In this document: positions 1-47,563 of the stretch, piece by piece
How the letters are laid out: each line of letters opens with the position of its first letter
Numbering within the stretch: position 1 is the first letter of the stretch
Made by a program: the position numbers and the translations under genes
DNA from: a bacterium
GTDB lineage: Bacteria > JADJOY01
Length of the DNA: 47,563 nucleotides
NCBI GenBank assembly: GCA_046331705.1
Contig: JAXLQJ010000057.1
Location: 1 to 47,563 of the forward strand
Reading direction: 5' to 3'
Notes under the pieces: generated by a model
What the model was told of the DNA's origin: nothing
Database searches by the model: none
Seen by the model: only the letters and a program-made list of their open reading frames with translations

Positions 1-948
1 CAGGTACGCTTGCACGAGGATCCTCCGAGCGGCGCTCGCATCGCCACGCGCGTAGGCACTCACTCCGTCCCGGAGATCCTGGCGCGCGAGAGCGAACCGG
101 CTCTCCTCGTCTCGCTCGAACGGTGCCCGGCCCCGCAGCCACGCGAGGACCGCTTCGCCCTGATCCGACGGAAGATTGGGAAACGCCGCGAGGATCTCCC
201 GCTCCGTGAGCTGCGACAAACGGCTCGCCGTGGCCGCGACGGGGTTTCCGGCCTCGGCCATGATCCGGCGTCCCACTTCGCTCTTCCCGCTCTGGTGCCG
301 TAGCGCGAGCACGTAGAAGGCGAGGTCCCAGCGATCGGACGCAGCCACCGTGTCGAACGACGGCATGGCGGTGCCCTTCACGCCGAACGTGAGGGCATGG
401 AAGGCGCGAAAGGGCGACACCTCCGCTACCCGCTCACGATCGAGGAAGTTCGCGGGATGGGGATCGAGCGTGGCTGCCTTGGTGGTCTGTGCGTCACCGC
501 GCTCGCCGTGACAATCGACGCAGCCGAGCTCGCGGTAGAGCTGGCGCGCCCTTGCGAGATCCGGCACCCCGGCAGGCTCGAGCACGAGCCCTTGCTCTTC
601 CACAATCCGGCGCCGCAGCGAACGGCACGCCTCGTGGACCGTGTCAGGACGGGCGTGCTCCGCGAGCAACCGCGCGAGCTGGCTCAGGTCTCGGCGAACC
701 GGATCCTCCTCAGAGAGACCAGCCTCTCCGGCGAGCTGGCCCGCGTCCGTAACCAGAGACGCTTGCTCGTGGTACTCGCTTTCGTCCGTAATGGTGCCGT
801 CCGCTCCGACGGCACCCGCATAATCGGACGCGATGTAGTCGAGGATCCCCACCACCTGCCGGAGTTCCGACTCGTCCACGGCGTGCGCAGCGGGCGTCGA
901 GATCACGAACACCACGAGTGCGGCGATCGCGATCCGCCGCGCGAGCAT
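1..948 (-). CDS. Cytochrome c / FTR1-family iron or lead permease (PbrT-like), N-terminal part; runs off the window edge
   Basis: Not in the ORF track; translated manually: MLARRIAIAALVVFVISTPAAHA (signal peptide), then ILDYIASDYAGAV..ESEYHEQ, heme motif CVDCHG, GVKGTAMPSF..RWDLAFYV and LVQAYL at the edge. These match the N-terminus of PbrT/FTR1-cytochrome c fusions. The FTR1 domain itself would lie outside the window. Confidence 0.8.
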   Translation of the reverse strand, partial: MLARRIAIAALVVFVISTPAAHAVDESELRQVVGILDYIASDYAGAVGADGTITDESEYHEQASLVTDAGQLAGEAGLSEEDPVRRDLSQLARLLAEHARPDTVHEACRSLRRRIVEEQGLVLEPAGVPDLARARQLYRELGCVDCHGERGDAQTTKAATLDPHPANFLDRERVAEVSPFRAFHALTFGVKGTAMPSFDTVAASDRWDLAFYVLALRHQSGKSEVGRRIMAEAGNPVAATASRLSQLTEREILAAFPNLPSDQGEAVLAWLRGRAPFERDEESRFALARQDLRDGVSAYARGDASAARRILVQAYL

Positions 949-991
949 GTGGGCGATCGGTGCGGGCTGCACAGGACCTCGGGTCGAGGCG

Positions 992-1411
992 TCAACCACG
1001 GGTGCGCCTTCGCTCACGTGCAGGGACCTCGAGCGCGCTGAGGATCGAACAGTCGCGCGTCGGCCGATCTCCACGGCAGGACTCGACGAGCTCCCGAAGC
1101 GAAGCCTCGATCGCGCGCAGGTCGCGGATCTTCTCCCGAATCGCTTTCGCCTTTTCCGCCGCCGCCTCGCGGATCGCTGAGCAATCCGCGGTTTCGTCAC
1201 TCCGCAGGCGAAGCAGGTCTCGGATCTCGTCGAGCGTGAACCCCAGGCGCTGCGCACGCTTGATGAATTGCACCCGCTGCACCGTCTCCGCCGGATATTC
1301 GCGATAGCCCGAGGGCCGCCGCTCGGGTTGCGGCACGAGATTGCAGCGCTCGTAGTACCGAAGCGTCTGGACGCGCACACCGGCCTGTTGCGCGACGTCA
1401 CCGATCTTCAC
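992..1411 (-). CDS. MerR-family heavy-metal-responsive transcriptional regulator
   Basis: GTG start after GAGGGG. MKIGDVAQQAGVRVQTLRYYER..SGYREY..FIKRAQRLGFTLDEIRDLL; three Cys (ADCSA, ESCRG..RDCSIL) as in divalent-metal MerR/PbrR/CadR. Confidence 0.92.
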   Translation of the reverse strand: MKIGDVAQQAGVRVQTLRYYERCNLVPQPERRPSGYREYPAETVQRVQFIKRAQRLGFTLDEIRDLLRLRSDETADCSAIREAAAEKAKAIREKIRDLRAIEASLRELVESCRGDRPTRDCSILSALEVPARERRRTRG

Positions 1412-1439
1412 GGGAGATCCCCTCGAACGTATCGCTTCG

Positions 1440-1471
1440 AGTATCGACTCTATACCCAGGTGTAGGGTCAA
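1440..1471 (-). promoter_or_regulatory. MerR-type promoter/operator with long spacer
   Basis: Minus strand reads TTGACC-N20-GATACT. Dyad TCGACTCTATACC-CA-GGTGTAGGGTCAA (10/13 match) at 1444-1471, just upstream of merR. Confidence 0.75.
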
Positions 1472-1755
1472 GAGCGGAGAGGTGCGATTCGGAAACTCCA
1501 ACGGACGCTGGGCGCGCGTCACCGAACAGCCGCGATCACCCGGCACGTCGTAGCCGCCGAGAAACGTACCCATTTGGACTCCTGCATCGGCATCGGCTCG
1601 TGTCCCCCGCGAAACGCCTGGGTCCCCAGGGCGCGGTTCTTGCGTTGATGGCGGGCGTCGGAGATGTGCTGGTCCTGACCGCGGGAGTGCGACCTAATTC
1701 TCCGCACGGCCGCGAGGGGTCGGCGCACCGAAACCACGGCCAAGGAGCCGCCAAC

Positions 1756-2457
1756 ATGGTCGAGAAGAACACTGGAGTCTCACGGAGCTTAATGGCGGCC
1801 TTCATCGTCGCGCTGGCCCTCGGAGCCGGGATTGGGTGCGGCGGCTCGAACGGTAACGGGGCGAGTCTGATCTACCCCGCGTTCGCCGACGACAACGGCG
1901 ACGGCATCAACGACTTCGTCGAGGCCTCCACACACGACCCCGGTGCCACACCCCGAATGATGGGTCCCGGCATGGGGCCAGGAATGGGCCCAGGAAACGG
2001 GCCAGGCTGGCCGTCGAGCCCGGTTTCACCTGGCGCGTGGGCACCAGCAGGCCACCCGTTCGTCGACGCGAACCACGACGGCATTTGCGACTACGCCCAG
2101 AACGGCAGCGGCACCTGGCACGGGCCGGGTTTCGTCGACCAGAACGGAGACGGATTCCCCGATTACTGGCAGCCCGGCAGCGCGTCCTATGGAATGAACG
2201 GCGGGATGATGTTCATCGACCGCAACGGGAACGGCATCAACGACTACGTCGAGCAGCAAGGGCACCAAGGGTACGGCCACGATTTCGTGGATCGGAACCA
2301 CGATGGTATCTGCGACTACGCGCAATCCGGCCGGATCGACACCTGGCACGGACCGAACTTCGCCGACCAGGATCACAACGGCACTTGCGATTGGTGGCAG
2401 CAGGGCCAGCCCGGCTGGTGGTACATGGGACCCGGTGGATGGTGTCCGGGCTGGTGA
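1756..2457 (+). CDS. Putative lipoprotein with six DxNxDG/DxDxNG metal-binding loops and a Met-rich segment
   Basis: AAGGAG RBS, ATG at 1756, hydrophobic stretch then lipobox-like GIGC. Loops DDNGDG, DANHDG, DQNGDG, DRNGNG, DRNHDG, DQDHNG; also MMGPGMGPGMGPG. Confidence 0.75.
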   Translation: MVEKNTGVSRSLMAAFIVALALGAGIGCGGSNGNGASLIYPAFADDNGDGINDFVEASTHDPGATPRMMGPGMGPGMGPGNGPGWPSSPVSPGAWAPAGHPFVDANHDGICDYAQNGSGTWHGPGFVDQNGDGFPDYWQPGSASYGMNGGMMFIDRNGNGINDYVEQQGHQGYGHDFVDRNHDGICDYAQSGRIDTWHGPNFADQDHNGTCDWWQQGQPGWWYMGPGGWCPGW

Positions 2458-2538
2458 CGGCCATCCAGCCGTTCACGGCCCGCAGTCGTCGCCTCCCCAC
2501 TCAAGCCGGTGCGCCGGCGGCGTGGTAAGCCCGTTCTC

Positions 2539-2862
2539 GTGCTGCTCCGCACCAGCTTGCTCTTCGTGCTCACCGCGATCTGCGAGATCGTGGGGTGCTT
2601 CCTGCCCTACCTGTGGATCAGGCGCAACGGTTCGCCGTGGCTCCTCGCTCCCGCCGCCGGATCACTAGCGCTGTTCGCCTGGCTGCTCACGCTCCACCCC
2701 ACCGGTGCAGGTCGAACGTACGCGGCGTACGGCGGCGTCTACGTGGCGACCGCCGTCGCGTGGCTTTGGCTCGTCGAGGGCCAGCAGCCGGATCGGTGGG
2801 ACCTCGTGGGTGCTTCCGTGTGCATCGCCGGGATGGCGATCATCGTGCTCGCGCATCGTTGA
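2539..2862 (+). CDS. ynfA: YnfA/UPF0060 family small membrane protein
   Basis: [47 protein letters not shown] signature; start codon approximate. Confidence 0.9.
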
Positions 2863-3241
2863 GCCGATGAGAGCGCCGTCATAGCCGAGCGGTGTTCGGG
2901 ACGGTCCTCCGAACAGGATCGGTGGCCAGCGCGGTCCACCGTGCCGGCGTGCACCGGGAAACGTTCACCCTGCGAATGCCATCTAGCGTCACATCTCGGA
3001 GCTGTACGGGCGCCCAACCCTCGAGCGTCTCAGGGAGCGCTTACCGAGCGCGTGCGGAACCTCCGGGCGGCGGGCCAGCGAGGACGGCGCCTCCAACCAA
3101 CGGCGAACAGGCGAGAACGGGAGCGCAGCGCCGACTCATGCTTCATCTGTCGTCGACACACGGCGCTGGCGCCTGACGGCTGAGGTGCAATCCCGGTCAG
3201 GGCGACTCGCGACTGTCCCCTGCGTGGCATCGGCCCTCGGC

Positions 3242-4159
3242 CTACCACGAGAGCTTCTCGCATCCTCGATGGTCGTTGGGCTCGACCTGAATCGTCGCGT
3301 GATGGATGCCGAAGCGCTCTTCCAGCAGCGCCTGCGCGGCTAGAAGGAGCTCGCCGAAATCGGTGCCCGGCTTGGCTTTCAGGTGTGCCGACAGCACTTC
3401 CATGTCCGACGTGAGCGTCCAAACGTGCAGATCGTGGACCTCCGCGACTCCCGGCAACAAGCTCAGCTCCCGCTCGACCTTCGCGACGTCGATGTGGGGT
3501 GGCGCCTCCTGGATCAGGATCCGAACGGCTTGCCGCGCCAGTTTCAAGGTGCGCGGCACGATGAAGAGGCCGATACCCGCACCGACGATCGGGTCCACGT
3601 AGGGCCAACCGGTCAGGGCCAACACGGCCGCCGCCACGATCACGCCGACTGACCCGAGCGTGTCCGACAAGACCTCCAGATAGGCACCTTCGACGTTGAT
3701 GCTTTCCTTTGAACCGGACCGTAGGAGAAGGAAGGCCACGATGTTCGCCGCGAGGCCTGCGACTCCCACCACCAGCATCGGGACGCCGAGAACACGCACC
3801 GGCTCACGGAAGCGCTCGACCGCCTCGTAGAGCACGTACCCAGCCACCCCCAAGAGCAGCACAGAGTTCGCGAGCGCCGCGAGGATTTCGAGGCGGTAGA
3901 GCCCGAACGATCGTTGCCGGTTGGTCGTGGAGGTGCTCGCCGCGTGGATGGCTGCCAGCGCCATCGCCAGCCCTGCCACATCGGTAAGCATGTGCCCAGC
4001 ATCCGAGAGCAAGGCCAGGGACCGAGTCAGGACGCCCGCAATGAACTCGATGCCGCAGAAGCTCGCGATCAACGCGAGTGCCCACTTCAAGTGACGTTGA
4101 TAGCGCGCCCCGGCCCGTGTGGCCGCCGAAGCGCTCGCGTGCTCGTGCCCATCCGACAT
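3242..4159 (-). CDS. czcD: Cation diffusion facilitator (CzcD/ZitB-like) metal exporter
   Basis: SLALLSDAGHMLTD, FGLYRLEILAAL, GAYLEVLSDTLGS, VHDLHVW and HATIQVE motifs. Confidence 0.93.
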   Translation of the reverse strand: MSDGHEHASASAATRAGARYQRHLKWALALIASFCGIEFIAGVLTRSLALLSDAGHMLTDVAGLAMALAAIHAASTSTTNRQRSFGLYRLEILAALANSVLLLGVAGYVLYEAVERFREPVRVLGVPMLVVGVAGLAANIVAFLLLRSGSKESINVEGAYLEVLSDTLGSVGVIVAAAVLALTGWPYVDPIVGAGIGLFIVPRTLKLARQAVRILIQEAPPHIDVAKVERELSLLPGVAEVHDLHVWTLTSDMEVLSAHLKAKPGTDFGELLLAAQALLEERFGIHHATIQVEPNDHRGCEKLSW

Positions 4160-4245
4160 GTTTCAGACCGTCAGCCTCGGACGGTCCATCGCCACAATCC
4201 ACTCCACGGTAGCGTCGCGGTCGACGCCACCCCGGATGAAGCGTG

Positions 4246-4683
4246 CTATCGCGCGCTCATGCATGGATCGCTCTCCTTCCGATTGCCGAGAGCTTCACCT
4301 GGCCCGCTTCGATCGTCGGCCTTCTCCACCCACGAGCCAGCCTCCACCGATATGTTCGGATCCACTCGTATCGCAACGCTCGTCGCGTCGAGGAACCCCA
4401 CGACTTCGCCCTCGCCGACTCGGATCGTCTCGCACGACTTATGGAGCTTGACTGGGCGATGTCGCGGTCGCGCTCTACACCGACGCTCGAGGATCGACAC
4501 CCGATCCCCAACCGCAAGCGCAGGCCCCGTAACGGACACGTGCGCAAGACCCCCGGCAATCGCCTCCACCCAGCCGCTCGACCGCGGCGCGCACCCGTTG
4601 CTCGCCCCGACGACTACCACGGCGACCGAGATGGCCGTCGAAATGCATTCTCCCAGTCGGGACACCTTCACCGAGCCGATCAT
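4246..4683 (-). CDS. Hypothetical exported/lipoprotein coupled to czcA
   Basis: ATGA overlap with the czcA stop; hydrophobic stretch then SNGC; beta-rich body with two further Cys. Confidence 0.55.
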   Translation of the reverse strand: MIGSVKVSRLGECISTAISVAVVVVGASNGCAPRSSGWVEAIAGGLAHVSVTGPALAVGDRVSILERRCRARPRHRPVKLHKSCETIRVGEGEVVGFLDATSVAIRVDPNISVEAGSWVEKADDRSGPGEALGNRKESDPCMSAR

Positions 4684-7600
4684 GCTTCCGCCTCCCCGGA
4701 GTCGAGCTCGGTGGTCGGCGGTGGTTCGGGCAGATCGGTCATCGGCTTCCCACCCCTACGCTCGAAGACGTTGTAGAGCGTCGGCAAGATGAAGAGCGTC
4801 AATAGCGTCGAGCTCACCAAGCCCCCGATCACCACTGCCGCCAGCGGCTTCTGGATCTCGCTTCCCGGACCGGTCGCGAAGAGCATCGGGATCAGGCCGA
4901 GCGCCGCAACGCTCGCTGTGATCAGCACCGGCCGCAGCCGCAGCACGGCTCCCTCGATGACCGCCTCCTCGACGGGGCGACGCTGGCGTCGTAGCTCGTT
5001 GAAGTAGCTCACCATCACCACACCGTTGAGCACCGCCACGCCGAAGAGCGCGATGAAGCCGACACTGGCGCTGACGCTCAGGTTGAACCCGCCTACGACG
5101 AGCGCCACGATCCCCCCGATGAGCGCGAAAGGGATGTTGAGCACGATCAAAAGCGACTGCTTCACCGAGTTGAACGAGGTGAAGAGCAACAAGAAGATGA
5201 GCCCGATGGTCGTCGGTACGACCACGGCAAACCGACGCATCGCGCGCTGCTGGTTCTCGAATTGGCCACCCCAAGTCATGAAGTAGCCCGTCGGCAGTCG
5301 CACCGAGGCCTCGATCTTCTCCTTCGCCTCTTTCACGAAGCCTCCAACATCCCGGCCCGTCACGTTGACCTCGATGACGATCCTCCGCTGCGCGTTCTCG
5401 CGGCTGATCTGTGCCGGACCCTCGACCCGCTCGACTCGCGCGAGCTGCCCCAGTGGGATGAGTGCACCCCGTGGTGACGGGATGAGGATGTCTCGGATCG
5501 GTCCGACGTCGTCACGCGCGCTCTCCGGGAAGCGCACCGCGAGGGCGAACGCCTTCTGGCCCTCGTAAACGGTGCTCGCGGTCTTCCCACCGATCGCCAT
5601 CTCGATGACGTCTTGCACGTCCGCGACATTGATCCCGTGCCGAGCGAGCTTGTCACGGTCGATCTCGATGTCGAGGTAGGCGAGGCCGCTTACCTTCTCG
5701 ACGTTGATGTCCGCGGAACCTCGGACCTTCCCGAGCACCTTGGCAATGCCCTCTCCCGCGGTCTTGAGCGCATCGAGATCGTCCCCGAAGACCTTGATGC
5801 CCACCGCTGCCTTGACGCCGCTCACGAGCTCATCGACGCGCAGCGCGATCGGCTGCGAGAAGCTCGACGCCACGCCCGGAAGCTGGGCGAGAGCCTCGCG
5901 CATCTCCTCGACCAGCGCTTCCTTGGTGCGCTCGGCGGGCCACTCCTCGTGCGGCTTGAGCGTCACGATCACGTCGCTGACTTCGACACCCATCGGATCA
6001 GACGCGATGTCGGCTCGACCGGTCTTCGAGACGACGTCGATCACCTCGGGAAAGCGCTTTAGGATTCGCTCGGCGCGCGTCTGTAGCTCGAGCGACTGCC
6101 CGAGCGAAATGCTCGGGATCCGGAACGTCTGCACCGCGATCGACCCCTCATCGAGCGACGGCAGGAACTCCGTACCCAGGCGTGGGACCAGGGCCAGCGC
6201 GCCGGCAAGCCCGAGCAGCGCCGGGACCAGCACCGCCCAGGGACGCCGGACCGCGAACCCGAGAGGTGCCCGGTAGAGTCGCTTCAAGGCGCGGATATGC
6301 ACCGGCTCGACGTGCCCGTGCTGCTCCTTGAGGAAGAGCGTGCAGAGCACCGGAACCAGCGTGAACGACAGCAGGAGCGAACCGAGGAGCGCGAACGAGA
6401 TAGTGAACGCCAGCGGGGCGAACATCTTCCCCTCGAAGCCCTGCAACGTGAAGAGCGGCAGGAACACGACGATGATAATGACGATCCCGAAGACGATCGG
6501 GCGCCCCACCTCCTGCGACCCATAGAGCACGATGGCGCGCTTTCCCGCGTGTCCGGGCGTGTGCCCCTCGCCGCCTTCGGTCAGATGGCGGTGAACGTTC
6601 TCGACCAGCACCACTGCGCCGTCGACCATCATGCCGATGCCGATCGCGAGACCTCCCAGCGACATCAGGTTCGCGCTCAGCCCGTACCAACGCATCATGA
6701 TGAACGCGAAGAGCGCCGCGAGCGGCAACACCAGCGTCACGATCAGGGCGCTTCGCAAGTCGGCGAGCAGCACCACCAGCACGATAAGAACGAAGATTGC
6801 CCCCTCCTGGAGCGCCTTCGTGACGGTGTGAATCGCCTTCCGAACCAGGTCTGTGCGGTCATAGAAGGGCACAAGCTCCACACCCGGCGGGAGTGCCTTC
6901 TGGATCGCAGGCAGGCGATCCTTCACCGCGTTGACGACGTCGCGCCCACTCGCTCCCTTGAGCATGAGCACGATGCCAGCCACCGCTTCGCCTTCCCCGT
7001 TGGATGTCACTGCTCCCTGGCGGAGCTCGGCGCCGATCCCCACGCGCGCTACATCCCGCACATACACAGGCGTGTGCTCGTGGGTCGCGACCACGATGTT
7101 CTCGATGTCGCGGGCGTTCTGCACGAGCCCCAGTCCGCGCACCACGTACTGCTCGGACTTGTGCTCGATGAAGTTGCCGCTCGCGTTCGAGTTGTTCTTC
7201 TCGAGCGCCTCGAACACCTCGCCGAGGCCGAGGCCATACGAGACAAGCCGATCGGGATCGACCACCACCTCGTACTGCTTCACGAAACCACCGAACGAGT
7301 TCACGTCCGTCACGCCAGGAACGGTGCGGAGGATCGGCCGCACGATGTAGTCCTGGATGGTTCTGAGCTCTGTGGCGTCGTAGCCCCCGGTGCGACTCAC
7401 CAGCGTGTACTGGAAGATCTCTCCCAGGCCCGTGGTGATCGGCCCAAGCTCGACCTCGACACCGACCGGCAGGCGATCTCGAGCCGACTGGACCTTCTCC
7501 GACACGAGCTGCCGGGCGAAGTAATCGTCCACGCCATCCTCGAAGCCCACCGTGATCGCGGTGAGACCGATCTTCGAGACCGAGCGCACCTCGGTGAGCC

Positions 7601-7832
7601 GTGGAAGTCCTGCCAACTCGACCTCGATGGGACGGGTGATCAGTTTCTCGACCTCGGGCGGCGACATCCCGCCGGCGGTCGCCAACACCTGGACCTGCAC
7701 GTTGGTCACGTCGGGGAAGGCGTCGATCGGAATCTGTCGCAGAGCGAGGCCACCAAAAGCGATGAGCAGTGCCGTGGCGATGATCACCAGCAGGCGTTGA
7801 TGGACCGCGAAGCTCAGAATGCGGTTGATCAT
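4680..7832 (-). CDS. czcA: CzcA/CusA-family heavy-metal RND efflux transporter
   Basis: 1050 aa; IPIDAFPDVTNVQVQV, ANLMSLGGLAIGIGMMVDGAVVLVEN, RLRPVLITA, GSEIQKPLAAVVIGG. Confidence 0.96.
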   Translation of the reverse strand: MINRILSFAVHQRLLVIIATALLIAFGGLALRQIPIDAFPDVTNVQVQVLATAGGMSPPEVEKLITRPIEVELAGLPRLTEVRSVSKIGLTAITVGFEDGVDDYFARQLVSEKVQSARDRLPVGVEVELGPITTGLGEIFQYTLVSRTGGYDATELRTIQDYIVRPILRTVPGVTDVNSFGGFVKQYEVVVDPDRLVSYGLGLGEVFEALEKNNSNASGNFIEHKSEQYVVRGLGLVQNARDIENIVVATHEHTPVYVRDVARVGIGAELRQGAVTSNGEGEAVAGIVLMLKGASGRDVVNAVKDRLPAIQKALPPGVELVPFYDRTDLVRKAIHTVTKALQEGAIFVLIVLVVLLADLRSALIVTLVLPLAALFAFIMMRWYGLSANLMSLGGLAIGIGMMVDGAVVLVENVHRHLTEGGEGHTPGHAGKRAIVLYGSQEVGRPIVFGIVIIIVVFLPLFTLQGFEGKMFAPLAFTISFALLGSLLLSFTLVPVLCTLFLKEQHGHVEPVHIRALKRLYRAPLGFAVRRPWAVLVPALLGLAGALALVPRLGTEFLPSLDEGSIAVQTFRIPSISLGQSLELQTRAERILKRFPEVIDVVSKTGRADIASDPMGVEVSDVIVTLKPHEEWPAERTKEALVEEMREALAQLPGVASSFSQPIALRVDELVSGVKAAVGIKVFGDDLDALKTAGEGIAKVLGKVRGSADINVEKVSGLAYLDIEIDRDKLARHGINVADVQDVIEMAIGGKTASTVYEGQKAFALAVRFPESARDDVGPIRDILIPSPRGALIPLGQLARVERVEGPAQISRENAQRRIVIEVNVTGRDVGGFVKEAKEKIEASVRLPTGYFMTWGGQFENQQRAMRRFAVVVPTTIGLIFLLLFTSFNSVKQSLLIVLNIPFALIGGIVALVVGGFNLSVSASVGFIALFGVAVLNGVVMVSYFNELRRQRRPVEEAVIEGAVLRLRPVLITASVAALGLIPMLFATGPGSEIQKPLAAVVIGGLVSSTLLTLFILPTLYNVFERRGGKPMTDLPEPPPTTELDSGEAEA

Positions 7833-7835
7833 CGT

Positions 7836-8783
7836 TCACTCCTCTCCCAGCTCGCCCTTCAACATCTCGGACTTGAGGATGAAGCTGCCGTCCGTCACCA
7901 CGGTCTCGCCTTCCCGGACGCCGTCGAGGATCTGTACCTCCCCCTCTTGCTCCTCCCCGACGCGCACGACGCGACGCTCGAAACGATCTGGGCCGAGCGC
8001 CACGAACAGGACTTGATCTCGCTCCTCGGTCTGGAGCGCGCGGTCACTCACGAGCAGCACGTTGGGGACGACCGTGGTCGTGATCTCCAGGTCCGCGAAC
8101 ATCCCCGGCTTGAGCACCCCACGTGGATTCTCGATCTCGGCCCGAATCTCGAGTGTCCTCGAAGCCGCCTCGATCTCGCCCCCCACACGCGCGATGGTGC
8201 AGTGGAAGACTTCGTCGGGATACGGAACCACGCGGAACGCGATCTCCTGACCGGACGCCACGAGCCCTGCGTCGCGCTCTCGGACCTCACCGATCACCCA
8301 GACCCTGGACGAGTCGCTCACCTCGTAGACGTCCGCGCCACGGTCCACCAGCTCGCCCAGCGTGCGGTTTCGCTCGACCACCCGGCCTGCGATCGGCGAC
8401 CGAAGCTCGAGCGGCTTCCCAACCAGCTCGGGAGTCTCGACGAGACCCATGACCTCACCGGCGCGGACCGCGTCGCCGATGTCGAAGTTGAGCCGGATGA
8501 TCCGACCCTCCAGCGTGCTCAGTACCTTCGCGGTGCGGTTCTGGTTGGCCGAGATCCGGCCCGGCACCCGAAGCCGCTTCCGCAGATCCCCTCTCCGCGC
8601 AGACTCGGTGCGGATGGTCGCGTTCGCCAAGGCTTCCTTGGTGAGTGTGACGACGCTCGCTTCCGGCGCGAGCGCGTCTGCGCCGCGCTCCTCGGCCAAG
8701 GCAGTGCCGCATCCGAAGGCGAGCGACATGACGATGAAGAGAACGGGCGTGCGGGGTGCTGCACGGTGACGGCGAGCGTTCAT
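7836..8783 (-). CDS. czcB: RND periplasmic adaptor (CzcB/CusB-like), apparently lacking the alpha-helical hairpin
   Basis: Lipoyl halves GDAVRAGEVM and LRSPIAGRVVER, LKPGMFA, GVREGETVVTDGSFIL; lies between czcC and czcA. Confidence 0.9.
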   Translation of the reverse strand: MNARRHRAAPRTPVLFIVMSLAFGCGTALAEERGADALAPEASVVTLTKEALANATIRTESARRGDLRKRLRVPGRISANQNRTAKVLSTLEGRIIRLNFDIGDAVRAGEVMGLVETPELVGKPLELRSPIAGRVVERNRTLGELVDRGADVYEVSDSSRVWVIGEVRERDAGLVASGQEIAFRVVPYPDEVFHCTIARVGGEIEAASRTLEIRAEIENPRGVLKPGMFADLEITTTVVPNVLLVSDRALQTEERDQVLFVALGPDRFERRVVRVGEEQEGEVQILDGVREGETVVTDGSFILKSEMLKGELGEE

Positions 8784-10102
8784 GGATGAGCTCCTTCGCT
8801 CTTGGGCGCCGAGTCGAGCGGCGCTCCGATGGCTTCTTCCAGATCCGCCTGCGCGGTAGCGACCGCGGCGAGGCTCTCGTAGTAGGCGGCGAGGGTGTCG
8901 AAGTAGGTCTTCCGCGCATCGAGGTAGATGAGGAATGTCGTGGCGCTTTGGCCGTACCCGCGCTCGGCACGCTCGAGCAGGGACCGCAGGCGTTCCAGGA
9001 ACTCCGGCGTGTAGAGCGCCACCTGTTCCTGCGCAGCAACGAGCCGTTCGGTCGCCGCGCGCACCGCTCCGCTGAGGTCCCGCTCCAGTCGACCAATCTC
9101 GGCACGCGCACGGCGCTCTTCCGCCGTCGCGGTTTCGATCCCGCCGCGGTTCGAGTTCCAGAGCGGCAGCGGAATGGAGAGCCCGATGCCGTAGATCTGT
9201 TCGTCTTCGGAAATCTCGGCCGACGGTGCGACCGTGAGATCGGGACTCGATGCGAGCTTCGCGGCGTCGACGCCAAGCCCCGCGGCGTCTGCTTCCATCC
9301 GGCTCAATCGCAGCTCGGGATTTCGCTCCAGCGCGAACCCGACCACGTTCGCGGGCAGATTGACCGCGCGCACAGCATCGAGTGAGCCGACCTCGCGGAG
9401 GGCCGGCGTCGGCTCCTTCCCGAACAGTGCAAACAGGCCGACCCGCGCCGCGGCAAGCTCGCCGCGAGCCGCGCGCACTCCCCGTTCAGCTTCGAGGACC
9501 TCGGCGTCACCCTTGGTCGCCTCGAAGTCCGACCCATACCCAGTGTCGGCACGCTTGCGGGCGGCCTCGGCGAATCGAGTCGCGATTTCTCGCTGTTGCT
9601 CGCGAAGCTGGAGGATCTCTCGGGCAGCGAGCACCTCGTAGAACGCGCGGCGCACTCGGATCTCGAGCTGTCCGTAAAACGCCTCGAGCGCCACCTCGCG
9701 CTGACGAACGGTTCCGTCTGCGATGGCCTTGCGAAGCGCCCGCTTGCCGGGGAACTCGATCTTCTGAGCGATTTCGATCTCGCCGTGAAAGCCCGTCTCG
9801 TTCCCCCCATCGCCCTTCGACACGACGATGCCCGGCGAGAGCGAGAGCTCCGGATTCTCGAGGATGTCGGCAGCGACCGAATCGCCCACAGCCGCTGCGG
9901 TCGACGCTCCGAGAAATTCAATCTCGGGGTTCCCCAACCGCGACCACTCCTGCGCACGTTCGAGCGTAAGATCCGACACCACTGCGGATGTCGCATCGGT
10001 CGCGACGACGCTCACACCCGCGGGCCTCTCGGCTGGCCCCGCGTGTGCGAGGCACGGCAGCACCATGAGCCCGCACACCACGACGAAGCATCGAATCCAC
10101 AT
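8780..10102 (-). CDS. czcC: TolC/CzcC-family outer membrane efflux protein
   Basis: ATG at 10102 after GGAGG, signal peptide, NPELSL..QKIEFPGKRALR, GLSIPLPLWNSNRG; ATGA overlap with czcB. The start could be upstream, up to 10195. Confidence 0.9.
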   Translation of the reverse strand: MWIRCFVVVCGLMVLPCLAHAGPAERPAGVSVVATDATSAVVSDLTLERAQEWSRLGNPEIEFLGASTAAAVGDSVAADILENPELSLSPGIVVSKGDGGNETGFHGEIEIAQKIEFPGKRALRKAIADGTVRQREVALEAFYGQLEIRVRRAFYEVLAAREILQLREQQREIATRFAEAARKRADTGYGSDFEATKGDAEVLEAERGVRAARGELAAARVGLFALFGKEPTPALREVGSLDAVRAVNLPANVVGFALERNPELRLSRMEADAAGLGVDAAKLASSPDLTVAPSAEISEDEQIYGIGLSIPLPLWNSNRGGIETATAEERRARAEIGRLERDLSGAVRAATERLVAAQEQVALYTPEFLERLRSLLERAERGYGQSATTFLIYLDARKTYFDTLAAYYESLAAVATAQADLEEAIGAPLDSAPKSEGAHP

Positions 10103-10303
10103 GAAACGGTCCTCCCCTTCCATCGAGACAGCCGTGACGCCACCTACGGGTGGCGCCGCAGTGGATCGAGATCTGAACCACCCGGCGTTTCGCACCGCGG
10201 CCCGCCAGCCCGGACGAGCCGGAGCTGCTGAGGCAAACGGATGACCACGCCGCGAAACCGAGCGACGCTCGGTCTCAGCAGGTGATGTGACGCTGGGTGA
10301 GGA

Positions 10304-10726
10304 TCAGATCAGGAGGACGACGGTACCGAGACGGAGACGGTCAGACGAACTCGAGCTCACAGGGAACAGGAGCGACCTCGAGCGATCTGGGGCGGAAATC
10401 TGTACTGCTTCCGCGAAGGCAACCGCCGTGAAATCAACCGCTAACGGCTGCCGTTCCGTGCCCGACGGTGGGTCTGCTGATGTAGTACCGAGTCCCCCGT
10501 AGAGCGGTACGTCGACGCAAGCGCGTTGCGGACTCGCAAGCGAACGGCCTTCGTCCGCACCGCCACGGGAGACTGTCCAGCAACCAGCCTCCGGGTGTAC
10601 CGGTTCGATCGCGACGTGGTTGCCCGGCGCGAGACACAGCACGCGATCTGAACTGGTCGCGAGGAAGCTCGCAAGCGCGGCGGTGAGCGCCAACAGCGCT
10701 GCTCGTTGTCGAGTGGCCCGGATCAT
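10304..10726 (-). CDS. Small exported Cys/His leader protein upstream of czcCBA (CzcI/CutF-like position)
   Basis: N-terminal hydrophobic helix, VLCLAPGNHVAIE, further Cys (EAGCW, RACVDVP), C-terminal LRLGTVVLLI. Confidence 0.65.
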   Translation of the reverse strand: MIRATRQRAALLALTAALASFLATSSDRVLCLAPGNHVAIEPVHPEAGCWTVSRGGADEGRSLASPQRACVDVPLYGGLGTTSADPPSGTERQPLAVDFTAVAFAEAVQISAPDRSRSLLFPVSSSSSDRLRLGTVVLLI

Positions 10727-11128
10727 GACCGCGGGAAGATACGTGCAGGACCCGCTAGCCGCAAGGGACGCCGGTCTAGGTACACACGGCTCGAACGGAT
10801 CGAGTCGTCTCGAACTCGCGCACCGACGCGGACTCGGCCACGCCAGCGTTCACGCCGGCTTTGCTGTGCGACCTCACGGATCTTATCCGCGGATCTCGAA
10901 AGCGTTCGACTGCATCGACTCACGGTCCGGTGCGGCGGCCCCGTGTTCGAGCGGAGAGGCGCTGAACGAGCCCGGCTGTCGTGCAGCCACAGAGCCGCAT
11001 GTCGCCCGGAGCGAAACGGACACGCCTGAGCACGCAGCTCACGACCCTTCACGCCCGCCGGATGTTCGTGGTGATGCCGAGCTGCTCGTGGGGGCATCGC
11101 CTTTCCAGCGAGAAGGCACTGCGGCGAA

Positions 11129-11152
11129 TACACGATACGGTGCAATAGTGTA
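11129..11152 (+). promoter_or_regulatory. Putative ArsR/SmtB operator
   Basis: TACACGAT-N8-ATAGTGTA inverted repeat (7/8), ending 9 nt before the ArsR ATG at 11162. Confidence 0.6.
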
Positions 11153-11161
11153 CCGATCGAC

Positions 11162-11512
11162 ATGAAGACGCGTTGCCCACCCAAAAGCCGGCTTCGCGAG
11201 CGGCCGCTGCTCGCCCTGGCTGCTTCCGCCCGCGTCGCGAGGCTCTTCAGCGTCCTGTCGAACGACACGAGGTTGCGACTTCTTGCACGCTCCTCGCTCG
11301 AAGCGGGCGAGCTGTGTCCGACGGAGCCTCGCCCGGACCGTGGGCATGAAGCCGCAGGCCGTCTCCAACCAGATGCAGCGGCTCGTGGCGGAACGAATCC
11401 TGGTCGGCCGGCGCGACGGAAACAACGTCTGCTACGCGATCGCGACCCATGCGTGCTCGAGCCTCCGACCGCGGGCTTTGCCTGCTCGAGACGGGCGAGC
11501 CTCCGCACATGA
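11162..11512 (+). pseudogene. ArsR/SmtB-family regulator with several frameshifts (pseudogene or sequencing error)
   Basis: Joining frames gives MKTRCPPKSRLRERPLL..LFSVLSNDTRLRLL(H)A..GELCPTE(L)ARTVGMKPQAVSNQMQRL..RRDGNNVCYAI..DPCVLE..DRGLCLLE. Several breaks look like single duplicated bases. Confidence 0.8.
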
Positions 11513-12597
11513 GCGCCTCGAGGCGCAGCGCGCGAGATGGAGCGGGCAGCCGAGGCACCCGAGTGCTGGGGGTGCGGCTGCTCACCACGCATAGGGTGAC
11601 GACGATCGAGGAGGCTCCTGCCGCCAGATCAGCGGTCGGCTGTGCTCGCGGCGTCCGTCGATGCGGCACGTGCCGGCTGAGAACGATCGAATGGCGACTG
11701 CCTCGGCTGCCCCGAGCGCTTTCCGGCTCTGGCGATCGAGGCCGTGGGCGAGGTCGCCGGCCCGGCCCGGTTCGTACACCGTGGCCCGCTACCGCGCACC
11801 AGTGGCGGTCTGCAGCCTGACCGACGAACGGCTCGCGCGTGCACTGCTCGACCCGGTGCCCGAGGGGACCGCGATCGTGGGCACGATGCAGACCGAGAAT
11901 CTCGAACGAGCGACTCGTGACGAACGTCGTGGCGAATCCGCACATCCGCTTCGTGGTCGTGTGCGGCGCCGACTCCGAGCGCGCGGTTGGCCACCGACCC
12001 GGCGCCTCCCTGGTCGCACTCGCCCGCAACGGGCTCGGCCCGCATGCGCGGATCGCCGACGCACCCGGCAAGCGGCCCATCCTCCGAAACCTGGACCCGC
12101 GTGCGGTCGACCACTTCCGCGCGACGGTCGAGGTGGTGGACCTGGTCGGCGAGGCGGACCTGGGCCGGATCGCGCGCGCCGTCCAAGCGTGCGCCAAGCG
12201 GGACCCCGGTCCGGCGGCACCGTTGGCTCTCGCGAATCGGGTCGTGACCGAGCGGGCCTATCTCCCCGAGCGCATGGTCCCCGATCCCGGTGGCTACTTC
12301 GTGGTGTACGTGGACCGAGCCCGCGAGACGCTGGCGCTCGAGCACTACCGCAAGGACGGAGCGCTGGACGCACTCTTCACGGGACGGACCGCCGCCGAGC
12401 TCTACACTCCGGCGATCGCCCGCGAGCTCCTGTCGCGGCTTGACCATGCCGCGTACCTCGGACGCGAGCTGGCGCGCGCCGAGCGCTCTCTCACGACCGG
12501 CGAGCCGTACACTCAGGACGCTGCACCCGAGCGTTCGCGCGCTCCGGCACGCGAGGCTCGCTGTGGATGCGGTCCATCCGCCGGTAGCTGCGCATGA
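11509..12597 (+). CDS. MtrA-like (tetrahydromethanopterin S-methyltransferase subunit A) corrinoid domain + DUF4346 fusion with Cys-rich N-terminus; 5' third frameshifted in this sequence
   Basis: Across frames: CWGCGC (11564-11581), DCLGCPE (from 11696), PGSYTV..APVAVCSL..AIVGTMQTENL[GI]ERLVTNVVANPHIRFVVVCG..GHRPGASLVALARNG..IADAPGKRPILRNL (MtrA signature). Then DPGGYFVVYVD..EHY..GRTAAELY..SRLDHAAYLGRELARAE (DUF4346). Frame is open from about 11908 to the stop. Confidence 0.8.
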
Positions 12598-13031
12598 ACG
12601 GCGCCAGCTCATCCAAGCTGCTTCTCGCGGTCGTCGCGCTGTTGCTCGCGACGCCGGTGAGAGCCGGCGAGACCGCCGCCGGCGCGGCAGACCCGCCACG
12701 GATGGGCGTCGAGGCCCTGATGGAGCGGGCAGAGAGCGCGAAGGGCACCGTCGTGGTCGAGGGAATCGTGACGCGCGTGGTGCCGGACCGGAAGCTCTTC
12801 GCGCTCGCCGACCTGAGCGACCGGGAAGAGGTCGAACGCTCCGGTACTACGAGCTGCGTGACGTTGCCCGTCGCGTGGGAAGGCGAGATGCCTCCCGTCG
12901 GCTCGATCGAAGAGGTGGCGGGAAAGCTCGACCTCGACGAGGGCGGGCGGCGGGTCTTTCGAGCGACGTCGGTGCGCGCGCGGCCGGCGACTCCGCCAGC
13001 CATGCCTCCTCCGGCAGGGGAGCGCCGATGA
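12594..13031 (+). CDS. Exported small protein, probable OB-fold
   Basis: Signal peptide (..ATPVRA), GTVVVEGIVTRV..LFALAD..SCVTLPVAWEGEMP..VAGKL; ATGA overlaps at both ends. Confidence 0.7.
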   Translation: MNGASSSKLLLAVVALLLATPVRAGETAAGAADPPRMGVEALMERAESAKGTVVVEGIVTRVVPDRKLFALADLSDREEVERSGTTSCVTLPVAWEGEMPPVGSIEEVAGKLDLDEGGRRVFRATSVRARPATPPAMPPPAGERR

Positions 13032-13540
13032 GCCCGCTCCGCCGTCGGGCCCTCGGCGCAGCCGTGTTCCTGGGCGCGTCGCTCGCGCACTTCGCGTGGT
13101 TCGCGCATTCGCAAGCGGCCGCGAACTGGGTGTCGCTCGACGGCGAGGCGCCGGCGCCCGCCCTTCTCTACCTGCGTACCCAGGACGTCTGGCTGGGCCT
13201 CTCCTACGGCCTGGCGCTCGGCTTCGCGGCGACGTGGTTCCTGCGCTACCGAGAGGAGCGGCGCTGGCAGGCGCGGGCGCTCTCGGCCGGTGGGCTCGCG
13301 ATGTCGAGCGTCGTGGCCGCCGGTGGCTGCTACCTCGTCGGGTGCTGTGGATCTCCGCTGCTCGGCCTCTACCTGACGGTCTTCGGCGCTCGGTTCCTGC
13401 CGCTCGCCAAGCCGCTGGTGTTCGCGGTCACGGTGGCCTCGCTCGCCGGCGGGAGCGGGTGGCTCGCCCGCGCGCGGCGCGCGCATGCGTGTTCGTGTGA
13501 GCCGGCGACAGCAAGCTCGCCGACGACGGCGAGTTGCTGA
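13028..13540 (+). CDS. Membrane protein with CxxxGCCGSP motif (MerT/MerF-like Cys pair)
   Basis: ATG at 13028; about 4 hydrophobic segments; GGCYLVGCCGSPLLGLYL; C-terminal ACSC..SC. Confidence 0.7.
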   Translation: MSPLRRRALGAAVFLGASLAHFAWFAHSQAAANWVSLDGEAPAPALLYLRTQDVWLGLSYGLALGFAATWFLRYREERRWQARALSAGGLAMSSVVAAGGCYLVGCCGSPLLGLYLTVFGARFLPLAKPLVFAVTVASLAGGSGWLARARRAHACSCEPATASSPTTASC

Positions 13541-13713
13541 CGCGCCCCTTGCGACGGCCCAGCAGCCGAGTTCCTTTGGGCCGCTGACCTGCGCGAGCCC
13601 CACGCATTCCCATCTCGGCACGACGACGACCGGCGTCGGAGCAAGTTGACTTCCCCGGTTCGGGAGTACCCGCGAGGTGCGGGCCACACCGTTCGGGCTT
13701 GCCTACAGTCGGG

Positions 13714-13731
13714 CATGCGGATATCCATATG
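13714..13731 (+). promoter_or_regulatory. Putative ArsR operator
   Basis: CATGCGGATATCCATATG imperfect palindrome (14/18) at the arsR start. Confidence 0.55.
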
Positions 13732-13734
13732 TTC

Positions 13735-14103
13735 ATGGCTCAGCCCCGCGTAGCCGTCGACGACGTCCGGCACGTTTCCCGGCTCTTCAAAGCGCTCGGG
13801 GACGAAACGCGCCTCAAGATCGTGGCGCTGCTGGCCCACGGCGAGCTCTGTGTGTGTCACGTCGAGGAAGCCCTTGCACTTTCTCAGCCTGCGGTGTCGC
13901 GGCACCTGAGCGTGCTGCGCGCAACGGGGGTCGTGGAGGCGCACCGCGACGGAACCTGGGTCTATTACCGCCTCGCTCGCCAGCCGGACGACGAGTCGGA
14001 GCGCCAGCTCAAGGCGGTCGTGAACGCCTTCCGAGCTCGGACCGGCATGAAGCGCGAGCTCGAACGCCTGATGAAGGTCCGCGGCCCCGGATCCTGCACC
14101 TGA
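13735..14103 (+). CDS. arsR: ArsR As(III)-responsive repressor (ELCVC type)
   Basis: FKALGDETRLKIVALLAHGELCVCHVEEALALSQPAVSRHL..DGTWVYYRL; start at 13729 or 13735. Confidence 0.92.
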   Translation: MAQPRVAVDDVRHVSRLFKALGDETRLKIVALLAHGELCVCHVEEALALSQPAVSRHLSVLRATGVVEAHRDGTWVYYRLARQPDDESERQLKAVVNAFRARTGMKRELERLMKVRGPGSCT

Positions 14104-14121
14104 TCAACGAGGCGAACCCAC

Positions 14122-15207
<1,086 letters not shown>

Positions 15208-15230
15208 GTGGGCAACGAGAGGCTCTCCCG

Positions 15231-15869
15231 ATGACGCACGAATCGAGGCTCGACCCGCTCGTCGAGCGGATCATCGACGACATCGCACCGAAGTTCGCGT
15301 CGGTCTTCTCGCGCGAGACGATCGAGCAGTTCGTGATGCACTCGTACGAAGACCTCTCGCGCCGGGCGCGGGTCACGACCTACGTCGCGGGCCTGACGCA
15401 GCGGTTCGCCATCGACCGGCTTCGCGATCTCGCACGCGCGGAAGGAAAGACCGTGTCCGACAAACCCGAAGTGCTGTTCGTGTGCGTCCACAACGCGGGC
15501 CGGTCGCAGATGGCGGCCGGCCTCCTCCATCATCACGCTCAGGACCGCGTGATCGTCCGCTCGGCGGGAAGCGCTCCCGTCGAAACGATCAACCCTGCTG
15601 TAGTCGAGGTGATGACGGAAGTGGGCATCGACCTGTCCCAGGAGTTTCCGAAGCCACTCACCGACGAGGCGGTGCGAGCCGCCGATGTGGTGATCACGAT
15701 GGGCTGCGGCGATGCGTGCCCGGTGTATCCCGGCAAGCGCTACCTGAACTGGGAGCTCGCCGACCCAGCCGGCCAGACGATCGCCGACGTGCGGCCCATT
15801 CGCGACGAGATCGACCGTCGCGTCCGTGCCCTACTCGCCGAGTTGCTCAAGTCTCCAGCCGGTCGTTGA
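15231..15869 (+). CDS. arsC: Arsenate reductase, LMW-PTPase fold with N-terminal helical extension
   Basis: ATG at 15231; about 75 aa N-terminal domain (FSRETIEQFV..RFAIDRL), then VLFVCVHNAGRSQMA and TMGCGDACPVYPGKRYLNW. Confidence 0.92.
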   Translation: MTHESRLDPLVERIIDDIAPKFASVFSRETIEQFVMHSYEDLSRRARVTTYVAGLTQRFAIDRLRDLARAEGKTVSDKPEVLFVCVHNAGRSQMAAGLLHHHAQDRVIVRSAGSAPVETINPAVVEVMTEVGIDLSQEFPKPLTDEAVRAADVVITMGCGDACPVYPGKRYLNWELADPAGQTIADVRPIRDEIDRRVRALLAELLKSPAGR

Positions 15870-16069
15870 TCGACCAGCCGTCAGGCGCGGGCGACTGGCG
15901 GCGACCGAGGCCCGCCGTAGGCACTTGGTGCCGCCCCCGCGTCGAACCTACCGAGGTTGCGGCTCGTCGAACTCGGCCTCGCGCCCACGCCGGTCGGAGA
16001 GCCTCCGCACCGGCTGTCGGTGCAGAGGCTCCTACGATTACCCGAAGGCGTTGGGCTCGGTCGGCAACC

Positions 16070-16159
16070 TCAAGCGGCCTTTGTTACGACGCTTGGCCCG
16101 CTCTCGTACCAGCCCTTGCTCGCCTTGACCACGCGGACCACCAGCAGCATCACCGGCAC
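16070..16159 (-). pseudogene. 3' remnant of a second acr3 gene
   Basis: VPVMLLVVRVVKASKGWYESG..stop matches the Acr3 C-terminus (compare EVPVMLSV..RSWF in the intact copy); it overlaps the end of arsA. Confidence 0.7.
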
Positions 16160-17922
16160 CACTCCGAGACGGGATGAACGAGCTTGATCAACCGCGCGAT
16201 ACCGACGGGCTCCTCCGCCAGCAACGGGATGACGGCGTAGCGAGAGGAGTGCCGTGTGGCCACCGCCGCGATCTGCGCGACCTCCTCGGCAGCGCGCTGA
16301 CGCAGCAGGGGCGAGCGAGTCTCCGCCACGGCCAGGCTGCTGTTGACGATCCAAGCCCACGGCTCGATGCCGGCCCGGCGCAGGTCAGCCTGGAGGCTGG
16401 CCGCCTCGAGTACTGGGGTGGTTTCGGCCAAGGTCACGATGAGAATCTTGGTCCGCCTGGGGTCTTGAAGCAGCATCATGGGTGTCGTGAAATTCAGTCC
16501 GGAGCTGCCCATCTGGCGGGCCGTTTCCCGATGATAGGCACCGGTGGCATCGAGCAGCAGTAGCGTGTGGCCCGTCGGCGCCGTGTCCATCACGACAAAG
16601 CGCTTCCCGGCCTCGCGAATGACTTTCGAGAAGGCCTGGAAGACCGCGATTTCTTCGGTGCAGGGTGAGCGAAGGTCTTCCTCGAGCAGCGCGCGGCCCT
16701 GAGCATCGAGCTTCGCGCCCTTGGCCGCCAGCACGTCGCTTCGGTAGCGCTCGGTCTCCGCATGCGGGTCGATGCGGCTCAACTCCAGCGAATCGAGCGT
16801 GCCGTCCAGCATGTCCGACAGGTGCGCTGCCGGGTCAGAAGTCGTGAGATGGACGGCATGGCCGCGCCGAGCCAATTCCACTGCAACGGCGGCGGCGAGC
16901 GTGGTCTTGCCCACCCCACCTTGCCCATCACCATTACCAGGCGGCCCGGCGCCTCGATGTCGTCGATGAGTGCGGCGAGCGGCGGCGCGGACGTCGTGGG
17001 CGGGTCGACGCGGCGCTGGGGAGGCGTGTCCGACACCGTGGGATCGAGGAGCCCGCGCAACGCTGCCAACCCCACCACGTTGGTGGCCTTGGGAAGGCAC
17101 GGTGTCGCGAGGAAGGGCGCTCAGTGCATCGGGCAGTTCGTCGAGGGCTGCTCCCTCACGGGCCACGATCGCTGTGGCCAGCGGATCATCCTTGCCCTCA
17201 GGCGCGGGCAGAATGCCGTTGATCCCAGGTACTGTCGGCCGAGCCCGATCGCGGCAAGCTCTTCCTGGGTGCGTGCCGCCTCCTGGAGCGTCGCGCGCTG
17301 CGCGCGCCGCCACCAGCACCAGGCGTGTACGCGCAGGGTCGGCAAGTGCGTCGACTGCGGCTCGGTACTGCGCGCGTTGCTTTTCGAGACCGGCGAGCGG
17401 ACCGAGGCAGGACGCATCGCCCGCGCCCTGTTCGAGGAAGCCACTCCAGGCGCCCGGCAACTGCAATAGACGAATCGTGTGGCCCGTAGGGGCCGTGTCG
17501 AACACGATGTGGTCGAACTGGGCGGTCAGCTCACTGTCGGTGAGCAGCGACGTGAACTCGTCGAAGGCAGCGATCTCGGTGGTGCAGGCGCCGGAGAGCT
17601 GCTCCTCGATGCCCTTCACGATGCCGTCCGGAAGCACGCCGCGAACCGGTCCGACGATCCGCTCGCGGTAGGCCTGTGCCGCCGCCGGAGGGTCGATCTC
17701 GAGCGCCGAGAGACCTGGCACCGTGTCGATGGGCGTCACGCGGTGCCCGATCTCGATTCCGAACACTTGCCCCACGTTAGAGGCCGGATCCGTGCTGACC
17801 AGCAGCACGCGGTTGCCTTCATCGACCAAGCGAACGGCGGTGGCACAGGCGAGTGACGTCTTGCCTACGCCGCCCTTGCCGGTGAAGAACAGATACGCGG
17901 GCGCCTGCTCGATGAAGTTCAT
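16150..17922 (-). CDS. arsA: Arsenical pump-driving ATPase ArsA, with two internal compensating frameshift pairs
   Basis: ATG at 17922 after GAGGGAG; FTGKGGVGKTS, STDPASN, SGACTTEIAAFDEF, DTAPTGHTIRLL, second GVGKTT, SPCTEE, DTAPTGHTLLLL. Segments at about 17225-17307 and 16920-17093 read correctly only in another frame. Confidence 0.93.
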   Translation of the reverse strand: MNFIEQAPAYLFFTGKGGVGKTSLACATAVRLVDEGNRVLLVSTDPASNVGQVFGIEIGHRVTPIDTVPGLSALEIDPPAAAQAYRERIVGPVRGVLPDGIVKGIEEQLSGACTTEIAAFDEFTSLLTDSELTAQFDHIVFDTAPTGHTIRLLQLPGAWSGFLEQGAGDASCLGPLAGLEKQRAQYRAAVDALADPARTRLVLVAARAARDAPGGGTHPGRACRDRARPTVPGINGILPAPEGKDDPLATAIVAREGAALDELPDALSALPRDTVPSQGHQRGGVGSVARAPRSHGVGHASPAPRRPAHDVRAAARRTHRRHRGAGPPGNGDGQGGVGKTTLAAAVAVELARRGHAVHLTTSDPAAHLSDMLDGTLDSLELSRIDPHAETERYRSDVLAAKGAKLDAQGRALLEEDLRSPCTEEIAVFQAFSKVIREAGKRFVVMDTAPTGHTLLLLDATGAYHRETARQMGSSGLNFTTPMMLLQDPRRTKILIVTLAETTPVLEAASLQADLRRAGIEPWAWIVNSSLAVAETRSPLLRQRAAEEVAQIAAVATRHSSRYAVIPLLAEEPVGIARLIKLVHPVSEWCR

Positions 17923-17947
17923 GGCTCCCTCGTGGTGCCCCGCACTG

Positions 17948-18586
17948 TCAACAGCACTTCGACGCCTTCGACGGTGCCGGCCCCGAGGCGGGTCCACAGC
18001 ACCCGCCCGCTGCGGGCGCGGGGCTCTCGTTCACCGCGCCTCCGGCGGGCTGCGCGACTTTCGTTTCGAGGTGGCGGCCAGCGAGGTCGAGCACGGCGCG
18101 GGCGGGCATTTCCTTGACCAGTTGAGCGAGATCCACGGCACGGCGCATGTCGGCATCGGTGACGCCGAGCTTGCGCGCCCGATTGACATGGAACGTGAGG
18201 CAGGGCTCGCAGTTCGAGGCGATGGCGGATCCAATGGCCACTAGCTCTGCTACCTGTTCCGTGAAGATCGAGGGCGCTTGCTCGACACCTGCTGTCCACT
18301 TCGCGAGCTCATCTCGCGACGGGTAGCTCCCACGTTGCATGACCGCGCCATCGACCAGGGTCACCGGCAGCGCAGCCTCGCCCCGTGTTTCCAGCAGCTT
18401 GCGGACGGCCGAGTGCGCCGCGAAGGCCTGGGGTTGCTGAGCGAGGTTGAAGCGCTCGACGGTCACCCCCCGGCTCTTGAGCCACTCCACATCAGCCGCG
18501 AAGGTGACGAGAGCCTGATCTACGTCCACGCCGCAAACACCCGAGCTGCAACAAAGCGCGGGATCGAAGACCTGAACCTTGATCAT
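17948..18586 (-). CDS. arsD: ArsD arsenic metallochaperone fused to a CMD/AhpD-like domain
   Basis: AAGGAG RBS; FDPALCCSSGVCG..ERFNLAQQPQAF..YPSRDEL (ArsD), then ELVAIGSAIASNCEPCLTFH..ARKLGV (CMD), and tail GCCG..KCC. Confidence 0.9.
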   Translation of the reverse strand: MIKVQVFDPALCCSSGVCGVDVDQALVTFAADVEWLKSRGVTVERFNLAQQPQAFAAHSAVRKLLETRGEAALPVTLVDGAVMQRGSYPSRDELAKWTAGVEQAPSIFTEQVAELVAIGSAIASNCEPCLTFHVNRARKLGVTDADMRRAVDLAQLVKEMPARAVLDLAGRHLETKVAQPAGGAVNESPAPAAGGCCGPASGPAPSKASKCC

Positions 18587-18657
18587 GACAATGCTCCTTC
18601 GATGGGGGACGGTGGTGACGGCGACCGGCGCGGCCGTGAGCGCGGACTCCGGGTTGT

Positions 18658-18990
18658 TCATCGCGATGCCCTCGCGCGAGCTGGCGCCGCTCGCGGCATA
18701 CAGGGTTGACCGCCGCAGCAGTTGTCGCCGAGGAACGCCACGAGTGCGTTCATGACCTCGAAGTTCGCCGAGTAATACATGAAGCGCCCTTCCTGCCGGC
18801 GCTCGACGAGCCCGGCATGGCTCAAGGTCTTGAGGTGGAACGAGAGCGTGCTCGTCGGGATGCCCTCGCGCTCGGCGAGGTCGCCGGCCGCCACGCCCTT
18901 GGGGCCGGCGCGGACGAGCCGACGGAACACCTCCAGCCGGCTCTCTTGCGCCAAAGCGTTGAGGCAGCGGACTGCGTTCGTCGTGTCCAT
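18658..18990 (-). CDS. arsR: ArsR repressor with C-terminal CC site
   Basis: LNALAQESRLEVFRRLVRAGPKG..STLSFHLKTL..YSANFEVMNALVAFLGDNCCGGQPC. Confidence 0.92.
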   Translation of the reverse strand: MDTTNAVRCLNALAQESRLEVFRRLVRAGPKGVAAGDLAEREGIPTSTLSFHLKTLSHAGLVERRQEGRFMYYSANFEVMNALVAFLGDNCCGGQPCMPRAAPARARASR

Positions 18991-18991
18991 G

Positions 18992-19009
18992 TTTCTGGAA
19001 TTATCGAAA
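18992..19009 (-). promoter_or_regulatory. Putative ArsR operator
   Basis: TTTC-N3-AATT-N3-GAAA AT-rich dyad immediately before the ATG. Confidence 0.6.
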
Positions 19010-19203
19010 TGATGACCCGAGGCAAGTCGGCCTAAACGACGACGTGTCGTTTGGCTGCTTCAACAGCGATCCGATCCAGTACGGAGCCGCGTGGTGCGCA
19101 GGCGGTCCACGTCCGGCTGGCCGGGTTCGTGGAAGTTACGAGGCTGTAACGGCAGTCGCCGATCTCTGACCGATGCCAGACGCTTGGGAGCGCGAGTCAC
19201 AGG

Positions 19204-19590
19204 TCACGCGACTGCGGTCGCCGCGGCCGGGTGCAGGATCGACTCGACGGCGCCGCGCAGGCGCTCCACGATCCCATCGTTGTCGGTGCCACGAACATCG
19301 ACCGGGACGAGGTGGGTCTCGTCGAACCCGGTCTCGCGCACGATGCGGCGGAAGAGCTTTCGCTGGGCCTCCGGAGCGCAGGCCCCCACGATCACCCAGG
19401 TATCCGGCGTCGCTGAGCGGAGCGCGTCCTTGAGCGCCTCGTGACCACCCTGTCCGCAGAGCTGCGGATGGACGATGGAATACGTGACGTCGAGCTCGGA
19501 CTCGACCGCGAACGGCAGCGTGTTCATGTTCGCGTCCTTGAACGACGTGCATCCACCCTTGCAGTTGCAGAGCAATACTTTGATCTCCAT
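19204..19590 (-). CDS. Stand-alone heterodisulfide reductase A N-terminal-like domain protein
   Basis: AGGAGG RBS; VLLCNCKGGC..HPQLCGQGG..VIVGACAP..LFRR..VDVR resembles the HdrA N-terminal pattern (CxCG..C...G..VVAACSP..F..NIRE). Confidence 0.7.
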   Translation of the reverse strand: MEIKVLLCNCKGGCTSFKDANMNTLPFAVESELDVTYSIVHPQLCGQGGHEALKDALRSATPDTWVIVGACAPEAQRKLFRRIVRETGFDETHLVPVDVRGTDNDGIVERLRGAVESILHPAAATAVA

Positions 19591-19908
19591 GACGTCCTCC
19601 TAGAAGCTCGACGGTGACGCTCAAGGGCGACGGCGAAGCGGCGCAGATCGAGGGCGGCGGGAGCTGTCAGCCCGTATCTTGAGCAAGAAGGGTGCCGCGA
19701 CGAGCTTCACGCACCCCAGTGAGGATGTCCTGGCGACGTCTGCGGAGGATTCGGGACGGGTTGTCGATGGCGCCCAAGACGCGCGGGATTCCGGTGCAGA
19801 GCACCGTTCTGGCGGAATGGGCTCGGCCTGACCGACCGCTCCTGCATCAGGCGTGCTGATGCCCGGACGGGCCAATCCGTTACGGATGGTGACGGGAGGT
19901 GAGGACGT

Positions 19909-19977
19909 CTATCTCGGTGCAAGCACGATGATGGTCATCCCTGCGATGCAGACGGCAGCGCCGATGAGGTCCCACCG
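19909..19977 (-). pseudogene. 3' remnant of a second ynfA
   Basis: RWDLIGAAVCIAGMTIIVLAPR* versus [22 protein letters not shown] in the intact gene; the nucleotide similarity is also clear. Confidence 0.8.
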
Positions 19978-20790
19978 CGTGCGTCGCATTGGCGTGCCGG
20001 CTCGGATCGGCTCTACACCTTTGACCGACGAGGAGGGCATGCGCCTCGTCGGCGCCGAGACCGGCACCGAATAAGTCACCGTCACGCTCGAGCTGGCGAC
20101 CGGTGCGCGCCGACCCAAGACCAGTTCGAGCGTGTCCGAGTGCTGCTCCCCGAGCTTCGACCCAGGCGGGGAGAACGGTACCGCCGCGCCTCTCAGCTCA
20201 CGTGGAGCCGAACGACCCGTTCGAGGATCGAGGCGGCGTCCCCTACCCCGCCCGGTGCGCTGCCGCGCCGCTCTACGAGGCGCTGGTGCGGTCGGACTGC
20301 GACCGAGGCGGCAGCACGACGAACCCGCAAGGCCTTGATCCACGCCCCGGCTACTCACGGTCGGTTGGTCGCCATCTGGCGTGGCTCGACGTCGCGATCT
20401 CGCTCGGCGTCCCCGTTGCGAGCGATGTGCTCGACGAAGCGCTCGAGCTCAATCAGCGCGCGCACGTCCTGCGGGACCACCAGGCTGTCCGGTCCGCTCG
20501 GTGTGGCAGGCGCGCTGGCAGAGGACTCCGTCGGCTCGGCAGGAAGAAGGCCGGGGCCGGACGCTGGCCCGCGGCGCAGGTAGTGACACAGTCTGACCAG
20601 CAGCACCTCGACCGTCTCGCGGTCACGTTCCTGGAGAGTGCGTCGCGCGTCGTCGACGAAGCCGAGCAGGCTTGGTTCAATTGAACCAAATCCGACCCCC
20701 GCCAGCGCCTTCCCGCGGTTGACCGGCTCGGCGGCGAACTGCGATTCTCCCGCAGGAAACCGCAGATCGCCGCTGGAGAGGGGCGACGGA

Positions 20791-20818
20791 GCGGGTTCGA
20801 GTCCCGCCCCGGGCACCA
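20791..20818 (+). mobile_element. tRNA(Leu)-like 3' fragment, probable att site at the right end of an integrated island
   Basis: GCGGGTTCGAGTCCCGCCCCGGGCACCA is T-arm + 3' acceptor strand + discriminator A + CCA. No complementary 5' strand (GCCCGGG), D-arm or anticodon arm lies upstream. Confidence 0.75.
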
Positions 20819-21124
20819 GGTCGTTGACGACGGCGAGGGGTGGCGCGACGCGAGCGTCTCGAGCTCGCGATCGGCGCGGCGGCGAGGGGACTCCCCGTGG
20901 AGGTGGCGCCTCGAGGGCGGACACCTCGATGGCGCCGCCGAGGTGCCGCGGCGGCGCCGTCGCGGTGCGGTCAGGAACACGTGGCGTCCCACGCACGAAT
21001 GAAGTGCAGGTGGCGCGTCTTCCGCCTCGTCCACCGGCGGCGTATCCATGGGCTCGTGATTCACGCTCGTCGCGAGATCGACGGTGCGCCATTTCCGGCA
21101 ATCACGACAACGAGGAGAGAAGTC

Positions 21125-21730
21125 ATGGAACGCGAAGACTGGAACAGCCGTTACGCCACCCAGGAGCTCATCTGGACGGGCAAGGCGAATCGATTCTTGA
21201 CGGCGGAGGCGGCGAGCCTCCCGCACGGCAGGGCGCTGGATCTCGCCGCCGGCGAAGGGCGAAACGCCGTGTGGCTCGCCGAGCAGGGTTGGACGGTTCG
21301 GGCGGTCGACTTTTCCGATGTGGCCATCGAGAAGGGCAAGCAGCTCGCGGCGGCGCGGGGCGTCGCCGACAAGGTGGATTTCCAGGTGGCGGATCTTCGG
21401 CACTTCGAGCCAGGCGTCCACGCCTTCGATCTGGTCGCGCTCATCTACCTCCAGATCCCTCAGGCCGAGCTCGTCCCGATCCTGGTGCGGGCGGCGCGAG
21501 CGGTGGCGCCGGGCGGCACGTTCCTGCTCGTCGCGCATGATTCGGCGAATCGGACGCACGGGTACGGCGGTCCGCAGAGCCCGGAGGTGCTCTACACGGC
21601 CGAGCAGGTCGTCGCCGCGCTGGGCGACGAGTTGGTCGTGGAGAAGGCCGGCACCGTCGAGCGACCGGTGGAGACCGACGCCGGCACGAAGATCGCCATC
21701 GACTGCCTGGTGCGCGCTCGGCGTCCGTGA
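21125..21730 (+). CDS. Class I SAM-dependent methyltransferase (TehB/Methyltransf_25-like)
   Basis: GAGGAG RBS; WNSRY..GRALDLAAGEGRNAVWLAEQGW..VDFS..APGGTFLL. Confidence 0.9.
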   Translation: MEREDWNSRYATQELIWTGKANRFLTAEAASLPHGRALDLAAGEGRNAVWLAEQGWTVRAVDFSDVAIEKGKQLAAARGVADKVDFQVADLRHFEPGVHAFDLVALIYLQIPQAELVPILVRAARAVAPGGTFLLVAHDSANRTHGYGGPQSPEVLYTAEQVVAALGDELVVEKAGTVERPVETDAGTKIAIDCLVRARRP

Positions 21731-21760
21731 CCGCCGACCGCCGCACGATTCTTCGGATCT

Positions 21761-22693
21761 TCAGGGGCCGACGGCTCCGCGCGAACGTGGCGCGGCACCC
21801 ACCTCGGCCGCGCACGCGTCTCGAACGCATCCGCGTAGCCAGCGGTGCCCGGGATCGGCGCTCAAGCGCGGGTGCCAGAGCATCGAGACCGTGATCTCGG
21901 GGGTGGCGAACGGAAGCGGGAAGGCGTGCATGCCGGTGCGCAGCGCGGCGGTATGACGTTCGGGAACGGTGGCGATCAGATCCGAGGAGCGAGCGAGCGC
22001 GAGCGCCGTCGCGAAGCCGCCCACGATCGCGACGACCTGGCGCGCGAGTCCGAGCGGCGCGAGCGCGTCGTCGATCGGACCCGTGTCGCGCCCGCGCCGC
22101 GTGACGCCGATGTGCCGGCCGCCCGCGTAGCGCGCGGGAGTCATCCGCCCCCGAGCAAGGGTGTGTCCCGCGCGTACCACTCCCACGAAACGGTCGCGAA
22201 AGAGCGCCTGGGCCATCACCTCTGGACCGGTGGACCTTCCCACGATGCCGGTCTCCAGATCGACGTCTCCCTGACGAAGCGATTCGCTCTCCTTGTCGGA
22301 CTTCTGCACGAAGCGCAGCAGCACGCGCGGCGCCTCCGCGCTCGCCCGATCCAGCAGCCGCGGCCCGAAGGTCTCGGCGAAACCTTCGCTGGTCCGGAGC
22401 GTGAACGTCCGCGTCAGCCGTGCGAGATCGATCTCCTCGGCGGGACGCAAGACGGACTCGGCGTCGCGCACGATCGGACCCACACGGTCGCGCAGCTCGA
22501 GCGCGCGCGGCGTCGGGACGAGGCTGCGCCCTGCCCGGACCAGGAGCGGATCCCCCGTCGCGTCGCGCAAGCGCGCCAGCGTCCGGCTCATCGCCGAGGG
22601 GCTGAGCCGCAGCCTGCGCGCGGCGGCGGCCACGCTCGCCTCTTCCAGCAAGACGTCCAGAGCGACGAGCAAGTTGAGATCGGGCCTCACCAT
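21761..22693 (-). CDS. LysR-family transcriptional regulator
   Basis: DLNLLVALDVLLEEASVAAAARRLRLSPSAMSRTLARLR..DPLLVRAGR; WHPRLSADPGHRWLR. Confidence 0.95.
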   Translation of the reverse strand: MVRPDLNLLVALDVLLEEASVAAAARRLRLSPSAMSRTLARLRDATGDPLLVRAGRSLVPTPRALELRDRVGPIVRDAESVLRPAEEIDLARLTRTFTLRTSEGFAETFGPRLLDRASAEAPRVLLRFVQKSDKESESLRQGDVDLETGIVGRSTGPEVMAQALFRDRFVGVVRAGHTLARGRMTPARYAGGRHIGVTRRGRDTGPIDDALAPLGLARQVVAIVGGFATALALARSSDLIATVPERHTAALRTGMHAFPLPFATPEITVSMLWHPRLSADPGHRWLRGCVRDACAAEVGAAPRSRGAVGP

Positions 22694-22833
22694 GGCCCGA
22701 CGGTAGCGCCGCGCTCACATGGCGTCAAACGCATGGATGAAGTGCATCTCGTGCGTCTTCCGCCCTATCTCGCGTGAGCCTACGTTACTGGCACTTTCGC
22801 CTCGCGCGAGCCAAACCAGGAACGGAGATCCTC

Positions 22834-24291
22834 GTGAACACGCCAACACCCGAACCAAACGAAACGATCGAGGCCCACGCCGGCATGCCCATGGCGGCGC
22901 GCTGGGCGCTCGCTGGGCTCTCGCTCTCCATGCTGCTCTCCTCGCTCGGCACGAGCATCGCCAACGTCGCGTTGCCCACCTTCGCGCGGGCCTTCGGCGC
23001 CTCGTTCCAGGCGGTGCAGTGGGTCGTGCTCGCCTATCTCCTGGCGCTCACCTCGTCGATCGTGAGCGTGGGGCGACTCGGCGATCTCGCCGGCCGTCGG
23101 CGGCTGCTGCGCGCCGGGTTGGTGCTGTTCACCGCCGCTTCCGCCATGAGCGGCGTCGCCCCGACGCTCGGCATGCTGATCGCCGCGCGCGCGGCCCAGG
23201 GTCTCGGCGCGGCCGTCATGATGGCGCTCACCATCGCGTTCGTGGGCGAGATCGTGCCGCGCGAGAAGACCGGTAGCGCGATGGGCCTGCTCGGAACCAC
23301 CTCCGCCATCGGCACGGCGCTCGGCCCGTCGCTGGGCGGCGCCCTCATCCACCAGCTCGGGTGGCAGTCGATCTTCCTGATCAACGTCCCGCTGGGCCTC
23401 GTCGCCGTGCTGCTCACGCACCGCTACCTGCCCGTCGATCGCGCGGCGCGAAGCGCTCCCCGCATTGGATTCGACCACGCGGGAACACTGCTCCTGGTGA
23501 TGACGCTCACGGCGTACGCGCTCGCCATGACGCTCGGGCGGGGACACTTCGGCGCGCGCAACGTGGCGCTGCTCGTCGCCGCGGCGCTGGGTGTCGGGCT
23601 CTTCCTGCTCGTGGAGGCGCGGGCGAAGGATCCGCTGGTTCGCCTGGCGATGTTCCGCGATCCGGTGCTCAGCGCCCAGCTCGCCGCGAACCTGATGGTT
23701 TCGACGGTGCTGATGGCGACCTTGGTGGTCGGCCCGTTCTACCTCTCGCTCACGCTCGGCCTCGACGCCCGGCTGGTCGGCGCGGTCATGTCGATGGGGC
23801 CGATCGTCGCGGCCCTCGCCGGCGTGCCTGCGGGCCGGGTCGTGGATCGATTCGGCGCGCAGCGGATGACCAGCGCGGGGCTCGCCGGCATCGCCATGGG
23901 CTCGCTCGTTCTCTCCGCGACGCCGGAGACACTCGGCATCCCCGGCTACGTCGTTCCCATCATCGTCGTCACCGCGAGCTACGCGCTCTTCCAGGCGGCC
24001 AACAACACGGCGGTGATGCGGGACGTGAACGCGAACCAGCGCGGAGTCGTGTCCGGGATGCTCAACCTGTCCCGCAACCTGGGCCTCACCACGGGCGCTT
24101 CCGTCATGGGTGCGGTGTTCGCGATCGCCGCCGGTGCGAGCGACCTCTCGGCCGTGCATCCCGAGGCCGCCGCCACCGGCATGCGGGTCACGTTCGCCGT
24201 CGCGACGGCGCTGATCGTGCTGGCGCTCGCCGTCGTGACCGGAGGGCGCGCGCTCGGCACGCGCCGCTGGGTCGCGAGCAGCGCCTCCTGA
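22834..24291 (+). CDS. MFS transporter, DHA2 (14-TM) drug:H+ antiporter type
   Basis: SIANVALP, WVVLAYLL, GRLGDLAGRRR, GPSLGG..WQSIFLINVPLG; divergent from LysR; GTG start after GGAG. Confidence 0.93.
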   Translation: MNTPTPEPNETIEAHAGMPMAARWALAGLSLSMLLSSLGTSIANVALPTFARAFGASFQAVQWVVLAYLLALTSSIVSVGRLGDLAGRRRLLRAGLVLFTAASAMSGVAPTLGMLIAARAAQGLGAAVMMALTIAFVGEIVPREKTGSAMGLLGTTSAIGTALGPSLGGALIHQLGWQSIFLINVPLGLVAVLLTHRYLPVDRAARSAPRIGFDHAGTLLLVMTLTAYALAMTLGRGHFGARNVALLVAAALGVGLFLLVEARAKDPLVRLAMFRDPVLSAQLAANLMVSTVLMATLVVGPFYLSLTLGLDARLVGAVMSMGPIVAALAGVPAGRVVDRFGAQRMTSAGLAGIAMGSLVLSATPETLGIPGYVVPIIVVTASYALFQAANNTAVMRDVNANQRGVVSGMLNLSRNLGLTTGASVMGAVFAIAAGASDLSAVHPEAAATGMRVTFAVATALIVLALAVVTGGRALGTRRWVASSAS

Positions 24292-24500
24292 CGCTCTCGG
24301 CTCACGCTCCGTCCGCTGCCGTCGGCGTGCAGGGTTTGAACACCGCCCACCCTCGTCGTGCAGGATCTGAACACTCGCGGACGGACACGGCGAACCGACG
24401 CGCGCAGACCACCGGAATCGTTGCGCGCATCCCGCCCCGCGCCCTGGCACCCGGCATGCTGTGGACAGACCCACACCAACCATCGTGAGGAGCCCGACTC

Positions 24501-26414
24501 ATGCGTATCCCCGCACCCAACGCTGCGACCGTCGAGCTACGTGTCGCGGACGTCCTGGAACGCGACCGGTTCGGCGAGCGATGGCGCTACACGCCGCTCG
24601 TCAGCGCGCCGGATGGGTTCTGGGAGATCGACGTCGCCTCGCTGGGGCTCGCCGATGGTACCTACGAGTACGAATTCGTCGTCGATGGAAAGCGCGACGC
24701 ACCGGTGGCGGATCCGTTCGCCGAGGAGATCACCCGCTTCGGTGGCTATCGCGGAATCCTCCGCATCCGCTCCGGCAAGCAGCAGGCGCTGCCCTTCGAC
24801 TGGAGTGACGAGCTGCCGCCCCAGGTGGCGCTGCCCGAGAACCACCGCATGGTGATCTACGAGATGCCGCTGCGCTGGATGGAAGGCGAGACCGGCCGGC
24901 AGGTGGGGCTCGGCACCTTCGAGGAGGTGGTGTTCGCCCACCTGGATCGGCTCCGGGATCTGGGCTTCAACTGCATCGAGCTGCTGCCGATCCAGGACTC
25001 GCCCGACACGCTCAATTGGGGGTACGGCTCGCGCTTCTTCTTCGCGCCCGACTTCGACATGGGAGCCCCGATCGATCTCAAGCTCTTCGTCAAGCGCTGC
25101 CACCAGCGCGGCATCCGCGTGATTCTCGACGTGGTGATGAACCACGCGAAGGAGTGTCCGCTGCTCACGCTCGCCGAGAACCGCTACTTCATCCACAAGG
25201 ACGAAGAGGGGCGCGACTCGGAGTACGGGGGCCGCATGTTTCGCTACCGCGACGCCGTCGACGGGCATCACTGGGCGCGCGAATTCCACTTCAGGGCGGC
25301 AGCGTTCTGGATCGAGACCTACCGCATCGACGGGTTTCGCATCGACGAGTTCAAGGGGATCAACCACTGGGAGTTCGTCCAGGAGTTCCGCGACCGCGCA
25401 TGGCAGACGTTTCGTGCTCGATTCCCGGGGCGCCCCTTCATCGTCATCGCCGAGGACTCGTGGATGCGCACCGAGATCGTGCGCGACGAGCCCACGCATC
25501 CCCACGGTCGCAAGGTGGTCGACGCGATGTGGAACTTCAGCTACCGCGACGAGATTCGCCGCGCGCTGCTGAACGACATCGTCACCGTATTCGGCCAGCC
25601 CGCGCGTCGCGAGCGTATCGCCGGGTTCGTTTCCGGCTCACGCCGCTGGGACGACTTGTCGAAACGCGTCGACGGCGGCTTCGGCGACATGGCGCAGTCT
25701 GTCGCCTACGTCACGTCTCACGACGTCGAGCACGACGGCGAGCAGCGCCTGATGAACCAGGTGCTGTCCTCGCTGCTGCGCTACTTCGGGCGCGGCGACG
25801 GCTCGTTCCAGAACGTCCGAAATCTCTCGGCCGACATGCTCGGGAGTCGCGGCAGCGTGCCGAGCGACCTCCAAGGGCTCTACCAGCAAGCCCTCGATCG
25901 GGTGCGCGCGGCGTACGCGCTGCTCATGACCTCGGTCGGCATCCCGATGGTGCTGGCGGGTGAAGAGTTCGCCGACATCCACGACGTCGATCACCACGAC
26001 TGGCGCGTCAAGATGTCGGACCCCGTCGACTGGGGCCGGCGTTTCGACTCGGGGCACGCGGCCGTCGCCACCGCCATCTCCGATCTGGTCTGGCTGCGCC
26101 ACGGCCACCCCGCGCTGCACCGCAACGAGGTGGAGTTCTTCCACTTCCATCCCACCATCGACGAGAACGACGGCCGCCGCGTGTTCGCGTACTGCCGGAC
26201 CGCCGGCGCGTCGCTCGGCAGCGCAGGACAGGTCGTCACGATCGCCAACTTGGGCGGCGACGACTACCCGAGCTACGAGATCCCGTGGCCGTGGACAGGT
26301 GCGTGGTCGGAGCGCGGCCCGCGTCCAGGCGCCGGGTCGCTGAACGTGTTCGGCGGCAACCGCGCCGCGCTGCCCCTCGCCCCCTTCGACGTGCGGGTGT
26401 TCGAGACTTACTGA
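24501..26414 (+). CDS. GH13 alpha-amylase-family glycoside hydrolase with N-terminal CBM48-like domain
   Basis: YEYEFVVDG..VADPFA, IELLPI..NWGY, DVVMNH; catalytic motifs DGFRIDE, IAED, SHD. Confidence 0.9.
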   Translation: MRIPAPNAATVELRVADVLERDRFGERWRYTPLVSAPDGFWEIDVASLGLADGTYEYEFVVDGKRDAPVADPFAEEITRFGGYRGILRIRSGKQQALPFDWSDELPPQVALPENHRMVIYEMPLRWMEGETGRQVGLGTFEEVVFAHLDRLRDLGFNCIELLPIQDSPDTLNWGYGSRFFFAPDFDMGAPIDLKLFVKRCHQRGIRVILDVVMNHAKECPLLTLAENRYFIHKDEEGRDSEYGGRMFRYRDAVDGHHWAREFHFRAAAFWIETYRIDGFRIDEFKGINHWEFVQEFRDRAWQTFRARFPGRPFIVIAEDSWMRTEIVRDEPTHPHGRKVVDAMWNFSYRDEIRRALLNDIVTVFGQPARRERIAGFVSGSRRWDDLSKRVDGGFGDMAQSVAYVTSHDVEHDGEQRLMNQVLSSLLRYFGRGDGSFQNVRNLSADMLGSRGSVPSDLQGLYQQALDRVRAAYALLMTSVGIPMVLAGEEFADIHDVDHHDWRVKMSDPVDWGRRFDSGHAAVATAISDLVWLRHGHPALHRNEVEFFHFHPTIDENDGRRVFAYCRTAGASLGSAGQVVTIANLGGDDYPSYEIPWPWTGAWSERGPRPGAGSLNVFGGNRAALPLAPFDVRVFETY

Positions 26415-26600
26415 ACGCCCACCCGCGTGAGCGGGCGGCCTGCGTCAGGCGGCCTCAACCGGGATCAGCGGGGCCGATCGCGGCGAGCGCAAGGGAGTGC
26501 GCGACGCCAGGCTCCGCGGTCGAGAAACGAAGGCGCGCACGCCCGTCCCCCACTTGGACGGGCGTGCGCGCGTGCTGCAGGAAGGAAGAGAGAGCCTTCG

Positions 26601-28130
26601 TCAGGTAGCCGAGCGGCGGCGGCGACGGCGATGGAGCACGACGGCGGGCAGCACCAGGCCTGCGCCGGAAAGCGACGCACCACAGCCGGTCAGCTCGTAG
26701 GCACCGGAGTCGCAGTTGCCGCCGGAGGGCGCGGGACGGGCGATGCCGCGCTGATCGGTGGCGAGGCAGTTGGCGGCGAGCCCCGCTCCCACCGCCGGGC
26801 TCGACGGCGAGAGGGCATGGGTCTTGGTGAGGCCTCCCGCCATGCCGAGCGCCACCAGTCCTGCTGACGCGACTCCCGGCTGATCGCTGGGATCGGTGAG
26901 CAAACAGGTGTTGCCGGGGCTCTCGACGTTGCCACCCAGCGAGGTGAGCGTGCTCGCCACGTTCACGCAGCCGCCATCCGACAAGATCGTGTTGGCGAGC
27001 CGGGTATCGGCCGGGCCGAAGATTCCGCCGTTCTCGTTGTCGAGGGCGAGGCCGGTGTTCTTGGCGATCGTCACGTGGACCAGGTCCACCGAGCTCGAGA
27101 TGATGTACGCACCGCGCCCCGTGTTGCCGCTGATGGTCGAGTTCTTCACGGTGGCGTAGGCACGGCCGAGCACCAGACCGTCGCTCTGATTGCCGGAGAT
27201 CGTGCTACCGGAGATGTCGAGGGACGAGCTGCACGTCCAGCCGATGCACGCCGTGTTCACGGCACCGAAGCTGGTGGTGACGGAACCGTTCCCCTCGATG
27301 GTGGAGTCGACGATCGTGCCCGAGCCGCCGACGACGATGGCGCCGTAGAGGGCGTTGTTGCCGCGCACGGTGGTGCGCGTGATCGTCACGATGCCGCTGA
27401 ATGCGCTGACCGCGGCGTTGTTCGGCGAGGCGTTGTTCTCCACCAAGCTGTCCGTGATCGAGCTCGACTCGAAGTACGCGAGCGACAGGAAGATCGCCGC
27501 GTCGCCGTTGTCACGGAGCGTCGACGAGGCGATCGTCGTGGGGTCGGTGGCCGAGATCCCGGCGCCCGCGTTCGCTTCGACGATCGAGCTCACGACCGAG
27601 ATGGCACCGCTCGAGTCGTAGATGCCTTCCGGCGCGCCGCCGCGGATCGTGACGCCCGAGAACTGGACGCTGCCGGTCGCGCCCGCGATCACGTGAAACA
27701 CCCGATCGATCCCGTTGCCCTCGATGATCGCGAGGTCGGCGCCCACGCCCTGGATGACGACGTCGTCCAGGATGTCGAGATCGCCGGTCTGGGCCGCGTC
27801 CTCGCCCGTGCCCGCGATGGTGAGCAGGTACTTGCCCTTCGGCAGCGCGATGGTGTCCGTTCCCTTGGATCCCGCCGGGCAAGCACCCACCGGCGCATCG
27901 GTGTTCGCCGCGATGATCGCCTCGCGCAGCGCGCAGACCACGTTGGGCGGCGTCGACGAGTTCTCGTCGTTGGTCGTCGTCACCGAGATGACGTTGGCCG
28001 AGGCCCCCGAGACACCGGCCACCAACAGCGCGACCCCGGTGACCGCGGCGAACCGAAGCCACCTGGTCCTCCCGCGCCAGCGCGCGGCTCGAGCCGACGT
28101 TCCAACCACCGCTACGTCCCTTCCCCTCAT
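26601..28130 (-). CDS. CSLREA-domain / choice-of-anchor Q beta-helix surface protein with C-terminal sorting tail
   Basis: VTTTNDE..CALREAIIAAN, GDLDI, STISGN repeats, DQRGIARP..CDSGAYE, tail GCG-hydrophobic-RRRRRR (MYXO-CTERM-like). Start approximate. Confidence 0.85.
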   Translation of the reverse strand: MRGRDVAVVGTSARAARWRGRTRWLRFAAVTGVALLVAGVSGASANVISVTTTNDENSSTPPNVVCALREAIIAANTDAPVGACPAGSKGTDTIALPKGKYLLTIAGTGEDAAQTGDLDILDDVVIQGVGADLAIIEGNGIDRVFHVIAGATGSVQFSGVTIRGGAPEGIYDSSGAISVVSSIVEANAGAGISATDPTTIASSTLRDNGDAAIFLSLAYFESSSITDSLVENNASPNNAAVSAFSGIVTITRTTVRGNNALYGAIVVGGSGTIVDSTIEGNGSVTTSFGAVNTACIGWTCSSSLDISGSTISGNQSDGLVLGRAYATVKNSTISGNTGRGAYIISSSVDLVHVTIAKNTGLALDNENGGIFGPADTRLANTILSDGGCVNVASTLTSLGGNVESPGNTCLLTDPSDQPGVASAGLVALGMAGGLTKTHALSPSSPAVGAGLAANCLATDQRGIARPAPSGGNCDSGAYELTGCGASLSGAGLVLPAVVLHRRRRRRSAT

Positions 28131-28588
28131 TCGTCCCCCCGGTTGTGTCGCTCGCGCGACGGATTCTCGAAGCGTTGGCCGACGCCTGGCCCGCGCGCCT
28201 CGCCGCAGCGCCGCGTGCGCGGAGCGCAGCATCGTGCGCTCGCGCGGTCACCCCGGACTCGCTTCCGGGCGTCGTCCGAGCGCGAGGTAGCACGCCGAAT
28301 GCCAGCGTCGTTCGCTCGTGTGCGACGAGCAGCGGCAGCCGCTCGTCACGACCCGTCGCCACCGCGAGCAGCACGCGAAAACCCCGCGCAGCTCGCGAGA
28401 AGTGGTGCCGCGGGGCGGCGCTCGCGCGGCGGTTCCACGTCCCGCCCACCTTTCGCCCGACGTCGCGACCGGCCCGCCCTGGGCCCAAGCCGCAACCAAA
28501 GTGAGCAGCTCGCTCACACGAAAGTTGCGACCTGCATCCCCCGCCAGCACGCCCGCAGCCGCCGCGCCCGTGCTATCTCTCGGGTGCC

Positions 28589-30202
28589 ATGAAGCTCCGG
28601 GACACCAACCTCAAGCGCCTCGCCGAGCGCGAGTTCGACGTCCTCATCGTCGGCGGCGGGATCAACGGCGCGGTGTCGGCGGCGGCCCTGGCGGCGCGCG
28701 GCGTGCGCGTGGCTCTCATCGACCAGCGCGACTTCGCGTCCGTCACCAGCCAGTCGTCGTCGAATCTGGTGTGGGGCGGCATCAAGTACCTGGAGAACGG
28801 CGAGGTGCCGCTGGTCTGGGGGCTCTGCCGTTCGCGCAATCAGCTCATGCGCGCGTACCCATCGAGCGTGCGCGAGGTGCGCTTCTTCTGCGCGGTCGAG
28901 CCGAGCTTTCGCTTCCACCCTGCGTTTCTCGGCGCCGGCACGTGGCTCTACTGGCTCATGGGGCGCGGGTTCACGAAGCCGCCGCGCTACCTGCGCGCGG
29001 CGGATCTCGCCCGCGAGCCGGCCGTCCGCGCGGAGCGGTTCCGCGGCGGCGTCGAGTATTCGGACGCGTACTTGATGGATTGCGATGCGCGCTTCGTCTT
29101 CCAGTTCGTGCGCAGCGCGCTCAACGTCGGCGCCACCGTCGCCAACTACGTGGCGCTCGAGTCGGCCACCCGCGGGCCGGACGGGTTCTGGAACGCGGCC
29201 GTCGAGGACCGCGAGCTCGGCGGCCGCTTCGCGATCCGCGCTCGCGTGCTGGTCAACGCGGCGGGGCCGTACGCGGACCCGGTCAACGACGTCCTCGGCG
29301 TGCGCACGGCGCACAAGCACGTGTTCTCGAAGGGCATCCACCTCATCGTGCCCAAGATCACCCGCGAGGAGCGGGTGCTCACGTTCTTCGACGACACCGG
29401 GCGGATGTTCTTCGTGATCCCGATGGGCCCGTGCTCGGTGATCGGCACCACCGACACCCGCGTCGACAAGGCCGAGACCGAGGTGACGGCGGAGGACCGC
29501 AAGTTCTTGCTCGACAACGTGAACCAGCGGCTCGCCCTTCCCCAGCCGCTCACCGAGCGCGAGATCATCGCCGAGCGCTGCGGAGTGAGACCGCTGGTGG
29601 TCGGAAAGAGCAACGGCGCCGGCGAGACCGAGTGGTTCAACCTGTCGCGCAAGCACGTGATCGAGGTCCACGAGCAACAGCTCTCGATCTTCGGCGGCAA
29701 GCTCACCGATTGCCTGAACGTCGGCGACGAGGTGTGTCACATCGTCGAGAGAATGGGTGTTGCGCTCGATCGCAGCGGCGACCCGTGGTTCGGCGAGCCG
29801 GCTCAGCCGATGCGCGAGGCGTTCTTCCGCCAGGCGCGGCTCATGCGCCTCGACGATCTGCGCGAGAGCGCCTCGTTCGAGCTGCTGTCGACGCGCTTGT
29901 GGCGGCGCTACGGCTTGCGCGCGTTCGCGATGCTCGAGGAGATCCGCTGCGATCCGTCGATGGCCGAGGTGCTCATCGAGAACGCCCAGTACCTGCGCTG
30001 CGAGCTCTATCACGCCGCCCAGAGCGAGATGGTGACGCGCCTCGACGATTTCATGCGGCGCCGCTCCAAGATCGCGCTGGTGGTGCCGCACGAGACGCTG
30101 CGCCAGGCGGACGGAATCCACGAGGCCTGCGAGATCCTCTTCGGCGACCAAGCCCGCGCCAAATACGACGCCTATTTCGAGTCGGGCGGCGACAAGGCCT
30201 AG
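28589..30202 (+). CDS. glpD: FAD-dependent glycerol-3-phosphate dehydrogenase/oxidase
   Basis: DVLIVGGGING, SQSSSNLVWGGIKYLE, VNAAGP, KGIHLIV, IGTTD, GVRPL, GGKLT. Confidence 0.88.
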   Translation: MKLRDTNLKRLAEREFDVLIVGGGINGAVSAAALAARGVRVALIDQRDFASVTSQSSSNLVWGGIKYLENGEVPLVWGLCRSRNQLMRAYPSSVREVRFFCAVEPSFRFHPAFLGAGTWLYWLMGRGFTKPPRYLRAADLAREPAVRAERFRGGVEYSDAYLMDCDARFVFQFVRSALNVGATVANYVALESATRGPDGFWNAAVEDRELGGRFAIRARVLVNAAGPYADPVNDVLGVRTAHKHVFSKGIHLIVPKITREERVLTFFDDTGRMFFVIPMGPCSVIGTTDTRVDKAETEVTAEDRKFLLDNVNQRLALPQPLTEREIIAERCGVRPLVVGKSNGAGETEWFNLSRKHVIEVHEQQLSIFGGKLTDCLNVGDEVCHIVERMGVALDRSGDPWFGEPAQPMREAFFRQARLMRLDDLRESASFELLSTRLWRRYGLRAFAMLEEIRCDPSMAEVLIENAQYLRCELYHAAQSEMVTRLDDFMRRRSKIALVVPHETLRQADGIHEACEILFGDQARAKYDAYFESGGDKA

Positions 30203-30238
30203 GAGCCTATTGCGCGTAGGGCCGCGCAACAGGCTCCT
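30201..30238. terminator. Long hairpin between convergent genes (bidirectional terminator or REP-like element)
   Basis: AGGAGCCTATTGCGCG-TAGGGC-CGCGCAACAGGCTCCT: 16 bp stem with 1 mismatch; no U-tract. Confidence 0.6.
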
Positions 30239-30298
30239 CGCGCTCGCACGGCTCGGCCGGGGACGGGTCGCCCCGCGGGGACTCGCTCGGGAACGGCG

Positions 30299-32386
30299 CT
30301 ACTGCACGTAGCCCAGGTTCTTGAGCTGCTCGCGGGTGGCGGCGTCGGGGCCGGTGGCGGAGGCGCCGGCGGGCTCGATGGCGGGATGGCGCGCGTACCA
30401 GGCGTCGAGCGCGGCGCGCATCGACCCGAGCACGTCGGGGCGCTCGGCCGCGACGTCCCGCGTCTCGCCGGGATCGCTCGCGAGATCGAAGAGCTGATCG
30501 GGGCTCTCGTCGCGCTGCAGCAGCTTCCAGGAGCCGCGAATCGCGGCGCGATGGCGGTGACCGTAGAGCGCTTGCACGTCGACCTTGGGCTTGAGGTGCT
30601 GCATGACACCGATCTCGAAGCGCGGCGACAGCTCCTCGGCCACGGCCCAGCCTTCGGCGGAGCTCGACGACTTGGGCAGCACGGCGCCCTCGAGCGGCGC
30701 GGTCACGCCGGCGTCGTCGATCCCCACGCGATCGAGCAAGGTGGGGAAGACGTCGATGGTGCTCACCACGTCGGCCACACGCGTCCCCGCCTGAGCGCGG
30801 TTCGCCGGGTCGAGCACGATCAGAGGCACGTGCAGCACACCCTGCCAGAGCGCCATGTGATGACCGAGGGTGCCGTGCTCGCCGATCAGCTCACCGTGGT
30901 CGGCGGTGATCACGACGATGGTGTCGTCGAACAGGCCGCGCTTCTCGAGCTCCGCGAACCAGCGGCCGAGGTGGTGATCGAGGTAGTGGATCTCGCCATC
31001 GTACATCGCCGCGTAGCGCGCGAAATCGGCGGGCGTCATCGTGAGGTTGCCGGACCAGATCGCGTACGGGTTCTGGTTCACGTTGCGGACCGCCAGCTCG
31101 CTCTCGCCGGGGGGCACGAACGGCGGCGTGAAGTCGTCGCGCCAATCGAGCGGTTCGTGGGCCTCGAGCAGGTTCACGAACGCGAAGAACGGCCGCGAGC
31201 GGTCGCGCCCCTCGAGCCAGTCGGAAACCTGCTCGGTGGTCTTCACCACGCCGCCCACCGCCTGGTCACCCGTGGCGCGCCAGTAGGTGTACTGGTACGC
31301 CATCCGCCCCAAGGTGAGATTCGTGGTGTAAGGCTCGCGCCAGACTTGCAGCAGGTTCTCGAAGCCGCGGTCGAGGCCGGTCCACGGCGCCACCCACGGG
31401 TTGTTGCAGAAGCCAACGGTCTCGTAGCCGGCTCGGTTCAGCACCGACGCCATCGTGGGCAGGTCCTCGTCGAAGAAGAGATCCTCCTCGTTCACCCCGC
31501 TGCGTGACGGCACTCGTCCGGTGAAGAGACTCGCGTGCCCGGTGAGCGTCCACACGCCCGCGGAATGCGCACGCTCGTAGAGGATTCCCTTCCGCGCCAG
31601 CGCATCGAGGTTGGGTGAGATCGGCTTGGGATAGCCGTACACACCCAGGTGATCGGCGCGTAGCGTGTCGAGGACCAAGAGCAGCACGTTGGGCCGCGCC
31701 TTGGTCGCCGCCAGCGGCGCGGGTGCGGCTGGCGGCGGCACCGCAGGCGCGATCCGCGGCGGCACGAACGACACCAGCAGCACCGCGCTCGCGAAGACCA
31801 ACCCGAGCCGGACGCGCGCTCGCCGCGACGCCAACCAGCGAAACGGGATGCGTGCACCGAGCCAGCGGAAGACCGCCCACGTACCGCGATGGCAGAGCCA
31901 CGCGATCCCGATGCTGAGCGGCAGATTCACGACGAGTCGCCGCGCCAGCACGTCCGCGGCGATCGGGTGCAGCTCCTGGCGCTTCATCGCGAACGCGAGG
32001 CCCGCGATCAGGAAGAACGGGAACCACACGAACGCCGAGAGGTGCCAGCTGGCGAGACCACCTCGCGCGGGATGCGCCGTGCGGCGACGGGCCGCCCACG
32101 CTCCCACGCCGAGCCCCCACACGCCGCCGAGCACCGCGCCGAGCCCGGCGTCGTACGCCACGGCCCAGAAGAGCGTGGGTGCTTGACGAAAGAGCTCGGC
32201 GCGCGCACGCGCCGAGGTGGTGCCGTCGATCGTCGCGAACCAGCTCTCGGCGCCCTTCCAGAGCGCCGCGCCATTGCCGACGCCGAGCAGCGCGAGCACC
32301 GCGGCGCCGGCCAGGAGGCCCGCGAGCGCGTGGGTGCGGATGGGATGCGGCGGCGCGGAGCCCGGGTTCGAGGATGCAGCGCTCAT
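30299..32386 (-). CDS. Membrane-anchored sulfatase-like hydrolase/transferase (alkaline phosphatase superfamily)
   Basis: N-terminal TM segments, RPNVLLLVLDTLRADHLGVYGY, WTLTGHASLFTG, TADHGE..GEHG..GH, LKNLGYVQ; ATGA overlap with the upstream gene. Confidence 0.88.
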   Translation of the reverse strand: MSAASSNPGSAPPHPIRTHALAGLLAGAAVLALLGVGNGAALWKGAESWFATIDGTTSARARAELFRQAPTLFWAVAYDAGLGAVLGGVWGLGVGAWAARRRTAHPARGGLASWHLSAFVWFPFFLIAGLAFAMKRQELHPIAADVLARRLVVNLPLSIGIAWLCHRGTWAVFRWLGARIPFRWLASRRARVRLGLVFASAVLLVSFVPPRIAPAVPPPAAPAPLAATKARPNVLLLVLDTLRADHLGVYGYPKPISPNLDALARKGILYERAHSAGVWTLTGHASLFTGRVPSRSGVNEEDLFFDEDLPTMASVLNRAGYETVGFCNNPWVAPWTGLDRGFENLLQVWREPYTTNLTLGRMAYQYTYWRATGDQAVGGVVKTTEQVSDWLEGRDRSRPFFAFVNLLEAHEPLDWRDDFTPPFVPPGESELAVRNVNQNPYAIWSGNLTMTPADFARYAAMYDGEIHYLDHHLGRWFAELEKRGLFDDTIVVITADHGELIGEHGTLGHHMALWQGVLHVPLIVLDPANRAQAGTRVADVVSTIDVFPTLLDRVGIDDAGVTAPLEGAVLPKSSSSAEGWAVAEELSPRFEIGVMQHLKPKVDVQALYGHRHRAAIRGSWKLLQRDESPDQLFDLASDPGETRDVAAERPDVLGSMRAALDAWYARHPAIEPAGASATGPDAATREQLKNLGYVQ

Positions 32387-33468
32387 GTTCGCGTGCCCGT
32401 CGAGCGCTCGTCGAGCCAATCGGCGATGCGCGGGAAGATCTCGCGCGGCGACGCGAGCCCGGCGAGCAGGTCGTCGTGGCCGTAGTCGAACGAGAATCCG
32501 TCGGCCACGCCCGCGCGGACGAAGGTCTTGTCGGAGGAGCCGAACGCGTCGAACGCGGCGCGCGTGGCGGCGGCGGGTCGCTGCAGGTCGTGCGCGGCGG
32601 TCATGACGAGCAAGGGCAGCCTCACCTCGGCCAGCCGATCCGAGTAGACGATCGATCCGTCGCGATTCTTCATGGCGCCGGCGCGGATCCAGTCGGCGAA
32701 CTGCTCGACCAGCGCCACCGATTCGTCGGGCACGCCGTTGCGGAAATAGCGCGCCACCACGATGGGATCGAAGTTGCCGGCGCGAAAGCTCGATTCCAGC
32801 ACCGGCACGCGGCCGTACGCGAGCACCGGCCCGGCGAGCCGCGAGCCCGCGCCGAACGGCACCCGCCTGCCCCTGCTGGTGCGCGGCGGCGCCGTGACCC
32901 CCGGCACCTGAGCGCTGGCCGGCGTGATCACCGGCGAGCCGCAGGTGACGGCGCCGCGCACGCGCGACGCCGTTCCGCGAATGGCCGCGGCATAGAGCGC
33001 CTGACCGCTCATCTCCATGCCCACCCAGAAAGCCTCGGGAGCGCCCGCCAGCTCGCAAGCGCGTGCCACCGCGGTCGGAAGATCGTGCTCGACGAAGTCG
33101 TCGAAGCACCACTCGAGCTTCGGGTCGGCGACTCCGCCGGGCCAGCTCGCGTTGCGCCCGCGCAGATCGATCAGGAAGGTGTCGAAGCCGCGCGCCGCCA
33201 GATGACGCGCCAGCGAGTAGTCCGGGTGCAGATCGTAGATCAGCCGGCTACCCGCCATGCCGTGGCTCATGACCACGGGAACGGGCTTCGCCGCGCCGTG
33301 CGGCCGGTAGCGATAGAGCGCCAGGTCCCAGCCGTCGGCGGTCCGCGCGACGTGGCGTTCGTCCTCGCCCGTGGTCCAGTCGAAGCGACGGTACGAGCGC
33401 CCCAGGGTGGCGAGCGCCGCGAAGAACGTGGCGAACCCTTCGAAGGCCCAGCCGAGACGGTATCCCAT
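32383..33468 (-). CDS. Alpha/beta hydrolase-fold protein (PhaC/lipase-like) with atypical nucleophile elbow
   Basis: TADGWDLALYRY, SHGM, SLARHLAARGFD..DLRG, DDFVEHDLP, WVGMEMSG, YGHDDLL. Confidence 0.82.
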   Translation of the reverse strand: MGYRLGWAFEGFATFFAALATLGRSYRRFDWTTGEDERHVARTADGWDLALYRYRPHGAAKPVPVVMSHGMAGSRLIYDLHPDYSLARHLAARGFDTFLIDLRGRNASWPGGVADPKLEWCFDDFVEHDLPTAVARACELAGAPEAFWVGMEMSGQALYAAAIRGTASRVRGAVTCGSPVITPASAQVPGVTAPPRTSRGRRVPFGAGSRLAGPVLAYGRVPVLESSFRAGNFDPIVVARYFRNGVPDESVALVEQFADWIRAGAMKNRDGSIVYSDRLAEVRLPLLVMTAAHDLQRPAAATRAAFDAFGSSDKTFVRAGVADGFSFDYGHDDLLAGLASPREIFPRIADWLDERSTGTRT

Positions 33469-33590
33469 CCGTCACACCCCTCGAGATTCGGACCCGCGCC
33501 GTCCGACGATGGCGCGCTGCCAGCTCGGCGCGCGGGCTCGTGCGCTGGACCGGATAGCACGCCCGAACCGATCGCGGTAGGCTTGCGCGC

Positions 33591-35000
<1,410 letters not shown>

Positions 35001-35169
35001 CGAGCGCCGTCCGCGGGGGACGCAGCCGGCCGCCCTGCGCCACACTGGGCGCAATCGGCTGCGACTGGCCGCCCGCAGCGCCAGCGTCGCTGGCGGGTCG
35101 TTTGCACGGGTTTCCGGGTACGGCGTCACGCACATGTGTGGTTCTTACCGATCCGTAACGAGGTCGATC

Positions 35170-36111
35170 ATGGCCGAAGCTCCCAAGCCCAATCACGACG
35201 GCGTCGTCGAGTTCGAGGACGGGCGCACCATCGGCTACGCCGAGTTCGGCGATCCGCGCGGCGACCCGGTGCTGTGGTTCCACGGCACTCCCGGGGCTCG
35301 CCAGCAGCTTCCCCCCGACACCCATCGCGAGGCCGCCGAGCGGCACTTGCGCATCATCGGGATCGATCGTCCGGGCACCGGCAACTCGAGCCCGTACCTC
35401 TACGACGTGCTCATCGAGTTCGCCGTCGACATGGAGCACTTCGCCGATCGGCTCGGCTTGAAGCGCTTCGGCGTGGTCGGGCTCTCGGGCGGCGGGCCGT
35501 ACGTGCTCGCGTGCGCGCACCAGCTCCGCGACCGAATCCCCGTGGGCGTGGTGCTCGGCGGTCTCGGACCCACGCGCGGCCACGAAGCCGCTCCCGGTTA
35601 CACCCGCCTGCTGCCGCTCGCCGAGCCGCTGCTGACGGTGATGCGCGAGCCGCTCGCCGAGCTGCTCAACGCGGGCCTGAAATCGCTGGTGCCCATGGCC
35701 AGCGGCGGCTACGACCTCTACGCGCGCTTCGGACCGCGCACCGATCGGCCGTTGCTGCGTCGCCCCGAGATGAAGACGATGTTCATCAACGATCTGGTCA
35801 CGGCCATGGACGGCGGGCTGCGGGCGCCGGTCTACGACGTGGTGCTGTTCGCGCGGCCCTGGGGCTTCTCGCTCCGCAACATCAAGGTGCCGATCCATTT
35901 CTTCCAGGGCGACGCGGATCTCGTGGTGCCGCCGCGCCACGGCGCGCACCAGGCGGGACTGGTGCCACGAGCGACGCTCACGATCGTGCCCAACGAAGGC
36001 CATTTCGCCGGCTTCGCCGCAGTGGGGCACGTGCTCGACAAGATCCGCGAGACGTGGCCTCGCGAAGCCAAGCCCGCGACGCGCGCGCCACGCACCCGCA
36101 AACGGGCCTGA
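35170..36111 (+). CDS. Alpha/beta hydrolase
   Basis: DGRTIGYAEFGDP..FHGTPG, DRPGTG, GLSGGGPY, GDADLVVP, EGH. Confidence 0.9.
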   Translation: MAEAPKPNHDGVVEFEDGRTIGYAEFGDPRGDPVLWFHGTPGARQQLPPDTHREAAERHLRIIGIDRPGTGNSSPYLYDVLIEFAVDMEHFADRLGLKRFGVVGLSGGGPYVLACAHQLRDRIPVGVVLGGLGPTRGHEAAPGYTRLLPLAEPLLTVMREPLAELLNAGLKSLVPMASGGYDLYARFGPRTDRPLLRRPEMKTMFINDLVTAMDGGLRAPVYDVVLFARPWGFSLRNIKVPIHFFQGDADLVVPPRHGAHQAGLVPRATLTIVPNEGHFAGFAAVGHVLDKIRETWPREAKPATRAPRTRKRA

Positions 36112-36274
36112 CGCGCTTCGGGGCCTGGAGTGCCCCGCCAAGGCGCCCCCGCGCACCGATCGACCGGCCCGCTCGACGCTGGTCGGCATCCGGTTTGCGG
36201 CAGGACTGATGTCTGAGCCGCCGCCAGCGCGCGGGCAACGGCAGCGCCACGCGTAGCGGCTCGGCGAGGCCGCC

Positions 36275-37540
36275 ATGAATTCGATTCCCTCCGAGTTCGA
36301 CACCCCGACCTACCGGATGGCCATCGCGCAGTTCGAGCAGGCCGCGAGCGTCATCGGCCTCGACCCCAACCTGCGCGAACGCCTGGCACGCCCCACGCGC
36401 GCGCTCGTGGTGCACCTGCCGGTGCGCATGGACGACGGCCACCTGCAGATGTTCGAGGGCTATCGCGTCCAGCACGACGACTCGTTGGGGCCGACCAAGG
36501 GCGGCATCCGTTACCACCCCGACGTGCAGCTCGGCGAGGTCACGGCGCTCGCCATGTGGATGACGTGGAAATGCGCCCTGGTGGGCCTGCCGTTCGGCGG
36601 CGCCAAGGGAGGAATCCGGTGTGATCCCAAGCGCCTTTCGCGCAGCGAGCTGGAGCGGCTGACGCGGCGCTACACGGCACAGATCTCACCGATCATCGGT
36701 CCCGCCCAGGACATCCCCGCGCCCGACGTCGGCAGCGACGCTCAGACCATGGCGTGGGTGATGGACACCTATTCGATGCAGCGCGGATTCGCGGTACACG
36801 GCGTGGTCACGGGCAAGCCCGTGGCGATCGGCGGCTCGCTCGGCAGGGACGAGGCCACCGGTCGCGGCGTGGTTCGCTGCATCACCAACGCGATGGAGCA
36901 CCTGGGTCTCGATCTCGAGGGCAGCACGGCGGTGATTCAAGGCATCGGCAACGTCGGCGGGAACGCCGCGCGCATCCTCCACGAGAACGGCGTCAAGGTG
37001 ACGGCCGTGTCCGACTCGTGCGGCGGCATTCACAACGAGCGCGGTCTCGACATCCCGGAGCTGCTTGGTTTCAAGAAGCGGACGGGAACGCTCGACGGGT
37101 TTCCGGAAGGGGACACGATCTCGAACGAGGAGCTGCTCACGCTGCCGTGCACGACGCTGGTGCCGGCGGCGCTCTCGGAGGCGATCACCGAGCGCAACGC
37201 CAGGAAGCTGCGCTGCCAGATCGTCGCCGAGGGCGCCAACGGACCCACCACCCTGGCCGCCGATCGCATCCTGGAGGATCGCGGGATCCTGATCGTGCCC
37301 GACATCTTGGCGAACGCCGGCGGCGTGATCGTGTCGTATTTCGAATGGGTCCAGGCGCACCAGATGTATTTCTGGAAGCTCGAGGAGATCCGCGACCGGC
37401 TGACCAGCGTCCTCGACTCCGCGTTCGCGCGAGTGTGGGAGCACAAGAGCCAGACCCGCCTGGGCATGCGGCTCGCGGCGCTCACCACCGGGATCCGCGC
37501 CGTCGCCGAGGCGAATCGGCTGCGCGGCCTGTATCCGTGA
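36275..37540 (+). CDS. gdhA: Glu/Leu/Phe/Val dehydrogenase (glutamate dehydrogenase type)
   Basis: GYRVQH..GPTKGGIRY, MTWKC..PFGGAKGG, DIPAPDV, VTGKP..GGS, EGANGP, ANAGGV.VSYFEWVQ. Confidence 0.93.
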   Translation: MNSIPSEFDTPTYRMAIAQFEQAASVIGLDPNLRERLARPTRALVVHLPVRMDDGHLQMFEGYRVQHDDSLGPTKGGIRYHPDVQLGEVTALAMWMTWKCALVGLPFGGAKGGIRCDPKRLSRSELERLTRRYTAQISPIIGPAQDIPAPDVGSDAQTMAWVMDTYSMQRGFAVHGVVTGKPVAIGGSLGRDEATGRGVVRCITNAMEHLGLDLEGSTAVIQGIGNVGGNAARILHENGVKVTAVSDSCGGIHNERGLDIPELLGFKKRTGTLDGFPEGDTISNEELLTLPCTTLVPAALSEAITERNARKLRCQIVAEGANGPTTLAADRILEDRGILIVPDILANAGGVIVSYFEWVQAHQMYFWKLEEIRDRLTSVLDSAFARVWEHKSQTRLGMRLAALTTGIRAVAEANRLRGLYP

Positions 37541-37561
37541 TCCGCCCGCGCGGCGAGGTGG

Positions 37562-37807
37562 TCAGCGCCGGCGCGCCGCGAGGTAGGCGACCAGATCGTC
37601 GAGGGTGGTCACCCGGGCGTAATCGGCCTCCGGGATCTCGACTCCGAGGCGCTCGTGGATCGCCGTGAGCAGCTTCAAGTAGTCGATCGAATCGATGTCC
37701 ACCTGATCGCGTAACGACTTGTCGTTGCGGATCGAGTCGGGCTCGATCTCGGGCGCGATCTCCAGCAACAGGCTCAGCACCGAGCGGCGGATCTCGCTTG
37801 CGTCCAT
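37562..37807 (-). CDS. Acyl carrier protein
   Basis: 81 aa, acidic; LRDQVDIDSID (phosphopantetheine Ser), GVEIPEADY..TLDDLVAYL; GGGAG RBS. Confidence 0.88.
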   Translation of the reverse strand: MDASEIRRSVLSLLLEIAPEIEPDSIRNDKSLRDQVDIDSIDYLKLLTAIHERLGVEIPEADYARVTTLDDLVAYLAARRR

Positions 37808-37862
37808 GACTCACTCCCCTTCGCGCCTTCACGACTCGACTGCACGCGCGTCGCGCGACGGC

Positions 37863-39101
37863 TCATAGCGCACCGGGCTGCGCGAGCTTCTCGGCGACCG
37901 CCGTCAGGAAGCGGCCGCCGCGATGCCCGTCGCTGGCGCGGTGATCGCCCGCGAGCGTCGCGTGCACCGCCCACCGCGACACCACCCCGTTCTCGATCGC
38001 CCACGGCTGGCGAGCCGGCGTGCCGAAGCCCACCAGCGCCACTTGCGGCGGATAGATGACGCCGTAGACGGTCTCCACGCCTAGATCTCCCATGCTCGTG
38101 ACCGTGATCGTCGCGTCGGTCATCTCGGAGCCCTTGAGCCCGCCCTTGCGAGCGCGCCCCACCAGGTCCGCGAGGGCCGCCATGAGGTCGACGAGGCTCG
38201 CGCGATCGGCGTCGTGGATCGCCGGCGCCACCAGCCCGCCACCGCGCAGGGCGATCGCCACTCCCACGTGGATCCCCGCGCCGGCGCGGAACGCATCGTC
38301 CACCCAGTACCCGTTCAGATCCGGGAAATCGCGGAGCGCGAGCGCCACCGCCTTGACGAGCAACGGCGCGATCACCAGCCGTGCGGCGGGCGGGCGCCCA
38401 CGATTGTGGTCTTCCAGCCACGCCGTCGCGGCGGAGAGATCGACGTGCGTGCCGAGGTAATAGTGCGGGATCTCGCGCTTCGAGCGCGTCATCGCCGCGG
38501 CGATCGCACGGCGCATGGCCAGCGCACGATCGGACCGCGGCGCTTCCGCCGGCGGCGACGGCGCACCGCCCTCCGCGGGTGTGGTCATCGGTGGCGAGCG
38601 CTGGGTCAGGTCGCGAAGCAGCACCGCGCCGTCCGGGCCGGTGCCTGCGACGTGAGCGAGGTCGACGCTCGCCGCGCGCGCCGCTGCGCGAGCGGCCGGC
38701 GATGCACGGACCCGTCGAGCGGCAGGCTCGCTCGGCGGGACGAGCCGCGCGGGAGGTGGCGGCGGCGGTGGCGGTGGTTGCACGCGCGCGGGCGATGGTG
38801 CGGCGCTGGGAAGCGGCACGGGCTCGGCACGCGGCTCGGGCCGAGGGACGGGCAGAGGCTCACGAGCGGCATCCGCGAGGCGCAGCAACACGGTGCCGAC
38901 GGGCACCTTGCGTCCCGGCTCCACCATGATCTCCGCAACGACTCCGTCCTCCCAGATCTCGACGTCGATGTCGGCCTTCTCGGTCTCGACCAGCGCCACG
39001 ATCTGCCCTCGTTCGACCGTCTCTCCGACCCGCACCTTCCATTCGATGACGGTGCCCTCGGCCATGTCCGCGCCGAGCGACGGCATCCGGAACTCATGCA
39101 C
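37863..39101 (-). CDS. pdhC: 2-oxo acid dehydrogenase E2 (dihydrolipoamide acyltransferase)
   Basis: GTG start; [14 protein letters not shown] lipoyl domain, RASPAAR..GTGPDG binding domain, [16 protein letters not shown]. Confidence 0.92.
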
Positions 39102-40113
39102 GGCCGGCCACCAGCGCGCGCGCCGCGTCGACGATCCCGGGAACCTGCGGCACCGCCGCGTCCTCGAGATGCTTGGGGTACGGGATGGGAACCTCGGCGC
39201 CGCACACGCGCGCCACCGGCGCATCGAGATCGTAGAAGCATTGCTCGACGATTCGGGCGCTGATCTCCGCGGAGATGCCGCCGCTTCGCCAGCCTTCGTC
39301 CACGATCAGCGCGCGGTGCGTGCGACGCACGCTGCCGGCGATCGTGGCGTCGTCGAGCGGACGCAACGTGCGCAAGTCCACGACCTCGGCCTCGATACCG
39401 TCGCGCGCCAGCGCGTCGGCGGCGGCGAGCGCCTTGGCGAGCGACCCGCCGTACGTGAGGATCGCGAGATCGCGCCCGGCGCGGCGCACGGCCGCGTGAT
39501 CGATGTCCACCGGACCCGCGTCGGCGGCGAGCTTGCCCTTCACGTTGTAGAGGCCGCCGTGCTCGAAGATCAGCACGGGGTCGGGATCCTCGAGCGCGGT
39601 CCAGAGCATGCCGCGCGCATCCTCGAGCGTGGCCGGCGTGAGCACGCGAATGCCGGGGATGTGCCCATACCAGCCTTCCAGGCTGTGGCTGTGCTGCGCC
39701 GCCAGCTGCCTGCCTGCGCCGGTGGTCATGCGGATCACCAGCGGGATCGCGAACTGACCGCCCGACATGTGGCGAATCGTGGCGGCGTTGTTCACGATCT
39801 GGTCGAGCGCCAGCAGGCTGAAGTTCACGGTCATGATCTCGACGATCGGCCGCATCCCGCCCAGCGCAGCGCCGATCCCGGCGCCCACGAACGCCGATTC
39901 CGAGAGCGGCGTGTCCCGGATCCGCTCCGGCCCGAACTCGTCGAGCAGGCCCTTGCTCACGGCGAAGCAGCCGCCGTAGCGGCCCACGTCCTCGCCCATG
40001 AGGAAGACCCGCGGATCGCGCAGCAACGCGTCGCGGATCGCCTCGCGAATCGCCTCGCGGTACGTGATCTCGCGCACCGCCGGCGCGCTCGCCGCACCCA
40101 CCGAGCCGCTCAT
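39094..40113 (-). CDS. pdhB: Pyruvate dehydrogenase E1 beta subunit
   Basis: [38 protein letters not shown]. Confidence 0.93.
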
Positions 40114-41113
40114 CGCACGATCTCCCGCGCGTACACGTCCTTGGTGAGGTTCTCGACGGGCTCCCAGGTGCCCGCCTCGGCGAAGGCAACCGCCGCTTCC
40201 ACCTCCGCCTCGACCTCGGCGCGCAGACGCGCCGCCACGCCCTCGTCGCAAGCACCCGCGTCCGCGAGACGCCGCTCGAACGCCGCGATCGGATCGCGCG
40301 CCTTCCAGCGCTCCACCTCGTCCTTGGAGCGGTAGAGCTCGGGGTCGTACATCGAATGCGCGCGGAATCGGTAGGTCCGAAGCTCCAGGAAATACGGCCC
40401 CAACCCGGACCGGATCGAGGCGCACGCGCGGCGCGTGGCCGCCTCCACGGCGAGCACGTCCATGCCGTCCACGGTCTCCGCCGGCACCCGGTAGCTCTCG
40501 GCCTTGTGACGCAGATCGGTCTCGGCCTCCGAGCGCTCGATCGCCGTGCCCATCGCGTAGAGGTTGTTCTCGCAGGCGAACAAGACCGGCAGCCGCCACA
40601 GCTCCGCGAGGTTCATGGACTCGTGGAACTCGCCCTCGGCCACGGCGCCCTCGCCGAAGAAGCACGCCGTCACCTGCGCGAGCCCGCGCAGCCGATCCGC
40701 GAGCGCGAGCCCGACGGCGAGCGGCAACCCGCCGCCCACGATGGCGTTGCCACCGTAGAAGCGCGTGTCCGCGTCGAAGAGGTGCATCGAGCCGCCGCGG
40801 CCGCAGCTGGTGCCCTCGACCTTGCCGTACATCTCGGCCATCACCCGCGCCGCCGAGATGCCGCGCGCGAGGGCGTGCCCGTGCTCGCGGTAGGTCGCGA
40901 CGATCGCGTCGCGCGGCTCGAGGGCGTTCATCGCGCCCACCGCCACCGCCTCCTCGCCGATGTAGAGGTGGAGGAAGCCGCGGATCTTCTCGGCGGAGTA
41001 GAGCTCCGCGCAGCGTTCCTCGAAGCGCCGCACCAGCAGCATCCGACGCAGCAGCGCGACGCCGTGGCTGGCATCGAGCTCGGCGGCGCCGCTGGAATCG
41101 GCCGATCGCGCGT

Positions 41114-41117
<4 letters not shown>
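40110..41117 (-). CDS. pdhA: Pyruvate dehydrogenase E1 alpha subunit
   Basis: [46 protein letters not shown]. Confidence 0.93.
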
Positions 41118-42880
<1,763 letters not shown>

Positions 42881-43143
42881 GCGTCACCTCCCGCGGACCG
42901 TGTAACCCCAGCGGCGTGGCCGCCCGCGTCCATCGGGTAACCCGCACCGCCGTCGCTACGTGGTTTTTCCAACACGTTCTCTACGAGCTGCAACGGTCTC
43001 GCCACGATTTTCGGCGCCTCGCCGCCGGCTCCGGCGGCGATCGTTGCCGCCGCGGCGCGGGGCGCCCCGCTTGCACGGAAAGGGGCCGCTGCCCGCGTGG
43101 CCGCAGTGCGGGAAACCCTGCGCGAACCTGCCGGGAACGCGAA

Positions 43144-43527
43144 GTGACCGACTCGACGCTCGAAGGAAAGAGTGAGGCGCTACGCCGCGTCAGACGCTCG
43201 CTGGGCAAGCTCGCGCGCCGCGCGCCCGCCACCTCGCGGGCGTTCGGTGAGCTGCACAAGGCCACCCAGCGAGCCGGTGCCCTCGACTCGCGTACCAAGG
43301 AGCTGATCGCGCTGGCGATCGGTGTCGCGACCAAGTGCGAGGACTGCGTCGTCTACCACACCGCCGACGCCAAGGCCGCCGGTGCCACCGACGAGCAGAT
43401 CGTGGAAGCGGTGGAGGTCGCGGTGATGATGGGGGGCGGCACCGCGCTCATGTACGCGAGCCGGGTGCTGGACGTGCTCGAAAGCTCCGGCGCGATCGGC
43501 GGAGCGCGATCCCGGTCCGCCGACTGA
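43144..43527 (+). CDS. Carboxymuconolactone decarboxylase/AhpD-family protein
   Basis: GALDSRTKELIALAIGVATKCEDCVVYH..GATDEQIVEAVEVAVMMGGG; start approximate. Confidence 0.88.
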   Translation: MTDSTLEGKSEALRRVRRSLGKLARRAPATSRAFGELHKATQRAGALDSRTKELIALAIGVATKCEDCVVYHTADAKAAGATDEQIVEAVEVAVMMGGGTALMYASRVLDVLESSGAIGGARSRSAD

Positions 43528-43565
43528 CGGCGCCGCCGGCGAGTGCGCTCGTCAGGAAAGCAACG

Positions 43566-44912
43566 ATGCCCACCCTCGAGGAGCGACTCGCGCTGAGCCA
43601 GAAGCCGTCCGCCGAGGCGCTGCGCCTGCACCCGTTCTACGCGGGCAAGATCCAGGTTGCCCCGAAATGCGCCATTCGCGGCTACGAGGACTTCGCGATC
43701 TGGTACACGCCCGGAGTCGCGGCGCCCTGCAAGGCCATCCAGGCCGCGCCCGAGCTGGTGTACGAGCACACCAACAAGGCCAACTCGGTGGCGATCGTCA
43801 CCGACGGCACGCGCGTGCTCGGGCTCGGCGACATCGGCCCCGCCGCCGGCCTGCCGGTGATGGAGGGGAAGGCGCTGCTCTTCAAGTACCTCGGCGGCAT
43901 CGACGCCGTGCCGATCTGTCTCGCCACCAAGGACGCGGACGAGATCGTGCGCACGGTCAAGCTCATCGCGCCCGCGTTCGGCGGCATCAATCTGGAAGAC
44001 ATCGCTCAGCCGAAATGCTTCCGCATCCTCGATCGGGCACGCGCCGAGACCGACATCCCCGTCTGGCACGACGACCAGCAAGGCACGGCCACCGCCGTGC
44101 TCGCGGCGCTCGGCAACGCGCTCGAGGTCGTCGGGAAGCGCCGGGACCGCGTGCGCATCGTGCTGGTCGGCATGGGCGCCGCCAACGTCGCCATCGCGCG
44201 GCTCTTGCGCGCCGCCGGCTTCGACACGGGCGGCATCGTCGCGTGCGACCGCGGCGGGGTGCTGCACCGCGACCGGCACGACATCGAATCGCGCGCCGCC
44301 GAGCTCGCGGACAAGTGGCGGCTCTGCCGCGAGAGCAACGGCGACGACGTGCGCGGCGGCATCGCCGAGGCGCTGCGGGGAGCCGACGTCTGCCTCGCGT
44401 TCTCGTCGTCCGGCCCCGGCGTCATCGAGCCCGCGTGGGTGCGTGCGATGGCGAAGGACGCGATCGTCTTCGCGTGCGCCAATCCCACACCCGAGATCTG
44501 GCCCTGGGACGCAGCCGAAGCCGGCGCCCGCATCGTCGCCACCGGGCGCAGCGACTTCCCCAATCAGGTCAACAACTCGCTGGTCTTTCCGGGGGTGTTC
44601 CGCGGCGCTCTCGACGTCCGCTCCAGCACCATCACCGACGACATGGCGCTCGCCGCCGCCGACGCGCTCGGCGCTTTTGCCCGCGCGCGCGGCCTCGGCG
44701 AGGAGCGGCTGCTGCCGCGGATGGACGAATGGGAGGCGGTGCCGCAGGTGGCCGCCGCGACCGGCCTCGCCGCCATCCGCGCCGGGATCGCGCGGCTCTC
44801 GCCCTCGCGCGACGAGCTGGTGCGCCGCGCCACCGACCGCATCCGTGCCGCCCGCGAGCTGACCCGATCCCTGATGAGCGCCGGCGTGATCGCGGCGCCG
44901 CCTGCTCCGTGA
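43566..44912 (+). CDS. NAD(P)-dependent malic enzyme (short type, no PTA domain)
   Basis: YTPGVA, VTDGTRVLGLGDIG..PVMEGKALLFK, INLEDI, HDDQQGTA, ANPTPEI, TGRSDFPNQVNN. Confidence 0.94.
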   Translation: MPTLEERLALSQKPSAEALRLHPFYAGKIQVAPKCAIRGYEDFAIWYTPGVAAPCKAIQAAPELVYEHTNKANSVAIVTDGTRVLGLGDIGPAAGLPVMEGKALLFKYLGGIDAVPICLATKDADEIVRTVKLIAPAFGGINLEDIAQPKCFRILDRARAETDIPVWHDDQQGTATAVLAALGNALEVVGKRRDRVRIVLVGMGAANVAIARLLRAAGFDTGGIVACDRGGVLHRDRHDIESRAAELADKWRLCRESNGDDVRGGIAEALRGADVCLAFSSSGPGVIEPAWVRAMAKDAIVFACANPTPEIWPWDAAEAGARIVATGRSDFPNQVNNSLVFPGVFRGALDVRSSTITDDMALAAADALGAFARARGLGEERLLPRMDEWEAVPQVAAATGLAAIRAGIARLSPSRDELVRRATDRIRAARELTRSLMSAGVIAAPPAP

Positions 44913-45015
44913 ATCGACTCGCGCCCACTCCCTCGATCGCGGCGTCCTGAGTCGAGCACCGACGCGAGCGCGTGCGGCGGCCGGGCGGGGTCCGCTCCAC
45001 CCCACTTCGCCTGTG

Positions 45016-45031
45016 GTAGAACACGTTCTAC
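45016..45031. promoter_or_regulatory. Palindromic operator matching TnnAACnnGTTnnA (KstR/TetR-like)
   Basis: GTAGAAC-AC-GTTCTAC, a perfect 7-2-7 dyad 16 nt upstream of the amidohydrolase ATG. Confidence 0.65.
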
Positions 45032-45047
45032 TTCGGGGGGCGCGACC

Positions 45048-46226
45048 ATGAAGCGATTGCTCATCCTCTCGTCCGACTGTCACGCGGGCCCGCCACCGCC
45101 GGGCTACCGGGCTTACCTCGATCCCCAGTACCGCGAGGCGTACGACCAGTCGCTGCCGGCGATGCTCGCGATCATCGAGCAGCGCCAGCGCAAGACCCTC
45201 GCCGAGGACTTCCTGGCGACCTGGAAGCGAGGCGAGGTCGCGACGGGGTTGCGCGGGGTGTACGACTCCGCGGAGCGCAATCGCCAGCTCGACGCCGACG
45301 GCATCGCCGGCGAGGTGATCTTCCCGGACGGCGTCACCGACAAGAACGCCTGTCCGTTCGGCGCCGGTCTCGCCATGCCCACCGAGGGTGTGGTGCCCGA
45401 GCTGCAATGGGCGGGTGCCCGCGCCCACAATCGTTGGATCGCCGAGTTCTGCGCGCAGGCACCCGAGCGCCGCGCCGGGCTCGCCGCGGTGCCGATGTTC
45501 TGGAACGTCGAGGAGGCCGTGCGCGAGATCCACTGGGCCAAGGAGCACGGCCTGCGCGGCATCCTGATCCCGCCGCTCTTCGGAGCGCACCCGCCCTTCC
45601 ACGCGTCCTGCTACGAACCGATCTGGAGCGCCTGCGAGACGCTCGACATGCCCGTGCACACCCACGGCGGCGGCGCCCCCGACTACGGCGACCACCTCGG
45701 TACCGTGGGCATCTACGTGACCGAATACGCGTGGTGGTCGGCGCGCCCGGTGTGGTTCCTGATCTGGGGCGGTGTCTTCGAGCGCCATCCACGCCTCAAG
45801 TTCGTGGTCACCGAGCTGGGCGCGAGCTGGGTGCCTGAGCTCAAGGCGCTCATGGATCAGCGCTTCCGCGACACTCACTTCAACCAGAAGCTCGCCGACT
45901 TCCGCAGCCACCTCTCGATGAAGCCGAGCGCGTACTTCGACCGCAACGTGTGGGTGGGCGCCTCGGTGACCTCGCGCGAGGACATCGAGAACCGCGCCGC
46001 GATCGGCGTTGGCAACGTGATGTGGGGCAGCGACTTCCCGCACCCAGAAGGGAGCTGGCCCGAGACACGCCGCTTCCTCGACGAGTCGTTTCGCGGCATC
46101 CCGGAAGCCGAGGCGCGCACCATGCTCGGCCTCAACGCCGCCCACGTCTACGGCTTCGACCTCGCGAAGCTGGCACCGCTGGTCGATCGAATCGGCCTCG
46201 AGCCCAGAGCACTCGGCCTGGTCTGA
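45048..46226 (+). CDS. Amidohydrolase_2 family metal-dependent hydrolase
   Basis: ILSSDCHAG, DGIAGEVIFP, AHNRWIAEFC, PVHTH, GVFERHPRLKFVVTE, MWGSDFPHPEGSWP. Confidence 0.92.
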   Translation: MKRLLILSSDCHAGPPPPGYRAYLDPQYREAYDQSLPAMLAIIEQRQRKTLAEDFLATWKRGEVATGLRGVYDSAERNRQLDADGIAGEVIFPDGVTDKNACPFGAGLAMPTEGVVPELQWAGARAHNRWIAEFCAQAPERRAGLAAVPMFWNVEEAVREIHWAKEHGLRGILIPPLFGAHPPFHASCYEPIWSACETLDMPVHTHGGGAPDYGDHLGTVGIYVTEYAWWSARPVWFLIWGGVFERHPRLKFVVTELGASWVPELKALMDQRFRDTHFNQKLADFRSHLSMKPSAYFDRNVWVGASVTSREDIENRAAIGVGNVMWGSDFPHPEGSWPETRRFLDESFRGIPEAEARTMLGLNAAHVYGFDLAKLAPLVDRIGLEPRALGLV

Positions 46227-46352
46227 CGACCCATCCACACCGCACGAGCCGATGCGCCACGAAACACGCGCGACGGCAGCCGGTGCGCAGCGGTCGTCGC
46301 TCGGGGTACCAGCCGCCCCCACGGTATGATGCGAGTCGAGTAGGAGCCGAGA

Positions 46353-46613
46353 TTGCTGGAGATCAGTCGTTTCTTCGGCATCGTGATTCGCATGTTCTTC
46401 AACGACCACGACCCACCGCATTTCCACGCGATCTACGGAGATGCCGAAGCTCGGATCGACATCACGACGCTCGAGGTACGCCGCGGTGCGCTGCCGCGCC
46501 GGGCGCTCGGCATGGTGATCGAGCGGGCCAGCCAACACCGTCACGAGCTGCACGACGACTGGGACCGAGCACGGCGCGGTATCCAGCCCTACCCGATCGC
46601 TCCTCTCGATTAG
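46353..46613 (+). CDS. DUF4160 family protein (putative TA toxin)
   Basis: AGGAG RBS, TTG start; EISRFFGIVIRMFFNDHDPPHFHAIYG..IAPLD. Confidence 0.88.
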   Translation: MLEISRFFGIVIRMFFNDHDPPHFHAIYGDAEARIDITTLEVRRGALPRRALGMVIERASQHRHELHDDWDRARRGIQPYPIAPLD

Positions 46614-46632
46614 CGACCGAGGATCACCGAGC

Positions 46633-46938
46633 ATGTTGCGCATTCGAGCAGCGGAATCGATTGGCGGGTTCTCCGTACGGCTCACGCTGACGGATGGCAC
46701 GCAGGTCGAACGCGACCTCGCCGGGCTGCTCGTCGGTCCGGCCTTCGACCCCTTGCGAACCGACGGACGTGCCTTCGAATCGTTGCGGGTCGAAGACGGC
46801 GCGCTGGTCTGGGCCAGCGGCGCCGACCTGTGTCCCGATGTGGTGATCTGGGGTGGCGAAGCGCCCGCGGATGATGCTGCAAGACCGCCTGGATGGCTCG
46901 CACCGGCCCATCACCCGCCGGGAGTCGAAGCGGCGTGA
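46633..46938 (+). CDS. DUF2442 family protein (putative antitoxin)
   Basis: VRLTLTDG..DL..GPAFDPLR..F..V..GALVWASGADLCPD; directly after DUF4160. Confidence 0.85.
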   Translation: MLRIRAAESIGGFSVRLTLTDGTQVERDLAGLLVGPAFDPLRTDGRAFESLRVEDGALVWASGADLCPDVVIWGGEAPADDAARPPGWLAPAHHPPGVEAA

Positions 46939-46967
46939 TGCGCGGGCCGCCTAGATGACGAGGCGCG

Positions 46968-47563
46968 GTGGCAATTCGGAAGCTCGGCCAGTCAATCGCG
47001 ATCGGTTCGATCGCGATCGCGCTCGCGATTGCGGCACCTGATCCGGCGGTCGCGAGAGTCGAGCCCGGCTTCTGGAGCACGGACGCGGGCTTCGACGCGA
47101 CCGACATCGTCGTCGTCGGCGCGGCGACTCGGCCAGCCCAGCGAGCCACCGTGCTCGAGGTATGGCGTGGATCGGTGTCGATCGGCGCCACGCTCGTCCT
47201 GCCGGAGCTTGCGAGCCTGGGCCGTCCATCGCTTCGTGCGGCGGTATTCAATCACCAGCTCGCGAATCTCCCGAAACGCGTCTCGGGCGAGCGAGTCGTG
47301 CTGTTCCTCCACAAGAACGGTGCGGGCACGTGGGTCGGCGCATCGAGCTACGGCGAGTTGAAGACGTCGATCGCGTGGATCGAGAACGGCCGCGCGTTCA
47401 CCTTCGAGCAGGAGATCAACCCGGGTCCGGTGGTGCTGCTTTCGCTTCTCACCGAGGCCGAGCTTCGCACCGCCGTGCGCGGCCTCGACGAGGCGCGCGC
47501 CCGACTCGCGGCGGCTCAGGCCGAGCCCGATCCCGCGACTCGCGTGCGCGAGCTCGTAGGCTT
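46968..47563 (+). CDS. Hypothetical exported protein, truncated by the window end
   Basis: Manual translation from GTG after GAGG: MAIRKLGQSIAIGSIAIALAIAAPDPAVA..ATDIVVV..ERVVLFL..FEQEINPGP; open to the edge. Confidence 0.6.
   Translation, partial: MAIRKLGQSIAIGSIAIALAIAAPDPAVARVEPGFWSTDAGFDATDIVVVGAATRPAQRATVLEVWRGSVSIGATLVLPELASLGRPSLRAAVFNHQLANLPKRVSGERVVLFLHKNGAGTWVGASSYGELKTSIAWIENGRAFTFEQEINPGPVVLLSLLTEAELRTAVRGLDEARARLAAAQAEPDPATRVRELVG

What the first reader, a model, noticed from the sequence alone, without database searches (positions are those of the whole stretch)
11162..13540. ArsR-controlled operon built around a methanogen-type MtrA corrinoid domain: candidate B12-dependent metal(loid) methylation/demethylation system
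Seen: four genes chained by ATGA overlaps (11509, 12594, 13028) behind a dyad operator, wedged between czcCBA and arsR-acr3-arsC. They encode an ArsR with four Cys, a Cys-rich/MtrA/DUF4346 fusion, an exported OB-fold-like protein and a membrane protein with GCCGSP. Known: MtrA is the corrinoid-carrying subunit of archaeal Mtr and binds cobalt through a His; the equivalent GH is kept here (CAC at 11992-11994). No other mtr genes are in the window. Hg methylation by HgcAB uses a different corrinoid fold, and ArsM uses SAM. Inference: a metal-inducible module that captures a soft metal or organometal, imports it, and transfers a methyl group to or from it via cobalamin. I know of no characterised system with this architecture.
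Basis: partly seen in the sequence, partly recalled or inferred. Interest (0 to 1): 0.92.

Follow-up and report, generated by a model that had tools for sequence, protein, structure and literature searches.

The report
Metal-regulated operon around a B12-binding protein
A four-gene cassette found in many bacterial phyla puts a vitamin-B12-binding domain borrowed from methanogens under a metal-sensing repressor inside metal-resistance islands; nobody has described what it does, and the copy in this window is partly frame-broken.

Summary
As assembled, 11162-11905 is not one open frame. arsR needs at least 4 frame changes. The 5' 400 nt of the corrinoid gene carry frame changes, 2 stops and a gap. 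An intact 383-aa relative, P0001, is 226/229 identical over the rest.

The large protein has a 7-Cys N-domain, an MtrA domain, DUF4346 and a Cys-rich tail. The MtrA domain matches PF04208 and solved MtrA (Z 22.0) and keeps the His/Glu cobalt-ligand pair. Gene 3 is an exported OB-fold protein. Gene 4 is a four-segment membrane protein with an invariant C-x3-GCCGSP motif. Neither has a Pfam or NCBIfam family.

The cassette recurs across phyla. arsR lies directly upstream in 18 of 28 loci. The OB gene and the CC-membrane gene each follow in 10 of 28. A heavy-metal efflux gene lies nearby in 13 of 28. One plasmid copy has a MerR-type regulator instead.

No methyltransferase partner, mer gene or hgcA was seen. 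Methyl transfer to a metal therefore remains inference. The neighbours point to Zn/Cd/Pb-type metals more than to Hg or As. My literature searches found no described system of this kind.

The parts
11138..11155 (.). Imperfect dyad CGGTGCA-ATAG-TGTACCG, 7 nt upstream of the arsR ATG. It is a candidate operator and a weak one.
   Evidence: Own palindrome scan, 7-nt arms with 1 mismatch; sequence read. Relatives carry a different and much clearer dyad, ATTACAT-N6-ATGTAAT, between TTGACA and the -10. Public contigs differ from the window upstream of 11161.
11162..11512 (+). arsR-family repressor gene, frame-broken as assembled. The reading runs through frames 2, 0, 2 and 1.
   Evidence: Pieces match the ArsRs of related loci. 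Only weak HTH hits in Pfam. Intact relatives meet NF033788 (77.1 bits, cut-off 55) and match PDB 6UVU at E 9e-38. Four single-base differences at 11283-11328 against public contigs.
11509..12597 (+). Gene for the 7-Cys N-domain / MtrA corrinoid domain / DUF4346 / Cys-tail protein. The 5' part, 11509-11905, is frame-broken. The open frame 11839-12597 is in register from about 11905.
   Evidence: tblastn of the intact 383-aa relative P0001 gives three pieces in three frames, 2 stops and a gap for residues 88-103. Pfam. NCBIfam NF002128 matches P0001 over residues 3-380 at E 3.9e-135, below its cut-off.
11751..12216 (+). MtrA-type cobalamin-binding Rossmann domain, split over two frames at about 11904.
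   Evidence: PF04208 hits at 11902-12216 (E 5.8e-23) and 11751-11903 (E 0.056). phmmer of P0001 against solved MtrA gives E 1.7e-31. The model of P0001 against 5laa_B gives Z 22.0, rmsd 2.3 A over 153 residues and Foldseek E 1.5e-10.
11992..11994 (+). CAC codon, the His equivalent to the cobalt-ligating His84 of MtrA.
   Evidence: Sequence. Alignment of P0001 to 5LAA/5L8X. Role of His84 and Glu54 from passages of PMC4915002. GH.PG present in 119 of 120 relatives.
12283..12519 (+). PterinBD-DUF4346 domain.
   Evidence: PF14251, E 4.6e-22, 81.7 bits, cut-off 29.6.
12553..12594 (+). Cys-rich C-terminal tail (C-G-C-G-P-S-A-G-S-C-A).
   Evidence: Translation. 109 of 112 full-length relatives have at least 2 Cys in their last 25 residues.
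12594..13031 (+). Exported OB-fold protein, 145 aa. It has one Cys (C88); most relatives have a C-x4-C pair.
   Evidence: AF2 model with pLDDT 81.5. All listed structural matches are OB folds: 8aaj_C Z 11.9, CcmE 1sr3 Z 9.5, YgiW 1nnx Z 8.7. No Pfam or NCBIfam family. Alignment A2.
13028..13540 (+). Membrane protein, 170 aa, with four hydrophobic segments and a Cys-bearing C-terminal tail.
   Evidence: Alignment A3. No Pfam or NCBIfam family. The protein atlas gave only unnamed clusters. The topology is my reading of the sequence.
13328..13357 (+). Invariant C-x3-G-C-C-G-S-P motif in the third hydrophobic segment.
   Evidence: Invariant in 9 of 9 aligned homologues from several phyla; codons read.

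Best explanation
This is a conserved, laterally spread, metal-stress cassette. Its cytosolic enzyme is a cobalamin protein.

SHOWN.
(1) An ArsR/SmtB repressor has conserved Cys in its N-terminal arm and in a C-terminal D-P-C...L-C motif. In relatives it sits behind a promoter that carries a conserved dyad.
(2) A protein of about 385 aa has four parts: an N-domain with seven invariant Cys (C-x2-C-x-C, C-x2-C-x2-C and a later C-P); an MtrA-fold domain that keeps the His-Glu network which ligates cobalt in archaeal MtrA; DUF4346; and a flexible Cys-rich tail.
(3) An exported OB-fold protein, usually with a C-x4-C pair.
(4) A four-segment membrane protein with C-x3-GCCGSP inside a membrane segment and a Cys-rich C-terminal tail that I read as cytosolic.

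INFERRED.
- A thiophilic divalent metal releases the repressor. The neighbours suggest the Zn/Cd/Pb class; Hg is possible.
- The metal is passed by thiol exchange between the periplasmic OB protein, the membrane Cys motif and the cytosolic Cys tails. This is the logic of MerP-MerT-MerA.
- The N-domain holds an Fe-S cluster that keeps the corrinoid reduced.
- The corrinoid then acts on the metal held by the tail. The most likely reaction is transfer of a methyl group from methyl-Co(III), giving a volatile or exportable organometal. The less likely one is reduction.

In this window the first 745 nt (arsR and the first 130 codons or so of the enzyme gene) are frame-broken. This copy is therefore either mis-assembled or dead.
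For: - Domains and fold.
- His/Glu and Cys conservation: A1, 20 sequences. Among 120 relatives, GH.PG in 119 and exact TENLGIE in 114. Among the 112 full-length ones, C..C.C in 111 and at least 2 Cys in the last 25 residues in 109. The N-domain Cys are invariant in 10 of 10 sequences spanning both subgroups.
- Cassette conservation over 28 loci (27 non-redundant related loci plus the window). arsR lies directly upstream in 18. The OB gene follows in 10. The CC-membrane gene is adjacent in 10. A MacB-type permease stands in its place in 3.
- 4-nt overlaps arsR/enzyme and OB/membrane recur in relatives (coordinates).
- Metal context. At least one CzcA-type RND, CDF or heavy-metal P-type ATPase gene lies within the fetched flanks in 13 of 28 loci. 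The window itself is a MerR-CDF-czcCBA ... ars island. A Paraburkholderia plasmid copy has a divergent MerR-family regulator with Cys at 77, 112 and 121.
- Conserved dyad in the relatives' promoters.
- Co-occurrence in a 401-genome sample of one phylum: enzyme in 10, membrane protein in 10, both in 4. Two of those four, G007 and G008, were known holders beforehand.
- Cobalamin is plausible in this organism: CobS is present and the genome has 83 PF02310 matches.
Against: - No cobalamin, Fe-S or metal binding has been measured; all of it is sequence and model.
- No methyl-donor or methyl-acceptor methyltransferase is a conserved neighbour. There is no MtrH in this genome.
- The OB plus CC-membrane pair also occurs without the enzyme: in 6 of the 10 genomes that hold the membrane protein, beside MFS, YitT, CysK or another ArsR. 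The pair can therefore work alone.
- The enzyme also occurs without them and without arsR in 6 of 28 loci, for example behind a sigma-54 two-component system and in front of a CoA-disulfide-reductase/rhodanese fusion.
- In L027 the membrane protein is fused in frame to a CDF efflux protein. That fits export as well as import.
- The MtrA 'meander' consensus is only partly kept.
- No mer gene was seen, and no hgcA-type (PF03599) match in the window's own genome. The CDF, Czc and ZntA neighbours concern metals for which biological methylation is poorly established.
- This window's copy cannot be translated as assembled.
Confidence: 0.45

Rival explanations
1. Sulfur rather than metal chemistry. 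The corrinoid protein would methylate or demethylate a thiol, sulfide or persulfide, much as MtrA's methyl group ends on the thiol of coenzyme M. The Cys-pair ArsR would sense reactive sulfur species, as BigR/SqrR-type members do.
For: - CysM/CysK genes lie beside the cassette in 4 of 28 loci; the one scanned, in L013, is a CysM-CysRS fusion. A further CysK lies beside an OB/membrane pair.
- A CoA-disulfide-reductase/rhodanese fusion lies directly downstream in L033. A DJ-1/PfpI gene lies downstream in L035.
- The ArsR homologue has a sub-threshold BigR match, E 4.6e-10, 39.4 bits against a cut-off of 155.
- The natural acceptor of MtrA's methyl group is a thiol (passages of PMC4915002).
Against: - Czc, CDF and P-type ATPase genes are more frequent neighbours, in 13 of 28 loci.
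- The BigR score is far below its cut-off.
- One copy is paired with a PbrR/CadR-like MerR.
- Extra cysteine synthesis is also a usual answer to Cd-type stress (general knowledge).
Confidence: 0.15
2. A transmembrane redox relay. The Fe-S/corrinoid protein would feed electrons through its Cys tail to the membrane protein's Cys motif, and from there to the periplasmic OB protein (DsbD/CcdA-like logic). Alternatively the corrinoid would reduce the metal ion itself, a MerA-like outcome without MerA.
For: - Cys sit in a membrane segment, in what I read as a cytosolic tail and in a periplasmic C-x4-C partner.
- The N-domain motif resembles [4Fe-4S] sites, though only weakly: PsaC and family-4 UDG, E 0.39-9.
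- No methyltransferase partner was found.
Against: - The window's OB protein has lost one Cys of the pair (S83).
- No thioredoxin-fold partner was seen among the scanned neighbours.
- The MtrA-type His-on site is known only from methyl transfer.
Confidence: 0.15
3. Cobalamin or cobalt housekeeping under metal stress. The protein would store, protect or re-load B12, or would take up cobalt, when Co/Zn/Cd-type stress threatens the cell's many B12 enzymes. It would not act on the toxic metal itself.
For: - The genome has 83 B12-binding-domain matches.
- The neighbours are Co/Zn/Cd-type efflux genes.
- No catalytic partner was found.
Against: - The invariant 7-Cys domain and the Cys tail are not needed for storage.
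- The periplasmic and membrane Cys partners speak for traffic of a thiophilic species.
Confidence: 0.1
4. About this copy only. The first two genes are real pseudogenes, a decaying remnant at a recombination joint, and not an assembly error.
For: - The identity to public contigs changes sharply: about 87% over 11161-11444, a 250-nt diverged block, about 65 nt missing, then about 99%.
- Public contigs leave the window exactly at 11161.
- Short low-depth contigs resemble the window's variant in their substitutions.
- Only 2 of 6 genomes of the phylum hold the cassette.
Against: - Four single-base differences within 45 nt (11283-11328) look like sequencing error.
- Those short contigs still differ from the window by 3-12 gaps.
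- The flanking genes are intact: czcA at 1252 bits and arsA at 766 bits, both above their cut-offs.
- The two downstream genes are intact and 99% identical to those of another genome.
Confidence: 0.35

Closest known systems
Archaeal MtrA and the cytoplasmic MtrA homologues (PDB 5LAA, 5L8X; PMC4915002)
   Same: Same Pfam family and same fold: Z 22.0, 35-40% identity over about 155 residues. The His that ligates cobalt is kept, and so is the Glu in T-E-N-L-G-I-E that holds it. The paper notes that bacterial homologues exist with the His mostly conserved (passage seen).
   Different: There is no membrane anchor and no MtrB-H partners. The protein carries an added 7-Cys N-domain, DUF4346 and a Cys tail. 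It is under ArsR or MerR control in metal islands. The meander motif G-A-I-P-F/Y-x-E-N reads G-K/R-R-P-x-x-R/K-N here.
HgcA/HgcB mercury methylation pair
   Same: By analogy only: a corrinoid protein plus an Fe-S module plus a C-terminal Cys motif thought to present the metal, often beside an ArsR-type regulator. These properties of HgcAB are recalled, not tested here.
   Different: The corrinoid fold is unrelated: no PF03599 match in the protein or in the genome. Everything sits in one cytosolic polypeptide. The cassette has periplasmic and membrane partners. The neighbours are Zn/Cd/Pb-type genes.
mer operon logic (MerR - MerP - MerT - MerA)
   Same: A metal regulator, a periplasmic Cys protein, a small membrane protein with a Cys pair inside a helix plus cytosolic Cys, and a cytosolic enzyme with a Cys tail. 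The mer side of this comparison is recalled.
   Different: No sequence relation: no Pfam hit for either small protein at E up to 1-5. The regulator is ArsR-type. The enzyme is a corrinoid protein and not a flavin reductase. The direction of transport is unknown.
PDB 6UVU, 'ArsR family transcriptional regulator'
   Same: It matches the cassette's ArsR from L010 over residues 7-118 at E 9e-38, including the N-arm Cys and the D-P-C...G-L-C-L end.
   Different: No paper holding '6UVU' was found. Its organism, effector and gene neighbourhood are unknown to me.
NCBIfam NF002128 (PRK00964.1-6, named 'tetrahydromethanopterin S-methyltransferase subunit A')
   Same: A 390-position model that covers P0001 from residue 3 to 380, E 3.9e-135. 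The three-domain architecture is thus already modelled in annotation pipelines.
   Different: The score of 451 bits is below the cut-off of 568. The name is carried over from archaeal MtrA and says nothing tested about function.

Membership tests
MtrA (PF04208) | HMM match above the gathering score | tested here: met
   Window ORF 11839-12597: 82.6 bits against 25. P0001: 131.6 bits. Whole-genome scan: 83.5 bits.
MtrA (PF04208) | MtrA-type Rossmann fold | tested here: met
   Model of the intact relative P0001 against 5laa_B: Z 22.0, rmsd 2.3 A, 153 residues; the next unrelated hit has Z 8.5. Foldseek E 1.5e-10, TM 0.83 on the target.
MtrA (PF04208) | Axial His (His84) and its Glu54 partner | tested here: met
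   His codon at 11992-11994. Aligned to the His of 5LAA/5L8X. G-H-x-P-G in 119 of 120 relatives. T-E-N-L-G-I-E exact in 114 of 120, with conservative variants in 5 more. In the window the Glu codon lies in another frame than the His.
MtrA (PF04208) | Meander consensus G-A-I-P-F/Y-x-E-N | tested here: inconclusive
   It reads G-K/R-R-P-x-x-R/K/H/Q-N in 117 of 120 relatives. G, P and N are kept and the rest differs. The consensus is taken from PMC4915002.
Mtr complex subunit (MtrA-H) | C-terminal membrane anchor and mtrB-H partner genes | tested here: not met
   No PF02007 MtrH match in the genome at E 0.001, 95.67% complete. Only this one PF04208 locus. The C-terminus is DUF4346 plus a Cys tail.
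Corrinoid protein | Binds cobalamin | not testable with these tools
   Needs a purified protein with UV-vis and EPR.
NCBIfam NF002128 | Score at or above the curated cut-off | tested here: not met
   451 bits against 568.
ArsR/SmtB metalloregulators | NF033788 match above the cut-off | tested here: met
   Relative L010: 77.1 bits against 55. The window's own copy matches only in pieces across three frames.
HgcA | CdhD-like corrinoid domain (PF03599; that HgcA falls under this model is recalled) | tested here: not met
   No such hit in P0001 at E up to 5 or in the genome at E 0.001.
MerT/MerP/MerC-type mercury transport proteins | Pfam family match | tested here: not met
   The exported and membrane proteins of the window and of L008, L010, L013 and L016 hit no mer family at E up to 1-5.
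OB fold (gene 3) | Five-stranded barrel matching solved OB domains | tested here: met
   All 50 rows of the wide search are OB-fold chains, best Z 11.9, rmsd 2.4 A, 87 residues. Foldseek gave 7 matches at E <= 0.001.
[4Fe-4S] ferredoxin-like site (N-domain) | Significant match to a cluster-binding domain | tested here: inconclusive
   Profile A4 against PDB: the best hits are PsaC (E 0.39) and family-4 UDG (E 0.4-0.7), all over their cluster Cys motifs and none significant. No Pfam hit. The atlas gave nothing.

The most novel reading that the evidence does not exclude
A second cobalamin-dependent enzyme system, unrelated to HgcAB, that puts a methyl group on soft metals (Hg, Pb, Cd and the like) or takes one off. 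It would be laid out like a mer operon, switched on by the metal itself, and spread by lateral transfer through Nitrospirota, Planctomycetota, deltaproteobacterial lineages, Chloroflexota, Methylomirabilota, Acidobacteriota and others, including inhabitants of activated sludge. It would be an unrecognised biological source or sink of organometals.
Probability: 0.22. Interest if true: 0.95.

Novelty: categorically new. Interest (0 to 1): 0.76.

Why it matters
MtrA-type cobalamin binding has so far been tied to the sodium-pumping methyltransferase of methanogens. Here the same domain keeps its cobalt ligands and is joined to a likely Fe-S domain and a metal-catching Cys tail. It sits under metal-sensing repressors next to Czc, CDF, ZntA-type and ars genes, in at least 1,695 protein clusters from many phyla.

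If the protein acts on the metal, it opens a route to organometal formation or breakdown, or to mer-independent metal reduction, outside the HgcAB and ArsM paradigms. It would also give two new families of Cys-based metal-traffic proteins.

Even if the chemistry turns out to be different, this is a large, conserved and uncharacterised B12 protein family with a clear regulatory handle, an operator and intact orthologues. Related forms occur in cultured strains: a Paraburkholderia plasmid and Planococcus plasmids. The question can therefore be tested directly at the bench.

Tried and rejected
- **Complex of the membrane protein (A3) with the OB protein (A2, residues 30-135).** Score 0.25 against a mark of 0.32. 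This is no verdict either way.
- **A DHPS-like/DUF4346 protein as the methyl-donor partner.** I considered it because 498- and 505-aa proteins with DUF4346 exist in G007 and G008. They were not found in the window's genome, G009 or G010, so it is not a fixed partner.
- **Protein atlas.** The membrane protein gave only unnamed clusters; the nearest named ones (HMA, YHS) score 0.75-0.76, which is within chance range. The N-domain gave no usable hit.
- **N-domain profile against PDB.** Nothing below E 0.39.
- **Rfam.** No family in the window, so no cobalamin or NiCo riboswitch.
- **The search for related loci.** With alignment A1 (three times) and with P0117 (once) the machine gave no answer. 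I used the genome search and the fetch from genomes instead, so the locus sample stayed at 28.
- **Literature.** 'DUF4346' gave 0 papers. '6UVU' gave 0. The MtrA + cobalamin + ArsR query, the subunit-A-plus-metal-terms query, the 'MtrA-like/homologue' query, the 'S-methyltransferase subunit A' + 'heavy metal' query and the hgcAB-independent phrases returned nothing on such a system (listings only). The exceptions are passages of PMC4915002 and PMC11291895. The second concerns archaeal MtrA-like and MtrAH fusions.
- **arsA.** I first suspected that arsA (16150-17997) was frame-shifted too. It scores 765.9 bits, above its cut-off, over positions 2-564 of 565, so I dropped that.
- **DUF4346 and the N-domain as folds.** The full-model searches are filled by the MtrA domain.
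- **Supplements.** Those of PMC4915002, which list MtrA homologues, were closed. They may name bacterial members.


Full report
**1. What is in the window**

- ATGA overlaps lie at 11509, 12594 and 13028.
- The ORF 11839-12597 matches PF04208 MtrA (E 3.3e-23) and PF14251 PterinBD-DUF4346 (E 4.8e-22).
- The Gly-His codons lie at 11989-11994.
- A 145-aa ORF has a signal-peptide-like start (12594-13031).
- A 170-aa hydrophobic ORF carries GCYLVGCCGSP (13028-13540).

The surroundings are a metal island.
- A MerR-family regulator lies at 992-1573 on the minus strand. Its best match is MerR, at 134.8 bits, below the cut-off.
- A ZitB-like CDF lies at 3242-4159.
- A CzcA-family RND pump (1252 bits, above its cut-off) with its adaptor and a TolC-like gene lies at 4680-10195.
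- Downstream of the cassette come arsR, acr3, an arsC-like gene, arsA, an arsD-AhpD fusion and another arsR.
- The genome (8.17 Mb, 118 contigs, 95.67% complete) has no second MtrA or DUF4346 locus and no MtrH.

**2. The first two genes are broken as assembled**

A 383-aa protein from public data, P0001, matches in three pieces.
- Residues 155-383: 226/229 identical.
- Residues 104-152 lie in another frame: 45/49.
- Residues 6-87 lie in a third frame: 54/83, with two in-frame stops.
- Residues 88-103 have no counterpart.

The ArsR reading runs through frames 2, 0, 2 and 1.

I laid contigs of four public activated-sludge or wastewater runs from four studies on 10900-13600. They show the following.
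- An allele with 36 substitutions and 4 gaps over 11161-11444.
- A 250-nt block of equal length that has diverged (11444-11695).
- About 65 extra bases where the window has its gap.
- About 99% identity from there to 13600.
- In three of the four runs (X1, X4, X7) a contig leaves the window exactly upstream of 11161.
- Short low-depth contigs resemble the window's variant in substitutions but differ from it by 3-12 gaps.

Four single-base differences within 45 nt look more like sequencing error than evolution. The sharp changes in identity also fit a recombined, decaying copy. I put assembly error at roughly two in three.

L003, from another genome of the same genus, is 99.74% identical without gaps. 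It begins only at 11917.

**3. The large protein**

Family size and layout:
- The family is large. 1,695 proteins reached E <= 0.001 among the 8,000 candidates scored.
- Most members have 380-395 residues and carry PF04208 plus PF14251.

The MtrA domain:
- phmmer of P0001 finds solved MtrA structures at E 1.7e-31. The alignment puts its G-H on the cobalt-ligating His and its T-E-N-L-G-I-E on the Glu that holds that His.
- An AF2 model (mean pLDDT 71.2) matches 5laa_B at Z 22.0, rmsd 2.3 A over 153 residues. The next unrelated chain scores 8.5. Foldseek gives E 1.5e-10.
- Among the 120 listed relatives, G-H-x-P-G is present in 119.

The N-domain:
- It has seven invariant Cys: C-x2-C-x-C, C-x2-C-x2-C, and a later C followed by P in 8 of the 10 sequences. 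The model shows four helices.
- It has no Pfam family.
- Its only matches in PDB, none significant, fall on the cluster motifs of PsaC and of Fe-S uracil-DNA glycosylases (E 0.39-9).
- I read it as a probable Fe-S site. That is inference.

The C-terminus and annotation:
- 109 of the 112 full-length relatives have at least two Cys in their last 25 residues.
- NCBIfam already has a 390-position model of this architecture, NF002128. P0001 scores 451 bits against a cut-off of 568.

**4. The small proteins**

The gene-3 product:
- Its model has pLDDT 81.5.
- Every listed structural match is an OB fold, among them RPA, MCM and tRNA-synthetase anticodon-binding domains, CcmE and YgiW.
- Relatives share a C-x4-C pair. 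The window has Ser at the first position.

The gene-4 product:
- Nine homologues share invariant C101, G105, C106, C107, G108, S109 and P110, plus His21, Glu76 and Arg78. Most end in a Cys-rich tail.
- From the positive residues I read four segments with both ends inside the cell. That is inference.

Neither protein hits any Pfam or NCBIfam family.

**5. Conservation and context**

I compared 28 loci: the window, 17 loci, longer re-fetches of 4 further loci, and 6 new ones from a phylum sample. I dropped L003, which is near-identical to the window, and the re-fetches L001, L002, L025, L026 and L037-L046.

arsR:
- Directly upstream on the same strand in 18 loci. In L030 the membrane gene lies in between.
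- In 2 loci the contig end hides the upstream side.
- In L028 arsR lies directly downstream, and in L014 it lies 1.3 kb away on the other strand.
- 6 loci have none.

Downstream genes:
- The OB gene follows in 10 loci.
- The CC-membrane gene is adjacent in 10 loci.
- In 3 loci the OB gene is followed by a MacB-type permease instead, with an ABC ATPase seen in 2 of them.

Metal genes within the fetched flanks:
- CzcA-type RND in 6 loci.
- CDF in 7 loci.
- Heavy-metal P-type ATPase in 3 loci. The one scanned is of the Cd/Zn/Pb type.
- At least one of these in 13 of 28 loci.
- Clusters were assigned by BLAST, and only representatives were scanned against the family libraries.

Other neighbours:
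- CysM/CysK genes appear in 4 loci; the one scanned, in L013, is a CysM-CysRS fusion.
- Thirty further neighbour ORFs gave no corrinoid-linked methyltransferase and no mer gene. One of them, the representative of a cluster present in 2 loci, is a SAM methyltransferase.

Named plasmids:
- A Paraburkholderia plasmid copy has a divergent MerR-family regulator with Cys at 77, 112 and 121. That spacing, as I recall it, is that of PbrR/MerR-type sensors.
- Planococcus plasmids carry a 458-aa form.

Promoters and coupling:
- The relatives' arsR promoters share TTGACA followed by the ATTACAT-N6-ATGTAAT dyad.
- The arsR/enzyme and OB/membrane gene pairs overlap by 4 nt in many relatives (coordinates).

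**6. Distribution**

- The window's phylum has only 6 genomes in the collection, and 2 of them hold the gene.
- In a 401-genome sample of the phylum of G008, 10 genomes hold the enzyme, 10 hold the membrane protein and 4 hold both. Two of those four were known holders.
- The six genomes with the membrane protein alone show the OB/membrane pair beside an MFS transporter and YitT under a sigma-54 system, beside CysK, or beside another ArsR.
- The pair is therefore a module of its own, and the enzyme is an optional third part.
- The cassette is patchy and sits near transposase, Fic and nuclease genes in some loci. This fits lateral spread.

**7. Mechanism**

*Shown:* the domain make-up, the fold, the ligand residues, the Cys patterns, the operon structure, the regulators and the neighbours.

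*Inferred:*
- A thiophilic metal releases the repressor.
- Cys-to-Cys hand-over links the periplasmic OB protein, the membrane motif and the cytosolic tails.
- The N-domain cluster keeps cobalt reduced.
- The corrinoid transfers a methyl group to the metal held on the tail, or reduces it.

*Against the methyl-transfer step:* no donor or acceptor methyltransferase was found. The neighbours point to Zn/Cd/Pb, not to Hg or As.

The rivals are thiol or sulfide chemistry, a redox relay, and B12 or cobalt housekeeping. They are listed with their evidence in their own section.

**8. Comparison and novelty**

- The protein carries a true MtrA domain, but it is not an Mtr subunit.
- It resembles HgcAB and the mer operon only in logic, not in sequence.
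- PMC4915002 mentions bacterial MtrA homologues in one sentence.
- No paper in the searchable library links them to ArsR or to metals.
- I rate the system as new in kind, with its function unproven.

Noticed in passing
whole genome G000 (e.g. C4:129790-130128, C6:214218-214556): 83 matches to PF02310 (B12-binding domain), mostly in open frames of 450-900 aa. That is an unusually large set, perhaps B12-dependent radical SAM enzymes. One CobS match was also found.
   Followed up: no
L024:2404-5098: The MtrA/DUF4346 gene is split into two pieces (2404-2883 and 4643-5098) around an ORF with a reverse-transcriptase domain (RVT_1, 3266-4309). This looks like a group II intron-type insertion.
   Followed up: partly
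L027:6111-7433 (-): The CC-motif membrane protein and a short CDF with a Cys-rich end are one open frame of 440 aa. In L036 the same two genes are adjacent but separate.
   Followed up: partly
L050:6735-9670, L051:4675-8571, L049:249-3946, L052:5611-7720: The OB plus CC-membrane gene pair occurs without the corrinoid gene. It lies beside an MFS transporter and a YitT-family protein under a sigma-54 two-component system, beside another ArsR, or beside CysK.
   Followed up: partly
L033:6895-9749 (-): A Methylomirabilota copy has no arsR. It lies behind a sigma-54 response regulator and kinase and is followed by a CoA-disulfide-reductase/rhodanese fusion.
   Followed up: no
PDB 6UVU (chain A): A solved but, as far as my search goes, unpublished ArsR-family structure matches the cassette's regulator at E 9e-38, including its Cys motifs.
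   Followed up: partly
window 17948-18661 (-): ArsD metallochaperone (132.5 bits, above its cut-off) fused to an AhpD-like C-x-x-C domain. A similar AhpD-like ORF follows the corrinoid gene on the Paraburkholderia plasmid.
   Followed up: no
window 10304-10726 (-): A 140-aa ORF with a signal-peptide-like start and several Cys, lying between czcC and the cassette. It has no NCBIfam family. The 435 nt from there to 11161 hold no gene that I could name.
   Followed up: no
window 11161: Contigs of three public runs from three studies (X1, X4, X7) share nearly the same sequence upstream of the arsR start, and it is unlike the window's. The cassette therefore sits at a different joint in those samples.
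   Followed up: partly
L047 (NZ_CP013660.2:464-1840) and two further Planococcus plasmids: Small mobilizable plasmids of 12.5-16.6 kb carry a 458-aa 'DUF4346 domain-containing protein' with the MtrA and DUF4346 parts but a different N-terminus. An ISL3 transposase lies next to it.
   Followed up: no

What the first reader, a model, noticed from the sequence alone, without database searches (positions are those of the whole stretch)
11509..12597. Three-domain architecture: Cys-cluster + MtrA + DUF4346 + Cys tail
Seen: the N-terminus, hidden by frameshifts, has CWGCGC and DCLGCPE(R)FP, where codon CGC is one base from TGC (a possible CxxCxxC). The C-terminus is RCGCGPSAGSCA. Known: DUF4346 also occurs fused to dihydropteroate-synthase-like pterin-binding proteins. 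Inference: one polypeptide could combine an Fe-S or metal site, a corrinoid site and a methyl-pterin-related domain, functionally paralleling HgcA+HgcB.
Basis: partly seen in the sequence, partly recalled or inferred. Interest (0 to 1): 0.78.

Follow-up and report, generated by a model that had tools for sequence, protein, structure and literature searches.

The report
Broken corrinoid protein in metal operon
This is a decayed copy of a widespread, unstudied bacterial protein that joins a seven-cysteine domain, a vitamin-B12-binding domain, a domain of unknown function and a cysteine tail, and that normally sits in metal-resistance operons.

Summary
Window 11509-12597 (+) is one gene cut into three reading frames. 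A near-identical intact protein from metagenomes (P0001, 383 aa) shows the full layout: N-terminal Cys domain, MtrA-type corrinoid domain (PF04208), DUF4346 (PF14251) and a Cys-rich tail.

- **Cys conservation:** the six Cys of CWxCGC and DCLGCxxC are invariant in 112 of 112 homologues.
- **State of this copy:** it is dead. It has two in-frame TGAs, at least three frame changes, loss of residues 88-103 and 153-154, and the changes C69R and C380G. Contigs from other sequencing runs show the same lesions, so they are not assembly errors. The upstream ArsR gene is broken too.
- **Family context:** more than 576 species genomes carry the family. It lies behind an ArsR regulator in 56 of 71 loci and before a Cys-motif membrane protein in 47 of 70. 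It also occurs fused to those partners.
- **Best reading:** the cytoplasmic end of a mer-like cysteine relay that hands a thiophilic metal(loid) to a corrinoid centre, probably for methyl transfer. The chemistry is inferred, not shown.
- **Literature:** my searches found no paper on the family.

The parts
11509..12597 (+). Whole broken gene (pseudogene) of the Cys-domain + MtrA + DUF4346 + Cys-tail family. ATG is at 11509 and the TGA stop at 12595-12597.
   Evidence: intact homologue P0001
11525..11773 (+). Piece A, frame 2: residues 6-87 of the N-terminal Cys domain. 54 of 83 residues are identical to P0001. In-frame TGA codons lie at 11597-11599 and 11678-11680.
11564..11581 (+). CWGCGC, equivalent to the invariant C19, C22 and C24.
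11696..11725 (+). DCLGCPERFP, equivalent to the invariant C63 and C66. The third invariant Cys (C69) is replaced by R, codon CGC at 11717-11719.
11765..11774 (+). Site where about 56 nt present in the intact allele are missing. Residues 88-103 are lost, including near-invariant C92, G102 and W103 and invariant R100.
   Evidence: (X2 record 11: record positions 1824 to 1880 have no counterpart in the window)
11757..11903 (+). Piece B, frame 0: residues 104-152, the start of the MtrA domain up to TENL. 45 of 49 residues are identical.
11904..11905 (+). A 2-nt deletion; the intact allele has GT behind 11904. G153 and I154 of the invariant TENLGIER motif are lost, and the frame changes.
   Evidence: table 4
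11908..12594 (+). Piece C, frame 1: residues 155-383. It holds the rest of MtrA (to about 12216), DUF4346 (about 12283-12519) and the tail. 226 of 229 residues are identical to P0001.
11989..12003 (+). GHRPG. The His is the counterpart of the cobalt ligand His84 of MtrA.
   Evidence: PMC4915002 (passages)
12559..12594 (+). Cys tail RCGCGPSAGSCA. P0001 has ...PSACSCA at the same place.
11162..11512 (+). Broken ArsR/SmtB-type regulator of the cassette. The CPPK N-terminus and NDTRLRLL are in frame 2, MKPQAVSNQMQRL in frame 0 and GLCLLE in frame 1.
12594..13031 (+). Small secreted protein 'P' (145 aa, signal peptide), a conserved downstream partner. The first Cys of its conserved pair is S in this copy.
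13028..13540 (+). Membrane protein 'M' (170 aa) with the GCxxxGCCGSP motif, a conserved downstream partner. It has no Pfam or NCBIfam family.
13699..15207 (+). Context: an intact ArsR (13699-14103) and an ACR3-type arsenite carrier (14122-15207).

Best explanation
Window 11509-12597 is a decayed, non-functional allele of a conserved bacterial protein of about 385-395 aa.

The protein has four parts:
1. A helical N-terminal domain with seven invariant Cys (KCWxCGC ... DCLGCxxC ... C).
2. An MtrA-type corrinoid-binding domain with the cobalt-ligand His.
3. DUF4346.
4. A flexible Cys-rich tail, mostly CxC.

In intact form the gene is the second gene of an ArsR/SmtB-controlled cassette. In the window's type this reads ArsR, this protein, a small secreted two-Cys protein, then a membrane protein with a GCCGSP motif.

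Inferred mechanism: a mer-like cysteine relay. The outer protein and the membrane protein pass a thiophilic metal(loid) inwards to the Cys tail. The substrate is then transformed at the corrinoid, most probably by methyl transfer to or from the metal(loid). The CxxCxxC...C part of the N-domain would act as an Fe-S relay that keeps the cobalt reduced.

Shown: the domain layout, residue conservation, gene neighbourhood, fusions and the broken state of this copy. Inferred: Fe-S binding, the substrate and the reaction.
For: **Architecture**
- P0001 (383 aa) matches PF04208 at 131.6 bits and PF14251 at 78.2 bits.
- A profile of 112 homologues hits the MtrA structures 5laa and 5l8x at E 5e-44 and 8e-41.
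- The AF2 model has mean pLDDT 84.3 and matches 5laa_A with target-normalised TM 0.83 at 38% identity.
- C19, C22, C24, C63, C66, C69 and H183 are each present in 112 of 112 sequences. C92 is present in 110 of 112.
- Seven Cys are invariant in 68 of 68 genome-derived N-domains.
- 109 of 112 tails carry at least 2 Cys in the last 30 residues, and 80 of 112 carry CxC.

**Broken state is real**
- Contigs of runs X1 and X7 lack the GT behind 11904, like the window. X2 (1 contig) and X4 (2 contigs) have it.
- X4 record 19 spans the deletion point near 11774 with 0 gaps.
- Long ORFs elsewhere in the window are intact, for example the 1050-aa RND pump.

**Context**, from the 79 species loci kept of 576 found
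- ArsR lies upstream on the same strand in 56 of 71 loci with enough flank.
- A Cys-motif membrane protein lies downstream in 47 of 70 loci: the M type in 28, CcdA-like in 16, MerT in 3.
- The small secreted protein is present in 30 of 70 and a thioredoxin-like protein in 15 of 70.
- MerT scores 36.1 bits against PF02411 (cut-off 32.9). A MerC-like protein is a weak match.

**Fusions**
- Of 35 representatives of at least 330 aa among the best 150 N-domain hits, 9 are fused: 3 to the M protein, 4 to the secreted protein and 2 to the thioredoxin-like protein.

**Plasmids**
- Planococcus plasmids carry ArsR, an HMA protein, a P1B-ATPase and this protein. In that version ACGC repeats sit in a linker and there is no Cys tail.

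**Window neighbours**
- These are a czcCBA-like RND pump with its fusion and outer-membrane proteins, a CDF carrier, and ArsR, ACR3, ArsC, ArsA and ArsD.
Against: - No experiment or paper links this family to any metal (searches found none).
- The N-domain has no solved structural relative, so an Fe-S role rests on the motif alone.
- No pterin methyltransferase or other methyl donor gene is a conserved neighbour.
- CcdA-like and thioredoxin-like partners fit an electron relay as well as a metal relay.
- 8 of 62 loci with both flanks have none of the partner genes.
- The 79 loci are those most similar to P0001, so they are not a random sample.
- Partner families were defined from these same loci.
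- The uneven divergence between the broken and intact alleles is unexplained. The 3' 690 nt are about 99% identical, while the 5' part is much more diverged.
Confidence: 0.5

Rival explanations
1. Electron relay instead of metal relay. The protein would be the cytoplasmic redox partner of a transmembrane thiol-disulfide conduit. That conduit is CcdA-like or the GCCGSP membrane protein, and it would keep a periplasmic thioredoxin-like or two-Cys protein reduced under metal or oxidative stress. The Cys tail would shuttle electrons rather than metal.
For: - The order F, thioredoxin-like, CcdA/DsbD-like recurs: CcdA-like in 16 of 70 loci and thioredoxin-like in 15 of 70.
- The CcdA-like protein matches the NCBIfam DsbD model at E 2.6e-17.
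- Two fusions join the protein to a thioredoxin-like domain through a membrane anchor, P0129 and P0201.
- The ArsR type also scores weakly against BigR, a sulfite or persulfide sensor, at E 4.6e-11 and below the cut-off.
Against: - No known disulfide reductase uses a corrinoid (recalled).
- MtrA-fold proteins are known only as methyl carriers (PMC4915002, passages).
- MerT, a MerC-like protein, an HMA protein and a P1B-ATPase as neighbours, and CGC repeats in the Planococcus form, point to metal binding.
Confidence: 0.2
2. Reductase reading. Cob(I)alamin, fed by the Fe-S domain, reduces the bound metal (for example Hg(II) to Hg(0)) or cleaves a metal-carbon bond by demethylation. The protein would then be a functional analogue of MerA or MerB, not a methylating enzyme.
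For: - The layout matches the mer system: an outer Cys protein, a CC-motif membrane protein and a cytoplasmic enzyme with a Cys tail.
- True MerT is a neighbour in 3 of 70 loci.
- Importing a toxic metal makes sense only if the product is less toxic or volatile (inference).
Against: - No precedent exists for an MtrA-type corrinoid acting as a reductase.
- SMR-type cation exporters lie beside the gene in some loci (upstream in 4 of the 62 loci with both flanks). That fits export of a methylated cation better.
- There are no direct data.
Confidence: 0.12
3. Assembly or sequencing artefact. The organism would carry the intact gene, and the frameshifts would be errors or a chimeric consensus of strains.
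For: - An intact allele that is 99% identical over the last 229 residues exists in the same kind of samples.
- The contig of a same-genus MAG (L004, G001) starts at window 11917, just past the last frameshift.
- Indels are crowded into about 750 nt.
Against: - Contigs from other runs and studies reproduce the window's lesions. X7 and X1 lack GT at 11904, and X4 record 19 runs gap-free across the deletion point. X2, X4 and X7 pieces over 11302-11615 resemble the window, not the intact allele.
- Long ORFs elsewhere in the window are intact.
- X1 may be the source sample and is then not independent.
Confidence: 0.12
4. Ordinary MtrA, a subunit of tetrahydromethanopterin S-methyltransferase in C1 metabolism, as JGI names most of the homologues it annotates.
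For: - JGI names these proteins 'tetrahydromethanopterin S-methyltransferase subunit A'.
- NCBIfam NF002128 carries that name and matches positions 13-389 of 390.
Against: - The score of 451 is below the curated cut-off of 568.
- The protein has no membrane helix.
- No mtrB-H genes were seen among the neighbours scanned.
- Hosts include Nitrospirales, Planctomycetota, Opitutaceae, Dechloromonas and Planococcus.
- The protein has extra Cys domains.
Confidence: 0.03

Closest known systems
Cytoplasmic MtrA homologues and MtrA of the Mtr complex (PF04208; PDB 5laa, 5l8x)
   Same: The central domain is homologous, with profile E about 5e-44 and 38-39% identity. The model superposes on 5laa with target TM 0.83. 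The cobalt-ligand His84 and its Glu54 partner correspond to the invariant H183 and E150.
   Different: - It has an added 7-Cys N-domain, DUF4346 and a Cys tail.
- It has no membrane helix and no MtrB-H partners.
- It is bacterial and sits in ArsR-controlled metal-resistance contexts.
NCBIfam NF002128 (a 390-aa model named MtrA) and PGAP's 'DUF4346 domain-containing protein'
   Same: The full-length layout is the same. P0001 aligns to positions 13-389 of 390. Planococcus and MAG records carry the DUF4346 name.
   Different: The score of 451 is below the cut-off of 568. The names describe homology only, and no function has been tested.
HgcA + HgcB (mercury methylation; features recalled, not fetched)
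   Same: The functional ingredients match: a corrinoid centre, Fe-S-type Cys motifs and a terminal Cys motif suited to hold Hg(II). The resemblance is by analogy only.
   Different: - There is no homology. Pfam finds only MtrA and DUF4346.
- The cobalt ligand is His, not the HgcA cap-helix Cys (recalled).
- It is a single soluble chain.
- It is under ArsR control and paired with import-type membrane proteins.
mer system (MerP, MerT or MerC, MerA; features mostly recalled)
   Same: The parts list is parallel: an outer Cys-pair protein, a CC-motif membrane protein and a cytoplasmic enzyme with a flexible Cys tail. True MerT (PF02411) and a MerC-like protein replace the M protein in some loci.
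   Different: The regulator is ArsR/SmtB-type, not MerR. The enzyme is a corrinoid protein, not a flavin disulfide reductase. The P and M proteins have no Pfam family.
Corrinoid iron-sulfur protein of the acetyl-CoA pathway (recalled)
   Same: An N-terminal Cys motif that could hold [4Fe-4S] sits beside a corrinoid domain that carries methyl groups.
   Different: The corrinoid fold is different, MtrA-type. The N-domain has no detectable relative among solved structures.
TIGR00284 dihydropteroate-synthase-like proteins with C-terminal DUF4346
   Same: The DUF4346 domain is shared, E 3.3e-12 at profile positions 418-495 of 497.
   Different: The window's family has no pterin-binding (DHPS-like) domain.

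Membership tests
MtrA corrinoid-binding domain (PF04208) | Sequence match above Pfam's gathering score | tested here: met
   P0001 scores 131.6 bits (cut-off 25) at profile positions 4-156 of 173. The window ORF 11839-12594 scores 82.6 bits at positions 56-156.
MtrA corrinoid-binding domain (PF04208) | Cobalt-ligand His (His84) and its H-bonded Glu (Glu54) | tested here: met
   H183 is present in 112 of 112 sequences, and E150 is invariant in TENLGIER. Both align with GH and TENLG of 5laa. Their roles are taken from PMC4915002 (passages). The His codon is kept in the window at 11992-11994. The GI of TENLGIER is lost.
MtrA corrinoid-binding domain (PF04208) | Rossmann-type MtrA fold | tested here: met
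   The AF2 model against 5laa_A gives E 1.2e-12 and target TM 0.83.
MtrA corrinoid-binding domain (PF04208) | Actual binding of a corrinoid | not testable with these tools
   This needs purified protein and UV-vis or EPR spectroscopy.
Mtr complex subunit A (methanogen-type) | C-terminal membrane helix and MtrB-H partners | tested here: not met
   The model shows no helix after DUF4346. Neighbours in the window and in 79 loci are ArsR, Cys-motif membrane proteins and metal pumps. No mtr genes were seen among those scanned.
NCBIfam NF002128 (390-aa equivalog) | Score at or above the curated cut-off of 568 bits | tested here: not met
   P0001 scores 451 bits with full-length coverage, positions 13-389 of 390.
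DUF4346 (PF14251) | Sequence match above the gathering score | tested here: met
   The window ORF scores 79 bits (cut-off 29.6) at profile positions 2-86 of 86.
[4Fe-4S] ferredoxin-type site | CxxCxxC plus a distal Cys, often followed by Pro | tested here: met
   C62, C65, C68 and C84 are invariant in 68 of 68 sequences, and the consensus reads CP after C84. This tests the motif only.
[4Fe-4S] ferredoxin-type site | Cluster actually bound, or a fold like known Fe-S domains | tested here: inconclusive
   The N-domain model (pLDDT 88.4) has no PDB match. Foldseek's best E is 2.7 and VIA-align's best Z is 4.8.
HgcA/HgcB | Homology to the HgcA corrinoid and membrane domains and to the HgcB 2x[4Fe-4S] ferredoxin | tested here: not met
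   Pfam and NCBIfam scans of P0001 return only MtrA-type and DUF4346 models. The HgcAB features themselves are recalled.
mer operon | MerR regulator, MerT/MerP and MerA reductase | tested here: not met
   The regulator is ArsR-type. MerT is present in only 3 of 70 loci. No MerA was seen among the neighbours scanned. The resemblance is in layout only.

The most novel reading that the evidence does not exclude
The family is a new class of metal(loid)-transforming enzyme. It would be a single-chain corrinoid/Fe-S protein that receives Hg, As or another soft metal(loid) through a mer-like Cys relay. The relay runs from a secreted two-Cys protein, through a GCCGSP, MerT or CcdA-like membrane protein, to the Cys tail. 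The enzyme would then methylate, demethylate or reduce the substrate at cobalt. That would be an HgcAB, MerB or MerA analogue present in aerobes and anaerobes of many phyla and on plasmids.
Probability: 0.3. Interest if true: 0.85.

Novelty: new variant of a known kind. Interest (0 to 1): 0.6.

Why it matters
Corrinoid-dependent metal chemistry in bacteria is known mainly from HgcAB mercury methylation (recalled). This work defines a second, unrelated corrinoid protein family that is tied to metal-resistance operons in three ways: by gene order, by ArsR control and by fusions to its partners.

The family is common. At least 576 of the species genomes scanned carry it, in Nitrospirales, Planctomycetota, Verrucomicrobiota, Methylomirabilota, Acidobacteriota, proteobacterial lineages and on Planococcus plasmids. 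It has no described function.

If it methylates or demethylates metal(loid)s, that would bear on the sources and sinks of organometals in oxic habitats such as activated sludge. The hypothesis can be tested in cultured carriers: Planococcus kocurii ATCC 43650, Fontivita pretiosa B-254 and Dechloromonas sp. ARDL1.

The window's own copy matters less, because it is a dead allele that coexists with an intact one.

Tried and rejected
- **Complex prediction**, intact protein (alignment A1) with the M membrane protein (A3): no verdict, score 0.00, controls not run. This is no evidence either way.
- **ESM Atlas:** residues 1-98 of P0001 gave no usable hit. The M protein gave only clusters of hypothetical proteins, and the HMA and YHS rows at 0.75-0.76 are below the level of a lead.
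- **Structure searches with the N-domain model:** Foldseek against PDB gave a best E of 2.7. VIA-align wide gave a best Z of 4.8, on generic helical hairpins. With the whole model only MtrA chains were significant.
- **Literature** (the library holds open-access papers only):
  - 'DUF4346' gave 0 papers.
  - MtrA + corrinoid + ArsR gave 1 paper, on methanogen genes (listing only).
  - 'tetrahydromethanopterin S-methyltransferase' + MerT gave 2 papers on methanogens and anaerobic digestion (listing only).
  - MtrA + methylmercury + corrinoid gave 0.
  - A loose six-term search gave only general metal-resistance papers.
  - 'pA26H3' gave 0.
- **Selenocysteine or a split gene** behind the doubled family ORFs in 16 loci was rejected. 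The second ORF is the separate downstream secreted protein, linked to the family cluster through fusion proteins.
- **Recoding of the window's two TGAs** was not pursued. Around both codons the translation does not align with P0001, as expected from local frame disruption.
- **Sequencing runs:** none of the 24 runs listed holds more than 0.56 of the sampled words of 10900-12700. Only 4 of them were laid.
Full report
**1. What is in the sequence**

The window has 68.8% G+C. At 11509-12597 (+) the three forward frames each hold part of one gene.
- ATG AGC lies at 11509, in the frame with start mod 3 = 1.
- ...ECWGCGC... (11564-11581) and ...DCLGCPERFP... (11696-11725) lie in frame 2.
- ...PGSYTVARYRAPVAVCSL...MQTENL lies in frame 0.
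- ERLVTNVVANPHIRFVVVCG...RCGCGPSAGSCA* lies in frame 1 and ends at the TGA at 12595-12597.

The only long ORF, 11839-12597 (252 aa), matches Pfam MtrA (PF04208, 82.6 bits, profile 56-156 of 173) and DUF4346 (PF14251, 79 bits). The frame-0 piece weakly matches the start of MtrA (profile 7-54, E 0.021).

**2. The intact form**

A protein search with the 252-aa ORF gave 2256 proteins at E <= 0.001 among 8000 scored candidates. Of the 120 listed, most are 380-400 aa. The best, P0001 (383 aa, from a 3108-nt contig), is 99% identical over the ORF and continues upstream with MSFERAARELERAAEARKCWRCGCLHH...YDCLGCPECFPALAIEAVGEVAG....

tblastn of P0001 against the window gives the lesion list:
- Residues 6-87: 54 of 83 identical, with two in-frame TGAs (11597 and 11678) and scrambled stretches around residues 25-34 and 55-62.
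- Residues 88-103 are absent.
- Residues 104-152: 45 of 49 identical.
- G153 and I154 are lost.
- Residues 155-383: 226 of 229 identical, with C380 replaced by G.

The genome that holds the window (8.17 Mb, 118 contigs, 95.7% complete) has no second copy.

**3. Conservation**

I aligned 112 of the 120 listed homologues. The eight dropped were shorter than 360 aa: P0016, P0017, P0028, P0035, P0039, P0095, P0100 and P0107.
- C19, C22, C24, C63, C66, C69 and H183 are each present in 112 of 112 sequences.
- C92 is present in 110, C122 in 111, C173 in 107, C249 in 106, C373 in 88 and C375 in 103.
- In the last 30 residues, 109 of 112 have at least two Cys and 80 of 112 have CxC.

An independent set came from species genomes. 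It comprised 68 of 71 distinct N-domain segments, omitting L007 and L012 as near-duplicates of L006 and L020 as too short. It shows K17, C18, C21, C23, C62, C65, C68, P70 and C84 as invariant. That makes seven invariant Cys: a CxxCxC triplet and a ferredoxin-like CxxCxxC...C(P) set.

**4. The domains**

A profile of the 112 sequences finds the solved MtrA chains 5laa (E 5.2e-44), 5l8x, 8q3v and 9qtq, and nothing else at E <= 1. The GH of the family aligns with GHIVGQS of 5laa, and TENLGIE with TENLGIE.

The MtrA structure paper states that His84 is the lower axial cobalt ligand, H-bonded to Glu54. It also states that MtrA homologues with this His occur in some bacteria (PMC4915002, passages read).

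The AF2 model of P0001 (pLDDT 84.3) shows:
- a helical N-domain (residues 1-87);
- a disordered linker (88-107);
- the MtrA domain;
- a small three-strand, two-helix DUF4346;
- a disordered tail.

Foldseek against PDB finds only MtrA chains at E <= 0.001, with 5laa_A at target TM 0.83.

The N-domain was folded alone from the Fontivita pretiosa sequence (pLDDT 88.4). It has no solved relative by Foldseek (best E 2.7) or by the wide VIA-align search (best Z 4.8).

A profile of the N-domain finds only 323 cluster representatives among 1.84 billion at E <= 0.001. Of the ten longest that I scanned with Pfam, eight carry MtrA. P0264, a 310-aa fragment, and P0233 (299 aa) returned no Pfam family. P0264 matches my own family model over residues 163-292.

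NCBIfam already has a 390-aa model of this layout, NF002128, named MtrA. P0001 covers positions 13-389 but scores 451 against a cut-off of 568. TIGR00284 (DHPS-like protein) shares the DUF4346 part.

**5. Is the breakage real?**

I looked for public runs that hold 10900-12700. Twenty runs hold part of it, all from sludge, wastewater or similar samples, and none holds more than 0.56 of the sampled words. I laid the contigs of four runs.

Run X2 has a 3108-nt contig that represents the intact allele. Relative to the window:
- It carries GT behind 11904.
- It carries about 56 nt that the window lacks near 11774.
- It differs strongly over 11161-11695.
- It is unrelated upstream of 11161.

The window's form is nevertheless seen elsewhere.
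- Contigs of X1 and X7 that cover 11904 lack the GT.
- X4 has both forms.
- X4 record 19 (11695-11878) crosses the deletion point with no gap.
- Short contigs of X2, X4 and X7 over 11302-11615 resemble the window rather than the intact allele.

X1 may be the source sample and is then not independent.

A same-genus MAG has a 3850-nt contig that equals window 11917-15766 at 99.74% with no gaps. It starts just past the last frameshift, as expected if two haplotypes diverge there. Long ORFs elsewhere in the window are intact.

I conclude that a broken allele and an intact allele coexist in these communities. I give about 0.12 to an artefact. The uneven divergence along the gene remains unexplained (notebook).

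The upstream ArsR (11162 to about 11512) is also split over three frames. The stretch from about 9900 to 11850 lacks codon periodicity.

**6. Neighbourhood**

The window carries the following genes:
- a CDF carrier (3242-4159, minus strand);
- an RND pump with its fusion and outer-membrane proteins (4680-10195, minus strand);
- the broken ArsR and the broken gene;
- a 145-aa secreted protein (12594-13031);
- a 170-aa membrane protein with GCYLVGCCGSP (13028-13540);
- ArsR, ACR3 and an LMW-phosphatase-type ArsC;
- ArsA and an ArsD-CMD fusion;
- a TPMT/TehB-like methyltransferase.

The 80 best were kept, and 79 are distinct from the window's near-twin L004.

I called ORFs, clustered them and built HMMs for the recurrent neighbours. 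The counts are:
- ArsR upstream on the same strand: 56 of 71 loci with at least 600 nt of flank.
- A Cys-motif membrane protein downstream: 47 of 70 loci with at least 1200 nt of flank. This is the GCCGSP type 'M' in 28, CcdA/DsbD-like in 16 and MerT in 3.
- The small secreted two-Cys protein 'P': 30 of 70.
- A thioredoxin-like protein: 15 of 70.
- DJ-1/PfpI: 4 of 70.

Among the 62 loci with both flanks, the commonest layouts are:
- ArsR-F-P-M in 21 (23 with a second ArsR), which is the window's type;
- ArsR-F-Trx-CcdA in 7, plus 3 with an SMR pair and 2 with a MerC-like protein;
- none of these partners in 8.

Family assignments rest on Pfam and NCBIfam: the ArsR/SmtB metalloregulator at 79 bits; MerT PF02411 at 36.1 against 32.9; MerC at weak E of about 1e-6; DsbD at E 2.6e-17; thioredoxin at E 4.5e-8. 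P and M match no family.

Other frequent neighbours are RND, P1B-ATPase and CDF metal pumps.

These loci are the nearest relatives of P0001, and the partner models come from the same loci. The fractions therefore describe this sample only.

**7. Fusions and plasmids**

Of the best 150 N-domain representatives, 35 are at least 330 aa long, and 9 of these are fused:
- to M: P0123 at the C-terminus, and P0208 and P0248 at the N-terminus;
- to P: P0130, P0154, P0163 and P0263;
- to the thioredoxin-like domain, behind a membrane anchor: P0129 and P0201.

A 310-aa fragment (P0264) and the 565-aa ORF of L037 show the same.

Three Planococcus plasmids encode a 459-aa family member annotated 'DUF4346 domain-containing protein', in which ACGC repeats sit between the N-domain and MtrA and the tail has no Cys. 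In pA26H3 the gene follows ArsR, an HMA protein and a P1B-ATPase.

In the window's genus, 1 of 4 other genomes has the gene and 0 of 1 in the family does. The first 22 kb of the window have weaker third-position G+C than the rest. The cassette therefore looks like accessory, transferred DNA.

**8. Mechanism**

Shown: the layout, the conserved ligands, the operon, the fusions and the topology. F has no signal peptide or membrane helix, while P and the thioredoxin-like protein have N-terminal signal or anchor segments.

Inferred: the parts parallel MerP, MerT and MerA (recalled). A thiophilic metal(loid) would be passed by Cys pairs across the membrane to the flexible Cys tail, and from there to the active site.

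MtrA-fold proteins are known only as methyl carriers. I therefore take methyl transfer between the cobalt and the bound metal(loid) as the most likely step. The CxxCxxC...C set would serve as an Fe-S site for reductive activation. The CxxCxC triplet could be a second cluster or a three-Cys substrate site. SMR exporters in some loci would fit a cationic methylated product.

The main rivals are an electron relay (0.2), cob(I)-dependent reduction or demethylation (0.12), an artefact (0.12) and true Mtr function (0.03).

**9. Verdict**

The architecture is right. The HgcAB analogy is reasonable but untested, and there is no homology.
- This copy is a pseudogene.
- The family is catalogued in NCBIfam and by PGAP under homology names. 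My searches found no functional study. The library holds open-access papers only, and supplementary files were not consulted.
- Interest is 0.6. It comes from the family rather than from this dead copy.

Noticed in passing
window 11162-11512: The ArsR/SmtB regulator of the cassette (CPPK N-terminus) is itself split over three frames. Regulator and enzyme are therefore decayed together, while the two downstream genes are intact ORFs.
   Followed up: partly
window about 9900-11850: About 2 kb has no third-position G+C periodicity, lying between the outer-membrane efflux gene and the intact part of the gene. Other weak stretches lie at 600-2000, 2700-3200, 4050-4650 and 17700-20500. The first 22 kb have a lower GC3 (about 0.8) than the rest (about 0.9), as expected for an acquired metal-resistance island.
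   Followed up: partly
window 11161 and 11917; L004: The haplotypes switch at two places. The intact allele's contigs in X2, X4 and X7 share one foreign sequence upstream of 11161. A same-genus MAG contig equals 11917-15766 at 99.74% and ends at both places. Divergence between the alleles is very uneven along the gene, and this is unexplained.
   Followed up: partly
window 12594-13031 and 13028-13540: Two conserved partner families have no Pfam or NCBIfam model. One is a small secreted protein with a C...TxC pair, whose first Cys is Ser in the window. The other is a membrane protein of about 170 aa with a near-invariant GCxxxGCCGSP motif.
   Followed up: partly
window 15231-15869, 16150-17997 (-), 17948-18661 (-): The ars genes beside the cassette are intact. 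ArsC is of the LMW-phosphatase type with an N-terminal PF21234 domain. ArsA is present, and ArsD is fused to a carboxymuconolactone-decarboxylase-family (CMD) domain.
   Followed up: partly
window 20840-21730: A SAM-dependent methyltransferase with TPMT and TehB-like matches lies in the same island. It may act on Se, Te or As, but this was not examined further.
   Followed up: no
L085 352-4736 (Planococcus plasmid pA26H3); L084: The plasmid carries an operon of ArsR, an HMA protein, a P1B-ATPase and a 459-aa family member, next to an ISL3 transposase. This version carries four ACGC/CSC repeats in the linker instead of a Cys tail.
   Followed up: partly
L023 4251-10655 (Nitrospirales MAG): The cassette (ArsR, F, DJ-1/PfpI and a MerT fragment) lies between two gene sets. 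One holds a MerR-type regulator with a CC-motif membrane protein. The other holds ArsR, a glyoxalase-like protein, ArsC and ACR3. I read these from ORF translations, and only some were scanned against Pfam.
   Followed up: no
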